In this document: piece by piece, positions 1 through 64,000 of the stretch
Layout of the letters: every line of letters starts with the position of its first letter
Numbering within the stretch: the stretch's first letter is position 1
Assembly (NCBI GenBank): GCA_965221955.1
Contig: CBDCTA010000002.1
Span: forward strand, 96,001 to 160,000
Reading direction: 5' to 3'
Source of the DNA: Gammaproteobacteria bacterium
GTDB lineage: Bacteria > Pseudomonadota > Gammaproteobacteria > UBA4575
DNA: 64,000 nucleotides
Position numbers and translations under genes: made by a program
The notes under the pieces: model-generated
Seen by the model: only the letters and a program-made list of their open reading frames with translations
What the model was told of the DNA's origin: nothing
Databases searched by the model: none

Positions 1-635
1 AAAACATTAAAATCATATACACACCCAACACCCTCTTTATTTGGTGTTAATACAATATTAGCATCAGGCACACGTAATAATGAACCTGAAACATCATCAC
101 TTAGCGTTAAATCAGAATTGTTAATTCTAATTTCAGTGAGTGATTCATGATTTGGAAAATCATTTATTGCGCTTGTAGCAATATACATAAGTATTGTTTC
201 AAGTATTTTCCCAGATGCCCCGTCATGTGTATTACCTATGTCAAATTTTAATGCGCCACCTGTAGTGCGAATAAAGCTGATTTTTGGGTTTTGAAATTCT
301 ATACCTTGAATCCATATATGATCATTAAAGAATGAGTTAATTTTTACTTCAGCTAAAATATTCGGAGCTGTAGCAAGAATGTTATCCCCATAATCTAGTG
401 CATTAATGGAGCTAAAATGAAATTCTAAAACCCCTTTTATTGGACGTAAACGAGATTTAACAGTATCAAAATCTATGTAATAAGTATGAAATCGATTTTC
501 CAACCCATTTTTCATTAAATGTGATATGAAGGGCAGAGGGACAGGTTTTATAATGCTTACGATTAAGTATGTGATGATTGATAGCATCATCACGGAGAGG
601 AGTGTGATAACAGTCCTTTTAGCCGTAACTAACAT
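1..635 (-). CDS. 5' part of a membrane-anchored protein, possibly AsmA/YhdP-like (runs off the window edge)
   Basis: Not in the ORF track. Manual translation from ATG at 635 gives MLVTAKRTVITLLSVMMLSIITYLIVSIIKPVPLPF..., open to position 1, with an N-terminal TM helix followed by beta-rich sequence (IEFQNPKISFIRT). Family assignment is tentative. Confidence 0.5.
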   Translation of the reverse strand, partial: MLVTAKRTVITLLSVMMLSIITYLIVSIIKPVPLPFISHLMKNGLENRFHTYYIDFDTVKSRLRPIKGVLEFHFSSINALDYGDNILATAPNILAEVKINSFFNDHIWIQGIEFQNPKISFIRTTGGALKFDIGNTHDGASGKILETILMYIATSAINDFPNHESLTEIRINNSDLTLSDDVSGSLLRVPDANIVLTPNKEGVGCVYDFNV

Positions 636-724
636 GTCATGTTATTTGTTATTCTTGATCATCACTCCATAAGGATCAAGGTTATTTAGTTTAATCATAT
701 TCATAAAATACTGTTTTATTTATT

Positions 725-1030
725 TCATGGGCTTGTTCGATCGCTTTTCTTATATAGATAAACACAGTCTGTATCTTCATTTCCATCAAGAATAGCTTTG
801 CCATCTGTTTTAAGGGTTTCTAAAAAATATGTCTGAACGGTTTTGCAGGCCGCAAACGTTAATGCTTGTTTGTAAAGCCAAATATCATCTTCTTCATCAA
901 CACTATGTGTTTTAAACATAGTATCTTTAGGGTCCGAGGCTATGCCTACATACCAATCATGAAAGTCACCGCCAAACTCTTTCATATAGGCGAGAATTTC
1001 ATATTTAATTTGTTGTACGCTATAAATCAT
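725..1030 (-). CDS. Small hypothetical protein (~101 aa) with WYVGIASDP motif
   Basis: ORF 725..1126 overlaps the upstream gene; ATG at 1030 (MIYSVQQIK) removes the overlap. Last gene of the dmf run. Confidence 0.7.
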   Translation of the reverse strand: MIYSVQQIKYEILAYMKEFGGDFHDWYVGIASDPKDTMFKTHSVDEEDDIWLYKQALTFAACKTVQTYFLETLKTDGKAILDGNEDTDCVYLYKKSDRTSP

Positions 1031-1058
1031 AAGTTTAGAAAAAACTATTAGCAATCGC

Positions 1059-1718
1059 TTAAGATGGCGAAGGGTACATAGCGACTTGCATATCGTCTGT
1101 CCCTGTTTTATTACGCCATTGTTCAAATAAAGTTACACCCATTGCTTTTTCTTCTGCTGACATGCTTTTTACAACAGACTCTAATGCATTAAGTGCAGTG
1201 CCAATTCCATGTTGTGAAGCTAATGTCAACCACAAATATGCTTTAACTCGGTCTTTTTCCACGCCATCGCCATGTGCGTACATATACCCAAGTCGTGACT
1301 GTGAAGGGTAATGACCTTGCTTTGCAGCTTTTTCATATAACTCTGCTGCATATTCTGTATTTTCATCTACACCTTCACCTTTTGCATACAATACAGCTAA
1401 ATTAAATAAGCCATTAACGTCATTGTTATCCGCTGCTGCTGTTAACCATTGAATAGCTTTATCAATGTTCTTTTCCGTACCTTGCCCCATAAAGTACATT
1501 GCGCCTACATTTGCTTGTGCCATAGCATGCCCTTGTTCTGCGGCTTTTTTATACCAAGCCAACGCATTTGCATCGTCAACTTCTACACCATCACCATTAG
1601 CATAAAGAGAACCTAACCATGATTGTGCTTCAGGATTTCCTTCATCAGCTTGAATTTTCCAAATTTCTCGTGCTTTTTGATAATCACCTTGGCTATAGGC
1701 TTGGCGTGCCATGTCCAT
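1059..1718 (-). CDS. Sel1-like repeat (TPR) protein without a signal peptide
   Basis: Repeated AQxxLGxxYxxGxGVxxDxxxAxxWYxKAAxQG units. AAGGAG RBS precedes ATG at 1718; alternative start 1739. Confidence 0.9.
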   Translation of the reverse strand: MDMARQAYSQGDYQKAREIWKIQADEGNPEAQSWLGSLYANGDGVEVDDANALAWYKKAAEQGHAMAQANVGAMYFMGQGTEKNIDKAIQWLTAAADNNDVNGLFNLAVLYAKGEGVDENTEYAAELYEKAAKQGHYPSQSRLGYMYAHGDGVEKDRVKAYLWLTLASQHGIGTALNALESVVKSMSAEEKAMGVTLFEQWRNKTGTDDMQVAMYPSPS

Positions 1719-1752
1719 AGTATTCTCCTTATTATTCATACTGATTTAAATG

Positions 1753-2940
1753 CTAACGTCTAATATTGTTACTGTATAAAGGTGCATTCCAATAATATTC
1801 ATATTCAGTTTCTATTTGTTTGAATATGTATTGATGAAATGTATAAGCTGCCATACTAGTTTCAACAGGAACCATATCCTGTGTAAGCTCTGGTGCTCCT
1901 GGTGCCGTTAGTTCATCGGTTTGTTTTTGCATAGAATGCGCGTTATCACAAATCATGCGTATATAGTCTTGCCATTCAGAAGGTAACGGTGAATGTTCAA
2001 GCTCTGAGCTTTGTTTATTTTTTCTAAACATCAAAGTTCGCAAAGTAGATTCACCCATGCTAGTGGGTTGTAGGATCACGCTTACAACAAAAGTGGGGTG
2101 TGTAATTAAGATTAAATTAGGAAACAGCCAACTTAGCTCAATGTTTTCAATATTTTCTTTTGTAATTGCACCAATTTCATGGGTCGATAACTTTGGTGCA
2201 GTATAGCTAGTAACATCAATTACGCTTTCAGTGTTATTAGTACAATGTTTACGAATTCCTTGTGAATCAAAAAATGCACGACCTGCAAATTTCCAATTTG
2301 ATGCACAATCAAACCATTCGCTATTTTCTAATACAAATTCATCCGATAAACATGAGAGTATTGCATTAGGTAATTGCTCTAAATCTTCAGTTAGATCGTT
2401 GCATTGTTGGTCTAAATTTATAAAAACAAATGAACCTAAGGTTTTTACTTTGACAGGTAATAGTCGTTCGGGAATTAACCCTAAATATTGGTGCATGGTT
2501 GGTGTGTTTTCACCAATTTCTTTCACACGTATGACTTGGCGGTCTCGACTGTAACCACAAGATGTGAAGGAACATTTAGTTTTCTTTCCTGTTTGGCATT
2601 GTGCAGGTACTGCACGACACCCTCCATGTTGTGCTTTATTGAAACGCCCAATTAAGTTACCGTCATTTTCTCTTTGTACATGTATACCATGCTGCCCCAC
2701 TGTATAAGGCAGCATGTCTCCAGGGTTTGGTATTTCTTTTGTTGAACCAATTGCAATCCAGTTGCGTGTCCACAGTTTTTCATCTTCTAAATCATTGAAA
2801 ATTTTAGACTGATATGAAAAAAGCGGCAGTACTGTAGCTTGCCCAAAAGGTTGATTTGTAGTTTTATATAAATCTACGTCAGTTAGATCTATATCATTTT
2901 CTACATAGCCCATGTCTGGATGAAATTCCATATGCACCAT
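1753..2940 (-). CDS. Ring-hydroxylating (Rieske) oxygenase alpha-subunit homolog with non-canonical metal ligands
   Basis: Alpha-subunit scaffold motifs (LPxxxYxS, W-IAIG-xxxEIPNPGD, RxxDG, SFVFINLD, NWK, LFPN) are present, but the CxH...CxxH motif reads NKAQHGGC...C...KCSFTSC. Confidence 0.75.
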   Translation of the reverse strand: MVHMEFHPDMGYVENDIDLTDVDLYKTTNQPFGQATVLPLFSYQSKIFNDLEDEKLWTRNWIAIGSTKEIPNPGDMLPYTVGQHGIHVQRENDGNLIGRFNKAQHGGCRAVPAQCQTGKKTKCSFTSCGYSRDRQVIRVKEIGENTPTMHQYLGLIPERLLPVKVKTLGSFVFINLDQQCNDLTEDLEQLPNAILSCLSDEFVLENSEWFDCASNWKFAGRAFFDSQGIRKHCTNNTESVIDVTSYTAPKLSTHEIGAITKENIENIELSWLFPNLILITHPTFVVSVILQPTSMGESTLRTLMFRKNKQSSELEHSPLPSEWQDYIRMICDNAHSMQKQTDELTAPGAPELTQDMVPVETSMAAYTFHQYIFKQIETEYEYYWNAPLYSNNIRR

Positions 2941-2968
2941 CCAACTAAATTTGAATTTTAAGATCTGG

Positions 2969-2999
2969 GTATCATTGACACTATATGTGTCAATGATAC
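2969..2999. terminator. Perfect 13-bp stem-loop between dmfA2 and the Rieske-like gene
   Basis: gtatcattgacac-tatat-gtgtcaatgatac. No clear U-tract, so it may be an mRNA-stabilising or processing hairpin rather than a terminator. Confidence 0.5.
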
Positions 3000-3069
3000 T
3001 TACAGATTTATACTCTTAATACATTTTGGTATATCAAAAAACTACCAAATGTTGATTTACATTAGATCC

Positions 3070-5469
3070 TTATTTGCTCTTCTTATTCATCGCTGGATCA
3101 TGGTCAGCACGACCACGATGGACAATGGCATCCTTAGGAGGTTCTGGTAATGGACCATCTTTAGAGAATCGGTCAAGAACATTACCTACTAAAGTAGAAA
3201 TGTTATTTTTACCGTTATTCCAAGGTAATGATCCACAGAAAGCGATAGAACTAAATGCAAAACATCCGCCACCATTAGGTGTTTCGTGGAATGCGATATC
3301 AGAACGCACACGTGGATGTTGAGTTCCGTCGATACCTTGTTGGCTGAAGCCGTAGTCTTCCATAACCAGTAGATAGGCTTCGGTATGACGACCGGCTGAG
3401 GTAGCACCCACTAATGTATGAGGTGGAGAACCTAACATGGTGTCTACGATATCCAACTCGGTACCTGCAGCACCGCCGCCCACCAAACCAAAGTTACCAA
3501 TTTTCTCATCGTAATCGATACCTTCAAATGCCCAGGAGATTCGAGGATCGTTACTTTCATAAGTACGAGAGTAGTAAGATGAAATATCAAATCCTTCTGA
3601 AGACATACCTGTTCCCGCAACAGAGTGTAGATATCTACCACGGTAACGCCACATACCACCGAGTTCACCGGTGCCTTGGTGATAGTATTCACCAGGGTCT
3701 GCACGCCAAGTACGAATACCTGACTCACAACGACGCATTTCGGTGATAACCCCTCGGCCTAAATCATCATAGGCTGGATGGAATGAGTGTATCCAATACC
3801 ATGCGTCTGCACCCATATACATGAGACGCCCACCCTGTTGCGTGTAGTTATGTAACGCATCTAATTGTGGACCACTGTTATGCTCAGGGTGAGAGCCAGT
3901 AATGATGACGTTATAGTTTTCAAGTCTTGCGAGACCATCATAGTTAACATCTTCATCAGTAATACAATCATATTCATAGCCCATTTCTTCTAACCAGTAA
4001 ATCAAATGAAGATCTGCTGGATATTGCCATGGGGCTTGCATTAAAAAGTGGTCGTACTTCGGACGAATACTTAAAATGGGCCGTAAGCGTGATGATAAGC
4101 ATAGTCCGCTACCATCAGTATGAGTGTCGTAAATGGAGCCACCATACTCACGATGTTCACTTAAGAACATGTTTTGGTCTTGCATGATGGGTACACGGTA
4201 GACTAATAGCTCAGCTCCGCCTGCATTATTTGCTAAATGCTCATTCGCATAAGCCATGTAACTTATAGTCGGTACCATGAAAGCAATTTTGGACTGCTCT
4301 TTACCAACCTCAGGTACTACCCAAAATGTTACGTACTCTTCATCTCCTTCATCAGTGGTAAGCTTTGCTGCATAAAATTTACTGCTCGTGCCTTCTGGTA
4401 CATTCCATTCGAAATCAACATCCCAACGTGCGTCATCTACATCATCATCATGAAAATGTATTGCTCCATATTCTTTTGGTGCATGTTTCCAATCAAAGTT
4501 GTGTCCAGTGAAATTATGCCCTGTCATAGCGCGAGTAGGGCAGTTAATGATATCTAAGTGATATAGGTAAGGCCCATGATCTGTGCCCTTTCTTGTACTA
4601 ATGCAATCAGAGAAATCCCAAGATCCCACAATGGCTTCAGATAAAGGACCCGTAGGACCACAATGTCGTCGTTCCGTTAAGCCCGGTTGTGCTCCTAACT
4701 TCATGGTCTCAATTTCTTCACGACTTAATGCTCTTCGACATAAGCGTGGGCTATCAATTTTACCGTTGTAATGTCCTGCCATCACCATGCCTGCGGGGCG
4801 TGAAGCTTGAGCTTGAGGATCAGAGTCAGCGCCGCCAGCATAAGCGGCAACTGCAAAAGGAACACCTGAAGTGTGTTCAATTTTTCCACTTACTTTTTGT
4901 GTTACAGGAGGTATTTCTGGATCTAAGGCATAAACAATTTGTGGTTCATGATAAAGAGTTGCTTGACCTGTAGAGGCATCAAATGTAGCCGCAACAAAAT
5001 GCCAAGCATGATCACGAATTGGAGCATCTGTTGTAATACTTGTTCCATTAATTCGTAATTCTAAACATCCGTTTTCATTTATAAAGAGTCCATAGCCTTT
5101 CCCGTTGCACCATTTTGTCATTAAGCCTTGTGCACCATGTCGCCAGTACTTTGGGTGTGTTTTTGGAGTGGTTGGCCAGATCCAACATTGCATGGTAAAT
5201 GATTCAACTTGTAGATGAACATTGTCCTCTACATATCCATATGAACCACTATAAATGGTTTGTGGTCGACCATTATGTTCACCATTACAATTTGCATCTA
5301 CATTTTCTTCAATAAATCCTGGTCCACGTGGGTTAGTATCTCCATGGATCATTTTTACAATTTGACAATTATATTTTTTAGGACCATCGCAATTCACATG
5401 GAATTTGATGGTTTTACCTGGGTTGACACCAAATCGATCAGCGTAACCCGTTAATCTCATTGCACACAT
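3070..5469 (-). CDS. dmfA2: N,N-dimethylformamidase large subunit family protein
   Basis: Co-linear with the Paracoccus DMFase large subunit as I recall it: GYxDR, IHGDxNPxGPG, LamG-like domain, HYNGKIDxP, WDFS, YGAIHFHxD, SYxAYANE, YDxHxDG, PADLHLIxWL, TGSHPE, GLVGGGAAGxELD. The Fe-ligand equivalents (two Tyr, one Glu) are retained. Confidence 0.93.
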   Translation of the reverse strand: MCAMRLTGYADRFGVNPGKTIKFHVNCDGPKKYNCQIVKMIHGDTNPRGPGFIEENVDANCNGEHNGRPQTIYSGSYGYVEDNVHLQVESFTMQCWIWPTTPKTHPKYWRHGAQGLMTKWCNGKGYGLFINENGCLELRINGTSITTDAPIRDHAWHFVAATFDASTGQATLYHEPQIVYALDPEIPPVTQKVSGKIEHTSGVPFAVAAYAGGADSDPQAQASRPAGMVMAGHYNGKIDSPRLCRRALSREEIETMKLGAQPGLTERRHCGPTGPLSEAIVGSWDFSDCISTRKGTDHGPYLYHLDIINCPTRAMTGHNFTGHNFDWKHAPKEYGAIHFHDDDVDDARWDVDFEWNVPEGTSSKFYAAKLTTDEGDEEYVTFWVVPEVGKEQSKIAFMVPTISYMAYANEHLANNAGGAELLVYRVPIMQDQNMFLSEHREYGGSIYDTHTDGSGLCLSSRLRPILSIRPKYDHFLMQAPWQYPADLHLIYWLEEMGYEYDCITDEDVNYDGLARLENYNVIITGSHPEHNSGPQLDALHNYTQQGGRLMYMGADAWYWIHSFHPAYDDLGRGVITEMRRCESGIRTWRADPGEYYHQGTGELGGMWRYRGRYLHSVAGTGMSSEGFDISSYYSRTYESNDPRISWAFEGIDYDEKIGNFGLVGGGAAGTELDIVDTMLGSPPHTLVGATSAGRHTEAYLLVMEDYGFSQQGIDGTQHPRVRSDIAFHETPNGGGCFAFSSIAFCGSLPWNNGKNNISTLVGNVLDRFSKDGPLPEPPKDAIVHRGRADHDPAMNKKSK

Positions 5470-5535
5470 ATCTTTTCTCCTCTCTTATTCTTATCGTATA
5501 GAATTATTTTTTAATTAATAATGTGTAAGCCTTAA

Positions 5536-5985
5536 TTAGGTTACGGTCCAATTATCATTGCGTCGTTTCCAACCTTCATTGAAGTGCTCGGGATATCCAT
5601 CTTCTTCATCCAATTCATCCAAGCGCATTAGGAAAATATCGTGTTGTGGATCTTGTTCATTGTCATATACTTTATCGTTGACAAATTCTGGAGGCACACC
5701 TCGAATTCCTGAAAGTCGTCCGATACGCCATTCTTTTTCAACCTTTGTGCAAATCACTACTAATTTTCCACCAAAATTACCTGGCATAGCTGCGCGCATG
5801 CGTATTAGCACTTTATTTAGCAAAGGATCATCTGTGAATCCGTCAGTAACAACAGTAGTATCTCCTGGAGTCTCGCATTTCATGATGGTGCAACCAGCCA
5901 CACCTTTCATAGATTCGATACACTCCTTGTGGGTTTTGATGAGTCTTTCGCGTTCAGGCGTCCCTTTTTTTGGTATTGATATCAT
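5536..5985 (-). CDS. dmfA1: N,N-dimethylformamidase small subunit family protein
   Basis: Directly upstream of dmfA2. GKLVVI...EWRIGRL...GVPPEF..D......QHDIFLMRL matches the small-subunit C-terminal pattern. GGAGG RBS present. Confidence 0.78.
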   Translation of the reverse strand: MISIPKKGTPERERLIKTHKECIESMKGVAGCTIMKCETPGDTTVVTDGFTDDPLLNKVLIRMRAAMPGNFGGKLVVICTKVEKEWRIGRLSGIRGVPPEFVNDKVYDNEQDPQHDIFLMRLDELDEEDGYPEHFNEGWKRRNDNWTVT

Positions 5986-6112
5986 GGTTTATCCTCCGCA
6001 ATTGTTAGAAAAAACAGTAGTAGTAGACAATCACAACCGAACAAAATGGATTTTGATGGTGTGGATAAATTTCTGATCTAGACGATCTTTATATTATTTT
6101 ATTAGGCAGTAC

Positions 6113-6185
6113 TAGCCAAAAGTCTACTGTCTTATGGCCATAAGTGAATCATATATACACATTTTGGTCAATACATTGAGCTTAA
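6113..6185 (-). promoter_or_regulatory. Promoter/operator box upstream of dmfA1A2 (copy 1)
   Basis: Perfect palindrome CTTATGGCCATAAG (6131-6144), then tgaatcatat...ggtcaata...gcttaa. Near-identical architecture at 11678-11755. Confidence 0.7.
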
Positions 6186-6498
6186 TTTATCGACTGAAAT
6201 GAATAGAGCTCTAGTCAATCAAAGAGACAAATATCAATTTTAATATTTTCAGCAAGCATGAAATATGAGGATAATTAATTTAGATTAATCAAAAGGATAA
6301 GTGATTAATATAGAATAAAAATGAAATAAATATGCAATAAATTTATTTAGTTCAGGCGCAAAGAAGGCGCATGTACAATAATTGTAGAGAGAGTGATCAC
6401 GTAAGGTTACAAAAGTAGAATTTCTTATGAAAAAATTCTTATATAAAGGCTTATGTATTAGAAACGATTAATATAATCACAAATACCAATTTAGCCAG

Positions 6499-7194
6499 CT
6501 AGATTGTTAGATGTTGCTCTACTAATTCTTCGGTTAATTCACTTATTGGCCCTTGTGCAACAGATCGTCCGATATCCATGATGACAAACATATCTGCCAG
6601 TTGTTTTGCTATCTTTATGTGTTGCTCGGTCAGAACTAATGTCATTCCCATCTCTTTATTCAAGTGGTGTAGAGTGTTTTGAATTTCTTCTACTATATTT
6701 GGCTGAATACCTTCTGTAGGTTCGTCAAGTAATAATACTTTAGGGTCAGTAGCTAGAGCACGCGCAACCGCTAGTTGTTGTTGTTGACCACCTGATAGTA
6801 ATCCGGCGCGCTTATCTAGATTATCAGCAAGATAGGGAAATAATTTTAAACATGAATCGGGTAGTTTATTCTCATTATCATTTCTTGCAAATGTACCAAG
6901 TACAATATTTTCGCGTACACTAAATTTACCTAGTATCCTTCGACCTTGAGGGACATAGCCTAGCCCTGCATGTGATCGTAGATGTGTTGCTTTTTTAGAA
7001 AAATCTTCTCCATTAATTTTCAGTGTTCCCTCCATGCTAGTAGTAAGACCCATTATAGTTTGAAGTAAGGTTGTTTTACCTACTCCATTTCTACCCAATA
7101 CACATAGACATTGACCTTCTTGTAAAGAAATACTTACGTCTTGGATAATGGGTGTTTTTCCATAATAGGAAGTAACATTTTCAAGTTCTAACAT
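6499..7194 (-). CDS. urtE: Amide/urea ABC transporter ATP-binding subunit (UrtE-like)
   Basis: GRNGVGKTT, YVPQGR, LSGGQQQQL, LLDEPTEGIQP. Confidence 0.9.
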   Translation of the reverse strand: MLELENVTSYYGKTPIIQDVSISLQEGQCLCVLGRNGVGKTTLLQTIMGLTTSMEGTLKINGEDFSKKATHLRSHAGLGYVPQGRRILGKFSVRENIVLGTFARNDNENKLPDSCLKLFPYLADNLDKRAGLLSGGQQQQLAVARALATDPKVLLLDEPTEGIQPNIVEEIQNTLHHLNKEMGMTLVLTEQHIKIAKQLADMFVIMDIGRSVAQGPISELTEELVEQHLTI

Positions 7195-7195
7195 G

Positions 7196-7939
7196 TTAGT
7201 TAATTCCTTCCGTGCCTAGATACACTTCTTTGACTTTTGGATGCTGCTCAATTTCTGATAAGGTTCCTTCAGCAAGCATTTTTCCTTGGTGCATTACTGA
7301 AATTACATCTGCAATGCTTTTTACAAAGGACATATCGTGCTCAACTACAACTAGAGTGTGATCACCTTTTAATTCTTTAAAAATCTTAGATGTTTTTTCT
7401 GTTTCTTGTTCTGTCATTCCTGCCGTTGGCTCATCCATTAACAACAATCTTGGTTTTTGCATCAACACCATGCCTATTTCTAGCCATTGTGTTTCACCAT
7501 GTGAGAGCAAGCCTGCAATATCATCTAAGCGATTTCCTAAGCCAGCTAATTCAATAATTTCATTAAAATGTTTTTTTCCTTTTTTATTAGAAAAAGGATT
7601 CATGTTTTGAAAAGGGCCACGCTTTTCTGTGAGCGCAACTTGAAAATTTTCACGTACAGTGAGTTCTTTAAAAACAGCTGGAATTTGAAACTTACGCCCA
7701 ACTCCTAAGCCTACAATTTGTCTTTCAAGTAGTTTAGTGATGTTTTTACCATCAAAATGTACAGTCCCTGAGGTAAGCTTTTGTCGACCAGTTATTAAAT
7801 CTAAAGAAGTAGTTTTACCTGCACCATTAGGACCAATTAAACAACGTAACTCACCTTCATTTACACTGAAATCAAATCCATTAACGACTGAATAATCATT
7901 ATAAGTTTTTGTAACTTCTTTTAATTCTAGTATTGCCAT
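7196..7939 (-). CDS. urtD: Amide/urea ABC transporter ATP-binding subunit (UrtD-like)
   Basis: GELRCLIGPNGAGKTT, GRKFQ, LSHGETQWLEIGM, DEPTAGM. Confidence 0.9.
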   Translation of the reverse strand: MAILELKEVTKTYNDYSVVNGFDFSVNEGELRCLIGPNGAGKTTSLDLITGRQKLTSGTVHFDGKNITKLLERQIVGLGVGRKFQIPAVFKELTVRENFQVALTEKRGPFQNMNPFSNKKGKKHFNEIIELAGLGNRLDDIAGLLSHGETQWLEIGMVLMQKPRLLLMDEPTAGMTEQETEKTSKIFKELKGDHTLVVVEHDMSFVKSIADVISVMHQGKMLAEGTLSEIEQHPKVKEVYLGTEGIN

Positions 7940-9018
7940 TATGCTGCCTGCTTGATTCCGTTGTTGTTACTAGAAAACTTACCTAAAATTGTTTCAAATA
8001 GGCCAGTAAGACCTTTTGGAAGAAATAAAACAACAGCAATGAAAACTGCGCCAAGAATTATAAGCCATAGTTGTTGAAATTCATCGCCAGCATAGCTTTG
8101 GCCTAAATTAATTAAGAACGCTCCTAAAATTGCGCCAAGTAATGAAGTACGTCCACCTACTGCAGCCCAGATTACCATTGAAATACTTAGTGTAATTTCC
8201 ATTGATGTCGGCGAAACATATTGGACTATCATCACATACAAAATACCAGCGCAAGCAGCAATAAAGCCAGAAAGAGTGAATAATACAGTTTGATAATATG
8301 CAACGTTGTAACCTAAAAATCGTGCACGCTCAGGATCATCTCGCATCGCTTGCACAATGAGGCCAAATTTTGTATGTAGCAAAAATTTTGTGCCTAAAGT
8401 TAGAAAAGCTAAGAAACCTAAACAAATCCAATAAGCGGTACTGCTATATGGATCTATTTGTGTACCAAATATTTCAAAAGGAGAGGGAGGTGAAATGCCA
8501 TTAAAACCAGCCGTAAAAGGTTGCATATCGTATACAACTGCATACCAGGCAGCTAACATGGCTAAAGTCATAATGGCGACAAACACGCCAACGACTCTTG
8601 CTTGAAACATCATATATCCAAAAAATAAAAAGAATAAAGTAGGGATGCCGAGTGCTAAAGTTAATCCCATTGGGGTTGACCAGAACGGTTCCCAAACTAA
8701 AGGTAATGTTTCTAGCTCATTCGTCAACATAAAGGTTGGGATTGGGTCGGACTCAGGATCTTGAAACTGCATTTGCATAGTGGCACCCATTCCGTATGCA
8801 CCCATGCCAAAAGCAATGCCTTGCCCCAAACTTAATATTCCGCCATACCCCCAGACTAGTGACACTGAAACGGCAGTGATGGCAAAGACCAGGTAACGTG
8901 CATATTGGTTTAGCGAAAAAGGGTTATCAAATATAAAGGGTAAAAGTCCTAACAATACAAATATTGCTATATAAACTGCCCATTGTGCTTTGCGGTTGTG
9001 ATAAAGGTTCCCATTCAT
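7939..9018 (-). CDS. urtC: Amide/urea ABC transporter permease (UrtC-like)
   Basis: Multi-TM; WGYGGILSLGQG and VIWAAVGGR motifs. Confidence 0.9.
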   Translation of the reverse strand: MNGNLYHNRKAQWAVYIAIFVLLGLLPFIFDNPFSLNQYARYLVFAITAVSVSLVWGYGGILSLGQGIAFGMGAYGMGATMQMQFQDPESDPIPTFMLTNELETLPLVWEPFWSTPMGLTLALGIPTLFFLFFGYMMFQARVVGVFVAIMTLAMLAAWYAVVYDMQPFTAGFNGISPPSPFEIFGTQIDPYSSTAYWICLGFLAFLTLGTKFLLHTKFGLIVQAMRDDPERARFLGYNVAYYQTVLFTLSGFIAACAGILYVMIVQYVSPTSMEITLSISMVIWAAVGGRTSLLGAILGAFLINLGQSYAGDEFQQLWLIILGAVFIAVVLFLPKGLTGLFETILGKFSSNNNGIKQAA

Positions 9019-9060
9019 GTTGCTAATTCTCCATCTGCTATTGTTATTTTCATTTAATGC

Positions 9061-9963
9061 TTAGCGTCTTGTAGCTCCTTCTGAAATGAGTCCTTGAGGA
9101 CGAAACCTGAGAAACACAACAATTAAAGTGAATAATATGAAACGCGCAAATGTTTCATTGGTAAAGTATGAAAAGATTGAGCTTAGCTCGCCAAGAATGC
9201 CTGAGCTGAACATGCTGCCAACAAGTCCAATTCCACCCACCACAACAACAAGAAAGGCTTCGACAATATATCCCATTCCCATATCAGGAAATAATGTTTT
9301 TAGTGCACCAAACAATGCTCCGGCTACACCTGCTAATCCTGCTCCATAAGCAAAGGTTAAACTGTAAATTTTATTCGCATCAATGCCAAATGATGCTGCC
9401 ATTTCTTTGTCTTGCATTACGGCGCGTACTCTGATCCCTAAAGTAGTTTTATACATTAGGTACCATGTCACGGCTCCGATCGCTATTGCAAATATAATAA
9501 TGAAAAGCCGTACACCCGATAAGTGAATGAAATTAGCTTCTATTTGGAAATCAAGCCATTTAGGGACACCAACATATTTAGGTTCGCCGCCAAAAATTAA
9601 ACGAATCCCTTGTATTAAAATTAGAGACAACCCCCATGTTGCTAAAAGTGTATCTAGCGGGCGCTGATACAGTGTCCGGATTATCCCTCGTTCTATTGCC
9701 CATCCAATTAATGCCATCACAATAAACGCCAGAGGTAAGCAAAGAAGAAATGGAACACCTAAAAAATGTTGAAAAACATAGGTTGTATATGCGCCTAGCA
9801 TTATGAATTCGCCATGCGCCATATTGATGACTCCCATGGCACCATAAATGATGGTCAAGCCTAGAGCTGCAATGAAAAATATACTGGCGAGGCTAACACC
9901 TATAAATAATGAATTAAGAAATGGATAGAGAGAAAAGGGAGTCCAAAAATCATGTACGCTCAT
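9061..9963 (-). CDS. urtB: Amide/urea ABC transporter permease (UrtB-like)
   Basis: ALGLTIIYGAMGVINMAHGEFIMLGAY; RPLDTLLATWG. Confidence 0.9.
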   Translation of the reverse strand: MSVHDFWTPFSLYPFLNSLFIGVSLASIFFIAALGLTIIYGAMGVINMAHGEFIMLGAYTTYVFQHFLGVPFLLCLPLAFIVMALIGWAIERGIIRTLYQRPLDTLLATWGLSLILIQGIRLIFGGEPKYVGVPKWLDFQIEANFIHLSGVRLFIIIFAIAIGAVTWYLMYKTTLGIRVRAVMQDKEMAASFGIDANKIYSLTFAYGAGLAGVAGALFGALKTLFPDMGMGYIVEAFLVVVVGGIGLVGSMFSSGILGELSSIFSYFTNETFARFILFTLIVVFLRFRPQGLISEGATRR

Positions 9964-10140
9964 TACCTATATTCCTCCTGAAAATAACTTGAGTACTGAA
10001 AGAGCCAAGGCTATAGCTCTTATTTAGTTATCCAGTTTTATGTTTTTATTTGAACGAGCACGTAATAATTATTATTTTGTGCTCTAATATTTTTTCCATC
10101 ACAGCTCAAATAAAGAAGCGATGGAAAAAATAACTAAGCC

Positions 10141-10180
10141 CACATGATACGGCGACTTATTCACAGTCGCCGTATATGTG
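10141..10180. other. Intercistronic stem-loop downstream of the binding-protein gene
   Basis: cacat-g-atacggcgact...agtcgccgtat-atgtg inverted repeat, plus a second ttttccatc...gatggaaaa at about 10090-10130. Such hairpins commonly follow ABC binding-protein cistrons. Confidence 0.55.
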
Positions 10181-10197
10181 ATCAAAAAAACACCTTC

Positions 10198-11529
10198 TTA
10201 AAGTACGTTCTTCTTAATTTTTCCATCAGGAGTATGTAGGCCATCTGCTTTACATACACCGCGTTCTGGGTAGATAGACATCGGATCGGGTGGTACATGC
10301 TCATCCGCAGCTTTCACAATTGTAAACTGACCGTCAGCACCACATTGACCAATTTTTGGTTTCAACCAAATGTTGAAGTTATCTGGATCAATCCAAACTT
10401 TACCTTCTGGTGAAACATCATCTTCAACTGTAATGTTGCCTGAAACATCGCGAATCATACGTGGGGTAATTTCTTCAATGTTACCAGTCTCTTTTAATGC
10501 CTTCTCTAAGCCATATTTAAATACATAGAACGACAGATAAGTCTCTTCCATATTATAGTGGGTTACACCGCCACCGCCGTATTTACTAGATAAATAACCG
10601 TCTACAAACTTGTGGTTAGTCGGGTTATCTAATGTTTGGAAATAAGGGGCTGATAAGAAGTGACCTGCACCTGCTTCAGCGCCCATTGCACGGATTTCGA
10701 TTTCACCCGTAGTTAATGCAGCAATTGGCAATTTGTCTGACTTAAAACCTTCTTGTAAGAACTGTTTATGCATAGCGATATCCGAATCACCCACAACAGT
10801 TGAGAAGATAAAGTCTGGCTTTTGTTGGCGAACCTTATTGAAAATTGGAGTGAATTCAGAGCCACCTAGAGGCACGTAGTCTTCACCAACAATTTCGCCG
10901 CCTGCACGTTCTAACCAAACTTTAGCGTTTTTATTTGATTCTTTTGGCCAAATATAGTTTGAGCCAATCAAGTAACACTTCGGTCCAAATTCTTTTGCCA
11001 TGAATGGAATTAAGTCAAACGAGTGTTGATTCGCTAATGGGCCAGTATTAATGATATTTTGCGTGCACTCACGACCTTCATAACAGGTTGGGTAGTAGAA
11101 AAGATGGTCACGTGCCATCACAATTGGCGCTACCGCTCTACGGCTAGCAGAGGTATATCCACCAAATGTTGCAATTACACGATCTTTTAAGATTAGTTGA
11201 CTAATTTTTTCTGAATACACTTTAATATCAGACTTGGCATCAATCACAACGGGCTCAAGCATTTTGCCTGCAACACCACCCGCAGCATTAATTTCGTCAA
11301 TTGCATACAATCCTACTTGCGTAGAATCATTTTCAATTACGGCTAAGTTGCCTGTTTGTGACCAGAGCAATCCAACTTTTATTGTTTTATCACCTTTTTT
11401 AATCCATGGAGCTGCAGCAGTTGCTTTAGGAATGTATAGGGATGGAAATCCCACAGCAGCTGCAGTTGCGCCAACTGCGGATCCTTTTAAGATCGCACGT
11501 CGCTTCTGACTGATAGGCTTATCTTTCAT
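10198..11529 (-). CDS. Amide/urea ABC transporter substrate-binding protein (UrtA/FmdD/AmiC fold), Tat-exported
   Basis: Tat motif KRRAILKG; IKVGLLWSQTG, FGGYTSASRRAV, YYPTCYEG, GSNYIWP; AAGGAGG RBS; heads the permease/ATPase operon. Confidence 0.9.
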   Translation of the reverse strand: MKDKPISQKRRAILKGSAVGATAAAVGFPSLYIPKATAAAPWIKKGDKTIKVGLLWSQTGNLAVIENDSTQVGLYAIDEINAAGGVAGKMLEPVVIDAKSDIKVYSEKISQLILKDRVIATFGGYTSASRRAVAPIVMARDHLFYYPTCYEGRECTQNIINTGPLANQHSFDLIPFMAKEFGPKCYLIGSNYIWPKESNKNAKVWLERAGGEIVGEDYVPLGGSEFTPIFNKVRQQKPDFIFSTVVGDSDIAMHKQFLQEGFKSDKLPIAALTTGEIEIRAMGAEAGAGHFLSAPYFQTLDNPTNHKFVDGYLSSKYGGGGVTHYNMEETYLSFYVFKYGLEKALKETGNIEEITPRMIRDVSGNITVEDDVSPEGKVWIDPDNFNIWLKPKIGQCGADGQFTIVKAADEHVPPDPMSIYPERGVCKADGLHTPDGKIKKNVL

Positions 11530-11660
11530 AAATCCTCCTTACATTGAGACGGTTGAGCTGTGCAGCGAGCCAAGTTTTTCTGGTAGATTCAATGGTTTTG
11601 ACATAGCCTTTGCCAATCTCAAGATTGCATAATGTAGATTATTAAATTATTTTTGGCGTT

Positions 11661-11755
11661 GTAGTTACTATTTACTACATATGGCCATAAGTATATATAC
11701 TTATGGGCTATAGTGAATCATATGCAGGTCATTAGGTCAATAAATACTAGCTTAA
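11661..11755 (-). promoter_or_regulatory. Promoter/operator box upstream of the ABC transporter operon (copy 2)
   Basis: catATGGCCATAAG (11678-11691) and CTTATGGgCtatAG (11700-11713), then tgaatcatat...ggtcaata...gcttaa as at 6131-6185. Confidence 0.7.
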
Positions 11756-12033
11756 GTATCGAATATAATGGCTAGAAACTCTGTTATATAGATTTAAGGT
11801 TAAACCTTGGAAATACAGCATTCATTTAAATGGCAAAAAGCATCTTAATTTTGATTGATAAAGCTGACAAAAAATATTAATTTTTCAATTACTTGAGAAA
11901 TTTATTGCATTCTAATTCTTTGCTCTTTATCTTGGTCAATATCGTGTATTTAGCAGATTGTAATAGTTTAGAAGTACAAGTAAGTCTATTGATTGAAGGT
12001 TAATAAATGAACAAAACGTTGGCACACATATAG

Positions 12034-12726
12034 ATGAATATAGATTCTTCAATTTTTAGAATTGTAATTGCAGATGATCATGCATTGGTTCGTGGAGGTC
12101 TCGTTCAGCTCGTGAAGTTAGTTGAAGAGAATGTAGAAATCATTGAAACCAATGATTTTGAGCAAACATTAGAATATCTAAGTAAAGGGGATGCGGTTGA
12201 CTTGTTACTGATGGATCTTTTAATGCCGGGGATGAATGGGATGGATGGTATTAAACAAATTTGTAAAGACTGGCCAGATGTGCCTGTCATAGTTGTATCG
12301 GTACGAGAGAATATTGCAGCCATTCGCAATGCATTAGCAGCAGGTGCAATGGGTTATATTCCTAAAACTTCATCTCCAGACGTAATGATGAGTGCCATTA
12401 AATTAGTTTTATCTGGTGGTGTGTATGTTCCTCCACATGTTTTGGGTGCGAACTCGTTACAAGAGGAGCAAAATCTAGTGCAAGGTGGATTGAAAGATTC
12501 TTCTAAAACTTCTTCACATGGGCAAGGTGTTGCACAGCTTACACAACGGCAGTTAGAAGTATTAGATCTTATGGCATTAGGTAAACAGAATAGAGATATT
12601 GCAAATGATCTTGGATTAAATGTTGGTACAGTAAAAATGCATTCATCAAGAATTTTTAAAACCTTAAACGTGCAAAACCGTACAGAAGCTGTCGCAATGT
12701 ACACACAATCAAAAAGGGATAGTTAA
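12034..12726 (+). CDS. NarL/LuxR-family two-component response regulator
   Basis: REC domain (IADDH, MDLLMPG, GYIPK) plus LuxR HTH (LTQRQLEVL...G..NRDIA..L.....GTVKMH). Confidence 0.93.
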   Translation: MNIDSSIFRIVIADDHALVRGGLVQLVKLVEENVEIIETNDFEQTLEYLSKGDAVDLLLMDLLMPGMNGMDGIKQICKDWPDVPVIVVSVRENIAAIRNALAAGAMGYIPKTSSPDVMMSAIKLVLSGGVYVPPHVLGANSLQEEQNLVQGGLKDSSKTSSHGQGVAQLTQRQLEVLDLMALGKQNRDIANDLGLNVGTVKMHSSRIFKTLNVQNRTEAVAMYTQSKRDS

Positions 12727-12786
12727 AATCAATAAATCTAAGCTAGATGTAGTCTGATTTTATATAATTTTTGATTTTACCTATAT

Positions 12787-14862
12787 TTATGAGACCGAAA
12801 CTTTTAGTTGATTTGTAAACTGTGAATTTTCTTCAGACTCTATTATCAAGTGAGAGATTAATGCTCTTAATTTAGCAGGATGGACTGGTTTAGATAATAC
12901 ACGGTATCCATGATCCGCAATTTTTCGCACTTCACTTGTATCAGCTTCTCCGGTGATAATAAACGCAGGAACGAGATAGCCGAGTTTTTTAATTACATTG
13001 CTTATCGCTTGTACACCATTGACGCTTCCTGGCAAACGATAATCTGCAATTATTAGGTCGGGTATATTATATGGATCAAACATTAAGTACTCGGCTTCTT
13101 GAGCTGATTTTGCACAAGTTACCTTGCATTCCCAAGATTCAAGAAGATGTGTAGTTGCATCCAAAACCATAGCATCATCTTCGATAAGTAATATGGATGT
13201 ATTACTTAAATCAAAAAAACTAGTTTCAAATGGTCGTGATTCGACATTATCTGCAGGTTTTTCACCCAATTCTACGATTACAGCAAATCGTGATCCCTTA
13301 TTTACTTTTGAAGAATGTTCTATTTGATGGTCTAAACAAATTGAAAGTCTTCGTACAATAGCTAAACCAAGACCTAACCCTTTACCTCGATCTCGCTCTT
13401 TATTATCAAGCTGATGGAAATCATCAAAGATTGCTTCCCGTTGATGTTTTGGAATACCAGGGCCTGTGTCTAAAATCTCTATTGAGAGTTTTCCTATTCT
13501 TCGTCTGCATCCTAATAACACACGTCCAGAATTGGTATAACGGATAGCGTTTGCTACAAAATTACCAATGATTTGTTCTAATAAAACTGGGTCACTTCGC
13601 ACATAAGCAGAAGAGGGAATGATATGTAAAGCAATTCCCTTGCGGTATGACATTGGTCGAAAGCCACGTGCTACTCTGTGTAAAATTTCTTGAACTGGAA
13701 AGTCTTCGATTTGAGGTTGCACTGCTCCTGCTTCAAGCTGAGATACATCGAGAATTGCATTTAATAACCGACCCGTTGAAATCGAGACTGCATCAATATC
13801 AGATACAATTTTAAGGGTATCTTTGTCTTTGACTTTTTGTTGTAGTGCTGTGATATACATTTGCATAGCATGCAATGGTTGTCGTAAATCGTGACTTGCT
13901 GCTGCTAAGAATTGTGACTTTGCACGGTTTGCTTTTTCGGCATCTTCTTTTGCATCCCGAAGATCTCTATCTTGAGCACTTAAATCGTGCTTTAACTTAT
14001 TAAAACTCCTACTCACCATACCAAGCTCGTCCCCGCGAGACATTAATTCTTTTTCCATTGCGGAATCTTCAACGTTGTGAAGAGCACTAATAGAGTTAAT
14101 GGTGTCAGTTAAGGCATGCAATGGATTAGAAATATTTCTTTTCACCACATAGTAAAAAATGGTAATTACAATACATATAGTTATTATTGAGGCAAGCACG
14201 GTGAAGCTTGAGGCAGTGCTTTCAACACGATCTGCATAATTGACTGATGCATCGTTAAGATTACTTAGTTCGCCAACAAGCGTATCCAATTCAGTGATGA
14301 GTGTTTTTTCACTGGCTTCGACATCGGATACCATTTCCATGCCCATTAAAAAAGAGCCATCTTCTACATGACGGAATATTTTTTCAGCACGAACATTATG
14401 AATACGACTTGCATGTCTAAGGCTAGAGAGTTGGCGTAATAAGTTTTGACTATATTCTTTGATTAAATTATTTTCAGCATTATTAAGAGAAACTGCTTTA
14501 GTAATTAGTTTGTCGGCCCAAGCAATCTCTTCATTGATACTGCTATAATCTTCTTGGTATCGTCCTCGTGCGGCAATATAAGCTTCTTCAGCTTCTTTGT
14601 CGTAAACCACTCGATCACCAACAAATATAATATCTTTTAAATTTAATCTACTGTCTTGTATTTGATGACGTATTGATTCTGATGAATTAAATAATGGTAA
14701 ATATAGATCAGACATTTGCTTAACTACATTACCTACAGAGCTAATTTGTGATAGAGCTATTGTAGTAACAACAGAGTACGAAATAATCTCAAGAAAAATA
14801 ATGGATAGAATTTTTTGTCCAACAGACATTCTATTTATTATGTTTTTTAGATTATTTTTCAT
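12787..14862 (-). CDS. Membrane-bound hybrid sensor histidine kinase (periplasmic helical domain-HAMP-HisKA-HATPase-REC)
   Basis: Two TMs, HAMP (NPL...DELG...FN), H-box ASHDLRQPL, N/G boxes (NAIRYT, DTGPGI, GLGLGL), C-terminal receiver (IEDD, ADYRL). Confidence 0.92.
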   Translation of the reverse strand: MKNNLKNIINRMSVGQKILSIIFLEIISYSVVTTIALSQISSVGNVVKQMSDLYLPLFNSSESIRHQIQDSRLNLKDIIFVGDRVVYDKEAEEAYIAARGRYQEDYSSINEEIAWADKLITKAVSLNNAENNLIKEYSQNLLRQLSSLRHASRIHNVRAEKIFRHVEDGSFLMGMEMVSDVEASEKTLITELDTLVGELSNLNDASVNYADRVESTASSFTVLASIITICIVITIFYYVVKRNISNPLHALTDTINSISALHNVEDSAMEKELMSRGDELGMVSRSFNKLKHDLSAQDRDLRDAKEDAEKANRAKSQFLAAASHDLRQPLHAMQMYITALQQKVKDKDTLKIVSDIDAVSISTGRLLNAILDVSQLEAGAVQPQIEDFPVQEILHRVARGFRPMSYRKGIALHIIPSSAYVRSDPVLLEQIIGNFVANAIRYTNSGRVLLGCRRRIGKLSIEILDTGPGIPKHQREAIFDDFHQLDNKERDRGKGLGLGLAIVRRLSICLDHQIEHSSKVNKGSRFAVIVELGEKPADNVESRPFETSFFDLSNTSILLIEDDAMVLDATTHLLESWECKVTCAKSAQEAEYLMFDPYNIPDLIIADYRLPGSVNGVQAISNVIKKLGYLVPAFIITGEADTSEVRKIADHGYRVLSKPVHPAKLRALISHLIIESEENSQFTNQLKVSVS

Positions 14863-14908
14863 GCGCCAGTCAAATTAATAAAAGTTATAAATGATTTTGA
14901 AAAGTTAA

Positions 14909-16216
14909 TTAGGATGCTGCTTTAACCAATTTGCCACTTGGTAAATGTAAACCTATACTCGTGCATTCGCCTCGTTGAGGATAGAGTATGTACGGATTGG
15001 GCGGTATTGCTTGATCTTGTTGGAATAATAACTCTACTTGTCCTTGTGCATTAAACATTCCAATTTTAGGGGTTAGCCAGCTATTAAAATTACTTGGGTC
15101 AATTCTAACAGCGCCTTCAGGAGACTCTTGCGCTGTTAATGATAAGCCTGCTGAGTATTGTCGTACCATAGTAGGATTAATTGCTGATTCGCCTTCGTTA
15201 GCAACAATGTTCTCGATGGCTTTCTTGAAATATAGAAATGTTAAGTATGTTTCTTCCATGTTGTAATGCGTAACACCACTTTCTCCATAAAAACTTCCAA
15301 GAAATTCTTCTACAAATTTACGATTAGTTTCATTCTCTAAGCTTTGAAAATAAGGTGCCGAAAGTATATGGCCTTCTCCATATTCCAAACCCATGAGTTT
15401 TACTTCCATTTCTGATGTTGTTAAGGATGCGGTGGGCAACTTATCAGGACTGAATCCTTCTTTAAAATATTCTTTTCTAAAATAAATATCGGAGTCACCA
15501 ACTACAGTAGAAAAAATCCAATCAGGCTGTAGTTGTTTTATTTTCTTAAATATGTGATCAAATTTACCATGACCAAGCGGTACGTATGATTCGCCCACTA
15601 TTTTACCACCAGTGTTATTAAGCCAACGTTGAGCATTACGATTTGATTCTTTTGGCCAAACATAGTTGGAGCCGATAAAATATGCTCTAGGACCAAAATT
15701 ATTTACCATAAATGGAATTAGATCATAAGAGTGTTGATTAGCTATGGGGCCAGTACAGATAATATGTTGCCAACATTCTCTACCTTCATAACAAGTTGGA
15801 TAATAAAATAATCCATTATTCAAAGTGACTAATGGCATCACGGCACGTCGACTTGCAGATGTATATCCACCAAATGTTGCCAATACATTTTCATTTAACA
15901 TTAAGTGTTGAATGCCTTCACGGTAGGTTTTCATGTCAGATTTTGCGTCAATTACGATTGGTTCGATTTGAAAACCAGCAACGCCACCATTTTTATTAAC
16001 TTTATCAACCCAGTACAAACCAACATCTCGGGAAGGTTTTTCAATGACACTAAGATGACCGCTTAAAGACCAAAGTAAACCAATTTTTATGGTGCCTTGT
16101 TTTGTAATCCAAGGTGAGAGTGGCTTTGCGCTAGTTAATTTTGATATAGGTGTTAATGCTGATAGCGAAGCCACAGCACATGATCCTTTTAGTAGGTTTC
16201 GACGGTTTATAGCCAT
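14909..16216 (-). CDS. Second Tat-exported AmiC/UrtA-fold amide-binding protein, directly upstream of the kinase
   Basis: NRRNLLKG Tat motif; many blocks identical to 10198..11529 (ATFGGYTSASRRAV, FYYPTCYEGREC, GVTHYNMEETYL); no permease genes adjacent. Confidence 0.88.
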   Translation of the reverse strand: MAINRRNLLKGSCAVASLSALTPISKLTSAKPLSPWITKQGTIKIGLLWSLSGHLSVIEKPSRDVGLYWVDKVNKNGGVAGFQIEPIVIDAKSDMKTYREGIQHLMLNENVLATFGGYTSASRRAVMPLVTLNNGLFYYPTCYEGRECWQHIICTGPIANQHSYDLIPFMVNNFGPRAYFIGSNYVWPKESNRNAQRWLNNTGGKIVGESYVPLGHGKFDHIFKKIKQLQPDWIFSTVVGDSDIYFRKEYFKEGFSPDKLPTASLTTSEMEVKLMGLEYGEGHILSAPYFQSLENETNRKFVEEFLGSFYGESGVTHYNMEETYLTFLYFKKAIENIVANEGESAINPTMVRQYSAGLSLTAQESPEGAVRIDPSNFNSWLTPKIGMFNAQGQVELLFQQDQAIPPNPYILYPQRGECTSIGLHLPSGKLVKAAS

Positions 16217-16359
16217 AGATTAAAACTACCAGGCAAGTTTATGAATAACAAAATATTAATTCATTAATTGCAAGGATGTATACCTATAAAATAAATGGTT
16301 AATTAAATGGTGTAGCCTACTATATATAGGTCGTTATAGACTGCATTAATTCATGGAAT

Positions 16360-17088
16360 TTAGACTTCTGGGGCAAATGCGGCTAATGCAGAGTGTCCTA
16401 TAATTTGACCATTAAATTCTTGCATGGCTTCAAGCACGCAATCCCAACAATATTCTGCTGAAGCACTTTCAACTAGTACTAAATAATTAGTTAATGCATT
16501 GAGATCATTGCGAATAATTATTGCACTGATGCGTGCCAGAGAAGTTTGTGCGACCATATTATTTCCAAACTTATTAGTGCGTAAATCAATTGCGCATAGT
16601 TTTGAAAACATATCTGGTGTGAAAATTCCGGAAATCGAAAAACACGCATGACTTTCTTGGCGTGGCATGATAAACCCGCATGCTTCAGTACTTTGCGTGA
16701 AATCCTGATGCCATGTGTCTTCAAGTGTACTCGGTACATTTGTTTCATGTTTAATGTTGTCTAAAATCAAAATATCGTTACTTCCAAGTCTTGCGATTAC
16801 ACAGCCATTCGAATCATTAAAGGAAGTATTTATGTTTGCTGGAATTTGGATATTATTTTTTATTAGCCAGTCGCACGTACCAAAGCCTTTGAAGCCAATT
16901 CTTTGTATATAGCTTAAATCACTTAGAGCTAAATTATTTGCAAAGTTAATCTCTTCCTTTGGGTCTGTTATGGAAGAAACGACAGCATAATTGTTCCTTT
17001 CTGACCAAGTGATTTCTGGCTCGTCAAACTTTCGATATTGAAAACTACGTCGTGGATATTGAGTAGGACTTATTACAGAATCATTCAT
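16360..17088 (-). CDS. mgdD: N-methylglutamate dehydrogenase gamma-like subunit (SoxG-like)
   Basis: DLSxxxRIGFKG and FSKLCAIDLR; last gene of the soxBDAG-like set next to gmaS/mgs. Confidence 0.8.
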   Translation of the reverse strand: MNDSVISPTQYPRRSFQYRKFDEPEITWSERNNYAVVSSITDPKEEINFANNLALSDLSYIQRIGFKGFGTCDWLIKNNIQIPANINTSFNDSNGCVIARLGSNDILILDNIKHETNVPSTLEDTWHQDFTQSTEACGFIMPRQESHACFSISGIFTPDMFSKLCAIDLRTNKFGNNMVAQTSLARISAIIIRNDLNALTNYLVLVESASAEYCWDCVLEAMQEFNGQIIGHSALAAFAPEV

Positions 17089-17093
17089 AGTTG

Positions 17094-20000
17094 CTACATT
17101 TCTTGGCGTTTATTCTCAGGGTCGTAAAAAGGAACACTGCATACTGTTGCAGTTATAATTTCACCATTAGTAAGTTTAATATCAATTTTAGAATTTTCTT
17201 CTGATTCATCTGGCAAGACAAATGCCAAGCCAATAATCTTGTTCAGGCTAGGTGAGTGCGAAACAGATGTAACACGACCTGCAATTTCATTGTTTTTTAT
17301 CACCAAATTACACTCTTGCGGCATTGGTGAATCGGATGAAAGAGTAAATCCCACTAATTGGCGACTAAGAGGTCGATTATTTATTACTTCAATTGCACGT
17401 TTCCCTTGGAAGAAAATTTTTTTCTTAGCAATGGCCCAACCCATATTGGCTTCTTGTGGGATGGTTAGGCCATCTGTATCTTGGCCAACAATTATATGGC
17501 CTTTTTCAAGACGTAGAAGTCGCTGTGCTTCTACACCGAAAGGACAGATATCAAATTTTTCGCCTGCCTTCATAAGTGAATCCCATAATGCCTCTCCTTG
17601 ACTGGTTGGTACATGAATTTCATAACCTAATTCACCGACGAATCCGACTCGCAGTAAACGTGCCGGAATATTAGCAATACGTCCAGTTCGAACTTCCATA
17701 TACGGAAACTGTTGCGCACCCAGCTGAATATCATCCGTTAAGCTGGCCAAAACTTCACGAGAATTGGGTCCTGCCAAATTTACTGCAGCATATGCTGAAG
17801 TTACATTAGCAATGTCAACATTCAGATTCCATTCGCAATTCCAACGCAACATATTACGATAAACACCATCTACACCTCCGGTAGTTGCGGTTACATAAAA
17901 CTGCTGCTCATCCATGCGGCATGCAACACCATCATCGATAATTGCTCCAGTAGAATCAGTCATTAATACATAACGTGAACGATTGATAGGTTGCTTTGTA
18001 TAGGCAAAGGTATACATACGGTTCAAAAACTCTGCAGCATCAGGGCCGCGAATTTCTAATTTTCCTAAGGTCGAAACATCTACAATCCCTACGTTATTTC
18101 TTACTGCTAAATTTTCATTTTTTATACTTCCCGCTTTATTTTCTTGAACTCCATAATATGCTGGTCGCAACCATAAACCTGCAGGCATCATTTGAGCATT
18201 ACATTCTAAGTGACGGTGATGTAACGCTGTATGTTTAACAGGTTGATAAGCTTTTCCTGCAAGGTGTTGAACGTATTCTGGTGAAAAAGGTGGTCTTTGT
18301 GTTGTAAGGGTCACACTTTTTAATGAACGTTTTGCTTGTTTTGTTACTAAACGCATATTATTAAGTGCAGAAAATTTTCCTTGTGATGGCCCCATTACTA
18401 CAGTGGAGTAACGTTTCACTAATTCTAAATCATCGTAACCATCTTTAACGGCGTTAATGATGTCTTTAATTTGTAAGTCTTCATCATAGTCGATGAATTC
18501 TTTACCTTTTGGGTGAGGAAATATAGGCCAAGGGTAGTTTTGCTCGCTTACAAGAGTATCTTTAGTTACTTTAGGTGGCTCTTTGCTAGACAATCCAGCT
18601 TTTTTTGCAGCACTCCATCCAGCATATTTGCCATCAGTTAAAACTGCATCCAGATCAAATACAGAATTTAAAGAACCTGTGATTACAGATTGTCCATGAG
18701 TGGGAAGTTGTTTGACTTTTAATATTGCATCAGTCTCATCATATTCTAATAGACCTCCAGAGTGACAAAGTATTTGTGCTGCTGGAGAATATCCGGTACA
18801 CATGCAAACGACATCACAATCGAATGTTCTTGGCTTTCCTGATGTAGTACCTTCGCTTGTAATTTTGTCAACGATTGCGTGTGTAATGCTGCGTTTTCCT
18901 GCTCCTGGAATTACTTCATAAACAGTAGACCCATATAGTATTTGAACTTTATTGTTTTTAATAGCTGCGGCAAGCGGAGATAGTTTTGGTTCTGTGCGCA
19001 TTTCTACTAGAGCCGATACACTAATGCCATTTTCTATTAAATCAAGTGCTACACCATAGCCATCGTCATTTGCTGTGAGTACAATCGCACGTGAGCCAGG
19101 AGCAACCCCATATAAATTAATTAAACGTTGTGCAGCAGAACCAAGCATTACACCTGGTAAGTCGTTATTTCGAAATACTGCAGGTTGTTCAATTGAACCC
19201 ATTGCGGCTATAACAGTATTTGCACGGATTTTTAACATTCGATTTTCACACATTACGGCAAGCCAATTATCTGCAAACCAACCGGTGCACTGAGAGTTTA
19301 TGTGTGTAGTTATTAGGGAATGTTTGGATGCAGCAGAAACAAGTTTTTCTCTTAAAGATATGGTTAAACTTTTGTCAACATTAAATCTCGCATAATTTAA
19401 TGACCCACCTAACAGAGGATTTTCATCAATCAGAATTACTTCAGCCCCAGCATCTGCAGCTTGCAATGCAGCGGTCAATCCTGCAGGCCCAGCCCCTATA
19501 ACAGCAACATCGCAAAACCGATATGCTTTATCACTTTTGTAAGGTTTGGCGTTTACATCTACTTTTCCTAATCCAGCAAAATTACGAATTACTGAATCCC
19601 AATATTTCCAAACACCTTTAGGTTTATAAAAAGCTTTGTAATAAAACCCAACAGGTAAAAAACGGCTAAAGAGTTCTACAACTCTACCCCAATCATTTCT
19701 TAGAGTTCCAAATACATTTTGAGCTTGTACGGTTAATCCTTTCGATAGGGGAGTGGTATCTGCTCGCACACTGGGTTCATCATTAATTTGAACTAATGTA
19801 TTGGCATCACGACCTGCCATACTTAAAATCCCACGTGGACGATGGTATTTAAATGAACGAGAGAGTAATAGTGTGTTGTGCGCTGCTAATGCGCTCGCTA
19901 TAGTATCTCCCTGGAAACCTTTATAGGTTTTACCATTAAATGTAAAAGATATCGTTTTGCTACGATCAAGATATAAGCCTTTTGGTTCAAGTAAGCGCAT
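17094..20000 (-). CDS. mgdC: N-methylglutamate dehydrogenase large subunit (SoxA-like; NAD-binding and GcvT domains)
   Basis: GDTIASALAA, RSFKYHRPRG, GAGPAG, GFVGELGYEI, RLEKGH. Confidence 0.88.
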   Translation of the reverse strand: MRLLEPKGLYLDRSKTISFTFNGKTYKGFQGDTIASALAAHNTLLLSRSFKYHRPRGILSMAGRDANTLVQINDEPSVRADTTPLSKGLTVQAQNVFGTLRNDWGRVVELFSRFLPVGFYYKAFYKPKGVWKYWDSVIRNFAGLGKVDVNAKPYKSDKAYRFCDVAVIGAGPAGLTAALQAADAGAEVILIDENPLLGGSLNYARFNVDKSLTISLREKLVSAASKHSLITTHINSQCTGWFADNWLAVMCENRMLKIRANTVIAAMGSIEQPAVFRNNDLPGVMLGSAAQRLINLYGVAPGSRAIVLTANDDGYGVALDLIENGISVSALVEMRTEPKLSPLAAAIKNNKVQILYGSTVYEVIPGAGKRSITHAIVDKITSEGTTSGKPRTFDCDVVCMCTGYSPAAQILCHSGGLLEYDETDAILKVKQLPTHGQSVITGSLNSVFDLDAVLTDGKYAGWSAAKKAGLSSKEPPKVTKDTLVSEQNYPWPIFPHPKGKEFIDYDEDLQIKDIINAVKDGYDDLELVKRYSTVVMGPSQGKFSALNNMRLVTKQAKRSLKSVTLTTQRPPFSPEYVQHLAGKAYQPVKHTALHHRHLECNAQMMPAGLWLRPAYYGVQENKAGSIKNENLAVRNNVGIVDVSTLGKLEIRGPDAAEFLNRMYTFAYTKQPINRSRYVLMTDSTGAIIDDGVACRMDEQQFYVTATTGGVDGVYRNMLRWNCEWNLNVDIANVTSAYAAVNLAGPNSREVLASLTDDIQLGAQQFPYMEVRTGRIANIPARLLRVGFVGELGYEIHVPTSQGEALWDSLMKAGEKFDICPFGVEAQRLLRLEKGHIIVGQDTDGLTIPQEANMGWAIAKKKIFFQGKRAIEVINNRPLSRQLVGFTLSSDSPMPQECNLVIKNNEIAGRVTSVSHSPSLNKIIGLAFVLPDESEENSKIDIKLTNGEIITATVCSVPFYDPENKRQEM

Positions 20001-20023
20001 AATAAGATTGTTAATAAATTCGA

Positions 20024-20311
20024 CTACTCAGTTTTTTTAAACGCAACTCTCTGCATATATAATTCATGTGCAGGATAGGTTTTAATAATTTCTTCGGTCA
20101 CTGTATTACGTTCAGCGATGAACCAATAAGATGTGGGAACATGCATCCACCATTCACGTACAACACCTTTAGTATTATTTTCCATGAACAAATATTCAGC
20201 CCATTCGCGATCTGTTCCATTAACTGGATCTGGTATTGATTTTACTTCTCCACCACAAATAAATTCGGAGATGTTACGTAAACCATTCAATGGACAGGGC
20301 ATTAATTTCAT
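20024..20311 (-). CDS. mgdB: N-methylglutamate dehydrogenase small subunit (SoxD-like)
   Basis: MKLMPCPLNGLRNISEF...EWWMH...ERNT. Confidence 0.85.
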   Translation of the reverse strand: MKLMPCPLNGLRNISEFICGGEVKSIPDPVNGTDREWAEYLFMENNTKGVVREWWMHVPTSYWFIAERNTVTEEIIKTYPAHELYMQRVAFKKTE

Positions 20312-20333
20312 CGTAATAGAATTTTTTTAAATA

Positions 20334-21575
20334 TTAATGACCAACAGAAGCAGCACCACGTTCACCTACTTGTTCGAAACGATAGAAGCGTTCTAATTCA
20401 AATGGCTTTAGCAAATCAGGAAGTTTGTCTGTAGCTAAAGTTTCTGCCATGCGCTTACCACATACGGGTGTAGCTTTAAATCCCCAGGTGCCCCATCCGG
20501 CATCAATATAGTAATTTTGTATTGGTGTGAAACCCATAACGGGACTAAAATCAGGAGTCATATCAGTAATACCTGCCCATTGTCGTAATATTTTCAATTT
20601 TCCAACAAATGGGAAAAGTTCCAATAGATGCATCATTAGCTCTTCTTTGAACTCCAAAGTAGAACGTGTGGAATAGAGAGAATAAGGGTCGCTAGAAGCG
20701 CCCATTACTAACTCGCCACGAGAAGATTGGGAAACATATACATGTAATGAACCAGAAACGACAATAATGTTTAAAAATGGTTTAACAGGTTCTGTAACAC
20801 ACGCTTGTAAGGGAATAGATTTTATAGGTAGTTTGAATCCAGCAAGTTTCGAAACTTCTGAACTTAAACCGGCTACTGCTTGTAATACTTTTCCACAACG
20901 AATATCACCACGATCTGTTTGAACACCAACAACGCGATCATTTTCAAACTTAAAACCTGTTACTTCCGTATGTGTATGAATTTCTATACCGCGATCTGAA
21001 GCACCGCGAGCATAACCCCATGCTACTGCATCATGTCTAGCGATAGCACCTGGAGGATGGTGCAATGCCCCCATGATTGGGTAACGTACATCTTGGCTTA
21101 AGTTTAAGTGTGGACATAGCTTTGCTAGTTCGTCTGGATAAACTAACTCAGAATTAATGCCAAGATGCTTGTTTACTTCTGCTCGCCAACGAGATGTACG
21201 TATTGCTGCATCAGTGTGTGCAAGTGTTAAATGACCTCTTTCAGAGTAGAGAATATTGTAATCAAGTTCATTGCTTAAATTTTGAAATAGTTTTACTGAT
21301 TCATCATAAAAACGTACACCTTCGGGTGTTAAATAATTTGATCGTACGATTGCTGTATTACGAGCAGTATTACCACCTGCAAGATAGCCTTTTTCTAATA
21401 CCGCAACATTAGTGATTCCCCATTGCTTAGCCAGGTAGTACGCGGTGGCTAGACCATGACCACCACCACCTATAATCACAATGTCATAACTAGGCTTAAG
21501 CGAGGCAGGTTTTTTGAAATGCCGTTCTGAAGGGTGGGCTTTACTTAAGCCATATTTTAATAGCCCAAAAGGCAT
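20334..21575 (-). CDS. mgdA: N-methylglutamate dehydrogenase FAD subunit (SoxB-like)
   Basis: GGGGHGLATAYYLA, GGNTARNT, GWGTWGFKATP, C-terminal GAASVGH. Confidence 0.9.
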   Translation of the reverse strand: MPFGLLKYGLSKAHPSERHFKKPASLKPSYDIVIIGGGGHGLATAYYLAKQWGITNVAVLEKGYLAGGNTARNTAIVRSNYLTPEGVRFYDESVKLFQNLSNELDYNILYSERGHLTLAHTDAAIRTSRWRAEVNKHLGINSELVYPDELAKLCPHLNLSQDVRYPIMGALHHPPGAIARHDAVAWGYARGASDRGIEIHTHTEVTGFKFENDRVVGVQTDRGDIRCGKVLQAVAGLSSEVSKLAGFKLPIKSIPLQACVTEPVKPFLNIIVVSGSLHVYVSQSSRGELVMGASSDPYSLYSTRSTLEFKEELMMHLLELFPFVGKLKILRQWAGITDMTPDFSPVMGFTPIQNYYIDAGWGTWGFKATPVCGKRMAETLATDKLPDLLKPFELERFYRFEQVGERGAASVGH

Positions 21576-21687
21576 TCTTAATTACAACTATAATTCTAAA
21601 ATATTCATTCTATAAATGTACTTACATAAAAAGAATTTTAAAAATATTGTGAAGTACATTTTAATATAATTGCTAATTACTATAGAT

Positions 21688-22995
21688 TTAACAGTCAAGA
21701 GTATTTTGTCTTTCCCACTGACTAAGATGGCTTGTGTATTCACGCCATTCCGTCATTTTCAATTTGATATAAGCATCGATAACTTCTTCACCAAGTTCTG
21801 CTCTAAGTATTTTATTTTTCTCTAACAGACGAAGCGCATCTAAAAGAGTAGAAGGAAGTAGTTTTGCAGACCGTACTTTATTGCCTTCTTCATACATATT
21901 TACGAAGCTTGGTTCGCCTGGGTCACGTTTATGGTTAATTCCATCGAGACCTGCTGCAATAATTGCTGCTTGAGCAAGATAAGGATTCATTGCGCCATCC
22001 ATTAAGCGTAATTCAAATCTGCCATCATCAGGTACGCGAATCATGTGAGTACGATTATTTCCCGAATAGGTAACTGCACTTGGTGACCAAGTTGCGCCAG
22101 AAGTTGTGCGTGGTGCATCTATTCTCTTATAACTATTAACTGTTGGATTAAATATTGCGCACATTGAAACAGCATGCTGCATAATACCGCCAAGAAATTG
22201 ATAAGCTATTTTAGATAAACCTAGCTCATCTGTTTTGCTTAAAAATAAATTTTTCTTACCTGTCTTATCCCAGATAGAAATATGGGAATGACATCCATTC
22301 CCAGTTAAATTTGAAAATGGCTTGGGCATAAACGTTGCGCGCATGCCATGATTTTCTGCAATAGTTTTTGTCATATATTTAAAAAATACATGACGATCTG
22401 CAGTGAGTAATACATCGTTATAATCCCAATTCATTTCAAACTGACCATTAGCATCTTCATGGTCATTTTGATAAGGACCCCAACCCAGTTTTAGCATGCA
22501 ATCGCAAATTTCTTTTACAACCGGATAGCGACGCATCAAAGCTTGTTGATCATAACAAGGCTTTGTTTGAGTATCGTATGGGTCTGATAATTCCGTACCA
22601 TCTTCATTTACTAAAAAGTACTCACATTCCACACCCGTTTTAACGCGATAGCCTTTTTTCTGAGCTTTGGCAATTTGTCTTTTAAGCGCTACTCGCGGTG
22701 ATGCTTCAACTTCTTTGCCATCCATCCAAAGATCTGATGCCAACCAACCAATTTCAGGATTCCAAGGTAATTGAATTAAGCTATCTGGATCAGGTACTCC
22801 GAACATATCTGAATCTGCAGGCGTCATATCAAGCCACGCTGCAAATCCTGCAAATCCTGCACCATCTTTTTGCATATCTTTAATTGCACGAGCTGGAACA
22901 AGTTTTGCTCGCAGTACACCAAAAAGATCTACAAAGCTTACAAGAAAATATTTGATGCCTTTTGTTTTTGCAATTTGAGCTAAATCTTTTGCCAT
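21688..22995 (-). CDS. gmaS: Gamma-glutamylmethylamide synthetase (glutamine synthetase-like)
   Basis: KYFLVSFVDLFGVLRAKLVP, GAGFAGFAAW, QNDHEDANGQFEMNW, SGATWSP; located between mgs and mgd genes. Confidence 0.9.
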   Translation of the reverse strand: MAKDLAQIAKTKGIKYFLVSFVDLFGVLRAKLVPARAIKDMQKDGAGFAGFAAWLDMTPADSDMFGVPDPDSLIQLPWNPEIGWLASDLWMDGKEVEASPRVALKRQIAKAQKKGYRVKTGVECEYFLVNEDGTELSDPYDTQTKPCYDQQALMRRYPVVKEICDCMLKLGWGPYQNDHEDANGQFEMNWDYNDVLLTADRHVFFKYMTKTIAENHGMRATFMPKPFSNLTGNGCHSHISIWDKTGKKNLFLSKTDELGLSKIAYQFLGGIMQHAVSMCAIFNPTVNSYKRIDAPRTTSGATWSPSAVTYSGNNRTHMIRVPDDGRFELRLMDGAMNPYLAQAAIIAAGLDGINHKRDPGEPSFVNMYEEGNKVRSAKLLPSTLLDALRLLEKNKILRAELGEEVIDAYIKLKMTEWREYTSHLSQWERQNTLDC

Positions 22996-23099
22996 GTTGA
23001 CTCTCCGTTATTTTGTTCTTATTTGCTTAGCGCTAAGTATGTTAGAGCTACTTGCATATGAAACACATTATTTTACTTGCATGCAATTATTCTACTATC

Positions 23100-24431
23100 T
23101 CATAAATTATTACTACCTGGAATCCAATTTGTGCCTGCTAGTGGCACTTTCGCCATGGCAGCTGACTCTAACGTTAAAGCGACCATGTCCTCAGGTTCTA
23201 AATTATGCACATGGCTTTTGCCACATGCCCGCGCAAGCGTTTGGGTTTCAAGAGTCAGCACACGCAAGTAATTGGCAAGCTTACGTCCACCTAGTATGGG
23301 GTCAAAACGTTGTGCAAGTTTTTCACTTTGTGTACTAATACCAGCAGGATCTTTTCCGTCTTGATAATCATCATAATATCCTGCGGATGTCCCAAGTTTG
23401 CGATACTCTTCTTCAAATTCAGGACTATTGTCACCCAAGGCTATTAGCGCAGCTACTCCAATCGAAACTGCATCGGCTCCTAATGCTAATGCTTTTGCTA
23501 CATCTGCTCCACTGCGTATACCACCTGAAACAATGAGTTGAACTTTACGGTGCATATTCATTTCCGTAAGCGCTTCGACCGCTAAACGCACGGCTGGTAA
23601 AATTGGGATACCAACATGTTCAATGAATACATCTTGGGTTGCTGCTGTTCCACCTTGCATGCCATCTACAACGATTGCATCTGCACCTGCTTTCACCGCC
23701 AACATAGTGTCGTAGTAAGTACGCGTTGCGCCTACTTTTATATATATAGGAACTTGCCAATCAGTTATTTCACGTAATTCTAAAATTTTAATTTCTAAAT
23801 CGTCAGGACCTGTCCAATCTGGATGTCGACAAGCACTGCGTTGATCAATTTCTTGAGGAAGGTCACGCATTTCTGCTACGCGTTTACTTATTTTTTGTCC
23901 AAGTAACATTCCACCACCGCCAGGTTTTGCACCTTGACCAATAACAACTTCAATTGCATCAGCCTTTCGAAGGTCATCAGGATTCATGCCATAACGGGAA
24001 GGGAGGAGTTGATAGACAAGTATAGAAGAGTGACCACGTTCTTCTTGTGTCATCCCGCCATCACCCGTTGTTGTACTTGTGCCTACTTCGCTTGCACCAC
24101 GTCCCAAAGCTTCTTTTGCAGGAGCAGATAAGGCTCCAAAGCTCATACCTGCTATTGTGATAGGAATCTTAAGCTCAATAGGTTTCTTAGCAAAACGGGT
24201 TCCAATCGTAACATTGGTATCACATTTTTCCCGATAACCTTCGAGCGGATATCGCGACATGCTCGCGCCTAAGAAAAGTAAATCATCAAACGATGGTACG
24301 TGACGCTTCGCACCATACCCACGTATGTCATATAAACCTGTTGCTGCCGCACGCTGAATTTCAGCAATAACATGCCTCGGAAAGGTCGCTGATTCTTTTA
24401 GCCATGTATTGAGATCTTCATTTTGTCCCAT
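23100..24431 (-). CDS. mgsC: N-methylglutamate synthase FMN-binding subunit C
   Basis: AGMSFGALS, TTTGDGG, GQGAKPGGGG, DGMQGGT. Probable start ATG 24431, because the longer ORF overlaps mgsB. Confidence 0.9.
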   Translation of the reverse strand: MGQNEDLNTWLKESATFPRHVIAEIQRAAATGLYDIRGYGAKRHVPSFDDLLFLGASMSRYPLEGYREKCDTNVTIGTRFAKKPIELKIPITIAGMSFGALSAPAKEALGRGASEVGTSTTTGDGGMTQEERGHSSILVYQLLPSRYGMNPDDLRKADAIEVVIGQGAKPGGGGMLLGQKISKRVAEMRDLPQEIDQRSACRHPDWTGPDDLEIKILELREITDWQVPIYIKVGATRTYYDTMLAVKAGADAIVVDGMQGGTAATQDVFIEHVGIPILPAVRLAVEALTEMNMHRKVQLIVSGGIRSGADVAKALALGADAVSIGVAALIALGDNSPEFEEEYRKLGTSAGYYDDYQDGKDPAGISTQSEKLAQRFDPILGGRKLANYLRVLTLETQTLARACGKSHVHNLEPEDMVALTLESAAMAKVPLAGTNWIPGSNNL

Positions 24432-24447
24432 AGCAAAACACCCTTGT

Positions 24448-25134
24448 TTAGTAGGCTCCGATATTATCAATATTAAAGTTATATAATTTTCTTGCAGAAC
24501 CATAGCGACGGAACTCTTCAGCATCGATATCTGAAAGATTTGCTTGTTTGAGTAGCTCCTTTAACTCAGCTTTATGCTCTGCTTTCATTGGTTTTTCGAT
24601 GCAGTCTGCACCAAGGCTTGAGACATTCCCTCGAACATATATTCGAGCTTCATAAAGGGAATCTCCAAGAGCATCACCAGCATTGCCGCACACAACTAAG
24701 CATCCTTTTTGTGCCATGAATGCGCTCATATGACCAACACTTCCTTTTACTACGATGTTTACACCTTTCATGGAGATTCCGCATCGTGAGCTTGCATCAC
24801 CTTCAATTACAAGTAGACCTCCATGCGCAGTAGCCCCTGCATATTGAGAAGCGTTGCCTTTAATTCTTACCATTCCTGACATCATGTTTTCGGCGACACC
24901 AGGACCGCAATGACCATTTACTACTATGTTTGCTTGCTTATTCATGCCAGCACAGTAATATCCAACATGTCCGTCAATTTGGATATCTAAACCTTCATCA
25001 ATGCCAACAGCAATGGCATGACGACCTTTAGTGTTGCTTACTTTCCATTTGCTTTGATTTTTAGCAATATCTGAATTATGTAAAGCTGCATTTAGCTCTC
25101 TTACATCAGACTGATCTAGATCAAATTCAATCAT
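24448..25134 (-). CDS. mgsB: N-methylglutamate synthase subunit B (GXGXG beta-helix)
   Basis: GHVGYYCAGMN, GVAENMMSG, RCGISMKG, GDSLYEA, YGSARKLYNF. Confidence 0.9.
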   Translation of the reverse strand: MIEFDLDQSDVRELNAALHNSDIAKNQSKWKVSNTKGRHAIAVGIDEGLDIQIDGHVGYYCAGMNKQANIVVNGHCGPGVAENMMSGMVRIKGNASQYAGATAHGGLLVIEGDASSRCGISMKGVNIVVKGSVGHMSAFMAQKGCLVVCGNAGDALGDSLYEARIYVRGNVSSLGADCIEKPMKAEHKAELKELLKQANLSDIDAEEFRRYGSARKLYNFNIDNIGAY

Positions 25135-25186
25135 GTTAGTTTATAAATTTTTAAATTTATTTTGCAGTGATACGTTCATTTGTTTG

Positions 25187-26083
25187 TTAATGCTTCCAGC
25201 TATAAATCTGTGCTGGAACAGGTTCCCAGCAATGCGCATCTTTCGCTCCTGGCAATACAGCAAGTGCACGATATTCTGATGCCATTGCAACCCAGTCATC
25301 TGTTTCAGCTATCACAGCTGGCTTACATGCGATAGGGTCGCGCATTACTGCAAAACCATCTTTAGTGCCTACTGCAAATGTATAAAACCCATCTAAGTCA
25401 TGAATGGCAGCTGCTAGCGCTTCGTCCAAATCATCACCTTGCTGTAAGCGAGATGCGATATAGCCTGCTGCTACTTCGCTGTCATTGTCGGTATGAAAAA
25501 TGATGCCTTTTTTACGTAATATTCTGCGCAAATGGTTATGATTTGATAGCGATCCGTTATGAACCAAACATAAGTCTTCGCCTGTAGAAAAAGGGTGCGA
25601 GTGATGCGTGGTAACGGCGCTTTCTGTAGCCATACGCGTATGACCAAGAGCATGCGTTCCTGTTAATTCTTGGATGTTAAATTTCTCAATAACACAAGAT
25701 GGTAGCCCCATTGCTTTATATATTTCTATTGAACTGCCTGAACTGATTAATTTAAGCTCAGGGTGATGTTGGTGTAACCAAGCTGTAATACCTTCTTCTG
25801 TACCAGGAACAATATAAGTTGCTTGATTGCTCCTAATTTCAAATCTTACTGGGCCATCATAATGTTGACTTAAATCGTTGGCGACATTTTTCCAGTTATA
25901 GTCCTGTGCAGGGGATAACACAGTTAATTTAGTGTGCTTTTCATCGGTTGGGGTTCTGTAAACTGCTATGCCCGCGCTATCTGGTCCACGTTCGGTCATT
26001 TCGATAAGCATCTGAGATAAATACATACCGAGATGAGATTCGATGTTTTCAGATTTTGAAAATAACCCAACAATTCCGCACAT
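25187..26083 (-). CDS. mgsA: N-methylglutamate synthase subunit A (class II amidotransferase)
   Basis: N-terminal MCGIVG; RGPDSAG, GHTRMATES, HNGSLSN, RDPIACKP. Confidence 0.9.
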   Translation of the reverse strand: MCGIVGLFSKSENIESHLGMYLSQMLIEMTERGPDSAGIAVYRTPTDEKHTKLTVLSPAQDYNWKNVANDLSQHYDGPVRFEIRSNQATYIVPGTEEGITAWLHQHHPELKLISSGSSIEIYKAMGLPSCVIEKFNIQELTGTHALGHTRMATESAVTTHHSHPFSTGEDLCLVHNGSLSNHNHLRRILRKKGIIFHTDNDSEVAAGYIASRLQQGDDLDEALAAAIHDLDGFYTFAVGTKDGFAVMRDPIACKPAVIAETDDWVAMASEYRALAVLPGAKDAHCWEPVPAQIYSWKH

Positions 26084-26115
26084 GGATTATGCCCTGATAG
26101 TTTAAGAACTAAATG

Positions 26116-26148
26116 TTACTATACGTAAAAAAATATTACTGTCAATAA
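26116..26148 (-). promoter_or_regulatory. Sigma70-type promoter of mgsA overlapped by tandem TTAC-N5-(G/A)TAA operators
   Basis: Minus strand TTGACA (26145-26140)-16 bp-TATAGT (26123-26118); TTACtatacGTAA at 26116-26128 and TTACtgtcaATAA at 26136-26148. Confidence 0.6.
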
Positions 26149-26239
26149 ACAAATTAAATGAGTCTAAATCTGTTCGACTAGCAATAAGTTCAGGTGGCTT
26201 AATGGAGTGTCTTATGGATTACTTCTGCATTGAGGGTGT

Positions 26240-26911
26240 TTAAATTTCAGAGGAGTAGTTAATAATAGCTAATATCTCAATTGGGACTTTCATAAGTTTT
26301 TCAGGGCCATGGGGAACTTCACCCGAAAACATTAAAGAGTCTCCAGGCTGCAATATATAAGTGTCGCTGCCGTGTCGATATTCTATCTTGCCTTTTAGCA
26401 CATATATAAATTCGGTACCTAGATGTTGAAAGCTAGGAAATTCTTCGCTTGCATCATCCATCGTTATTAAGAATGGTTCAAAAGACTTTGCTGGGCCTTG
26501 CTCATAAGCAAGTAACTGATAGGCATGTCCTTTTTTGGTTCCTCTTCGAACCACTTGCATACCTTTACCTTTTTTAACGTGTTGAGCGCTTCCCTCAGGT
26601 ACATCATAGTCTCTAAAGAATAATGACATGGGCATGCCTAACGCAGTTGCTAATTTCTCTAAAGTTTCCAAGCTAGCTGAAACGTCTCCACGCTCAATTC
26701 GACTTAACATTCCAGAGCTAATATTGGCGAGTTCCGCAACTTCATTGATGGTTAAGTGGTTTGTGTTCCGCTGTTGGCGAATGACATTACCGATATGATG
26801 TTCGATAGCGAAAGAGGAGTTTCTAGTGGAATTAGCTATGGACTTTGGTTTAGTGGCTCGCTTTGATTTCGAGCTAGCGGTAGATTTCTTTTTATTAGAT
26901 TTTTTAGGCAT
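26240..26911 (-). CDS. XRE-family HTH transcriptional regulator with cupin domain
   Basis: HTH (LTINEVAELANISSGMLSRIERG) plus cupin (FQHLGTEFIYVL, PGDSLMF, PHGP); typical neighbour of mgs clusters. Confidence 0.9.
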   Translation of the reverse strand: MPKKSNKKKSTASSKSKRATKPKSIANSTRNSSFAIEHHIGNVIRQQRNTNHLTINEVAELANISSGMLSRIERGDVSASLETLEKLATALGMPMSLFFRDYDVPEGSAQHVKKGKGMQVVRRGTKKGHAYQLLAYEQGPAKSFEPFLITMDDASEEFPSFQHLGTEFIYVLKGKIEYRHGSDTYILQPGDSLMFSGEVPHGPEKLMKVPIEILAIINYSSEI

Positions 26912-26962
26912 TAGTTAGCTAACAGATATTTAAAATAAGTGTGTATATTCGGGCTATTCTTT

Positions 26963-27634
26963 TTACTTTAGATGGGCTGCAAACTCAATTAAATCTTTTG
27001 CCGTGATATCCGGCGCATACTCCCAAGGATCATATACATTAGTCGGATCTCGTTGTATCCATGCAGCCTTTATTCCTGAGGCTTTGCCTCCAATTACATC
27101 AAAGGGGTTACTAGATATAACCCAGCAGTTGCTAGGAATTACTCCAGTCTTTGTGGCTAAGTAGCTATAAACTGCTGGATTTGGTTTAAAAGTCTTCAAT
27201 TCATCAACACTTACAATATTCTCTAAGTAATCCAATAAGTTTGAATTAGACAGCAATGTTTTTAAAGTTGATGAGGTTCCGTTAGAAAAAGCAACTAGTG
27301 TGTGGTTACTTTGCTTTAGCACTTCGAGTGCAGGCACCACATCTGGGAATAATTTAAGGTTTGAATACAAACCAAGAAGATTATCTTTTTCATTACTTGA
27401 AAAGCTAACATCTAAACAATCTATTGCATACTGCATAGCTTGCTGTATACAAGTATCAAAATTTTGATATTGGTTCATCAATCCGCGACGGAAAGTATAT
27501 TCGAGTTGCTTTTGTCTCCAAATTTTTGCGAATGGCTTAGCTTTTTTACCAATTAGTTTCTGTAAATATACGCTTATTTCTAGCGGGTCAACTAAAGTTC
27601 CATATACATCGAAACCAATAGTTAATTTTTTCAC
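26963..27634 (-). CDS. HAD-family hydrolase (haloacid dehalogenase type II-like)
   Basis: FDVYGTL, WRQKQLEY, FSNG, FKP, SSNPFDV. Confidence 0.88.
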   Translation of the reverse strand: MKKLTIGFDVYGTLVDPLEISVYLQKLIGKKAKPFAKIWRQKQLEYTFRRGLMNQYQNFDTCIQQAMQYAIDCLDVSFSSNEKDNLLGLYSNLKLFPDVVPALEVLKQSNHTLVAFSNGTSSTLKTLLSNSNLLDYLENIVSVDELKTFKPNPAVYSYLATKTGVIPSNCWVISSNPFDVIGGKASGIKAAWIQRDPTNVYDPWEYAPDITAKDLIEFAAHLK

Positions 27635-27888
27635 ATTTAAACTCTGCTAATTTCTTATTCTATAACTATATTATTTTTAACAATGAAATATAGAGAATCG
27701 CTTGATGTAAACCCATATGTTTGCGATGAGACTAACCGGGAAGATATTCCCGTAAGTGAATCAAAGTCAAATTATGGAGTGAAAAACTACCGTTAATATC
27801 ATTAAAACAGCATATTAAGCATAAAAGACTGATTTATAAAGGAAAACACCTATAGCATATAAGCCACCATTCAATTAATGGAGCTCTT

Positions 27889-28212
27889 GTGCGTTTAAAG
27901 CTAGGGACAGCAGTCTTATTATTTTTAATGTTCTCGACGACTTCTGCTGACGAGATTGTTACTTACCTAATTCACACCCGAACTGATACGGGTGAATTTA
28001 TACAAGGTGCTGCATTTACCGATAGTGATCGCTGGGAAGTCGCTGGCTTTGTCATTCTTGAGCAGAATAAAAGAGTTAGATTCACAGGAAGTTGGAATCG
28101 ACAAGGTTCAATTGAAGCAGTTGATAGCCATGGCAAGATGTATATGTTTGATGTTGTTGCGGTAATAGATAGCACACAAGCATTTTATTTAACTGGCATT
28201 TTTTTGATTTAG
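27889..28212 (+). CDS. Small hypothetical secreted protein
   Basis: Signal-peptide-like N-terminus (MRLKLGTAVLLFLMFSTTSA); GGAG RBS before GTG. Confidence 0.55.
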   Translation: MRLKLGTAVLLFLMFSTTSADEIVTYLIHTRTDTGEFIQGAAFTDSDRWEVAGFVILEQNKRVRFTGSWNRQGSIEAVDSHGKMYMFDVVAVIDSTQAFYLTGIFLI

Positions 28213-28266
28213 ACCAAATACTAGGCGTTTCTGGCTATTTCTCTTTCTATAATTTCATCCATAGTA

Positions 28267-29124
28267 TCAATCTAGTGTTGCAGATTGCTTAGTGTATTTT
28301 CCGTAGCCTAAATGGACGATCGTAATTAACCAAGATACAAATACAAATGGTGCTGTTAAAGATGGCCATCCTGAAATAATAAAAGCTTGGGTAACAAAAA
28401 CAGTTAATACGATGCCAATTAATGGGAATATGATCGGTTTCATGTTTTGTAATGCGATAGCTGTTAACACGGCACTGAACCCATAGAGACCGTTTTGAAT
28501 ATTTACATCAGGATAGTTGAGGGCATGGGCCAATAACCAAGTTAGTGTTGTTGCAACTAGGGCCCAAACGAAGCTTGACTTTGAACAAAGTAAAATAGCG
28601 AATAACATTATTGCGCCGGTAATTCCGTTTCCCTGTATATATACCTGACCTACTGCTTCCCCCAGACCCGCAGTATGGATGTTATCGGCAAAATTAAGGA
28701 TATCATTTGCCGGTGTTAGTTTAATAAAATCTCCAATGAGAATTATAAACCAAGTAATAAAAACAAATGGTGCAGTAAACGCTGGGAGTTTTAAATACTT
28801 TGGAATCCATTTGGTAACAAAAATAGATAATACACAGCTCAAGATAAAAACAATGACAGAGGCAATTGCAGTTTGAAAAAAATAAATATTTGCGATACCT
28901 ATTAATGTAGCGTTATAACCAAAGATTCCTAAAGTAATTTCCTTACCGTCAAATTTGAGAAATTTTGCGGTCGCGGTGCCAATGGCTGCACCGAAAAAAG
29001 CTCCTAGCGCCATTTTCCACGAATGAACAGCGATGCTCGCCAAAATAATCAAACCAGATAAAGAACATGGTTGAACAATTACTTGCGCGATGCCAGACAT
29101 CGTATGTTTAAAAAAATTAATCAC
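28267..29124 (-). CDS. Urea transporter (UT/Yut family) channel
   Basis: GIAQV, GxxGYNATL, and duplicated PxxTAPFV signature (LPAFTAPFV, WPSLTAPFV); about 10 TMs. Confidence 0.85.
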   Translation of the reverse strand: MINFFKHTMSGIAQVIVQPCSLSGLIILASIAVHSWKMALGAFFGAAIGTATAKFLKFDGKEITLGIFGYNATLIGIANIYFFQTAIASVIVFILSCVLSIFVTKWIPKYLKLPAFTAPFVFITWFIILIGDFIKLTPANDILNFADNIHTAGLGEAVGQVYIQGNGITGAIMLFAILLCSKSSFVWALVATTLTWLLAHALNYPDVNIQNGLYGFSAVLTAIALQNMKPIIFPLIGIVLTVFVTQAFIISGWPSLTAPFVFVSWLITIVHLGYGKYTKQSATLD

Positions 29125-29292
29125 TTTAGGCTTTGTGTTTTTCTTAATTAAAAGTAATTTAGTAGTGATGGTTTCAACCTTGCTTGCATTTAGCTATTGA
29201 ATATTCCTTATCACTAAAATTAATAAAATTTATTAACAAGTTGACCACCAATGTTTTAAGATTTCTTGAAGGGCGTTACCTATGGCTAATTT

Positions 29293-30450
29293 ATGATTAA
29301 GTCTTCATGGAAAGTGGGTGTATTATTTTCTAAAACAGGTGTTACATCTGTAATAGAAAAAACTCAATTAAATGCTACTTTACTCGCGATTCGAGAAATC
29401 AATACTCGTGGTGGCGTGAATGGCAGGTGTATTGAACCGATTGTTTACGATCCAGAATCTAATCCGGAAAAGTTTCGACAACTTGCTAAGCGTTTAATTA
29501 CAAAAGACTCCGCCAACATCATCTTTGGATGTTACATGTCAAGTGCTCGCAAAGCTGTTATTCCTATCGTAGAAGATTATGAAGGATTGTTATGGTACCC
29601 AACGTTATATGAAGGATTTGAATATTCGAAAAACGTCATTTACACCGGTGCGACACCAAATCAAAATAGTATGTTCTTAGCGCGCTATTTACTCAGTCAA
29701 TATGGCAATCGTTTTTATTTTGTCGGTTCAAATTATATTTATCCATATGAATCAAATCGAATTATGAAGGATATTTTGCAATCTACGGGAGGAAAGGTAG
29801 TTGCAGAAAAATATCTACCATTGAATGCAAGCGTTGAAGATATTGATCCCATTTTAGTAGATATTCTCGAAAAACGTCCGAATGTTATTTTTAGTACCAT
29901 AGTTGGAGCCGCGACTAGTAAGTTCTATAAAAGTTATTGGAGAGCAGGTTTGCAACCTAGGCAAATGCCTATAGCAAGCCTTACCACAAGTGAGGCAGAA
30001 GTTAGTGCCATGGGCTCTGAGGTAGGCGCTGGTCATATAACTGCGGCACCTTATTTTGAAACTGTAAATACAGCTACCAATCAACAATTTGTAAGCAGTT
30101 ATAAATCCATGTTTGGTGCATCAGAATGCACTAACGCTTGCGCCGAGGCAGCTTATTTCCAGGTTAATCTTTTTGCAGAAGTATTACGTCGTGTAGGTAC
30201 CTTGGATACGGACATTGTTCGTACTGCGACACTTGGAACTATTTTTGATGCGCCTGAAGGCACGATACAAATAGATCCTGACAATCATCATACATATTTA
30301 TGGCCTAAAATTGGTCGTGTTGATGGTGATGGTAAATTTCAAATCGTTGCGGAAACAGATGGCCCGGTAAAGCCTGATCCTTACCTAGTTGATCTTGGTT
30401 CGGATAAAAATCTAAACCGTATGCAGTACTTTGAAAGCGAGCTTCGTTAG
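29293..30450 (+). CDS. amiC: Cytoplasmic amide sensor/negative regulator AmiC
   Basis: VGVLFSKTGVT, FGCYMSSARKAV, YPTLYEGFEYS, GATPNQNS, YPYESN; no signal peptide; 2 bp from amiR. Confidence 0.9.
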   Translation: MIKSSWKVGVLFSKTGVTSVIEKTQLNATLLAIREINTRGGVNGRCIEPIVYDPESNPEKFRQLAKRLITKDSANIIFGCYMSSARKAVIPIVEDYEGLLWYPTLYEGFEYSKNVIYTGATPNQNSMFLARYLLSQYGNRFYFVGSNYIYPYESNRIMKDILQSTGGKVVAEKYLPLNASVEDIDPILVDILEKRPNVIFSTIVGAATSKFYKSYWRAGLQPRQMPIASLTTSEAEVSAMGSEVGAGHITAAPYFETVNTATNQQFVSSYKSMFGASECTNACAEAAYFQVNLFAEVLRRVGTLDTDIVRTATLGTIFDAPEGTIQIDPDNHHTYLWPKIGRVDGDGKFQIVAETDGPVKPDPYLVDLGSDKNLNRMQYFESELR

Positions 30451-30452
30451 TT

Positions 30453-31055
30453 ATGGCCATTGAAATATTAAAAGATCTACGTAAATTACGTGTGCTTGTA
30501 GTGCATCCTAATGATGAGCAAGGCAGTGATATATGTCAGCACATTGAACGAATTGGCTGCAAGGTGCGAATGGTATGGCCATGTCCAAAAGACATTAATC
30601 CCGATACCGATGTAGTTCTTTTGCAATCTTTACATGAGCATCCGTTTACTGAAAAACCATTATGGTTAACTGAAGAAAAAAACAGCCCTACCATAATTGC
30701 GATTGTTGACTATGAAAATCCAACCGTACTGCAAACCGTATATGAATTGGGAGCCCACGGAATTATCAATAAGCCTGTACGTCCATTTGGTTTATTAGCA
30801 AACTTAGTTATTGCAAGAACTCGTTGGCGTAAAGAGTTGGCGTTGAATTCCAGAGTGGAAAAACTTGAAACAAAATTAAGAAAGATACATGCAGTCGAAC
30901 ATGCGGTCGCAATACTTGAGCGAGCCAATGATATTAGTCATGAACAAGCCTATGAGTTTATTAGAAGTAGAGCGATGGAGCGCCGTCTAACTACTGAAGA
31001 TATTGCTCAAGAAATAGTTGCTGCGGATAAAATCTTAGAGGTCAATGTTAAATAA
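30453..31055 (+). CDS. amiR: ANTAR antitermination regulator AmiR
   Basis: Pseudo-receiver (RIGC, VDYENPT) plus ANTAR domain (AxxIL......EQAYEFIRSRAMERR). Confidence 0.9.
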   Translation: MAIEILKDLRKLRVLVVHPNDEQGSDICQHIERIGCKVRMVWPCPKDINPDTDVVLLQSLHEHPFTEKPLWLTEEKNSPTIIAIVDYENPTVLQTVYELGAHGIINKPVRPFGLLANLVIARTRWRKELALNSRVEKLETKLRKIHAVEHAVAILERANDISHEQAYEFIRSRAMERRLTTEDIAQEIVAADKILEVNVK

Positions 31056-31176
31056 TACCTGTAATTTCAGGTTGTTATAAGAGTGCAAATACTATACAGG
31101 AGAATGACTTCTTGACGTATTCAATAAATTAGTCTAAAAAGTTATGTAACACATAGCATTCTAGCTAGGTAGAGTT

Positions 31177-31259
31177 TAGCAGAACCAATAATGCTTCTGT
31201 TATAAATGAGAATGGGCAAAAAAGCCCTCACGGATTTATATGTCCGTGAGGGCTTTTTT
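31177..31259 (+). promoter_or_regulatory. ANTAR-type dual-hairpin leader with overlapping intrinsic terminator upstream of amiE
   Basis: P1 tagcagaa-c-C-aataat-G-c-ttctgtta (31177-31202). P2 gggc-aaaaaa-gccc (31214-31227) overlaps the 5' arm of terminator gccctcacgga/tccgtgagggc+T6 (31224-31259). Confidence 0.8.
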
Positions 31260-31394
31260 GTGCGTGTGACAAAAACAATTATTAGTAGTTGACCGAAAAC
31301 CAAACTAGTTTGAAGTTATATTTTTTGTTCATAAAAAAATGTCGTTTTATGTCTGATCTTAAAAAAAGATATGAAGTGACGAGGAGGATAAAAT

Positions 31395-32429
31395 ATGTAT
31401 CACGGTGATATATCAAGTAGTAAAGATGCAGTAGGCGTTGCAGTAGTAAATTACAAAATGCCTCGGATGCATACTAAAGCAGAAGTTCTCGATAATGCAC
31501 GCAATATTGCGGAAATGATCGAGGGTATGAAAGTTGGATTACCTGGAATGGATCTCGTCATATTTCCTGAGTACAGTACTCATGGAATTATGTATGACGA
31601 GACAGAGATGTATGAAACTGCATCCAGTTGTCCAGGTGAAGAAACTGAAATTTTTGCAGAGGCGTGCCGCAATGCAAAAGTATGGGGTGTGTTTTCACTC
31701 ACAGGAGAGCGTCATGAGGAACACCCAAATAAAGCTCCCTATAACACATTAATTTTGATGAATGATCAGGGTGAAATTGTACAAAAGTATCGAAAGATTA
31801 TGCCTTGGGTGCCTATTGAAGGTTGGTATCCTGGAAATTGCACTTACGTTTCAGAAGGGCCAAAAGGGTTAAAGATAAGTTTAATCATTTGTGATGATGG
31901 AAACTATCCAGAAATTTGGCGAGATTGCGCAATGAAAGGTGCTGAACTTATCGTACGTTGTCAAGGATATATGTATCCGTCAAAAGATCAGCAGATCATG
32001 GTTGCAAAAGCAATGGCTTGGATGAATAACTGCTATGTAGCGGTTGCAAACGCAACAGGTTTTGATGGCGTTTATTCATACTTTGGATACTCATCCATCA
32101 TTGGATTTGATGGACGAACATTGGGCGCCTGTGCAGAAGAGGATATGGGTGTTCAATATGCCAATCTTTCCACATCACTTATACGTGATGCGCGTAAGAA
32201 TCAACAATCCCAAAATCATTTGTTCAAACTTCTACATCGCGGTTACACTGGTCTCATTAATTCAGGTGATGGTGATAAAGGCGTTGCAGAATGTCCTTAT
32301 GACTTCTATAAGAAGTGGGTCACTGATCCTGATGCAGCACGTGAAATGGTCGAATCCATTACCAGAACCACGGTTGGAACAGATGAATGTGAAATCGAGG
32401 GAATTCCTAACCCTAAAACACATCGTTAA
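31395..32429 (+). CDS. amiE: Aliphatic amidase AmiE (nitrilase superfamily)
   Basis: [46 protein letters not shown] (Glu-Lys-Cys triad); GAGGAGG RBS. Confidence 0.95.
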
Positions 32430-32445
32430 TTCTGTTGTTGAAAAA

Positions 32446-32481
32446 AAGGCGAAGACATTTTTTTGTCTTCGCCTTACTTTT
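32446..32481 (+). terminator. Stem-loop/terminator after amiE
   Basis: aaggcgaagaca-tttttt-tgtcttcgcctt followed by an interrupted T-tract (actttt). Confidence 0.65.
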
Positions 32482-32533
32482 CTGTAGATTAAGGTTACAC
32501 TTTTATATTGCTAGCATTTAAATCTTTAAGAAA

Positions 32534-33331
32534 ATGAATCTTGATAGTTATTTAATTTCCCAAGAGCCTTATTACTCTCCAACTCATAACGAGATTCAAT
32601 TGTTTGAAGCAGCGTATGCGAACCGTATGCCGATGATGTTGAAAGGTCCCACTGGTTGTGGCAAAACTCGTTTTGTAGAATACATGGCTTGGATATTAAA
32701 AAAGCCATTGATCACCGTATCGTGTCATGAAGATATGACGGCGTCTGATCTTGTAGGCCGTTATCTTCTCGATGCGGAAGGAACGGTTTGGCATGATGGT
32801 CCTTTAACTTTGGCCGTGCGACATGGCGCAATTTGTTACTTAGATGAAATTGTTGAAGCCAGGCAAGATACCAGTGTGGTTATTCACTCATTAACAGATG
32901 ATCGACGAATACTTTCGTTAGAAAAGAAAAATGAAGTTGTAAAAGCTAATAAAGATTTCCAAATCGTCATTTCTTATAATCCAGGCTATCAAAGTGTATT
33001 AAAAGATTTAAAAGAATCGACTAAACAACGTTTTGGTGCTATTGATTTTGATTATCCAAAACCAGAAGATGAAGCTGAGATCATTGCACATGAGTCAGGT
33101 ATCGATAAAAAAATTGCTAAAAAGCTTGTGCAAATTTCAGAACGTTCTCGAAATTTAAAAGGACATGGTTTAGATGAGGGGGCGTCCACGCGTATGTTAA
33201 TTTATGCTGCTCAATTAATGACACAAGGTGTTTCTTTAGAAGAAGCTTGCGAAGTTGCATTAGTATTACCCATTACGGATGATCATGATATTCGCAATGC
33301 GCTAAGTTCGGCCATAGCGGCCTGTGCGTGA
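32534..33331 (+). CDS. CbbQ/NirQ/NorQ-type MoxR AAA+ ATPase
   Basis: [69 protein letters not shown]. Confidence 0.93.
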
Positions 33332-33336
33332 GGATT

Positions 33337-33495
33337 AGGACCTCTGATCTATTCGTGAACTCGTACCTACTGCCTAAAATATCCAGTTTCTGCGTTGCAA
33401 ACTTTCGCAATAGCTTGCTATTACGTGCGCTTCACGCCTTGAATCTGGACATTTTCGTTCACCACCTACTTCGCCCAGAATAAATCGGAGGTCCT
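33337..33495. mobile_element. 159-bp MITE-like element with 18-bp terminal inverted repeats
   Basis: Left aggacctctgatctattc (33337-33354); right gaataaatcggaggtcct (33478-33495), 16/18 complementary. Internal palindromes aaaatatccag...ctggacatttt and aatagc-tt-gctatt. No clear target duplication. Confidence 0.65.
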
Positions 33496-35807
33496 TGATT
33501 TTGGTTGCGTCCACGACGCGAGGTAAGTATGCGGTCTCACTGCAAAGTCAAGAGCCTGGTGATCCCGATGAAAGATTAGTTTATCTGATTGAGAAGGGGA
33601 AGAATCTTTTTCCTAACCAATACCAAGCTTTTTGGGAAAGTGCTTGTAACAAACTTGCACAGGCAGGATATGGAGCATTAATACCACTTTCTTACGCACG
33701 TCATTCACCTAAACTCGTCAAGCTAATTGATTCTGAGGCTGCAATAAATTTAGCTGCTTCAGTTTCTCTTGCTGCTATTAAAGTAAATCGTGCAACAGCA
33801 GAATTGCTGTCAAAAGCTGCCGTGGTTGCAGCGAGTGAGTTGAAATCTTCGCAAGCATTTACTTCATGGGTTAGTACGATAGAAGAATTGATTCATCATG
33901 CACCTGAGTCTTCGCTTGCAGTTTTAGAGCGTACACAAAAAATTGTTTCTACATTAACTCCCGATCAATTTAGGTCATGGGTGTTAGCGGGGTTGCGTTC
34001 AACAGGAGATGATGCTTTACGTCAAATTCAATATTTTTCGTTTACAGATCCAGAATCTGAAAAGTGGTTTCGACATGAAGCAGGTGATGTAGTTTTTACT
34101 GATCTTGACCGCCGTTTAAAACTTTATTTAATTTCTCTTTGGAATCTACGACCACCTATTCGTGACCTACCTGCGTCTACCTCTCCGCTATCATTAAGAC
34201 GAATATCAATTAGTAATGGAGTCGTGCAAGTTCCTGAAGTATTTCCAGGATTTCATGATGAACAAGCGGAGAATATTTTTCGTGCCGGACTCGCGCATGT
34301 CGGTGCACATTTAGTGTATTCAACAAAGAAATTTCCTTTAGGAGAGCTTAAACCAATACAAGTAGCATTGGTTTCTTTAATAGAAGACGCTCGAGTGGAA
34401 TATCTCGCTATGCAAGCTTTTCCTGGATTGCAAAAACTTTGGCAGCCGTTTCATATTGCAAAATCAAGTGGACCAAAATTAGTGCCGTTATTGTTGGCTA
34501 GACTCTCGCGGGCATTGATTGATGCAGAATATAGCGATAAAGATGGTTGGGTGCAAAAAGGTAAAGATATGTTTTTTGATGCAAAAAACGATATGACAGA
34601 TCCCGCAATGTGTCGAAGAATTGGAGTACTTTTAGGAAATGATTTAGGGCAATTACGTGCTCAATTTAATGCAAAAACTTATGTAGTAGAGCCAGCCTAT
34701 CGAGATGACAATATGGGTTTATGGGATTTTGGAGATCATCAAGGTAATGAAGAGGATAGCGATGGTATGTTTATTGAAGCCATGCGCATGGATCAACAAG
34801 AACAACAAGATGAGACATCAAATGATAATCAAGATCAACAACAAGATAATGAAGAAGATGAGCAACAATATCATGCAAGAGAAAGTTTAGATTCTGAGCA
34901 TCGGGAATCTGAAGTTGCTGTTCGTTATCCAGAATATGACTACTTAACAGGTTCCGAACGACCTAGTTGGACCTGTGTTGTGGAATATTTTGCTGATTTT
35001 GGGGATGCCTACAAAATAGATCGAATCTTAGAAAAACATAACAATCTGGTAAATAGAATTACAAATTTAATTCAAACTGCAAAAGTGAGCTTACCCGAAA
35101 GATTGCATCATCAAAGTGTAGGAGAATCATTAGATTTAGATGCTTGTATCAACGCAGTGATTAGTAGAAGGATGGGAGAAACCCCTGATCCTCGTATATA
35201 CAGTACCACTGAGCGTAAACACCGAGATCTGTCCGTATTGGTACTATTGGACATCTCAAATTCCACTAATGACAAAGTAAAAACAGCTGATACATCTGTT
35301 TTAGAACTTGAAATTCAAGCAACAAGTTTGTTGGCTTATGCAATGTCTGAGCTTGACGATCCTTTTGCAATTGCAGCTTTTTGTTCTGATGGTAAAGAAG
35401 ACGTTCATTACTACCGAGTTAAGAATTTTGATTCTCCTTACGATTCGTCTGCCCGTGCGTATTTAGCAGGATTACATGGCAAATTATCGACCAGAATGGG
35501 TGCAGCAATGAGGCATGCCACTAAAGACTTGATTGCACAACGCACACATAGACGATTATTGTTGGTGATTTCAGATGGTGAACCATCAGATATTGATGTA
35601 GAAGATCAACAATATTTAGTTGAGGATGCTCGTAAAGTAGTGCGTTCTATTTCGCGTTTAGGAATAGACACTTTTTGTGTTGGATTAGATGGAAGTGGAG
35701 ATAGTTATTTACACAAAATTTTTGGCAGAAAAAATGTAGTTATTATTGATAAACTAGACCGGTTGCCAGAAAAGTTACCCATGTTATATCTCCGCTTAAC
35801 AGCGTAA
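33495..35807 (+). CDS. CbbO/NorD-type von Willebrand factor A adaptor protein (start uncertain)
   Basis: IEDARVE, YRDDN, acidic linker, YPEYDY, MIDAS LLDISNST, STRMGAAMRH, ISDGEPSDID, C-terminal LPEKLPMLYLRLT. Confidence 0.9.
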   Translation: MILVASTTRGKYAVSLQSQEPGDPDERLVYLIEKGKNLFPNQYQAFWESACNKLAQAGYGALIPLSYARHSPKLVKLIDSEAAINLAASVSLAAIKVNRATAELLSKAAVVAASELKSSQAFTSWVSTIEELIHHAPESSLAVLERTQKIVSTLTPDQFRSWVLAGLRSTGDDALRQIQYFSFTDPESEKWFRHEAGDVVFTDLDRRLKLYLISLWNLRPPIRDLPASTSPLSLRRISISNGVVQVPEVFPGFHDEQAENIFRAGLAHVGAHLVYSTKKFPLGELKPIQVALVSLIEDARVEYLAMQAFPGLQKLWQPFHIAKSSGPKLVPLLLARLSRALIDAEYSDKDGWVQKGKDMFFDAKNDMTDPAMCRRIGVLLGNDLGQLRAQFNAKTYVVEPAYRDDNMGLWDFGDHQGNEEDSDGMFIEAMRMDQQEQQDETSNDNQDQQQDNEEDEQQYHARESLDSEHRESEVAVRYPEYDYLTGSERPSWTCVVEYFADFGDAYKIDRILEKHNNLVNRITNLIQTAKVSLPERLHHQSVGESLDLDACINAVISRRMGETPDPRIYSTTERKHRDLSVLVLLDISNSTNDKVKTADTSVLELEIQATSLLAYAMSELDDPFAIAAFCSDGKEDVHYYRVKNFDSPYDSSARAYLAGLHGKLSTRMGAAMRHATKDLIAQRTHRRLLLVISDGEPSDIDVEDQQYLVEDARKVVRSISRLGIDTFCVGLDGSGDSYLHKIFGRKNVVIIDKLDRLPEKLPMLYLRLTA

Positions 35808-35848
35808 AATAAGTAAAAAACTATAAGTTTTATATGGAGTGATAAAAA

Positions 35849-37786
35849 ATGTCAGACAATAAAATCTATCCAGTTCCAAGCTCCGTAGCCTCTACTGCCC
35901 ATATAGATAAAGATGCCTATGAATCTATGTATCAAGAGTCGATACAGGATCCAGAAGGATTTTGGGCCAAACAAGCTGATGAGTTTGTAAGCTGGTATAA
36001 AAAATGGGACAACGTTTTAGATTGGGATTATCACAAAGCACACATACGCTGGTTTGAAGGCGCGAGTTTAAATGTTTCTTATAATTGTATTGATCGACAT
36101 TTAGAAACACGTGCTGACCAGACTGCGATTATTTGGGAAGGTGATGACCCAAATGACGATAAACATATTACATATAAACAGCTTCACAAAGAAGTTTGCA
36201 AATTTGCAAACGTTTTAAAAAACCGCGGAGTTAAAAAAGGCGATCGAGTATGCATCTATATGCCGATGATACCCGAAGCTGCATATGCCATGTTGGCCTG
36301 TACCCGCATCGGTGCTGTACATTCCGTTGTGTTTGGTGGTTTTTCTCCTGATTCCTTACGTGATCGAATTTTAGATTCAGATTGTCGTACAGTCATTACG
36401 GCAGATGAAGGTGTTCGTGGTGGCAAAAAAGTACCTCTCAAAGCCAATACGGATAAAGCTTTAGAAGAGTGTCCAAACGTAAGTACTGTCTTGGTAATCA
36501 AACGTACAGGAGGAGATATCGATTGGCATGAGTCGCGTGACTATTGGTACTACGATGAAATGAATAGCGCGAGTGTTGATTGCGAACCTGAAAGAATGGA
36601 TGCCGAAGATCCAATGTTTATTCTCTATACCTCAGGTTCGACAGGCAAACCTAAGGGTGTATTGCACACAACCGGTGGATATCTTTTATATGCTGCGATA
36701 ACGCATAAATATGTGTTTGATTATCAAGATGGTGAGGTCTATTGGTGCACAGCAGATGTTGGTTGGGTAACAGGACATACTTATATATTGTATGGACCAT
36801 TGTGTAATGGTGCGATCACCATGATGTTTGAAGGCGTGCCTAACTATCCAGATGGTAGTCGTTTTTGGCAAGTATGTGATAAGCACAATGTTGCGAGTTT
36901 TTATACTGCTCCGACTGCAATCCGTGCATTAATGAGTTTAGGTAACGAAGCAGTTAAAAAAACCAGTCGTAAAAGTTTACGTTTATTAGGAACGGTAGGA
37001 GAGCCCATTAACCCAGAAGCATGGGAGTGGTATTACCATGTAGTTGGTGATTCACGTTGTCCAATAGTTGATACATGGTGGCAAACAGAAACAGGTGGAC
37101 ATTTAATTACACCATTGCCGGGTGCAACTGACTTGAAACCCGGCTCTGCAAGTAAACCGTTTTTTGGAATACAGCCTGCAATTGTTGACGAGAACGGAAA
37201 GGAATTAGAAGGAGAGTGTCAAGGAAACTTGGTCATGAAATACCCATGGCCAGGGCAAATGCGTTCTGTGTATGGCGATCATCAACGTTTTATTGATACC
37301 TATTTTTCGCAGTATCCTGGCATGTATTTTAGCGGTGATGGTTGTAAGAGAGACGCAGATGGTTACTACTGGATAACTGGACGAGTTGATGACGTGTTAA
37401 ATATTTCAGGTCATCGCTTAGGTACTGCAGAAGTAGAGAGTGCATTAGTGTTACACGAAAAAGTAGCTGAAGCGGCTGTAGTGGGATATCCACACGACAT
37501 CAAAGGTCAAGGAATTTATGCTTACGTAACACTTATGGCAGGCGTAGAAAGTTCAGATGATCTAAAAGAAGAACTCGTGCAATTAGTGCGTAAAGAAATT
37601 GGAGCATTTGCAAAACCAGATATTATTCAATGGGCACCAGGCTTGCCTAAAACCCGTTCTGGAAAAATTATGCGCAGAATTTTACGTAAAGTTGCAGAGA
37701 ATGAAATTGATAATTTGGGTGATACCTCAACGCTTGCAGATCCGTCTGTTGTAGACGATATTATTGCTAATCGCGCGAATGCGTAA
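35849..37786 (+). CDS. acs: Acetyl-CoA synthetase
   Basis: [43 protein letters not shown]. Confidence 0.96.
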
Positions 37787-37936
37787 ACGTATAGTAATCA
37801 TTAGCTTACGGTAGGCAAGTATTCATACATTTTCCGTTTGTCACTATTTATTGACCGCTTAGCTTTAACTGTAAAAATCAAATAGCCATTTTTGCTATCA
37901 ATACATGGTCCATTGGAGTTGGAGTATTCAAGGGTC

Positions 37937-38530
37937 ATGCAGATAATAGACTCGATTTTATCTATTGAAAATCTAAAGCTAGGATTAGCAGGAATTGTAT
38001 TCTTGTTTATTATGCTATGGAGCATAAAAATTTGGCGAAAATTTCAAGCCAAAATGCAACGTGTACGTAAAAATAGAGAAGAGCTAAAGCGAATTCAAAA
38101 ATTACGTGAGCAATATAAACAAGACATCACAACTTTTCTCAACTCATATCGTAATGATATTTCAACTAAGTTAGAAAAAAGCCAAGCTGAAAAAGGTTTG
38201 TTTATATTTTGGAGTGGTGCAGAAGAAATCTTTAATAAGTTTCAAAGCGATACTTCAGAAATTAATAAATTGCCTAGCCAAGAAGAGCGTATTGCAATAC
38301 GAAGTTTTTATACTGAAGCAAAAGCGTTTTTAGATGGTATTCTGTATAACAATTATTTGTTGAAAAAGTATCAATATTTGCATTGTAAAGTAAAAACTAC
38401 CACTGCAACTTCTAGAGAAGTTAAAGAAAAAGATGATATTACTGAACAAATGTCTACACTAGGGACACAGTTACAGCAACAACATCATGAATTGTTAGAT
38501 AGTTTACAGTCTGCCAAAGTTTATTTCTAA
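37937..38530 (+). CDS. Hypothetical single-pass membrane protein with helical/coiled-coil soluble domain
   Basis: ATG 37937 is in frame with ORF 37892; one hydrophobic helix (LGLAGIVFLFIMLWSI) followed by a basic coiled coil. Confidence 0.6.
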   Translation: MQIIDSILSIENLKLGLAGIVFLFIMLWSIKIWRKFQAKMQRVRKNREELKRIQKLREQYKQDITTFLNSYRNDISTKLEKSQAEKGLFIFWSGAEEIFNKFQSDTSEINKLPSQEERIAIRSFYTEAKAFLDGILYNNYLLKKYQYLHCKVKTTTATSREVKEKDDITEQMSTLGTQLQQQHHELLDSLQSAKVYF

Positions 38531-38538
38531 ATTGAGTT

Positions 38539-40011
38539 TTATTTGAAATCATCACGCCTTTTGCGTGCTTCTCGCAACTGTGTTTTTTTAGCTTTTACTC
38601 TAGCTTTAGAGTTTGTATCAATTCCCGGTGAGCGCAAAGCCAATTGGATTTGCTCCATAGCCGTTCCATATTGTCCATGTGCAGCATAATAATCGCTGAG
38701 TGATTCATGACTTCGCCATGGTTGCTGCGCTTTATTTGCAGCTTTAGCTTTTAATTTGTCAAATGCTGGATTATTAGGTTGACGGTTATCAAGCTGCTCG
38801 AGTTTTTGTAGAGCTAGCCGTGCATCACCACTTTCAATTAATGATGCGGCTAAGTAATAAATGACAGAAGGGTTGCTTGGGTAAATTTGTTCTAAACTTT
38901 TTAATATCTTTTCGGCTTTTGTGTATTGACCATCGACAGTTAGTATCTGTGCCTTGGCAAGTTTAATGGTGAGTTCGTTATCAGCATTCAAAGTAATAAG
39001 TTTAAGTTGTTGTAGAGCCTGTTGATTTCTGCCTGTACGGCTCAGTGCAAGGGCATAAGTATAAATCTCAGTATCGATTAAATCCTCTGTTCTAGTTTTC
39101 TTGCGAAAGAAATCTACTAATTGGCTTGCTTTAGTAGTGAAGGTAATCGCACGAGCTTTCGCATATTCAAAATGTATTGTGTTTGAAGTAAATGACCCTC
39201 GATATTGATTGGCGCGTGTCTTGGATTCACTGATACGACTAGTGGTGAGTGGGTGAGAGCTTAAAAATTCAGGAATTTGGCCACGATTAAGTTGAGTGTG
39301 TTTATTTAAACGCTCAAAGAATAAGGGCATTCCTTGAGGGTCTATATTTGCGCTGACTAAAAATTGCATACCGACACGATCTGCTTCTTGTTCGAAGCTT
39401 CTTGAATATGCCAGTTGTCTTTCTTGTAATCCTGATTGTGTGGTGATAATTGCAGCTTGGCCGAGCTCACCGCCTCCATATGCAGCTGCTAGAATAGACC
39501 CTAATAAAGTAAGTGCAGAAATTACACTAAACGATTTTGCATTAGCAAAGTTACGAGCGATGTGGCGTTGAGTTACGTGTGCAATCTCATGAGCAAATAC
39601 GCTAGCAACTTCACTTTCTTGATGGGCGAGTGTTAAAAGGCCTGTGTTAATCGCCACGATACCGCCGGGGAGTGCAAAAGCATTCACATTCGGGTTTTGT
39701 ACTAATATAAAAGTAAAAGGGAAATTTGAATTCACACCAGCAGAAGTGATTCGTGTGCCGAGTGAATGGATATATTGGCTCAACTCGGGGTCATTAGAGA
39801 CAGGTAGATGCCCGCGTACTTCAGCAATTAAGATTCGCCCTAGTTCTATTTCTTTGGAGATGCTTAAATCAGCATTGGCAGCTCCACCGATATCGGGAAG
39901 ATTATTTTCAGCCAGCGATATATGCGAGGCAATTATCAACAGCAATCCCAATGCAGAATAGAGCAAAGCTTTTAGGCTTGCTCTAAAAGACCAAGGATTA
40001 TTTTTGTGCAT
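38539..40011 (-). CDS. bepA: M48-family metalloprotease/chaperone with TPRs (BepA/YfgC)
   Basis: LPDIG, NAFALPGG, AHEIAHVTQRH, SRSFEQEADRVG, PEFLSSHP, TPR C-terminus. Confidence 0.9.
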   Translation of the reverse strand: MHKNNPWSFRASLKALLYSALGLLLIIASHISLAENNLPDIGGAANADLSISKEIELGRILIAEVRGHLPVSNDPELSQYIHSLGTRITSAGVNSNFPFTFILVQNPNVNAFALPGGIVAINTGLLTLAHQESEVASVFAHEIAHVTQRHIARNFANAKSFSVISALTLLGSILAAAYGGGELGQAAIITTQSGLQERQLAYSRSFEQEADRVGMQFLVSANIDPQGMPLFFERLNKHTQLNRGQIPEFLSSHPLTTSRISESKTRANQYRGSFTSNTIHFEYAKARAITFTTKASQLVDFFRKKTRTEDLIDTEIYTYALALSRTGRNQQALQQLKLITLNADNELTIKLAKAQILTVDGQYTKAEKILKSLEQIYPSNPSVIYYLAASLIESGDARLALQKLEQLDNRQPNNPAFDKLKAKAANKAQQPWRSHESLSDYYAAHGQYGTAMEQIQLALRSPGIDTNSKARVKAKKTQLREARKRRDDFK

Positions 40012-40225
40012 ATGGTTAAGACAGACGTAGGGCCAAATCGTTTACAATATTGTAGCGGTTCAATGCATTAAAAACTGGCTAAATATATACCATATAAAAA
40101 TAAGGGTTGTTTTGTTTGAAAACTGCCATATATTAAAATATTATGATATTGTAATACGGTATTATAGCTTTGGTGCAAGCCGTCTATAAGCTAATATTGT
40201 GGAAGAATTTTAAGGAGTTTTTTAA

Positions 40226-40456
40226 ATGTCTGAGTTTGATCAAGAATTAGATGCATGTGGGTTGAATTGTCCACTTCCTATTTTAAGAGCTAAGAAAGCA
40301 TTATCTGGTATGGACACAGGTAAAATATTACACATTATTGCTACAGATCCTGGCTCAGTCAAAGACTTTGAAGCATTTTCAAAGCAGACTGGAAATGAGC
40401 TTCTTGATTCGAATGAAGATGATGGAAAGTTTTATTTTCGTATTAAGAAGAAGTAA
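40226..40456 (+). CDS. tusA: TusA/SirA-family sulfur carrier
   Basis: LDACGLNCPLP, TDPGSVKDF. Confidence 0.88.
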   Translation: MSEFDQELDACGLNCPLPILRAKKALSGMDTGKILHIIATDPGSVKDFEAFSKQTGNELLDSNEDDGKFYFRIKKK

Positions 40457-40533
40457 TAAAATAATTATAAAGTATTAGTGACATTCTACGTCACGACTTA
40501 ATCAGTCTTAATTACTCGCTTCGTTGGTTTGTT

Positions 40534-40569
40534 AAAAATGTTCTAACCATTTGGTTAGAACATTTTTTT
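40534..40569 (+). terminator. Intrinsic terminator between tusA and ilvN
   Basis: aaaaatgttctaacca-tt-tggttagaacattttttt. Confidence 0.7.
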
Positions 40570-40603
40570 CTGTATTGTATTAAACGTAAATAGTAATTAC
40601 TTA

Positions 40604-41107
40604 ATGCGACATATTATTTCAGTTTTGTTAGAAAATGAAGCGGGCGCTCTTTCTAGAGTTTCCGGTTTGTTCTCTGCGCGCGGCTATAATATTGAATCAT
40701 TAACCGTAGCACCCACTGATGATGAAACAGTTTCACGAATTACAGTTGTAACAGGTGGGAGTGATGAGGTCATTGCTCAAATTGTAAACCAACTAAACAA
40801 GTTAGTGGATGTCGTCAAAGTGCTTAATTTGACGTCTGATGAGCATATTGAAAGAGAAGTGCTTTTATTAAAGCTTCGTAACACCGAAGCTTCCAATGCC
40901 GCAATAGAAGTATTAACTAATGAAGAATATAAAGGCAGGGTGGTGAATGATTCGAACGGGGCCATTGTTGTAGAGATTACGGGCATAGGAGAGAAGCTCG
41001 ATCGAGCAATTCATGTAGTACCACAAGAAGAAATTTTTGAATTAGTACGTTCGGGTGCGCTTGGTATTGCAACAGGGAAGCAAGTATTAAAATTAGAGTC
41101 TATGTAA
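40604..41107 (+). CDS. ilvN: Acetolactate synthase small (regulatory) subunit
   Basis: MRHIISVLLENEAGALSRVSGLFSARGYNIESL, QLNKLVDVVKV. Confidence 0.92.
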   Translation: MRHIISVLLENEAGALSRVSGLFSARGYNIESLTVAPTDDETVSRITVVTGGSDEVIAQIVNQLNKLVDVVKVLNLTSDEHIEREVLLLKLRNTEASNAAIEVLTNEEYKGRVVNDSNGAIVVEITGIGEKLDRAIHVVPQEEIFELVRSGALGIATGKQVLKLESM

Positions 41108-41132
41108 TTAAAAGTTTTTAGAGGTTTAGTAA

Positions 41133-42161
<1,029 letters not shown>

Positions 42162-42200
42162 AATTAGGTTTTATGACGTCTTATATGTCATAAACGTATC

Positions 42201-42818
42201 ATGATTCCAATTGCTAAAGAAGTTCGTCTACTTTTAGTAGTAATTGGAATCGTCTTAGTATTTGCTCAATATAAACTAAGCTTACAATCTTTGTGGATTG
42301 TTTGGCTTATATATATTGTTCTTCTTTTTTTGTTTCGTGACTTTAGTCGAGAAGTTCCCTCTCAACCTTTAGCGATTATCAGCCCTATTGACGGTAAAGT
42401 TACCCAAGTTGAAGAAGCCTATGATCCATATATGCATCGTGTGGCAAAGTGTATCCATTTAAGACAATCTATTTTAGGTGAATTTAATGTGCACAGCCCC
42501 GTCGAAGGGAATGTACAAAATTTGTGGGTCATTTCTCCTACTGAACCAACCTACACACAACTTGCGATAAGTTTACAAACCGATGAAAAAGATGATGCGG
42601 TAGTGGCTGCAGATTTAAAATCTATATTCCGACATGCCACTTGCTCGGTGAGCACTGGAGATCGTTTAGGTCAAGGACAGCGCTGTGGATTTATGGCTTT
42701 TGCGTGTAATTTGGTGATATATCTCCCTACTTCTGCTCATGTAGCTATAAAGGCAGGACAGTCGGTTCGCGCTGGCAGTGACAAATTGGCAGAATTCGTA
42801 CATGAAACCAGTTCATAA
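42201..42818 (+). CDS. Phosphatidylserine decarboxylase-related protein with degenerate catalytic motifs
   Basis: FRD...SPIDGKV, SPVEG, GDRLGQGQRCGFM, GQSVRAG; adjacent to pssA. The cleavage motif FGS reads FAC. Confidence 0.75.
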   Translation: MIPIAKEVRLLLVVIGIVLVFAQYKLSLQSLWIVWLIYIVLLFLFRDFSREVPSQPLAIISPIDGKVTQVEEAYDPYMHRVAKCIHLRQSILGEFNVHSPVEGNVQNLWVISPTEPTYTQLAISLQTDEKDDAVVAADLKSIFRHATCSVSTGDRLGQGQRCGFMAFACNLVIYLPTSAHVAIKAGQSVRAGSDKLAEFVHETSS

Positions 42819-42825
42819 TACACGT

Positions 42826-43617
42826 ATGAGTGAAAAACAACGGGAATCACGAAAACCACGTAAGGGCATTTATTTGCTGCCTAACTTGCTGACTACAGGA
42901 GCATTGTTTGCGGGTTTTTATGCCATTATCGCCGCGACTGCAGATCGCTTTGAACAAGCAGCGATTGCCATTGTTATTGCAATGTTTCTTGATGGGTTTG
43001 ATGGACGAGTAGCGCGTATGACGCATACAAGCACAGAGTTTGGTTCGCAGTATGATAGTTTGTCTGACATGGTGTCATTTGGAATCGCGCCTGCATTAGT
43101 TATGTATTTTTGGGCGCTTATTCATTTCCAAGGTTACCCTGTGATGTCGAAGTTGGGTTGGTTGGCAGCATTTTTCTATACTGCCTCCGCCGCATTGCGT
43201 CTAGCAAGATTTAATACTCGCATCAGTGATGATAACAAACGTTATTTTCAAGGTTTGCCCAGCCCAGCTGCAGCGGCAGCTATGGTGGGTTTTATTTGGG
43301 TATGTCACGATCTGCAATTATCACGTGCAGATTTTGCAATCCCTGCATTGATCGTCACGATATTATTAGGTGCTTTAATGGTAAGTAACTTTAGTTACTA
43401 CAGTTTTAAAGACATTAGTCCTAGCGAACGTGTACCATTTTATGCATTACTTGCGATTGTTGTAGGTTTTATTTTAGCTTCAATCGACACGCCAAAATTC
43501 TTTTTTGCCTTGTTTGCTGTCTATGCCTTGTCGGGCCCAATGACGCATTTGCTACGTGTGCAGCGCAAACGCAAACAGCGAGCTCAAGAAGTTAGTGAGA
43601 ATCAAAGTGAGCAATAA
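42826..43617 (+). CDS. pssA: CDP-diacylglycerol--serine O-phosphatidyltransferase
   Basis: GIYLLPNLLT, DGFDGRVAR, YDSLSDMVSFG, LRLARFN, FQGLPSP. Confidence 0.93.
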   Translation: MSEKQRESRKPRKGIYLLPNLLTTGALFAGFYAIIAATADRFEQAAIAIVIAMFLDGFDGRVARMTHTSTEFGSQYDSLSDMVSFGIAPALVMYFWALIHFQGYPVMSKLGWLAAFFYTASAALRLARFNTRISDDNKRYFQGLPSPAAAAAMVGFIWVCHDLQLSRADFAIPALIVTILLGALMVSNFSYYSFKDISPSERVPFYALLAIVVGFILASIDTPKFFFALFAVYALSGPMTHLLRVQRKRKQRAQEVSENQSEQ

Positions 43618-43698
43618 CAAGTATTTTATTCGACAAAAAACTGCCATCTAGAGGTAATTGAGTAGCATTATTTGGCTTAAGGCGTTATATTCCGTTTC

Positions 43699-43803
43699 AT
43701 GAAAAGCAGAATTTTCAATAACATGAGCAATTATTCTGGAGCTAGCCTACCTGCTTCACACTCTGTTGCTGCACTCTTATCTCTATTCTTGCTGCCGCAG
43801 TAG
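43699..43803 (+). CDS. Putative Leu-rich leader peptide upstream of leuA
   Basis: MKSRIFNNMSNYSGASLPASHSVAALLSLFLLPQ*; Leu codons CTC TTA, CTA, TTG CTG cluster just before the stop, which sits in hairpin tgccgc-agta-gcggca. Confidence 0.6.
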   Translation: MKSRIFNNMSNYSGASLPASHSVAALLSLFLLPQ

Positions 43804-43970
43804 CGGCAACTCTATGCCTGGCGAGGCACTACGCATTCTTTTATATTCTCAGTTCGCGCAAGCAGATTAAGGTTTTTTGCGTAAAGATTTCCTTATTCGG
43901 ATTCTATAGAATCCTGTTAATGATTTAGCGAGATGAGAGCGTTATTCATATTTGATATTGGAGTAAAACG

Positions 43971-45515
43971 GTGGCCAGTAAGGACAAATTAATAATTTTT
44001 GATACTACTTTGCGCGATGGCGAGCAAAGTCCAGGTGCGTCCATGACGCGTGATGAAAAAGTCAGAATTGCTAAATCACTTGAGCGCATGAAAGTCGATG
44101 TCATTGAGGCAGGTTTCCCAATGGCAAGTGTTGGTGATTTTGAATCTGTGCAAGCTGTAGCCAATGCAGTGAAGGATAGTACGGTTTGTGGTTTAGCGCG
44201 CGCACTTGATAAGGATATTGATCGAGCAGGCGAGGCACTCAAATCTGCTGAATCATCAAGAATACATACCTTTATTGCGACTTCACCGATTCACATGCAA
44301 AGCAAGTTGCGCATGAGTGAAGATCAAGTTGTTGAACAAGCGGTTGAAGCCGTTAAACGTGCGCGTGGATTTACTAATAATGTTGAATTTTCACCTGAAG
44401 ATGCGGGGCGTTCGGAGTTTGATTTTTTGTGTCGAGTGATTGAAGCAGTTATTAAAGCAGGCGCAAAGACTATTAATATTCCCGATACCGTTGGTTACAA
44501 CATTCCGCATCAGTTTGGAAGTTTGGTGGGGCGTTTAATTGAAAACATTCCGAATTCTGACCAAGCCGTTTTTTCTGTGCATTGTCATAACGATTTAGGC
44601 TTAGCGGTAGCTAACTCGCTTTCCGCAGTATTGCATGGTGCGCGACAAGTTGAATGTACGATTAATGGTTTAGGTGAACGAGCAGGTAATGCTTCATTAG
44701 AAGAAGTAGTGATGACGGTGCACACACGTCAAGACGTATTTGATTGTAAAACGGATCTTGATACTACGCAGATTGTTCCAACTTCTCGAATGGTTTCTAC
44801 TATTACAGGTTTTCCTGTGCAACCTAACAAAGCCATTGTTGGCGCGAATGCATTTGCGCATGAGTCAGGCATTCACCAAGACGGTGTTCTTAAAGCACGT
44901 GAAACGTATGAGATCATGCGTGCGGAAGATGTAGGGTGGGCGGCCAATAAGATTGTTTTAGGTAAACACTCCGGACGTAATGCATTTCGTACGCGATTAG
45001 ATGAATTAGGAATAAGCTTTGATTCAGAAGAAGACTTGAACAAAGCTTTTACGAACTTTAAAGATTTAGCAGATCGTAAACATGAAATTTATGATGAGGA
45101 CTTACATGCATTAGTTTCAGATAGCACTTATGAAAATAATGACTACTGTAAATTAATTTCTTTAAAAGCACATTCTGAAACAGGCAAAAAACCCAGTGCG
45201 GAAATTACTTTATCAGTAAATGGAAATGAAAAATCAGCTACATCTACTGGAGGAGGGCCGGTTGATGCCACCTTTTGCGCGATTGAAGATATTGTTAATA
45301 GTCAAGTTCAGTTGCAGTTGTATTCCGTAAATAACATTACTACTGGTACAGATTCGCAAGGCGAAGTCACGGTACGTCTTCAAAAAGCGGGAAGAATAGT
45401 GAATGGCCATGGTGCAGATACAGATATTGTAATGGCTTCTGCGAAAGCCTATTTGCATGCGCTGAATAAATTAGTAGTTCCTGAAGAGAGAGCACATCCA
45501 CAACATGACGTTTAA
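43971..45515 (+). CDS. leuA: 2-isopropylmalate synthase
   Basis: [37 protein letters not shown], regulatory C-terminal domain. Confidence 0.96.
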
Positions 45516-45554
45516 AATAATCCATTATCTATTAAATCTTTTTAATGCTTAGCT

Positions 45555-46292
45555 ATGAATGAAGAAAAGCGATTGTATTACTTAGATCAGATGGGGATTC
45601 AAGCGTGGGTTTCTAATAAACATGTTGTTGATGCAGTTGAGCAAGAACGACTATCCACAACCGAACAAGAGGTTGCTAAAAACCCAAAGGTAGATTCTGA
45701 AGAGACAAAAGCGACCGCAAACTTAGATGAACTTAAAAAAACTGTTTCGACTTGCACCTTATGTGATTTACATCGTTCACGCACTCAAACAGTTTTTGGC
45801 GTGGGTCATCCTGCTGCAGAATGGTTGATTATAGGTGAGGCACCAGGAGCAGATGAAGATCGCTTAGGTGAGCCTTTTGTAGGTAGAGCTGGGCAGTTAT
45901 TAACAAGCATGTTGCGTGCGATGGGTTTAGCACGTGAAGAAGTATTTATTGCAAATATTTTAAAATGCCGACCACCTAATAATCGTGATCCGCGACCAGA
46001 AGAAGTTAATCACTGCGGTGCGTATTTGCGCCAACAAATTGAACTTATACAACCAAAGATTATATTAGTAGTAGGAAGGATTGCGGCGCAATCGTTGTTA
46101 AACGTCGATACACCTATTGGAAAAATGCGTGGCCAGAAATATAGGTATCAAGATACAAATATTCCAGTGGTTGCAACGTATCATCCTGCTTACCTATTGC
46201 GTAGTCCACAGCAAAAACGTAAAGCCTGGGAAGATTTAAAGTTTGCTTTACAGGTGCTGCATGCCCTTCAGGACGAGGAAACAACCTCATAG
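45555..46292 (+). CDS. Uracil-DNA glycosylase family 4 (Fe-S)
   Basis: CTLC, GEAPG, PFVGRAGQLL, NILKCRPP, TYHPAYLLR. Confidence 0.92.
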   Translation: MNEEKRLYYLDQMGIQAWVSNKHVVDAVEQERLSTTEQEVAKNPKVDSEETKATANLDELKKTVSTCTLCDLHRSRTQTVFGVGHPAAEWLIIGEAPGADEDRLGEPFVGRAGQLLTSMLRAMGLAREEVFIANILKCRPPNNRDPRPEEVNHCGAYLRQQIELIQPKIILVVGRIAAQSLLNVDTPIGKMRGQKYRYQDTNIPVVATYHPAYLLRSPQQKRKAWEDLKFALQVLHALQDEETTS

Positions 46293-46339
46293 CGCAGTAT
46301 AATGGGCCTAATTGGAACTGATAACTTATACTTAACTAT

Positions 46340-46810
46340 ATGAGTGCTGTATTTGATTATCCTGCTGAAACCTACCGTCTAATGACGGAGCATGATCTCT
46401 TAGCAGTTTTGAAAATAGAGAATGAGAGTTATGAGTTTCCGTGGACGGAAGGTATCTTTCACGACTGTATGCGATTTGGTTATTCATGTTGGGTAACGGA
46501 AGTTGATCATCGCATAGCGGGTTATGCGGTAATGTCTTTAGCTGTACAAGAGTGTCATATACTTAATATATGTGTAGAGCCCGGTTTCCAAGGACAAGGC
46601 ATAGGTAGACGATTTTTGCAGCAATTATTAATGATTGCTCAAGCGCGCAAAGCGGATACTGCGTTTTTAGAGGTAAGACCTTCCAATACGCAAGCGTTGT
46701 CACTCTACTTTTCTGAGGGCTTTAACGAAATTGGTATGAGACGAGACTATTATCCTGCCAAAATTGGTAGAGAAGACGCGGTTATTCTTGCTAAGTCCCT
46801 AGTCGAATAA
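46340..46810 (+). CDS. rimI: Ribosomal protein S18 alanine N-acetyltransferase
   Basis: FPW, HILNICV, QGQGIG, FLEVRPSN, RRDYY, REDA. Confidence 0.9.
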   Translation: MSAVFDYPAETYRLMTEHDLLAVLKIENESYEFPWTEGIFHDCMRFGYSCWVTEVDHRIAGYAVMSLAVQECHILNICVEPGFQGQGIGRRFLQQLLMIAQARKADTAFLEVRPSNTQALSLYFSEGFNEIGMRRDYYPAKIGREDAVILAKSLVE

Positions 46811-46895
46811 TTCTATTTTTACTGTAGTAAGGTGTAGCGTTTCGCTATAATCGCGCGCTTTGTGTCCTTTAAATCTTTGAACATTTCATTTTGCT

Positions 46896-48524
46896 GTGAG
46901 CGAACATCAACAACAAACGGCACGGCGCCGTACATTTGCTATCATCTCGCATCCTGATGCGGGTAAAACTACTATTACTGAAAAGCTACTACTATTTAGT
47001 GGCGCAATACAGTTAGCGGGATCTGTAAAAGGAAGAAAAGCTGCGCGTCATGCTACATCAGATTGGATGGAAATGGAGCAACAGCGTGGCATCTCAATAA
47101 CCAGCTCAGTGATGCAGTTTGATTATAAAGATCGCATTGTTAATTTATTAGATACACCAGGTCACGCAGACTTTTCAGAAGATACTTATCGCACACTCAC
47201 CGCAGTCGACTCTGCGCTAATGGTGATTGATAATGCAAAAGGTGTGGAGGAACGCACGATCAAACTCATGGAAGTTTGTCGTCTGCGCGATACACCAATT
47301 ATTACGTTTATCAATAAACTTGATCGCGATGGTCGTGAACCGATTGAGTTATTGGATGAGGTGGAAAGTGTACTAAAAATTAAATGTGCTCCAATTACTT
47401 GGCCGATTGGGATGGGTAAATTATTTAAGGGGGTATTTCATTTAATAAATAATTCAGTGCATCTTTATGACCCAAATCATAAGGGTAAAATACAACAAGG
47501 TGAGATGATTGAGGGGTTAGATAATCCTCGTTTAGATGAACTGTTGGGTGACCAGGCCCAAGAATTGCGTGATGAAATCGAACTTGTCCAAGGCGCAAGT
47601 CATGAGTTTAATCAAGAAGCATATTTAAAAGGTGAAATGACACCGGTGTTTTTTGGTTCGGCGATCAATAATTTTGGTGTAGCAGAGTTATTAGATAAGT
47701 TTGTGGAATATGCACCTGCACCGCAGGATAGAGAAGCCAGTATTCAGAAGACGAATAATTCTGATAATGAAACTCGTGCTGTATCTGCTGAGGAAGAAAA
47801 GTTTTCCGGCTTTGTATTTAAAATACAAGCTAATATGGATCCCAATCATCGTGATCGTTTAGCTTTTCTGCGCGTATGCTCAGGTAGTTTTCAAAAGGGT
47901 ATGAAGCTTCAGCATGTTCGATTAGAGCGCGAAGTTAAAATCAGTGATGCATTGACTTTTATCGCTAAGGACCGTGAACATGTTGATCGTGCTTATCCAG
48001 GAGATATTATCGGCTTACACAATCATGGCACGATTCGAATTGGTGATTCCTTCACCCAAGGAGAGAAGCTAGCGTTTACCGGAATTCCTAATTTTGCTCC
48101 CGAGTTATTTCGTCGCGCCCAATTGAAAGATCCTTTAAAAATGAAGGCCTTATTGAAAGGTCTTATACAATTATGTGAAGAAGGGGCCACGCAGCTATTT
48201 CGACCCATTACGAATAATGATTTGATATTGGGCGCCGTCGGTGTGCTGCAGTTTGAAGTAGTTCAGCACCGCCTAAAGCATGAATATAATGTCGAATGTA
48301 AGTTCGAGGCGGTTAACGTGCAGACTGCAAGATGGATCAGTTGTGAGGATGAAAAGCAGCTAACCAAGTTTAAAAATAAGACAGAATCGAATCTTGCCAT
48401 CGATCATGGTGAAGAATTGGTATATATCGCACCTACAAGGGTAAATTTACAAATGGCGATAGAAAAATGGCCAGAAATTGAATTTCGAGCTACGCGAGAA
48501 CATAGCTCTATTGCCGAACAGTAA
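46896..48524 (+). CDS. prfC: Peptide chain release factor 3
   Basis: [33 protein letters not shown]. Confidence 0.96.
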
Positions 48525-48537
48525 TTCTATAATTGTT

Positions 48538-49272
48538 TTGAGTCGCTCTGATAAAGATCATATTTACGCCAGCAAACAAGACAAAGTAAAAGATTTTGTT
48601 TTTGACGAGAAGGTAGCCGGTGTTTTCGAGGATATGATTCAGCGCTCGGTACCTGGGTATGCAACACTGAATCAGCTCACTCCCATCCTTGTAAATCAAT
48701 TTGTGCAGAAAAACTCTCAAATTTATGATTTAGGATGTTCATTAGGGGAAGCATCAATTTCTATAGCACAGTCGCTGCGTAGTATAAATATTAATATCTA
48801 CGCAGTGGATAACTCTGCTGCGATGATCGAGCAACTAGAACAAAGACTTGCAGAGCTTAAATTAAACACCGCTATTCAAACTTTTTTAAGTGATGTAACA
48901 ACTATCGACATCACGAACGCATCTTTTGTGATTCTAAACTACACTTTGCAATTTATTGAGCCTTCTAAACGCGACGAATTTATGAAAAAAATTTGTTCTG
49001 GAATGAATGATCAAGGTGCACTGCTGTTATCAGAAAAAATAAGTTACGAAGATGCCGAGGAAGATGTATTAATGCAGCAATTACATGAAAACTATAAGCG
49101 TCAGAATGATTATAGTGAACTTGAAATTAGTCAAAAACGCGAAGCCTTAGAGAATGTGTTAATTCGTGATACGCATGAGGAGCACGTGGAACGTTTATTA
49201 AATGCAGGTTTTTCAAAAGTTTCAATACTAATGAAATACCTTAATTTCACATCTTACTTAGCTATAAAATAA
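48538..49272 (+). CDS. cmoA: Carboxy-S-adenosyl-L-methionine synthase
   Basis: FVFDEKVAGVFEDMIQRSVPGY, YDLGCSLG, NYTLQF, YSELEISQKR. Start probably TTG 48538. Confidence 0.9.
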   Translation: MSRSDKDHIYASKQDKVKDFVFDEKVAGVFEDMIQRSVPGYATLNQLTPILVNQFVQKNSQIYDLGCSLGEASISIAQSLRSININIYAVDNSAAMIEQLEQRLAELKLNTAIQTFLSDVTTIDITNASFVILNYTLQFIEPSKRDEFMKKICSGMNDQGALLLSEKISYEDAEEDVLMQQLHENYKRQNDYSELEISQKREALENVLIRDTHEEHVERLLNAGFSKVSILMKYLNFTSYLAIK

Positions 49273-49276
49273 AAAA

Positions 49277-50255
49277 ATGATCGCTCCAGATCGTGAAAAG
49301 CTGAGGTTGGCTTTAGAAAATACAATGCTAAAAGATGTTCAGACACATCTCTTGAAATTTCTCGATGAAAAATATGCCAACCCTAAACATGGGCACTTCA
49401 AAGATTGGCTACACATTTACCAATCTTTGTCTGAGTACAAGGTATCACAATGTGATTTTAATCAAGATGCAATTTCATTGGGGCATGTAGAGGATATTTC
49501 TTTTTCGCAGAAACAAGAGCTCGAAGAAAAGCTGAAACAATTAAGCCCTTGGCGAAAAGGACCCTTTGATATCTTCGGGATCCATGTTGACACGGAGTGG
49601 CACAGTGATTGGAAGTGGAAACGTATTGCTCCGCATATTAATTTGGAAGATAAGTTAGTTTTAGATATTGGTTGTGGTAACGGTTATTACGCATTACGTA
49701 TGCAAGGTATGGGGGCAAGATTAGTCATAGGTATTGATCCAAGTTGGCACTATGTGTTTCAGTTTCATGTTTTGCAAAAATATTCTTCAATTGAACAACG
49801 CACTTTTGTTTTGCCTTTGGCATTAGAAGAATTTCCAGAGGTACTCAATGCTTTTGATACTATTTTTTCCATGGGAGTGCTATATCACCGTCAAGAACCA
49901 CAAATACATCTTGAACACATACATTCTTTATTGCATGAAGGAGGGACAATTCATAATAGAAACTTTAATTATTGAAGATCAAGATGCAGATATACTTATT
50001 CCAAACGAGCGCTATGCCAATATGCGCAATGTGTGGATGATTCCAAGTATAGAATTGTTAAAAAAATGGTTAACGGATGCTGGTTTTGTAGACATTCAAG
50101 TAATGGATACTACAATGACGACTGTACATGAGCAGCGTCAAACAGAATGGATGACTCGATTTTCACTTGCACAAGCCTTAAATCCAGAAGATCCGACACT
50201 AACAGTGGAAGGGTATCAAGCGCCGATCAGAGCTACTTTGATGGCTGAAAAGTAG
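49277..50255 (+). pseudogene. cmoB: tRNA U34 carboxymethyltransferase split by an apparent +1 frameshift (or sequencing error)
   Basis: N-terminal part (PWRKGPF, IHVDTEWHSDWKW, LDIGCGNGY, MGVLYH) in ORF 49277..49975. C-terminal part (ETL, RYANMRNVW, EQRQTEWM, TVEGY) in ORF 49848..50255. Junction gaaggagggacaattc near 49937-49952. Confidence 0.8.
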
Positions 50256-50317
50256 ACAAACGACGAATTGTTATATTAGAAAATATAAAATATCCTGCTT
50301 TAAATCTAATTGCGTAG

Positions 50318-53149
50318 TTATTTATTTAAGCCGATATCGAATTTAGATCTTACTTCGTCTAATTTAATAATGGCTGTATTTGAATAATTGCTTACATCAT
50401 GTGCAAATTTAGGTTTGCTAATATAGAAGCCTTGTGCAATATCACACTCTAACTCTTTCAAAATACTCAGTTGTTCAGCTGTTTCCACGCCTTCAGCAAC
50501 AACTTTTTTATTTAAAGATTTTGCCATTGCAATAATGGCGCGGACAATAGACCTTGATTCAGGATCTTCGGCCAAGTCTTTGACGAATAATTTATCTATT
50601 TTTAATGTTTGTACAGGAAGTTTTTTAAGGTAGCTTAATGAGGAATAGCCTTTTCCAAAGTCATCAATAGAGATACTGATTCCGAGCTCATTTAATTGTC
50701 TTAATTTATTTAAGATATTTTTATCGTCACTTAATAACAAACTTTCTGTAATCTCAAATTCAATATTAGTTGTCGCAATATCAAAATTATTGAGTAAATT
50801 TTCAACATCTGAAAGGAAATTATCATGTTTTAATTGTCGTGCAGAAATATTTACTGCTACTCTTGGTAAAGGGTGATGTTCGAATTGCCATTTTCTGCAT
50901 TGCTTTATTACTTCACGCAGTACCCATGTTCCTAATGAGATAATAAAACCATTCTCCTCAGCATATGAAATAAACTGTTCAGGAGAAATATTGCCAATTT
51001 TATTGTGTTTCCAACGTATGAGAGATTCAGCCCCAGAAACATTGCCAGACTCTATATCGATCTGTATTTGGTACATCATGTAGAGTTCATTCTTTTCAAT
51101 CGCGTGAAAAAGGTCAGCCTCTAATAGCGCTTTTTCTCGGATATCCTCCTGCATCGCATCTGAAAAAAATGAATACTTGCCACGCTCACTTTCTTTAGCT
51201 TTATACATCGCGATATCAGACTTTTGTAAGATGTCATCCCAATTATTGCCATCTTTTGGATAGATAGAAATACCAATAGTAGCTCCAATGAATTGTTCGT
51301 AGTTATCAATAGTAAATATTTCTGAAAGTGAAGAGCTTATTTTCTTAGCTGTTTCAGCAATGCAGCTTGAATCGTTTTGGAAAGTTAACAATACAATGAA
51401 TTCATCACCACCATAGCGCGCAAGGAACCCTTTATTGTAGACACACTTTTTAATTCGTTCAGAAGCTGCAATGAGAAGTTTGTCACCAATAGCATGACCT
51501 TGTGAATCATTAATCACTTTGAATCGATCTAGATCAATAAAAAGTACTGCTACTTTGTTATTTTGTTGATATGTAATTTTATTAAAAGTATCAATAAGCA
51601 GCTCACGGTTAGGTAAGCCAGTTAAACTATCAAAATGTGCTTGTTTAATTAGTTTTTCTTCACGTTCAACCGCATTAAGAGCGACTTTAATTCTATCTAT
51701 GTAATTGTCTAGTTGTTCCAAGGCTTCTTCGTTAAGACGAGGAATAAATTGATGACCAATAATAATTAAACCTAGAAACTCTTTTTGCTGTTTTATCGCA
51801 ATAGTGGTAACGTAATTTGATAAGACGTCATTTAACCATTTCACAGATTGAATTTTATCTTTTTGTAAAGTGCGTATAAGTTCATCAGAGTGTGCGAGTA
51901 GTACATCGAAATCTTTATGACTAATTTGTATAGGAATTTGAGTCAATAGTTGTTTTTCATGCGATCCATAGTTGTAAAGTATTCCACTATATGTATTCTC
52001 TTCCAAAAGCACAATCGAGGCAAAATTGTAATTTATATAATCCTTCAGATTTTTAAAAATTGCTTCTACAACATTTTTTTTATCCATTGTTGTGAGAATA
52101 GCTCTGTCAAGATTTGACATTGACGTCATCACAGTAAATTGGCGAGATAATTCGGCTGACATTAAGTTAAATGATTCGCCTAAATTTTGAAACTCATCGT
52201 TAGTGTCAAAATTTAATACTTCGCTGAAGTCACGTTTCGCTATTTTCTTAGTTAATAAATTGAGTTTTTCCAATGGTACTAATATTCTAGTAATTTGGTT
52301 ATAACTTATAAACGAAATAATGAGTATTGAAAGAACTAAAAGCGGAATAAGATAACTACCAAACTCATTAATCGGGATAAAAATAGTATTTCTTGGGATT
52401 GTATAATAAATAAACCAACTATCTGTATTGTAAGAGCCGTTTAAAAATAGTTCCCAGGAGGCTACAAGGTGTTTATTGTTATTTATATTTATGTGATTAG
52501 TGTTCTCTAAAGTTTTAATGTATTGATCGAAATTTGACAAAAATAGCTTGTTTAATTTTTCATTTGAACAGTTTAGAACACCTGAATTTTTTGATATTAC
52601 ACAAGCATCATCATCTCCAGCAAAAATATCCATATCGCCAAAAATGTAATTTTTGTCAACTTCTGCAGAAAGCAAAATATTAGATTCACTTGTGCTTATC
52701 AATCGATAAAAAATAATATTATTTACATTATCTTTATGCTTGATTGTGATAAGTGTTTTGCCATTTTGTAGATGCTGCTGTTTTGTGTATTCAAATAATA
52801 AATGTGTCGAATCCTTGTATACATTTATATTGCTAAAAAGTTTCGTATTTGAATCATCAACTTTTAAAATAGGATTATTTGCTTCTGTATTGATACTATT
52901 TGATAGTAGAAGGTTTTCGCCTAAACCTATTAGCTGGCTTTCAGCAACTAAAATACGATCGAATATCGCCATTCCATACGATTTGCTTTCTGAGCTCATA
53001 TGATCTTGTTTTTGCTCCAAGAGCAATTCGATCATATATTTGTATGAAATGAATCCCGTGATACTTATGGGAATAATTGCGGCTAGAACAAAAAGTGTAA
53101 GTATTCGTTTTGCTACTTTACTTTTGATGAATGCAAGTTCAAATTGCAT
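50318..53149 (-). CDS. Membrane-bound HAMP-GAF-GGDEF-EAL c-di-GMP signalling protein
   Basis: Two TMs flanking a periplasmic domain, HAMP (DEF..L..SFN), DSLTGLPNR, intact GGDEF, ESLIRW, IDDFGKGYSSL, AEGVET. Confidence 0.92.
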   Translation of the reverse strand: MQFELAFIKSKVAKRILTLFVLAAIIPISITGFISYKYMIELLLEQKQDHMSSESKSYGMAIFDRILVAESQLIGLGENLLLSNSINTEANNPILKVDDSNTKLFSNINVYKDSTHLLFEYTKQQHLQNGKTLITIKHKDNVNNIIFYRLISTSESNILLSAEVDKNYIFGDMDIFAGDDDACVISKNSGVLNCSNEKLNKLFLSNFDQYIKTLENTNHININNNKHLVASWELFLNGSYNTDSWFIYYTIPRNTIFIPINEFGSYLIPLLVLSILIISFISYNQITRILVPLEKLNLLTKKIAKRDFSEVLNFDTNDEFQNLGESFNLMSAELSRQFTVMTSMSNLDRAILTTMDKKNVVEAIFKNLKDYINYNFASIVLLEENTYSGILYNYGSHEKQLLTQIPIQISHKDFDVLLAHSDELIRTLQKDKIQSVKWLNDVLSNYVTTIAIKQQKEFLGLIIIGHQFIPRLNEEALEQLDNYIDRIKVALNAVEREEKLIKQAHFDSLTGLPNRELLIDTFNKITYQQNNKVAVLFIDLDRFKVINDSQGHAIGDKLLIAASERIKKCVYNKGFLARYGGDEFIVLLTFQNDSSCIAETAKKISSSLSEIFTIDNYEQFIGATIGISIYPKDGNNWDDILQKSDIAMYKAKESERGKYSFFSDAMQEDIREKALLEADLFHAIEKNELYMMYQIQIDIESGNVSGAESLIRWKHNKIGNISPEQFISYAEENGFIISLGTWVLREVIKQCRKWQFEHHPLPRVAVNISARQLKHDNFLSDVENLLNNFDIATTNIEFEITESLLLSDDKNILNKLRQLNELGISISIDDFGKGYSSLSYLKKLPVQTLKIDKLFVKDLAEDPESRSIVRAIIAMAKSLNKKVVAEGVETAEQLSILKELECDIAQGFYISKPKFAHDVSNYSNTAIIKLDEVRSKFDIGLNK

Positions 53150-53159
53150 GAATTATTGA

Positions 53160-53639
53160 TTAATAGTCTGTGGCTTTGCCAACAAATCCACCATCGCGTC
53201 CACGAACGATGTCATCTTTACTTGCATTAGCGGTTAAAGGGGGTTGGCTTACACCGTCTTCACCTTTGCTATAAAGGTCATAGTCACTATTTATTGGAAC
53301 TAATGAATGATCTTTTCTTCGATTACCAGGAGGTACAACATCATGATTTGCATAAACATAAGGATTGCTCCATGGATCTTCCATTCCAGCCATGCCAACA
53401 TCGGCTAATGTATTCGGCAACGTTCCATTTGAAAGTTCATAGTCATCTATTGCAAATTGAATGACAATTAAATCTTTTTCAGCATCTTCTTCAGTCACGC
53501 GATCGGTATAATCTTGATATGCTGGAACGGCAATCATAAAAAGGATACCTATAATCGCTAAAGCAATCATTAGTTCAAGAATTGTGAAGCCATGCAAATT
53601 CAGTAATTGCTTGAAACAATTGTGGTTATATGACTTCAT
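53160..53639 (-). CDS. Type IV pilin/GspG-like pseudopilin
   Basis: Class III signal G|FTILELMIALAIIGIL; DPW..PY.Y and YDLYSKGEDG (GspG-like C-terminus). Confidence 0.85.
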   Translation of the reverse strand: MKSYNHNCFKQLLNLHGFTILELMIALAIIGILFMIAVPAYQDYTDRVTEEDAEKDLIVIQFAIDDYELSNGTLPNTLADVGMAGMEDPWSNPYVYANHDVVPPGNRRKDHSLVPINSDYDLYSKGEDGVSQPPLTANASKDDIVRGRDGGFVGKATDY

Positions 53640-53885
53640 AGTTCTGTATGTCTTTCTTCCGTGATTCTAATTTAGTGAATTTGAAACAATTGTTTTTAAA
53701 GACTTATTGTTTTCTCTCTCTATAACTGCATATTGTATAAATTACTAAGATATATAATGTGTGTCGTTTCACCAACTGTCATAAAAAATTGATGAATGTG
53801 CATGAGTGGCTAAATTTTATAGACAGGCGGTGAATTTAATTTTAACAGATAACTATATTCACATTATTTAAATAAGTTTAAGAGC

Positions 53886-54089
53886 ATGAAGGAAGACAAA
53901 CCTAGTTTTATTGATGTCATAAAAAGTGTGCTTGCCAGTTTTTTTGGTGTGCAAAGTGACAAAAATCGTCGCCGCGATTTTCAACATGGTAATCCTGCAC
54001 AGTTTATTTTAGTGGGAATATTCCTAACGGTTTTATTTATAATAGGGATGATTGTAATCGTTAAGCTTATATTAGCTTCGGTTAGTTAA
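53886..54089 (+). CDS. DUF2970-type small membrane protein
   Basis: SVLASFFGVQSDKNRRRDF...FI motif with a C-terminal TM. Confidence 0.8.
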   Translation: MKEDKPSFIDVIKSVLASFFGVQSDKNRRRDFQHGNPAQFILVGIFLTVLFIIGMIVIVKLILASVS

Positions 54090-54697
54090 TTTTCTACAAA
54101 CCCCTTTAACTGTAGAAGCTCATGTATTCGTTCGGCTAATTGCTGATAACCCTTCGCATTTGGGTGTGCAATATCAGACTTTAAAGCTGTATCACCCAAT
54201 ATTTTAGGCAGAGTCGAACATTCAAATTGAACACCGGTTTCATCTGAAAGTTGCTGATACACCTCAGCACACTTTAAAAATAATCCTGGCTCAGGAATAC
54301 CTAATGCAGCAACTGGGATGTTTCTAGTATTTGCTTCAGTAAGCATCTTCTTCAAATTATCTTTCAATTCGGCGCGTGGTAGTTTGCGTAAAATGTCATT
54401 ACCACCATGAATGAGTATGAGCAGATCAGGCTTATGCTGATCCAGTAATGCAGGTAACCGTTCTAAACCTTTGCTACTAATTTCTCCTGGAATTCCGGCA
54501 TTGGTTATAGGTAATTGGGTTAGAGAAGCTAATATAGAAGGGTAATCTTGACCTTTACCAGCGCCTGTACCGTATGTGAGGCTATCACCAAAAGCTAAAA
54601 TCGTCGCATTACTAGGTAATCGATTATATTGATGGTTTGAGTCGCTGCATGCATAAAGCAATAAGCATATTAATAATACTAAATATTTAATTTTCAT
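54086..54697 (-). CDS. SGNH/GDSL arylesterase lipoprotein
   Basis: Lipobox LYAC, FGDSLTYG, GIPGE, GGND, DIAHPN. Start ATG 54697 lies just after the upstream stop. Confidence 0.88.
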   Translation of the reverse strand: MKIKYLVLLICLLLYACSDSNHQYNRLPSNATILAFGDSLTYGTGAGKGQDYPSILASLTQLPITNAGIPGEISSKGLERLPALLDQHKPDLLILIHGGNDILRKLPRAELKDNLKKMLTEANTRNIPVAALGIPEPGLFLKCAEVYQQLSDETGVQFECSTLPKILGDTALKSDIAHPNAKGYQQLAERIHELLQLKGFVEN

Positions 54698-54699
54698 TA

Positions 54700-57609
54700 T
54701 TAATGTGACCAAAAATCTTTTCTGCATAGGCCAAATGCATTGCATCTTTGACAGGTTTCTTCATTTGCGAATGCGGTGAAGGGAGTATTCTCATTCAAAC
54801 TATGAAAAAAAGCCTGAAGTCGAGACAAATGCTGTTTCTTTAATTCGTCGAGTTCATCGTTTTTAATCGTAGCGAGGCTTTTTACGGTATTTTTATCACC
54901 AATGGCAACATACTCTACTTGGGAGGTTGTAGTATTTTGGTCTGCATCGTGAAGTAATGCATACATCGGTAATTGTACTTGTTCGCCTGCCATAACACTA
55001 ACTTTTGATGGTGTTTGACCGGTTTTATAATCAACAATCGCGTGACCATCTGGTGATTGATCAACACGATCTAGTCTGCCATAGGCTTGAAAGTTAGCAT
55101 CAATGTTTAGATGCACAGAAGTTTCGTGTTGCTCGGATGTAAAGTTGATTTGTCGCTTGATTTCCCAGTCGATAAATTTAGGAATTAGACTCGTCCAGCG
55201 TTGTAACCATAACTGGATATTAAAATCATTGTCATCGATATTGCCATTTGCGTAAACAAAAACTTTTTCGCTGATATTGTGTAATAGATCTTCAGCTTTT
55301 TCACGATTATGTTCAGTAATTCGTTCATTAAATGGACCAGGTAGATTGGCGACATTTGAAAAAAATGCATGAATGCTTTGATGCACTAAACTACCAAAGT
55401 CAGCTTTGTTTAGTTCTTCTTGCAACTCATCTGTAGGAGAAAGTTTTAGACAAGTGAGCGCAAAGTATTGATATGGGCAATTCACCAAGTTTTGATATTG
55501 AGAAATCGAAATTTTATCGGGTGTAAGCGTTGTTGTGAGAACAGGACTAGGTTGCTTTGTTGCTTGAGGTGGGGGGATGTCAGTATCTTTTACCACACAG
55601 CTGCTTTTCTGGTGTACAAGATACTCAAGTTGTGGATCGACTAAGCTTTTGTTGTATGCCATGTGATGAAAAGTCTCAATCGCTTCTAACCATGGTGAAG
55701 GTCTCACTGGCTCGCCATTTTGCTCAGTCTGAACAGTGATTAATATTTTTTCAGAAGCATCAAGTAAACAGCGGAAATGATGTAAATGTCTAGTGTGGTC
55801 ATCACGCCAAGATGGAATATTTAGTTCGTTACGAACTTGCTCATTAAAGAATACATAAATGTTACTTGCTCCTGGAAAGTTGTTTTTATCCATTGACGCA
55901 ATGATTAGTGCATCAAAATTCTGTAATCGACTTTGCTCTAAGCTGCAAAAAGTCACCATAGGCTGGTTCGTAGACAAGTTAGTAGGAGGTTTGTAGTTTT
56001 GTTGATCGAATATTCGAGACATAAACCTTCTACATTCAGACCAATTCATACGATTATCGACTAATTTGAAATGTGCTATTTGATTTTCAAATAATTCGAT
56101 GATTTGTTTTCCTGCCTCATCATTATGTAAGCTAGTATAAATACCAATAGGTTTTAAACTATTTAGAAGTTCGTTTATGAAGCGATGTAAAGGATAGGAT
56201 TTACTTCCGTGTAATTTAGAGAGTAATTGGGCGCTATTTTCAAATGTGTCTAATAAATTCAAAAGGTAATTAAAAATTTCGACATCAGCTGTTTGGTCTT
56301 TATTCTGTAATTTTTCAAGTGCATCTCGATAACGCTTGATTCCGCTGTGAATATTAAATTTGAGAACAATTTCTTTTTCAAAGTAATCGATGGCTTTTTG
56401 ATGAAATTTTGGGTCACTTACTGAGAAAAACGGAGAATGTGCGAGAGCAAGTAATTGCTTTGCCGAATAGCGTTCTTCTATTAATTGTATCCACCATTCA
56501 ACAACTACTGCAGCACTGGTTGTGGCCAATGCCCAACCTGCGGCATCGTTGATCATTAGATTTGCGTGGTCAAGTACTGCGCGGAGCCTTCGAACTAATT
56601 TCCGATCTGTGGTAACAATTCCAATGTTTTGTATATTTTCATGAGCCCATATTCGAACCTGTATATCAATAGCTTTTATATGTGTTTCAAACTGATTGCT
56701 TTTAAAGGTTCTGAGATGCGAGTTGAATGGAGACTTTGAGTAGTTTTCAGCAAAACTTTTTGCACGTTGGTATATGCTTAAAGAACTGTCTTCAAAGACT
56801 TTATCTAAAAATATTGAAAAAAGCTTAGGCTCTCTATTTTTGCTAAATGTAATTTGCGTAGTGGCATCGAGATATTTTTTAAGCCAATAGTCTGTTCGAT
56901 TAGAGCAACTATCACTACTAGCATAGGCAAAAAATAAAACTTTCGATTGCTGTCCTATTTTGTTTAGAAAGTTTGCTTCTAATTTTGAGAACTGATCTAT
57001 TTCAACACAATAAAATATGTCTTCATTATTAGTAGAGATTGATTCTAAAGCATGCACATAAGCTTCATTAGGATCAACATAGTCTTCATGTGAGAGTTGA
57101 TTGCGCCAAGCTACCCAAAGCAATTTAACCAGGTCAGATTCATGTAATAATGCTTGAGAAAGCTCTGTGTTATTGCCTTGATAGTAGTTATTGAATGCGA
57201 CCGGTTTAATGTCATTTAATAACATCTCATCAAATAAGGTTAACAATTCATTTGCGATGCCCCAAGGATTTGCGCTAGAAAATAAATCAGGTTGTTGTTT
57301 AATTGCGTCGACCAATATAAGTTCACGAGCGTATTGAGATAGCACAGGTTTTTTATTGGGCTGTTGTTTGCGCACCCATTGTCTCAATGTGGTGATTACT
57401 GGTGGTAAGACAACGTCGTAACCTTGTTTGCTCGTTTGCTTAAGAATTTCTTTGCGTAGTGATGCTTGCGTGAGTTGGTTAGGTAAAAATATGGTGATGT
57501 TACGCAGATCAGGCAGCCGTTGCTTAAACTGCTTAGTGATGTCTTCGCTGACTACCTTCAGGAGATTGTTGCTGTAAGCTGTGAGATGAATATTGTTAAG
57601 CACGTGCAA
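54700..57609 (-). CDS. AddB-like inactive helicase with PD-(D/E)XK nuclease domain and Fe-S cysteines
   Basis: FLPN, DRKLVRR, DAAGWAL, PSPWL, CPYQY, GRLDRVD, IVDYKTG, QLPMY, CQRC...LCR. Confidence 0.82.
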   Translation of the reverse strand: MHVLNNIHLTAYSNNLLKVVSEDITKQFKQRLPDLRNITIFLPNQLTQASLRKEILKQTSKQGYDVVLPPVITTLRQWVRKQQPNKKPVLSQYARELILVDAIKQQPDLFSSANPWGIANELLTLFDEMLLNDIKPVAFNNYYQGNNTELSQALLHESDLVKLLWVAWRNQLSHEDYVDPNEAYVHALESISTNNEDIFYCVEIDQFSKLEANFLNKIGQQSKVLFFAYASSDSCSNRTDYWLKKYLDATTQITFSKNREPKLFSIFLDKVFEDSSLSIYQRAKSFAENYSKSPFNSHLRTFKSNQFETHIKAIDIQVRIWAHENIQNIGIVTTDRKLVRRLRAVLDHANLMINDAAGWALATTSAAVVVEWWIQLIEERYSAKQLLALAHSPFFSVSDPKFHQKAIDYFEKEIVLKFNIHSGIKRYRDALEKLQNKDQTADVEIFNYLLNLLDTFENSAQLLSKLHGSKSYPLHRFINELLNSLKPIGIYTSLHNDEAGKQIIELFENQIAHFKLVDNRMNWSECRRFMSRIFDQQNYKPPTNLSTNQPMVTFCSLEQSRLQNFDALIIASMDKNNFPGASNIYVFFNEQVRNELNIPSWRDDHTRHLHHFRCLLDASEKILITVQTEQNGEPVRPSPWLEAIETFHHMAYNKSLVDPQLEYLVHQKSSCVVKDTDIPPPQATKQPSPVLTTTLTPDKISISQYQNLVNCPYQYFALTCLKLSPTDELQEELNKADFGSLVHQSIHAFFSNVANLPGPFNERITEHNREKAEDLLHNISEKVFVYANGNIDDNDFNIQLWLQRWTSLIPKFIDWEIKRQINFTSEQHETSVHLNIDANFQAYGRLDRVDQSPDGHAIVDYKTGQTPSKVSVMAGEQVQLPMYALLHDADQNTTTSQVEYVAIGDKNTVKSLATIKNDELDELKKQHLSRLQAFFHSLNENTPFTAFANEETCQRCNAFGLCRKDFWSH

Positions 57610-57627
57610 GTATAATTACTCTTTAAA

Positions 57628-57963
57628 CTATTCTTTTGGCTTTTCTTCAATATATTGACGTTTGTTTTTTACTGCTTCCCACTCTTTTGCATCACTTGGT
57701 GCAGGTTTCATGCTGGTAATCACTGGCCACTGGGCAGAATATTTTTCATTAATTTCAAGAAAATCACGTTGATCTTCTGATACATCATCTTCGCTTACAA
57801 TGGCTTCGACTGGGCATTCGGTTTCACACATAGCGCAGTCAATGCATTCTTCAGGGTCAATCACCAACATCGTGGGTCCTTCATGAAAACAGTCTACCGG
57901 GCAGACCTCTACACAGTCCGTATATTTACACCTGATACAGGCTTCAGTTACTAAAAAAGTCAT
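57628..57963 (-). CDS. fdxA: 7Fe ferredoxin
   Basis: [18 protein letters not shown]...[12 protein letters not shown]. Confidence 0.93.
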
Positions 57964-58135
57964 ATAAAGGATTATTAATTTTTGAGCAGCGCAATTGTAT
58001 GGAATTCGTCATGAGTTTGAAAATTTAAGCTGAAATCAGTCTAAATTCGGACAAGATCGACACTGGGTCGCAGTTCCTTCTACCTCAAAACGCTATAATT
58101 CGTAGAAAATATGACAACAAGAACTGCAATCTGTT

Positions 58136-59068
58136 ATGAATAAATATTTAGTAACCGGCGGTGCCGGCTTTATCGGCTCACACACTGTAGATCATTTGTT
58201 AGCCAGACAGCAGCAAGTTGTGGTGTTGGACAATTTTTCTTCTGGTAATCGGAAAAATTTACCAGATTTTCATCCTTTTTTGACGGTTATTGAAGGTGAT
58301 ATACGTGATGCTTCTGTCGTGGCAGAAGCAGCAGATGGGGTTACACATTGTCTGCATTTGGCAGCTCAAGTATCCGTGGTTAAATCGTTAGAAGATCCTG
58401 CAGATTCTGCGACGCATAATATTCTTGGGTTTATTAACGTACTGAATGCAATAAAGAAGAATAATGCTAAACGTTTTGTGTATGCGTCATCTGCAGCTAC
58501 CTATGGAAATCCTACTAATTTGCCTTTAATTGAAGCCGAACCTCTTAAGCCAGAATCCCCCTATGGATTAGAAAAGCAAATTAATGAGTTATATGTAAAA
58601 TTATTTAAAGAACTTTATGACACATCTTCATGTGGGGTGCGTTACTTTAATGTATATGGTCCTAGGCAAGATCCCAAGTCACCGTATGCAGGAGTGATTG
58701 CATTGTTTGCTGATGCAGTGTTGGCCAAGCAGCCATTGACTATTCACGGTGATGGTTTGCAGACTCGAGATTTTATTTTTGTAAATGATGTTGCAAGAGC
58801 AAATCTTGCTGCACTTGATTCTGAATATGAAGGTGCAGTGAATGTTGCGACAGGTTCAACTGTTACTTTGTTAGAATTAATCGAAGTATTAGAAAAGATT
58901 GCTGGACACACTTGTGAGAAAAATTTTGGACCTGAAAGAGATGGGGATATTAAACATTCTGCAGCGACAGTAGATACTTTACAGCAAGTATTGGAAATAA
59001 CTGCCAAACATTCTTTGGAAGAAGGCCTGCGAGAATTATTAAATATTGCTGAAAAAGTTAAGTCATAG
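58136..59068 (+). CDS. NAD-dependent epimerase/dehydratase (extended SDR)
   Basis: [30 protein letters not shown]. Confidence 0.9.
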
Positions 59069-61607
59069 ATTTCAACTTGTATAAAACCTCTAAAGCCTCT
59101 TTAGGGCTTAATTCATCTGGATCTATATTTTCTAAAAATTCAACGCTTGGATGAATGATTTCTTCTTCCAAATCCAGCCCTAATTGTGTTTCTTGCAGGT
59201 TTGCTTCTGTAGCTTGTGATTCAAGTTGTTTTAGTTTTAGTTTTGCAGCCGCAATTACGGTTTTTGGAATACCTGCAAGCTGAGCTACTTGTAGTCCATA
59301 ACTTTGATTTGCTGGTCCTTCCTTCACAGCATGTAAGAAAATTATTTTTTCATTATGCTCAATCGCATCAATATGTACATTATGGATTGTGCTGAAATGT
59401 TCCGGTAATTGAGTAAGCTCAAAATAGTGTGTTGCAAATAAACAATAAGATTGATTCACAGTACTAAGATGATCTGCACAAGACCAAGCTAGAGATAAAC
59501 CGTCATATGTACTTGTGCCACGACCGATTTCATCCATCAGTACTAAGCTCTGGTTTGAAGCGTTATTGAGAATATTTGCCGCTTCAGTCATTTCCACCAT
59601 AAATGTGGACCGTCCTGAACTTAAATCATCTGAAGCACCGATACGAGTGTAAATCGCATCAATCGGTCCAACCGTGAATGCGTTTGCTGGGACAAAGCAT
59701 CCGCTATAGGCCATCCAAGTGATGAGTGCAATCTGGCGCATATAAGTAGATTTTCCACCCATGTTTGGGCCGGTAATCAGAAGTAATTTTCGTTGCTCAT
59801 TCAACTCTGCATCATTGGCAGTAAAAGGTTCGCTTTGAGCCTGTTCGATTACAGGGTGGCGACCCTGTTTGATATTTAAAACGTTATCTTCTGTAAAATT
59901 TGGTTGCACGTAATTTAATGTAACCGCACGTTCTGCCAGCGTGGCTAGAGTGTCTATCTGGGCTAATGCATGTGCACAGTTCTGTATAAATGCTAAATCA
60001 TTTAATAAATCAGCAAGTAGTTGTTCGTACAAATACTTTTCTCGTTTTAGGGCACGTTCTTTGGCGCTTAAAACATTATCCTCAAATTTTTTCAGTTCAG
60101 GAGTGATATATCTTTCAGTATTTTTCAGTGTTTGTCTGCGTGTGTAATGTTCTGGCGCTTGGTGAGCTTGGCTGCGAGGAATTTCAATGTAATAACCATG
60201 AATTCGGTTGTAAGAAACTTTTAAGTTTGCAATGCTCGTGTTTGACTTTTCTTGTTGTTCTAAATCAATTAAAAACTGATTTGCATTGGTGCTGATATTG
60301 CGCAGCTCATCAAGCTCTTCGTCGTAGCCTGCTTTAATTACTCCTCCATCACGAATGAGAGCAGGTAAATCATGTTCTAAAGCTTCTTCTAATTTAGAGG
60401 CTAATTCTTCATAACCAAGTAATTGTTGTTTAGATTCAATGATGAGCTCGTTTTCAAAAATACTTAGATGCTTTTGTATGTTTGGAATACATTGCATGGT
60501 TGCACGCAATGCATCGAGATCTCTTGGCTGTGCAGTTTGTAGTGCAATGCGGCTGCGGATCCGTTCAATGTCTTTTACATTGTTAAGTAACTCATGTGTT
60601 TCATCATAGTTATTGAGTTGTATGCATTCTGATATTGCTGCATGACGCTGTAGTAGAGTATTAATATTTCGTATAGGTTGGTTTAACCAGCTTCGCAAAC
60701 AGCGTGAACCCATTGTGCATGCTGTTTTGTTTAATACGTTTATTAAACTATGCTTGCTATCACCTTGTGAAGAAATTTCAATTTCAAGATTTTTGCGAGT
60801 AATACTATCTATATTTAGAAATTCATCTCTAGAACAGACTCGTAAACCGTTTATATGAGGTAATTGTGTTTTCTGAGTGTCTTTAACGTATTGCAGTACT
60901 GCACCTGCTGCAGAAATAGCGGGCGGGCAGTCATCACAACCGTAACCCGTTAAATCTTTTGTGCCAAACTGTTTACACAATGCGGAGTATGAAGACTCAT
61001 ACTCAAAATGCCAAGTAGGTACCGTTCTCGAGGCATATTTGTTGTCGAAATGAATCAAGGCATCTTCAGCAACAATGATTTCTGCAGGCTGTATACGTTC
61101 AATTTCATCATGTAATTCTAGTACTGAATTGCATGTTTGTAATATGAAGTTACCAGAGCTTAAGTCTAAATAGGCTAATCCATGAGAAGATTGCGTTATG
61201 TTTATCGCTAATAAATAGTTTTCTTTGTTCTTGTTTAATAATTCGTCTTCTATGACGGTGCCAGGTGTGATGACACGAGTCACTTTGCGTTCTACTAAAC
61301 CTTTGCTTGTGGCGGGGTCACTCACTTGATCACAAATTGCGACCGATTCTCCCAATTTTAATAATTTTGCTAAATAAGTCTCTGTGGCATGCACCGGAAC
61401 ACCAGCCATGGGGATTTCATCTGCAGAATTTTTGTTACGTGAGGTGAGTGTAAGATCTAATAGTTTTGCAGCTTTTCTTGCATCTTCAAAAAACAGTTCA
61501 AAAAAATCGCCCATACGGTAAAAAAGCAACATATCGGGATATTCTGCTTTGATGCGTAGATATTGCTGCATCATTGGCGTATGTTTAATTGGAGGTCGTG
61601 CGATCAT
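59058..61607 (-). CDS. mutS: DNA mismatch repair protein MutS
   Basis: [43 protein letters not shown]. Confidence 0.96.
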
Positions 61608-61691
61608 GTTTGCAGTCTAACGAAGTTCGCTTTGAGAGACAGCCCAAATAGTATCCAAGTAATAAGAATAATTTTTGCTGACAAAATTTAG

Positions 61692-62195
61692 ATGACGGTA
61701 TCAAGTAAAGACTTATCTAGAGGAGTTTTAATTGAGCGGCTAGCTGAGCAATTGACGGAAAAAAATATAACAGTGGCAGTGGCGGAATCTTGTACAGGCG
61801 GAATGCTGGCACAAGAATTTACCGCATTAAATGGCAGCTCAAAATGGTTTGAGTGTGGATTTGTAACCTACAGTAATGTCTCTAAAATTAAAATGTTAGG
61901 TGTAGAACCTCATGTGCTTGATGAGTATGGAGCAGTCAGCTCACAAGTAGCTGAGCAAATGGCACTGGGGGTGCTTGCCCATAGTGATGCAACAATAAGT
62001 GCTTCAATAACAGGTATTGCTGGGCCTAGTGGAGGAACGGCAGAGAAGCCTGTTGGCACGGTTTATATTGGGACGGCGATGACAAACCAGGCTGCTAAAA
62101 CTGAATTACACCAATTTCAAGGCGATCGAAAGTCGATTCGTGAGCAAACTGTCCAAGCGGCAATCTCACAGCTTATGGGGGAGCTCAATGGCTAA
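61692..62195 (+). CDS. pncC: Nicotinamide-nucleotide amidohydrolase (CinA C-terminal domain)
   Basis: AESCTGG, GFVTYSN, GAVS, ITGIAGPSGG...KPVGTV. Confidence 0.9.
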   Translation: MTVSSKDLSRGVLIERLAEQLTEKNITVAVAESCTGGMLAQEFTALNGSSKWFECGFVTYSNVSKIKMLGVEPHVLDEYGAVSSQVAEQMALGVLAHSDATISASITGIAGPSGGTAEKPVGTVYIGTAMTNQAAKTELHQFQGDRKSIREQTVQAAISQLMGELNG

Positions 62196-62718
62196 AAAAC
62201 GTTTGTTTTTTGGATTATTGCCCGATAAAGCTACTCATCAACAGTTGATTGAGCACTCAAGGTCTTTTCCTATTGTAAAAGGTGTCCGACCTGTGCCTAA
62301 AGATAATCTGCACATTACTTTATTATTTTTAGGTCACTTGGAAGCAAATGAGCGTAAGTGTTTGGAAAAAAAGATGGTACAAACATTTGTACAATCTTTT
62401 TCCTTGCGTTTTGACCTTTATGGCTACTTTAAATCTTCTCAAACATTGTGGCTTGGCTGTTCTTCCTATCCTATAGAATTAACTAGGCTTGTTAACCATC
62501 TAAAATCTATAGCGGAAAGTTGTGGTGCGAAAACTGATGAACGTATATATAAGCCACACATCACGTTATTCAAGAAAGTTCAGCAAGCAGAATTCCCTGA
62601 ACGACCTTTCACAATTACTTGGCGGACAAATGAATTTCATTTGCTGGAATCAGTACCGCATGAAAATACAACTCGATATAATGTACTTAAGACACATTCG
62701 TTTTTACAAGAAGAGTAA
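62188..62718 (+). CDS. thpR: RNA 2',3'-cyclic phosphodiesterase (2H family)
   Basis: RLFFG and two HxT motifs (LHITL, PHITL); ATG 62188 overlaps the pncC end. Confidence 0.88.
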   Translation: MAKKRLFFGLLPDKATHQQLIEHSRSFPIVKGVRPVPKDNLHITLLFLGHLEANERKCLEKKMVQTFVQSFSLRFDLYGYFKSSQTLWLGCSSYPIELTRLVNHLKSIAESCGAKTDERIYKPHITLFKKVQQAEFPERPFTITWRTNEFHLLESVPHENTTRYNVLKTHSFLQEE

Positions 62719-62807
62719 ATATAACTTGTGAAGTGTTCTTAGTGCTTCGAATGTGACAGTATTAATAAGTCAGCAATAATTATTCATATTTATCATAGAG
62801 GTGAGCA

Positions 62808-63869
62808 GTGGACGAGAATCGTAAGAAAGCACTAGTGGCCGCGCTGGGTCAAATCGAAAGACAATTTGGTAAAGGTGCAGTAATGCGCTTGGGAGATTCT
62901 ACTGCCGCGCGTGATGTTGAAGTAGTTTCTACTGGATCCTTGGCGTTGGATATCGCTTTAGGTATTGGCGGTTTGCCAAAAGGCCGTGTAATTGAAATTT
63001 ATGGTCCGGAATCTTCGGGTAAAACTACGCTTACTTTACAAGCGATTGCAGAATGTCAAAAGCAAGGCGGTACTGCTGCTTTTGTTGATGCAGAGCATGC
63101 ATTAGATCCGATATACGCTGAAAAAATTGGTGTGAATGTAGATGACCTTTTGGTTTCACAGCCTGATACAGGCGAACAAGCATTAGAAATTACTGATATG
63201 TTGGTTCGTTCTGGTGCTGTAGATATTGTTGTAGTGGATTCGGTTGCAGCATTAACGCCGCGTGCGGAAATTGAAGGTGATATGGGAGATTCGCACATGG
63301 GTTTGCAGGCGCGCCTCATGTCACAAGCACTGCGCAAGCTTACCGGTAACATTAAACGTTCTAACACCATGGTGATCTTTATTAACCAAATTCGTATGAA
63401 GATTGGTGTGATGTTTGGTAGCCCAGAAACCACTACAGGTGGCAATGCCTTGAAGTTTTACTCTTCTGTGCGCTTGGATATTCGTCGTATTGGCTCGATT
63501 AAGAAAGGCGATGAAATTCTTGGCAATGAAACCCGCGTTAAAGTAGTTAAAAATAAACTTGCACCTCCATTCAAGAAAGCCGAGTTTGAAATTCTATATG
63601 GAGAAGGCATTTCACGTTTGGGTGAGATCATAGATATGGGTGTTGAGCATGGCTTAGTCGACAAAGCAGGGTCTTGGTATAGCTACAATGGTGAACGCAT
63701 TGGTCAAGGAAAAGAAAATGCGCGCAGCTATTTAAAAGAGAACCCTGAAATGGCTGCTGAGATTGAAGAAAATTTACGTGCGCAATTATTGCCGAGTGAG
63801 GACGATATAAATCAAGATGCAGAGGCTGAACTTGACGCTCAAGCAGAGGAAGAAGCGACTGAAGCCTAA
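62808..63869 (+). CDS. recA: Recombinase RecA
   Basis: [34 protein letters not shown]. Confidence 0.97.
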
Positions 63870-64000
63870 TACTGATAAACAAGAGCGGTCCATACGCAAT
63901 ACTGCTCTTGATATTTTAGCCAGGCGTGAACACACACGCCTGGAACTCTCACGAAAACTTAAAGCTAAAGACTTTTCTGAGCACGAAATAGAGGAATTGC
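63859..64000 (+). CDS. recX: Regulatory protein RecX (5' part; start uncertain)
   Basis: Manual translation ...[28 protein letters not shown]... matches the RecX N-terminus. In-frame starts at 63817 (ATG), 63832 (TTG) or 63859 (CTG). Confidence 0.85.

Follow-up and report, generated by a model that had tools for sequence, protein, structure and literature searches.

The slot behind the aliphatic amidase gene amiE of a Gammaproteobacteria bacterium (UBA4575) is filled by two genes, one for a CbbQ-type AAA+ ATPase (Q) and one for a CbbO-type vWA adaptor (O). We propose, with a probability of roughly 0.6, that their products act as a CbbQO-type AAA+/vWA remodeling complex on the AmiE encoded just upstream, with the repair of blocked active sites as the likeliest purpose. 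A QO module in the amiB position acting on AmiE had been put forward in an earlier note on this DNA, and the adjacency of the genes, the separate lineage of amiE-linked Q and O proteins and the His-Arg end of the amidase all support it; formation of the Q-O complex, its binding to AmiE and its repair purpose are what we infer. The whole stretch analyzed, in the following called the window, has a length of 64,000 nucleotides and corresponds to positions 96,001 to 160,000 of the forward strand of contig CBDCTA010000002.1 (assembly GCA_965221955.1). All coordinates refer to the window.

Gene content of the amidase operon

The plus strand carries, in this order, amiC, amiR, amiE, Q, O and acs (Table 1). 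The positions and families given earlier for the last four, as open reading frames of one strand, were borne out by Pfam and NCBIfam. With amiC and amiR directly upstream, this is a complete AmiC/AmiR-controlled amidase operon. In the NCBIfam comparison the score of AmiC stayed under the UrtA cut-off. AmiE has its catalytic residues at Glu59, Lys134 and Cys166 and ends in ...PKT-His-Arg. Acs serves the uptake of the acetate released by AmiE; L007, L008 and L102 are the only related loci (L numbers designate loci of our set) with acs 3' of O, an attachment restricted to this lineage.

Table 1 Features of the amidase locus and of its surroundings in window coordinates
Feature	Position	Strand	Evidence or remark
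DMFase large subunit	3070-5469	-	match to 6lvb, E 4.6e-152
UT-family (urea-transporter type) channel	28267..29124	-	Pfam UT 8.3e-55; divergent from amiC
amiC, cytoplasmic amide sensor and negative regulator	29293..30450	+	Pfam Peripla_BP_5 1.2e-145
amiR, ANTAR antiterminator	30453..31055	+	Pfam AmiR_N 2.5e-39, ANTAR 9.6e-11
leader terminator hairpin 5' of amiE	31217..31262	+	GGGC...GCCC stem, then T run
amiE, aliphatic amidase	31395..32429	+	NCBIfam NF009802 713.8 bits (cut-off 427); PDB 2plq E 1.8e-194
terminator-like hairpin, amiE-Q gap	32446..32475	+	12-bp stem
Q, CbbQ-type MoxR AAA+ ATPase, 265 aa	32534..33331	+	Pfam AAA_5 7.6e-34, CbbQ_C 3.5e-33
window-specific insert, about 159 nt, Q stop to O start	33336..33494	+	folds as long hairpin
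O, CbbO-type adaptor, 770 aa	33495..35807	+	Pfam VWA 1.3e-07, C-terminal
acs, acetate-CoA ligase	35849..37786	+	NCBIfam NF001208 1109 bits

Compared with the Pseudomonas-type amidase operon, amiC, amiR and a leader terminator are common to both, whereas here amiC-amiR lie upstream of amiE, neither a Clp-like AmiB nor AmiS is present, and Q and O fill the slot. The place that AmiS has in Pseudomonas is occupied by a UT-family channel, which belongs to Pfam UT and not to AmiS/UreI and has an 82% identical copy at the equivalent position of locus L008. In the amiEBCRS operon of P. aeruginosa, the AAA+ gene directly after amiE is amiB, located behind an internal terminator, and a chaperone function has been hypothesized for it (reviewed in PMC12591593). 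AmiB and Q/O thus have in common an AAA+ gene in the slot after amiE of an AmiC/AmiR-controlled operon. The AmiB-type genes in our comparison, taken from other genomes and not from PAO1 itself, encode AAA_2 and ClpB_D2-small domains like the second half of ClpB, in agreement with the Clp-like nature that had been claimed for the gene after amiE elsewhere. For these genes, their domains rule out that AmiB is a MoxR protein. In contrast to the operon studied here, AmiB-type operons have no vWA partner, and their AmiE ends in E-K-x-A(G) instead of His-Arg.

Q shows the CbbQ/NirQ/NorQ family's layout, AAA_5 followed by CbbQ_C in a protein of the usual length (about 265-270 aa). Its Walker A (GPTGCGKT, residues 38-45) and Walker B (YLDE, residues 102-105) motifs are intact, and family membership predicts that it would be a hexameric ATPase. 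The best PDB match is CsoCbbQ (5c3c, E 8.1e-123), with NorQ being weaker (2e-92), and identity to Rubisco-linked CbbQ amounts to 66-72%. The O gene lies directly 3' of the Q gene, as expected of CbbO-type adaptors; its ORF call opens at 33495 and a TTG at 33501 is the start conserved among relatives. The protein is made up of an N-domain, a linker of acidic character and, at its C-terminus, a vWA domain bearing a complete MIDAS (DISNS at 586-590, T666 and D694), the residues of which are kept in 32 to 34 of the 34 amidase-type O proteins, depending on the residue. All three motifs named previously (GPTGCGKT, YLDE, DISNS) are hence present in the translations. The N-domain is marked by a signature formed by H268, H272, E297, D298, R300, E302 and Y402-R-D-D405, which is invariant or nearly so across the 34 amidase-type O proteins, occurs in 27 to 31 of 31 Rubisco-type ones, again depending on the residue, and is absent from the four NorD proteins compared. 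In the comparison with Rubisco-type O, invariance of Q386 and R388 is confined to the amidase type.

The Rubisco activase CbbQO (Q1O1 and Q2O2 of Acidithiobacillus ferrooxidans, CsoCbbQ of Halothiobacillus; PDB 5c3c, 6l1q) has the same two-gene architecture. In both cases a motor of about 265 aa with AAA_5 and CbbQ_C is followed by an adaptor of about 770 aa that carries the vWA domain C-terminally and has a perfect MIDAS and the N-domain signature, and the gene pair lies directly 3' of the gene for a client, here the candidate client AmiE, that ends in His-Lys/Arg. Unlike Rubisco, AmiE belongs to the nitrilase superfamily and is a Cys-Glu-Lys hydrolase without a metal, and unlike CbbQO, Q and O fall outside the Rubisco-linked clade, have amiE as their upstream gene and occur in a genome without Rubisco. 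NorQ/NorD, which insert iron into cytochrome c nitric oxide reductase (PDB 9qh4, 9qhd), likewise combine a MoxR AAA+ protein with a MIDAS-containing vWA protein, but Q and O belong to a separate clade, no norCB is adjacent and there is no metal to insert; the N-domain signature, too, sets O apart from NorD. The alignment of O with NorD (9qhd_G, E 2.3e-40, residues 463-768) spans the finger, the vWA domain and the C-terminus. The finger-in-pore and C-terminus/post-sensor-1 contacts published for NorQD (PMC13036017) are therefore probably valid for the Q-O interface as well.

Lineage of Q and O and their linkage with amiE

Among the best 80 Q relatives from other species, for which neighbors within 10 kb were scored, 34 were found with amiE and 34 with Rubisco. 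The amiE gene lies directly upstream of Q and on the same strand in 24 of the former 34, at a distance of 44-341 nt. For high-GC loci the ORFs stem from a crude custom caller and neighbor lists there are therefore approximate. In an even species sample of 33 amiE loci, from which the own locus was excluded, the position directly 3' of amiE was taken by Q and O in eight loci, by an O-like vWA gene alone in three and by a Clp-like AmiB in ten. The remaining 12 have no adjacent partner, so that AmiE is not generally in need of one. L029, a locus of the amiE-type clade whose flanks are complete, lacks amiE within 10 kb, and in the subclade L049, L050 and L057 a urease cluster is located between Q-O and amiE. 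The conjugative Agrobacterium plasmid CP129670.1 encodes, one after the other and flanked by transposases, an amidase with the C-terminus AHR, a CbbQ-family member and a VWA protein; the triad of amidase, Q and O travels as a unit. Stappia, Pelagibius and Bradyrhizobium are further cultured carriers. A cluster with a gene set identical to that of the present locus, amiE-amiC-amiR with a CbbQ-like and a NorD-like gene, is described on plasmid pYu-LOS15-16 of Pseudomonas veronii (Microorganisms 2026, PMC13209695). In the accessible portions of that paper the adjacency is noted in passing, with 'assembly/activation' as the suggested role and the two genes known by domain annotation. The gene adjacency is hence already in print, and what is added here is the lineage, the survey and the client tag.

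In the tree of Q sequences a branch with a support of 100 parts 40 rows from 42. The 40 rows comprise 34 with amiE, three classed as other, one cut, the window Q and one further sequence, whereas the 42 rows on the opposite side comprise 34 with Rubisco, six classed as other and two cut. The tree of O has an amiE clade of 28 rows (support 98) versus a Rubisco clade of 33 rows (support 99). When NorQ was included, the amidase and Rubisco groups together formed a clade of 94 rows (support 97) with NorQ outside, and in the corresponding O tree the NorD proteins grouped apart from the amidase- and Rubisco-type O. The Rubisco clade was recovered in these extended trees with a support of 95 for Q and 100 for O, with the window proteins outside. 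Four Q genes adjoining a CcoN-like (NorB-type) gene formed a separate clade (98), as did their O partners (99). All support values are SH-aLRT values from quick searches, the extended trees were calculated with LG+G4 and no mixture model, and the long rows L114, L099, L101, L104, L123 and L128 have no settled placement. The amiE-linked Q and O proteins are thus a lineage of their own beside the CbbQ and CbbO of Rubisco and apart from NorQ and NorD. The further sequence among the 40 rows is a second Q encoded by the genome.

The genome, which is 96.64% complete, gave no match to the RuBisCO_large profile, and none of its four heme-copper oxidase genes is NorB-like; the absence of Rubisco and NO reductase claimed for the 64 kb holds genome-wide for these searches. 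Three outcomes had been named as contrary to an amidase client, namely nesting of Q and O within Rubisco- or Nor-associated clades, known clients encoded elsewhere in the genome, and an amiE adjacency that is not conserved. The trees, the genome search and the survey, with amiE near Q in 34 of 80 cases and Q and O behind amiE in eight of 33, point the other way in all three respects.

The C-terminus of AmiE and the proposed function

All 41 AmiE proteins encoded beside Q and O end in His-Arg, behind a linker of variable length and sequence, and the three encoded beside O alone have HR or HK as their last two residues. Without Q/O, the His-Arg end is found in none of ten AmiB-linked AmiE, the conserved tail of which was described above, and in one of 12 partner-less ones (L108). 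In our set of loci, an HK or HR end is found in 37 of 38 Rubisco large subunits beside CbbQO, for form I as well as for form II. The removal of the one or two terminal residues of Rubisco, or the addition of one alanine, abolished activation as well as ATPase stimulation (Tsai 2015, PMC4660213), and the dependence of CbbQO on the Rubisco C-terminal tag is also covered in a review (PMC5437159). AmiE is one of only seven ORFs with an HR or HK end among the 2339 crudely called in the present genome. The contrasts between tag and partner number four on well-supported branches, of which three to four run in one direction and none in the opposite one (sign test p about 0.125), so that the correlation rests on few independent events. 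Beyond the tail, V139 was the only AmiE residue to track Q/O, the O-only group being without it, and the residue comparison yielded no acidic MIDAS-binding candidate specific to Q/O-linked AmiE. A complex predicted for two AmiE, O residues 470-770 and Mg obtained a score of 0.13 and a mark of 0.32, both from a prediction without control runs, and weighs neither for nor against binding. Since AmiE stands beside a CbbQO-like pair and carries a Rubisco-type tail, the arrangement looks like a means of repairing or activating a second enzyme, one unrelated to Rubisco.

On the model of the Rubisco activase, one O adaptor would be borne by each Q hexamer and would bind hexameric AmiE via its MIDAS and a pocket reading the free C-terminal His-Arg. 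AmiE would next be loosened at the expense of ATP, the likeliest purpose being to reopen blocked active sites, in which a ligand is held tightly or trapped covalently or the catalytic cysteine is damaged. Such a system could be called an amidase activase. The Pseudomonas amidase slowly loses activity with urea and compounds akin to it, and it is this inactivation, together with analogy, that suggests the repair purpose. On the other side, AmiE has no metal, and we know of no dead-end complex formed by it in vivo. The enzymes of P. aeruginosa and Geobacillus are active when produced in E. coli, and an amiB deletion reportedly had no obvious phenotype.

The linkage and the tag would fit equally well if Q and O were an assembly or maturation chaperone that brings newly made AmiE to the active hexamer, as NorQD does for NO reductase. 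NorD, the nearest solved vWA partner, is a maturation factor (PMC13036017), and the role suggested in the accessible portions of PMC13209695 includes assembly. We nevertheless consider a chaperone unlikely, as AmiE has no metal cofactor to be supplied, the partner-less AmiE of 12 of the 33 sampled loci are 73-84% identical to the one studied here, Q and O group with Rubisco repair factors and not with NorQD, and it is on mature, inhibited Rubisco that this tag is used (Tsai 2015). Less probable still is a negative regulator, in which the tag would guide the disassembly of AmiE or its delivery to a protease upon a change in amide or ammonia. C-terminal tags often are unfoldase or degradation signals, and the alternative partner AmiB is Clp-like, with a common end shared by the AmiE linked to it; however, Q and O are co-transcribed and co-induced with the very enzyme that they would destroy, the known activities of CbbQO and NorQD are activating, and pore-loop mutants of CbbQ that remain functional argue against threading (Tsai 2015, PMC4660213).

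That another neighbor is the client (urease, Acs, the amide transporter or DMFase), with amiE merely a frequent gene of nitrogen-scavenging islands, is very improbable. Urease genes do intervene between Q-O and amiE in the subclade mentioned above, acs follows O in the window, and the Fe-dependent DMFase that had been noticed in the region was confirmed by its large subunit. Yet amiE is the sole consistently adjacent gene, acs is confined to three other loci, and neither Acs nor DMFase is among the HR/HK-ended ORFs of the genome. Other HK/HR-tagged clients were sought in 22 loci that have neither amiE nor Rubisco, and just four ORFs, all of them short or unconvincing, came up. DMFase, suggested as the alternative client in the earlier note, finds no support, given its distance of 26 kb, the opposite strand, its C-terminus without His-Lys/Arg and its absence from all 91 related loci. 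A leftover accessory pair of a lost Rubisco or NO reductase, with no function tied to AmiE, could be read from the identity of Q to Rubisco-linked CbbQ, but we give it next to no credence, with both genes intact in all motifs and with trees and synteny placing a separate lineage beside amiE in many families and on plasmids.

ATP-driven activases that reopen blocked active sites are, to our knowledge, known almost only for Rubisco. If Q and O are an amidase activase, the activase principle would be general and shown by a sister system on a simple, well-behaved and structurally solved amidase. This would provide an easier model for the cooperation between motor, adaptor, MIDAS and tag, which is still open for CbbQO, and reveal a so far unrecognized weakness in amidases of the nitrilase superfamily, enzymes that industry employs as biocatalysts. 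The amiB slot in the classic amidase operon of Pseudomonas, long without an explanation, also gains a first role that can be put to the test, with the sharp prediction that function hinges on the last two residues of AmiE. A wider reading, possible but more tentative, is that the CbbQO principle is not Rubisco-specific: a sister lineage would repair a metal-free Cys hydrolase through a His-Lys/Arg tag held in the pocket of the O N-domain, dead-end inhibition of amidases may have driven two recruitments of AAA+ proteins (MoxR-type Q/O and Clp-type AmiB), each reading its own AmiE tail, and the tag could serve as a portable address for other enzymes.

Hairpins between the genes

A scan of the whole window gave no Rfam family at gathering score, and the leader and the insert between Q and O therefore match no curated RNA family. 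The leader hairpin is likely the target of AmiR; it is kept in L102 and L008, where both arms of the stem have changed. The hairpin in the amiE-Q gap is kept in L102, L007 and L008, where paired changes convert GCGAAG/CTTCGC to GTGAAG/CTTCAC. It likely lowers the expression of Q and O relative to AmiE, and Q and O kept sub-stoichiometric in this way would suit a catalytic repair factor. The insert between Q and O was not found in L102, L007 and L008, in which the gap between the two genes measures 8-12 nt. It occurs as a single copy in the genome and folds with a z-score of -4.83, and the long hairpin may disturb the coupled expression of Q and O.

The amidase operon and its control elements

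The genes following amiE encode a CbbQ-type MoxR AAA+ ATPase (Q) and a CbbO-type vWA adaptor (O). The gene order, coordinates and motifs described in the earlier note were correct in each detail checked (ORFs, family matches, Walker and MIDAS residues), and the whole ami-Q-O-acs region spans 28.2-37.8 kb of the window. AmiE was near the solved Geobacillus and Pseudomonas enzymes in a PDB comparison. Q carries the Walker A motif GPTGCGKT and the Walker B motif YLDE, and the MIDAS residues of O are D586, S588, S590, T666 and D694.

Genes of the amidase region, with window positions
Gene	Position	Strand	Remarks
UT-family (urea-transporter) channel	28267-29124	minus	divergent, upstream of amiC
amiC	29293-30450	+	
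amiR	30453-31055	+	AmiR_N + ANTAR
amiE	31395-32429	+	NCBIfam aliphatic-amidase model, 713.8 bits (cut-off 427)
Q, AAA+ gene, 265 aa	32534-33331	+	AAA_5 + CbbQ_C
O, vWA gene, 770 aa	33495-35807	+	TTG start kept in relatives at 33501
acs	35849-37786	+	

The amiE leader contains a hairpin with a trailing T run, kept with changes on both stem sides in a same-genus genome (L102) and in L008, a relative with acs after O. Leader hairpin and AmiR together correspond to the classic antitermination layout of the Pseudomonas amidase operon, as described in a review (PMC12591593). A second hairpin with a 12-bp stem lies between amiE and Q and shows paired substitutions in L102, L008 and L007, a further relative with acs after O; it probably makes expression of Q and O lower than that of AmiE. 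The gap from the stop codon of Q to the start codon of O measures 8-12 nt in these three relatives. The window alone has a 159-nt insert at this place (33336-33494), single-copy in the genome, with a long hairpin fold (z -4.83) and inverted ends GGACCTC/GAGGTCC. The insert is possibly a miniature mobile element, and its presence could uncouple Q and O at the level of translation.

The UT channel gene adjoins amiC at the slot held by an AmiS/UreI-type channel in the Pseudomonas operon; it may have taken over amide uptake as a non-homologous substitute. On the minus strand, the stretches 3070-5985 and 17094-26083 encode the large subunit of a DMFase (6lvb, E 4.6e-152), a possible small subunit and proteins resembling those of the N-methylglutamate pathway (type III glutamine-synthetase-like, glutamate-synthase-like pieces, sarcosine-oxidase-like subunits). 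With the ami operon, these genes make up an island for amide and methylamine catabolism.

Linkage and phylogeny of Q and O

With each species represented by one genome, a scan gave 555 relatives of Q; its 80 best loci were sorted by tblastn, the queries being the proteins of the window and a Rubisco large subunit from one of the loci. The adjacency to amiE was kept well beyond the window: amiE was found within 10 kb in 34 of these best 80 loci, Rubisco in another 34 and neither in nine, three being cut by contig ends. Among the 34 amiE-linked loci, 24 have amiE as the same-strand gene immediately before Q, 44-341 nt away, and ten have it at a distance of 2.3-7.7 kb. The linkage spans many families: it occurs in Thiotrichales MAGs, Pelagibius, Azospirillum, Mesorhizobium, Reyranella, Stappia, Pannonibacter, Bradyrhizobium, Ancylobacter, Rhodopseudomonas, Arenicellales and Acetobacteraceae, and in two MAGs labelled Verrucomicrobia and Anaerolineaceae. 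A conjugative Agrobacterium plasmid holds the triad amid transposases, annotated as aliphatic amidase, CbbQ/NirQ/NorQ/GpvN family protein and VWA domain-containing protein.

All trees were quick searches, in which long rows have no secure placement; support is given as SH-aLRT. In the Q tree (82 rows) a branch with support 100 separates an amiE side, with all 34 amiE-linked rows, three rows with neither neighbour, one cut row, the window and the second Q of the genome, from a Rubisco side with all 34 Rubisco-linked rows, six with neither neighbour and two cut. In the O tree, restricted to 62 rows with 600 aa or more, an amiE-type clade (28 rows, 98) and a Rubisco-type clade (33 rows, 99) likewise stand apart. 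The trees were then extended by Q and O of a separately drawn amiE-centred sample and by paralogues beside a NorB-type gene. The amidase and Rubisco groups of Q now formed a joint clade (94 rows, 97), in which 43 rows belong to a main amiE clade (97), 47 to a Rubisco clade (95) and the remaining four, amiE-linked, branch deeper. Outside this joint clade, the four NorQ sequences made up a clade of their own (98), and NorD joined an uncharacterised class apart from both groups of O. PDB searches are consistent with the trees, placing Q nearer CsoCbbQ (8.1e-123) than NorQ (2e-92). In these quick trees Q and O thus nest in neither the Rubisco nor the Nor clades and form a group of their own beside that of Rubisco.

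For three Q-O pairs of the Rubisco-type clade (L052, L060, L065), no Rubisco lies within 10 kb and no neighbour ends in HK or HR; they may serve a Rubisco encoded elsewhere or another client. The window's own genome (G000) has a second Q beside aprBA (contig C29, ~155.9 kb; L003 9865-10677, minus) and, unlinked to it, a second O-like vWA protein (763 aa) encoded next to a DnaJ-domain gene (contig C5; L006 10232-12523, minus). Both group with uncharacterised Q/O pairs (L140-L144) that are not Rubisco-, Nor- or amiE-linked.

The partners and the C-terminus of AmiE

Seen from the amidase side, amiE is rare, with 12 carriers among 400 genomes of an even class sample and 24 among 401 of an even phylum sample, own genome included. 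At 33 distinct loci from other genomes, amiE was directly followed by Q and O in eight, by a shorter O-like vWA gene (595-626 aa) without a nearby Q in three (L099, L101, L104), by a Clp-like AAA+ gene of the AmiB type (AAA_2 + ClpB_D2-small, like the second half of ClpB) in ten and by none of these in 12. The O-only genomes each encode three Q paralogues elsewhere, from which the adaptor may borrow its ATPase. In about two thirds of the sampled loci, the gene after amiE thus encodes an AAA+ remodeller or the adaptor of one, and the remodellers come from two unrelated clades. This reads as convergent recruitment, which argues that AmiE itself is the object of the remodellers.

We aligned 66 AmiE sequences: that of the window, 40 others with Q and O, three O-only, ten AmiB-linked and 12 partner-less. 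Matches below 320 residues or 65% identity had been dropped, which removed the contig-end partial genes L030 and L071. Only three columns set Q/O-linked AmiE apart, and two of these are the last two residues. AmiE with both partners ended in His-Arg in 41/41 cases, after a linker variable in length and sequence, and O-only AmiE in HR or HK (3/3). The endings of partner-less AmiE were SNY and various others; among them L108 alone has HR. HR- or HK-ended ORFs number 7 of 2339 in the genome by crude ORF calls. The AmiB-linked proteins (L103, L105, L107, L109, L117, L121, L122, L124, L126, L132) ended in variants of E-K-x-A(G). The C-terminus of AmiE may therefore be a target of AmiB as well, and the so far unexplained amiB gene would gain a first lead.

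In an AmiE tree built without the tail columns (65 rows, N-terminally truncated L018 dropped), partner state requires eight changes and tail state seven. Supported branches gave four independent tail-partner contrasts, three to four in the same direction and none opposite; at p about 0.125 this is not significant, the contrasts being too few.

The same ending, His-Arg or His-Lys, is shared with CbbQO-linked Rubisco: in our loci, 37 of 38 large subunits encoded next to CbbQO carry HK or HR at the C-terminus, whether of form I or of form II. According to Tsai et al. 2015 (PMC4660213), the HK/R motif is specific to cbbQO-linked Rubiscos; there and in a review (PMC5437159), the penultimate His is described as the critical residue, and loss of one or two end residues or addition of one alanine as abolishing activation and ATPase stimulation.

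Possible clients and proposed mode of action

The earlier note proposed that Q/O remodels, assembles or reactivates AmiE, with DMFase as an alternative client. No Rubisco was found in the genome. Four heme-copper oxidases are encoded, two aa3-type, one cbb3-type and one divergent, the last matching oxidases and not solved NO reductases. The gene acs follows O in this lineage only. Urease genes (ureD, ureC, ureF and ureE seen) lie between Q-O and an oppositely oriented amiE in three loci of a Bradyrhizobium/Ancylobacter-type subclade (L049, L050, L057). The DMFase alternative was not borne out: the gene of its large subunit is 26 kb away on the opposite strand, the protein has no tag and it occurs in none of 91 related loci.

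By analogy with CbbQO and with the structures of NorQD, a Q hexamer would carry one O docked by its vWA finger and C-terminus, O would contact AmiE through the MIDAS and the His-Arg end, and ATP-driven twisting would loosen AmiE. We favour reactivation of blocked AmiE over its assembly, since the nearest relatives of Q/O are repair factors that use the same tag on a mature enzyme and since many near-identical AmiE occur without a partner. Urea-type compounds slowly inactivate the Pseudomonas amidase according to old enzymology.

A Microorganisms 2026 report mentions both genes as part of an ami operon on a plasmid, with the guess 'assembly/activation' (PMC13209695). The openly accessible literature yielded no account of the separate lineage, of the tag, or of the parallel cases with O only and with AmiB.

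The N-domain of O has a signature common to the amidase and Rubisco types (H268, H272, E297, D298, R300, E302, Y402-R-D-D405). Among 34 amidase-type proteins each of these residues occurs in 33-34, and among 31 Rubisco-type proteins in 27-31; NorD lacks the signature. We suggest that the shared residues could form the tag pocket. Q386 and R388 are invariant in the amidase type only.
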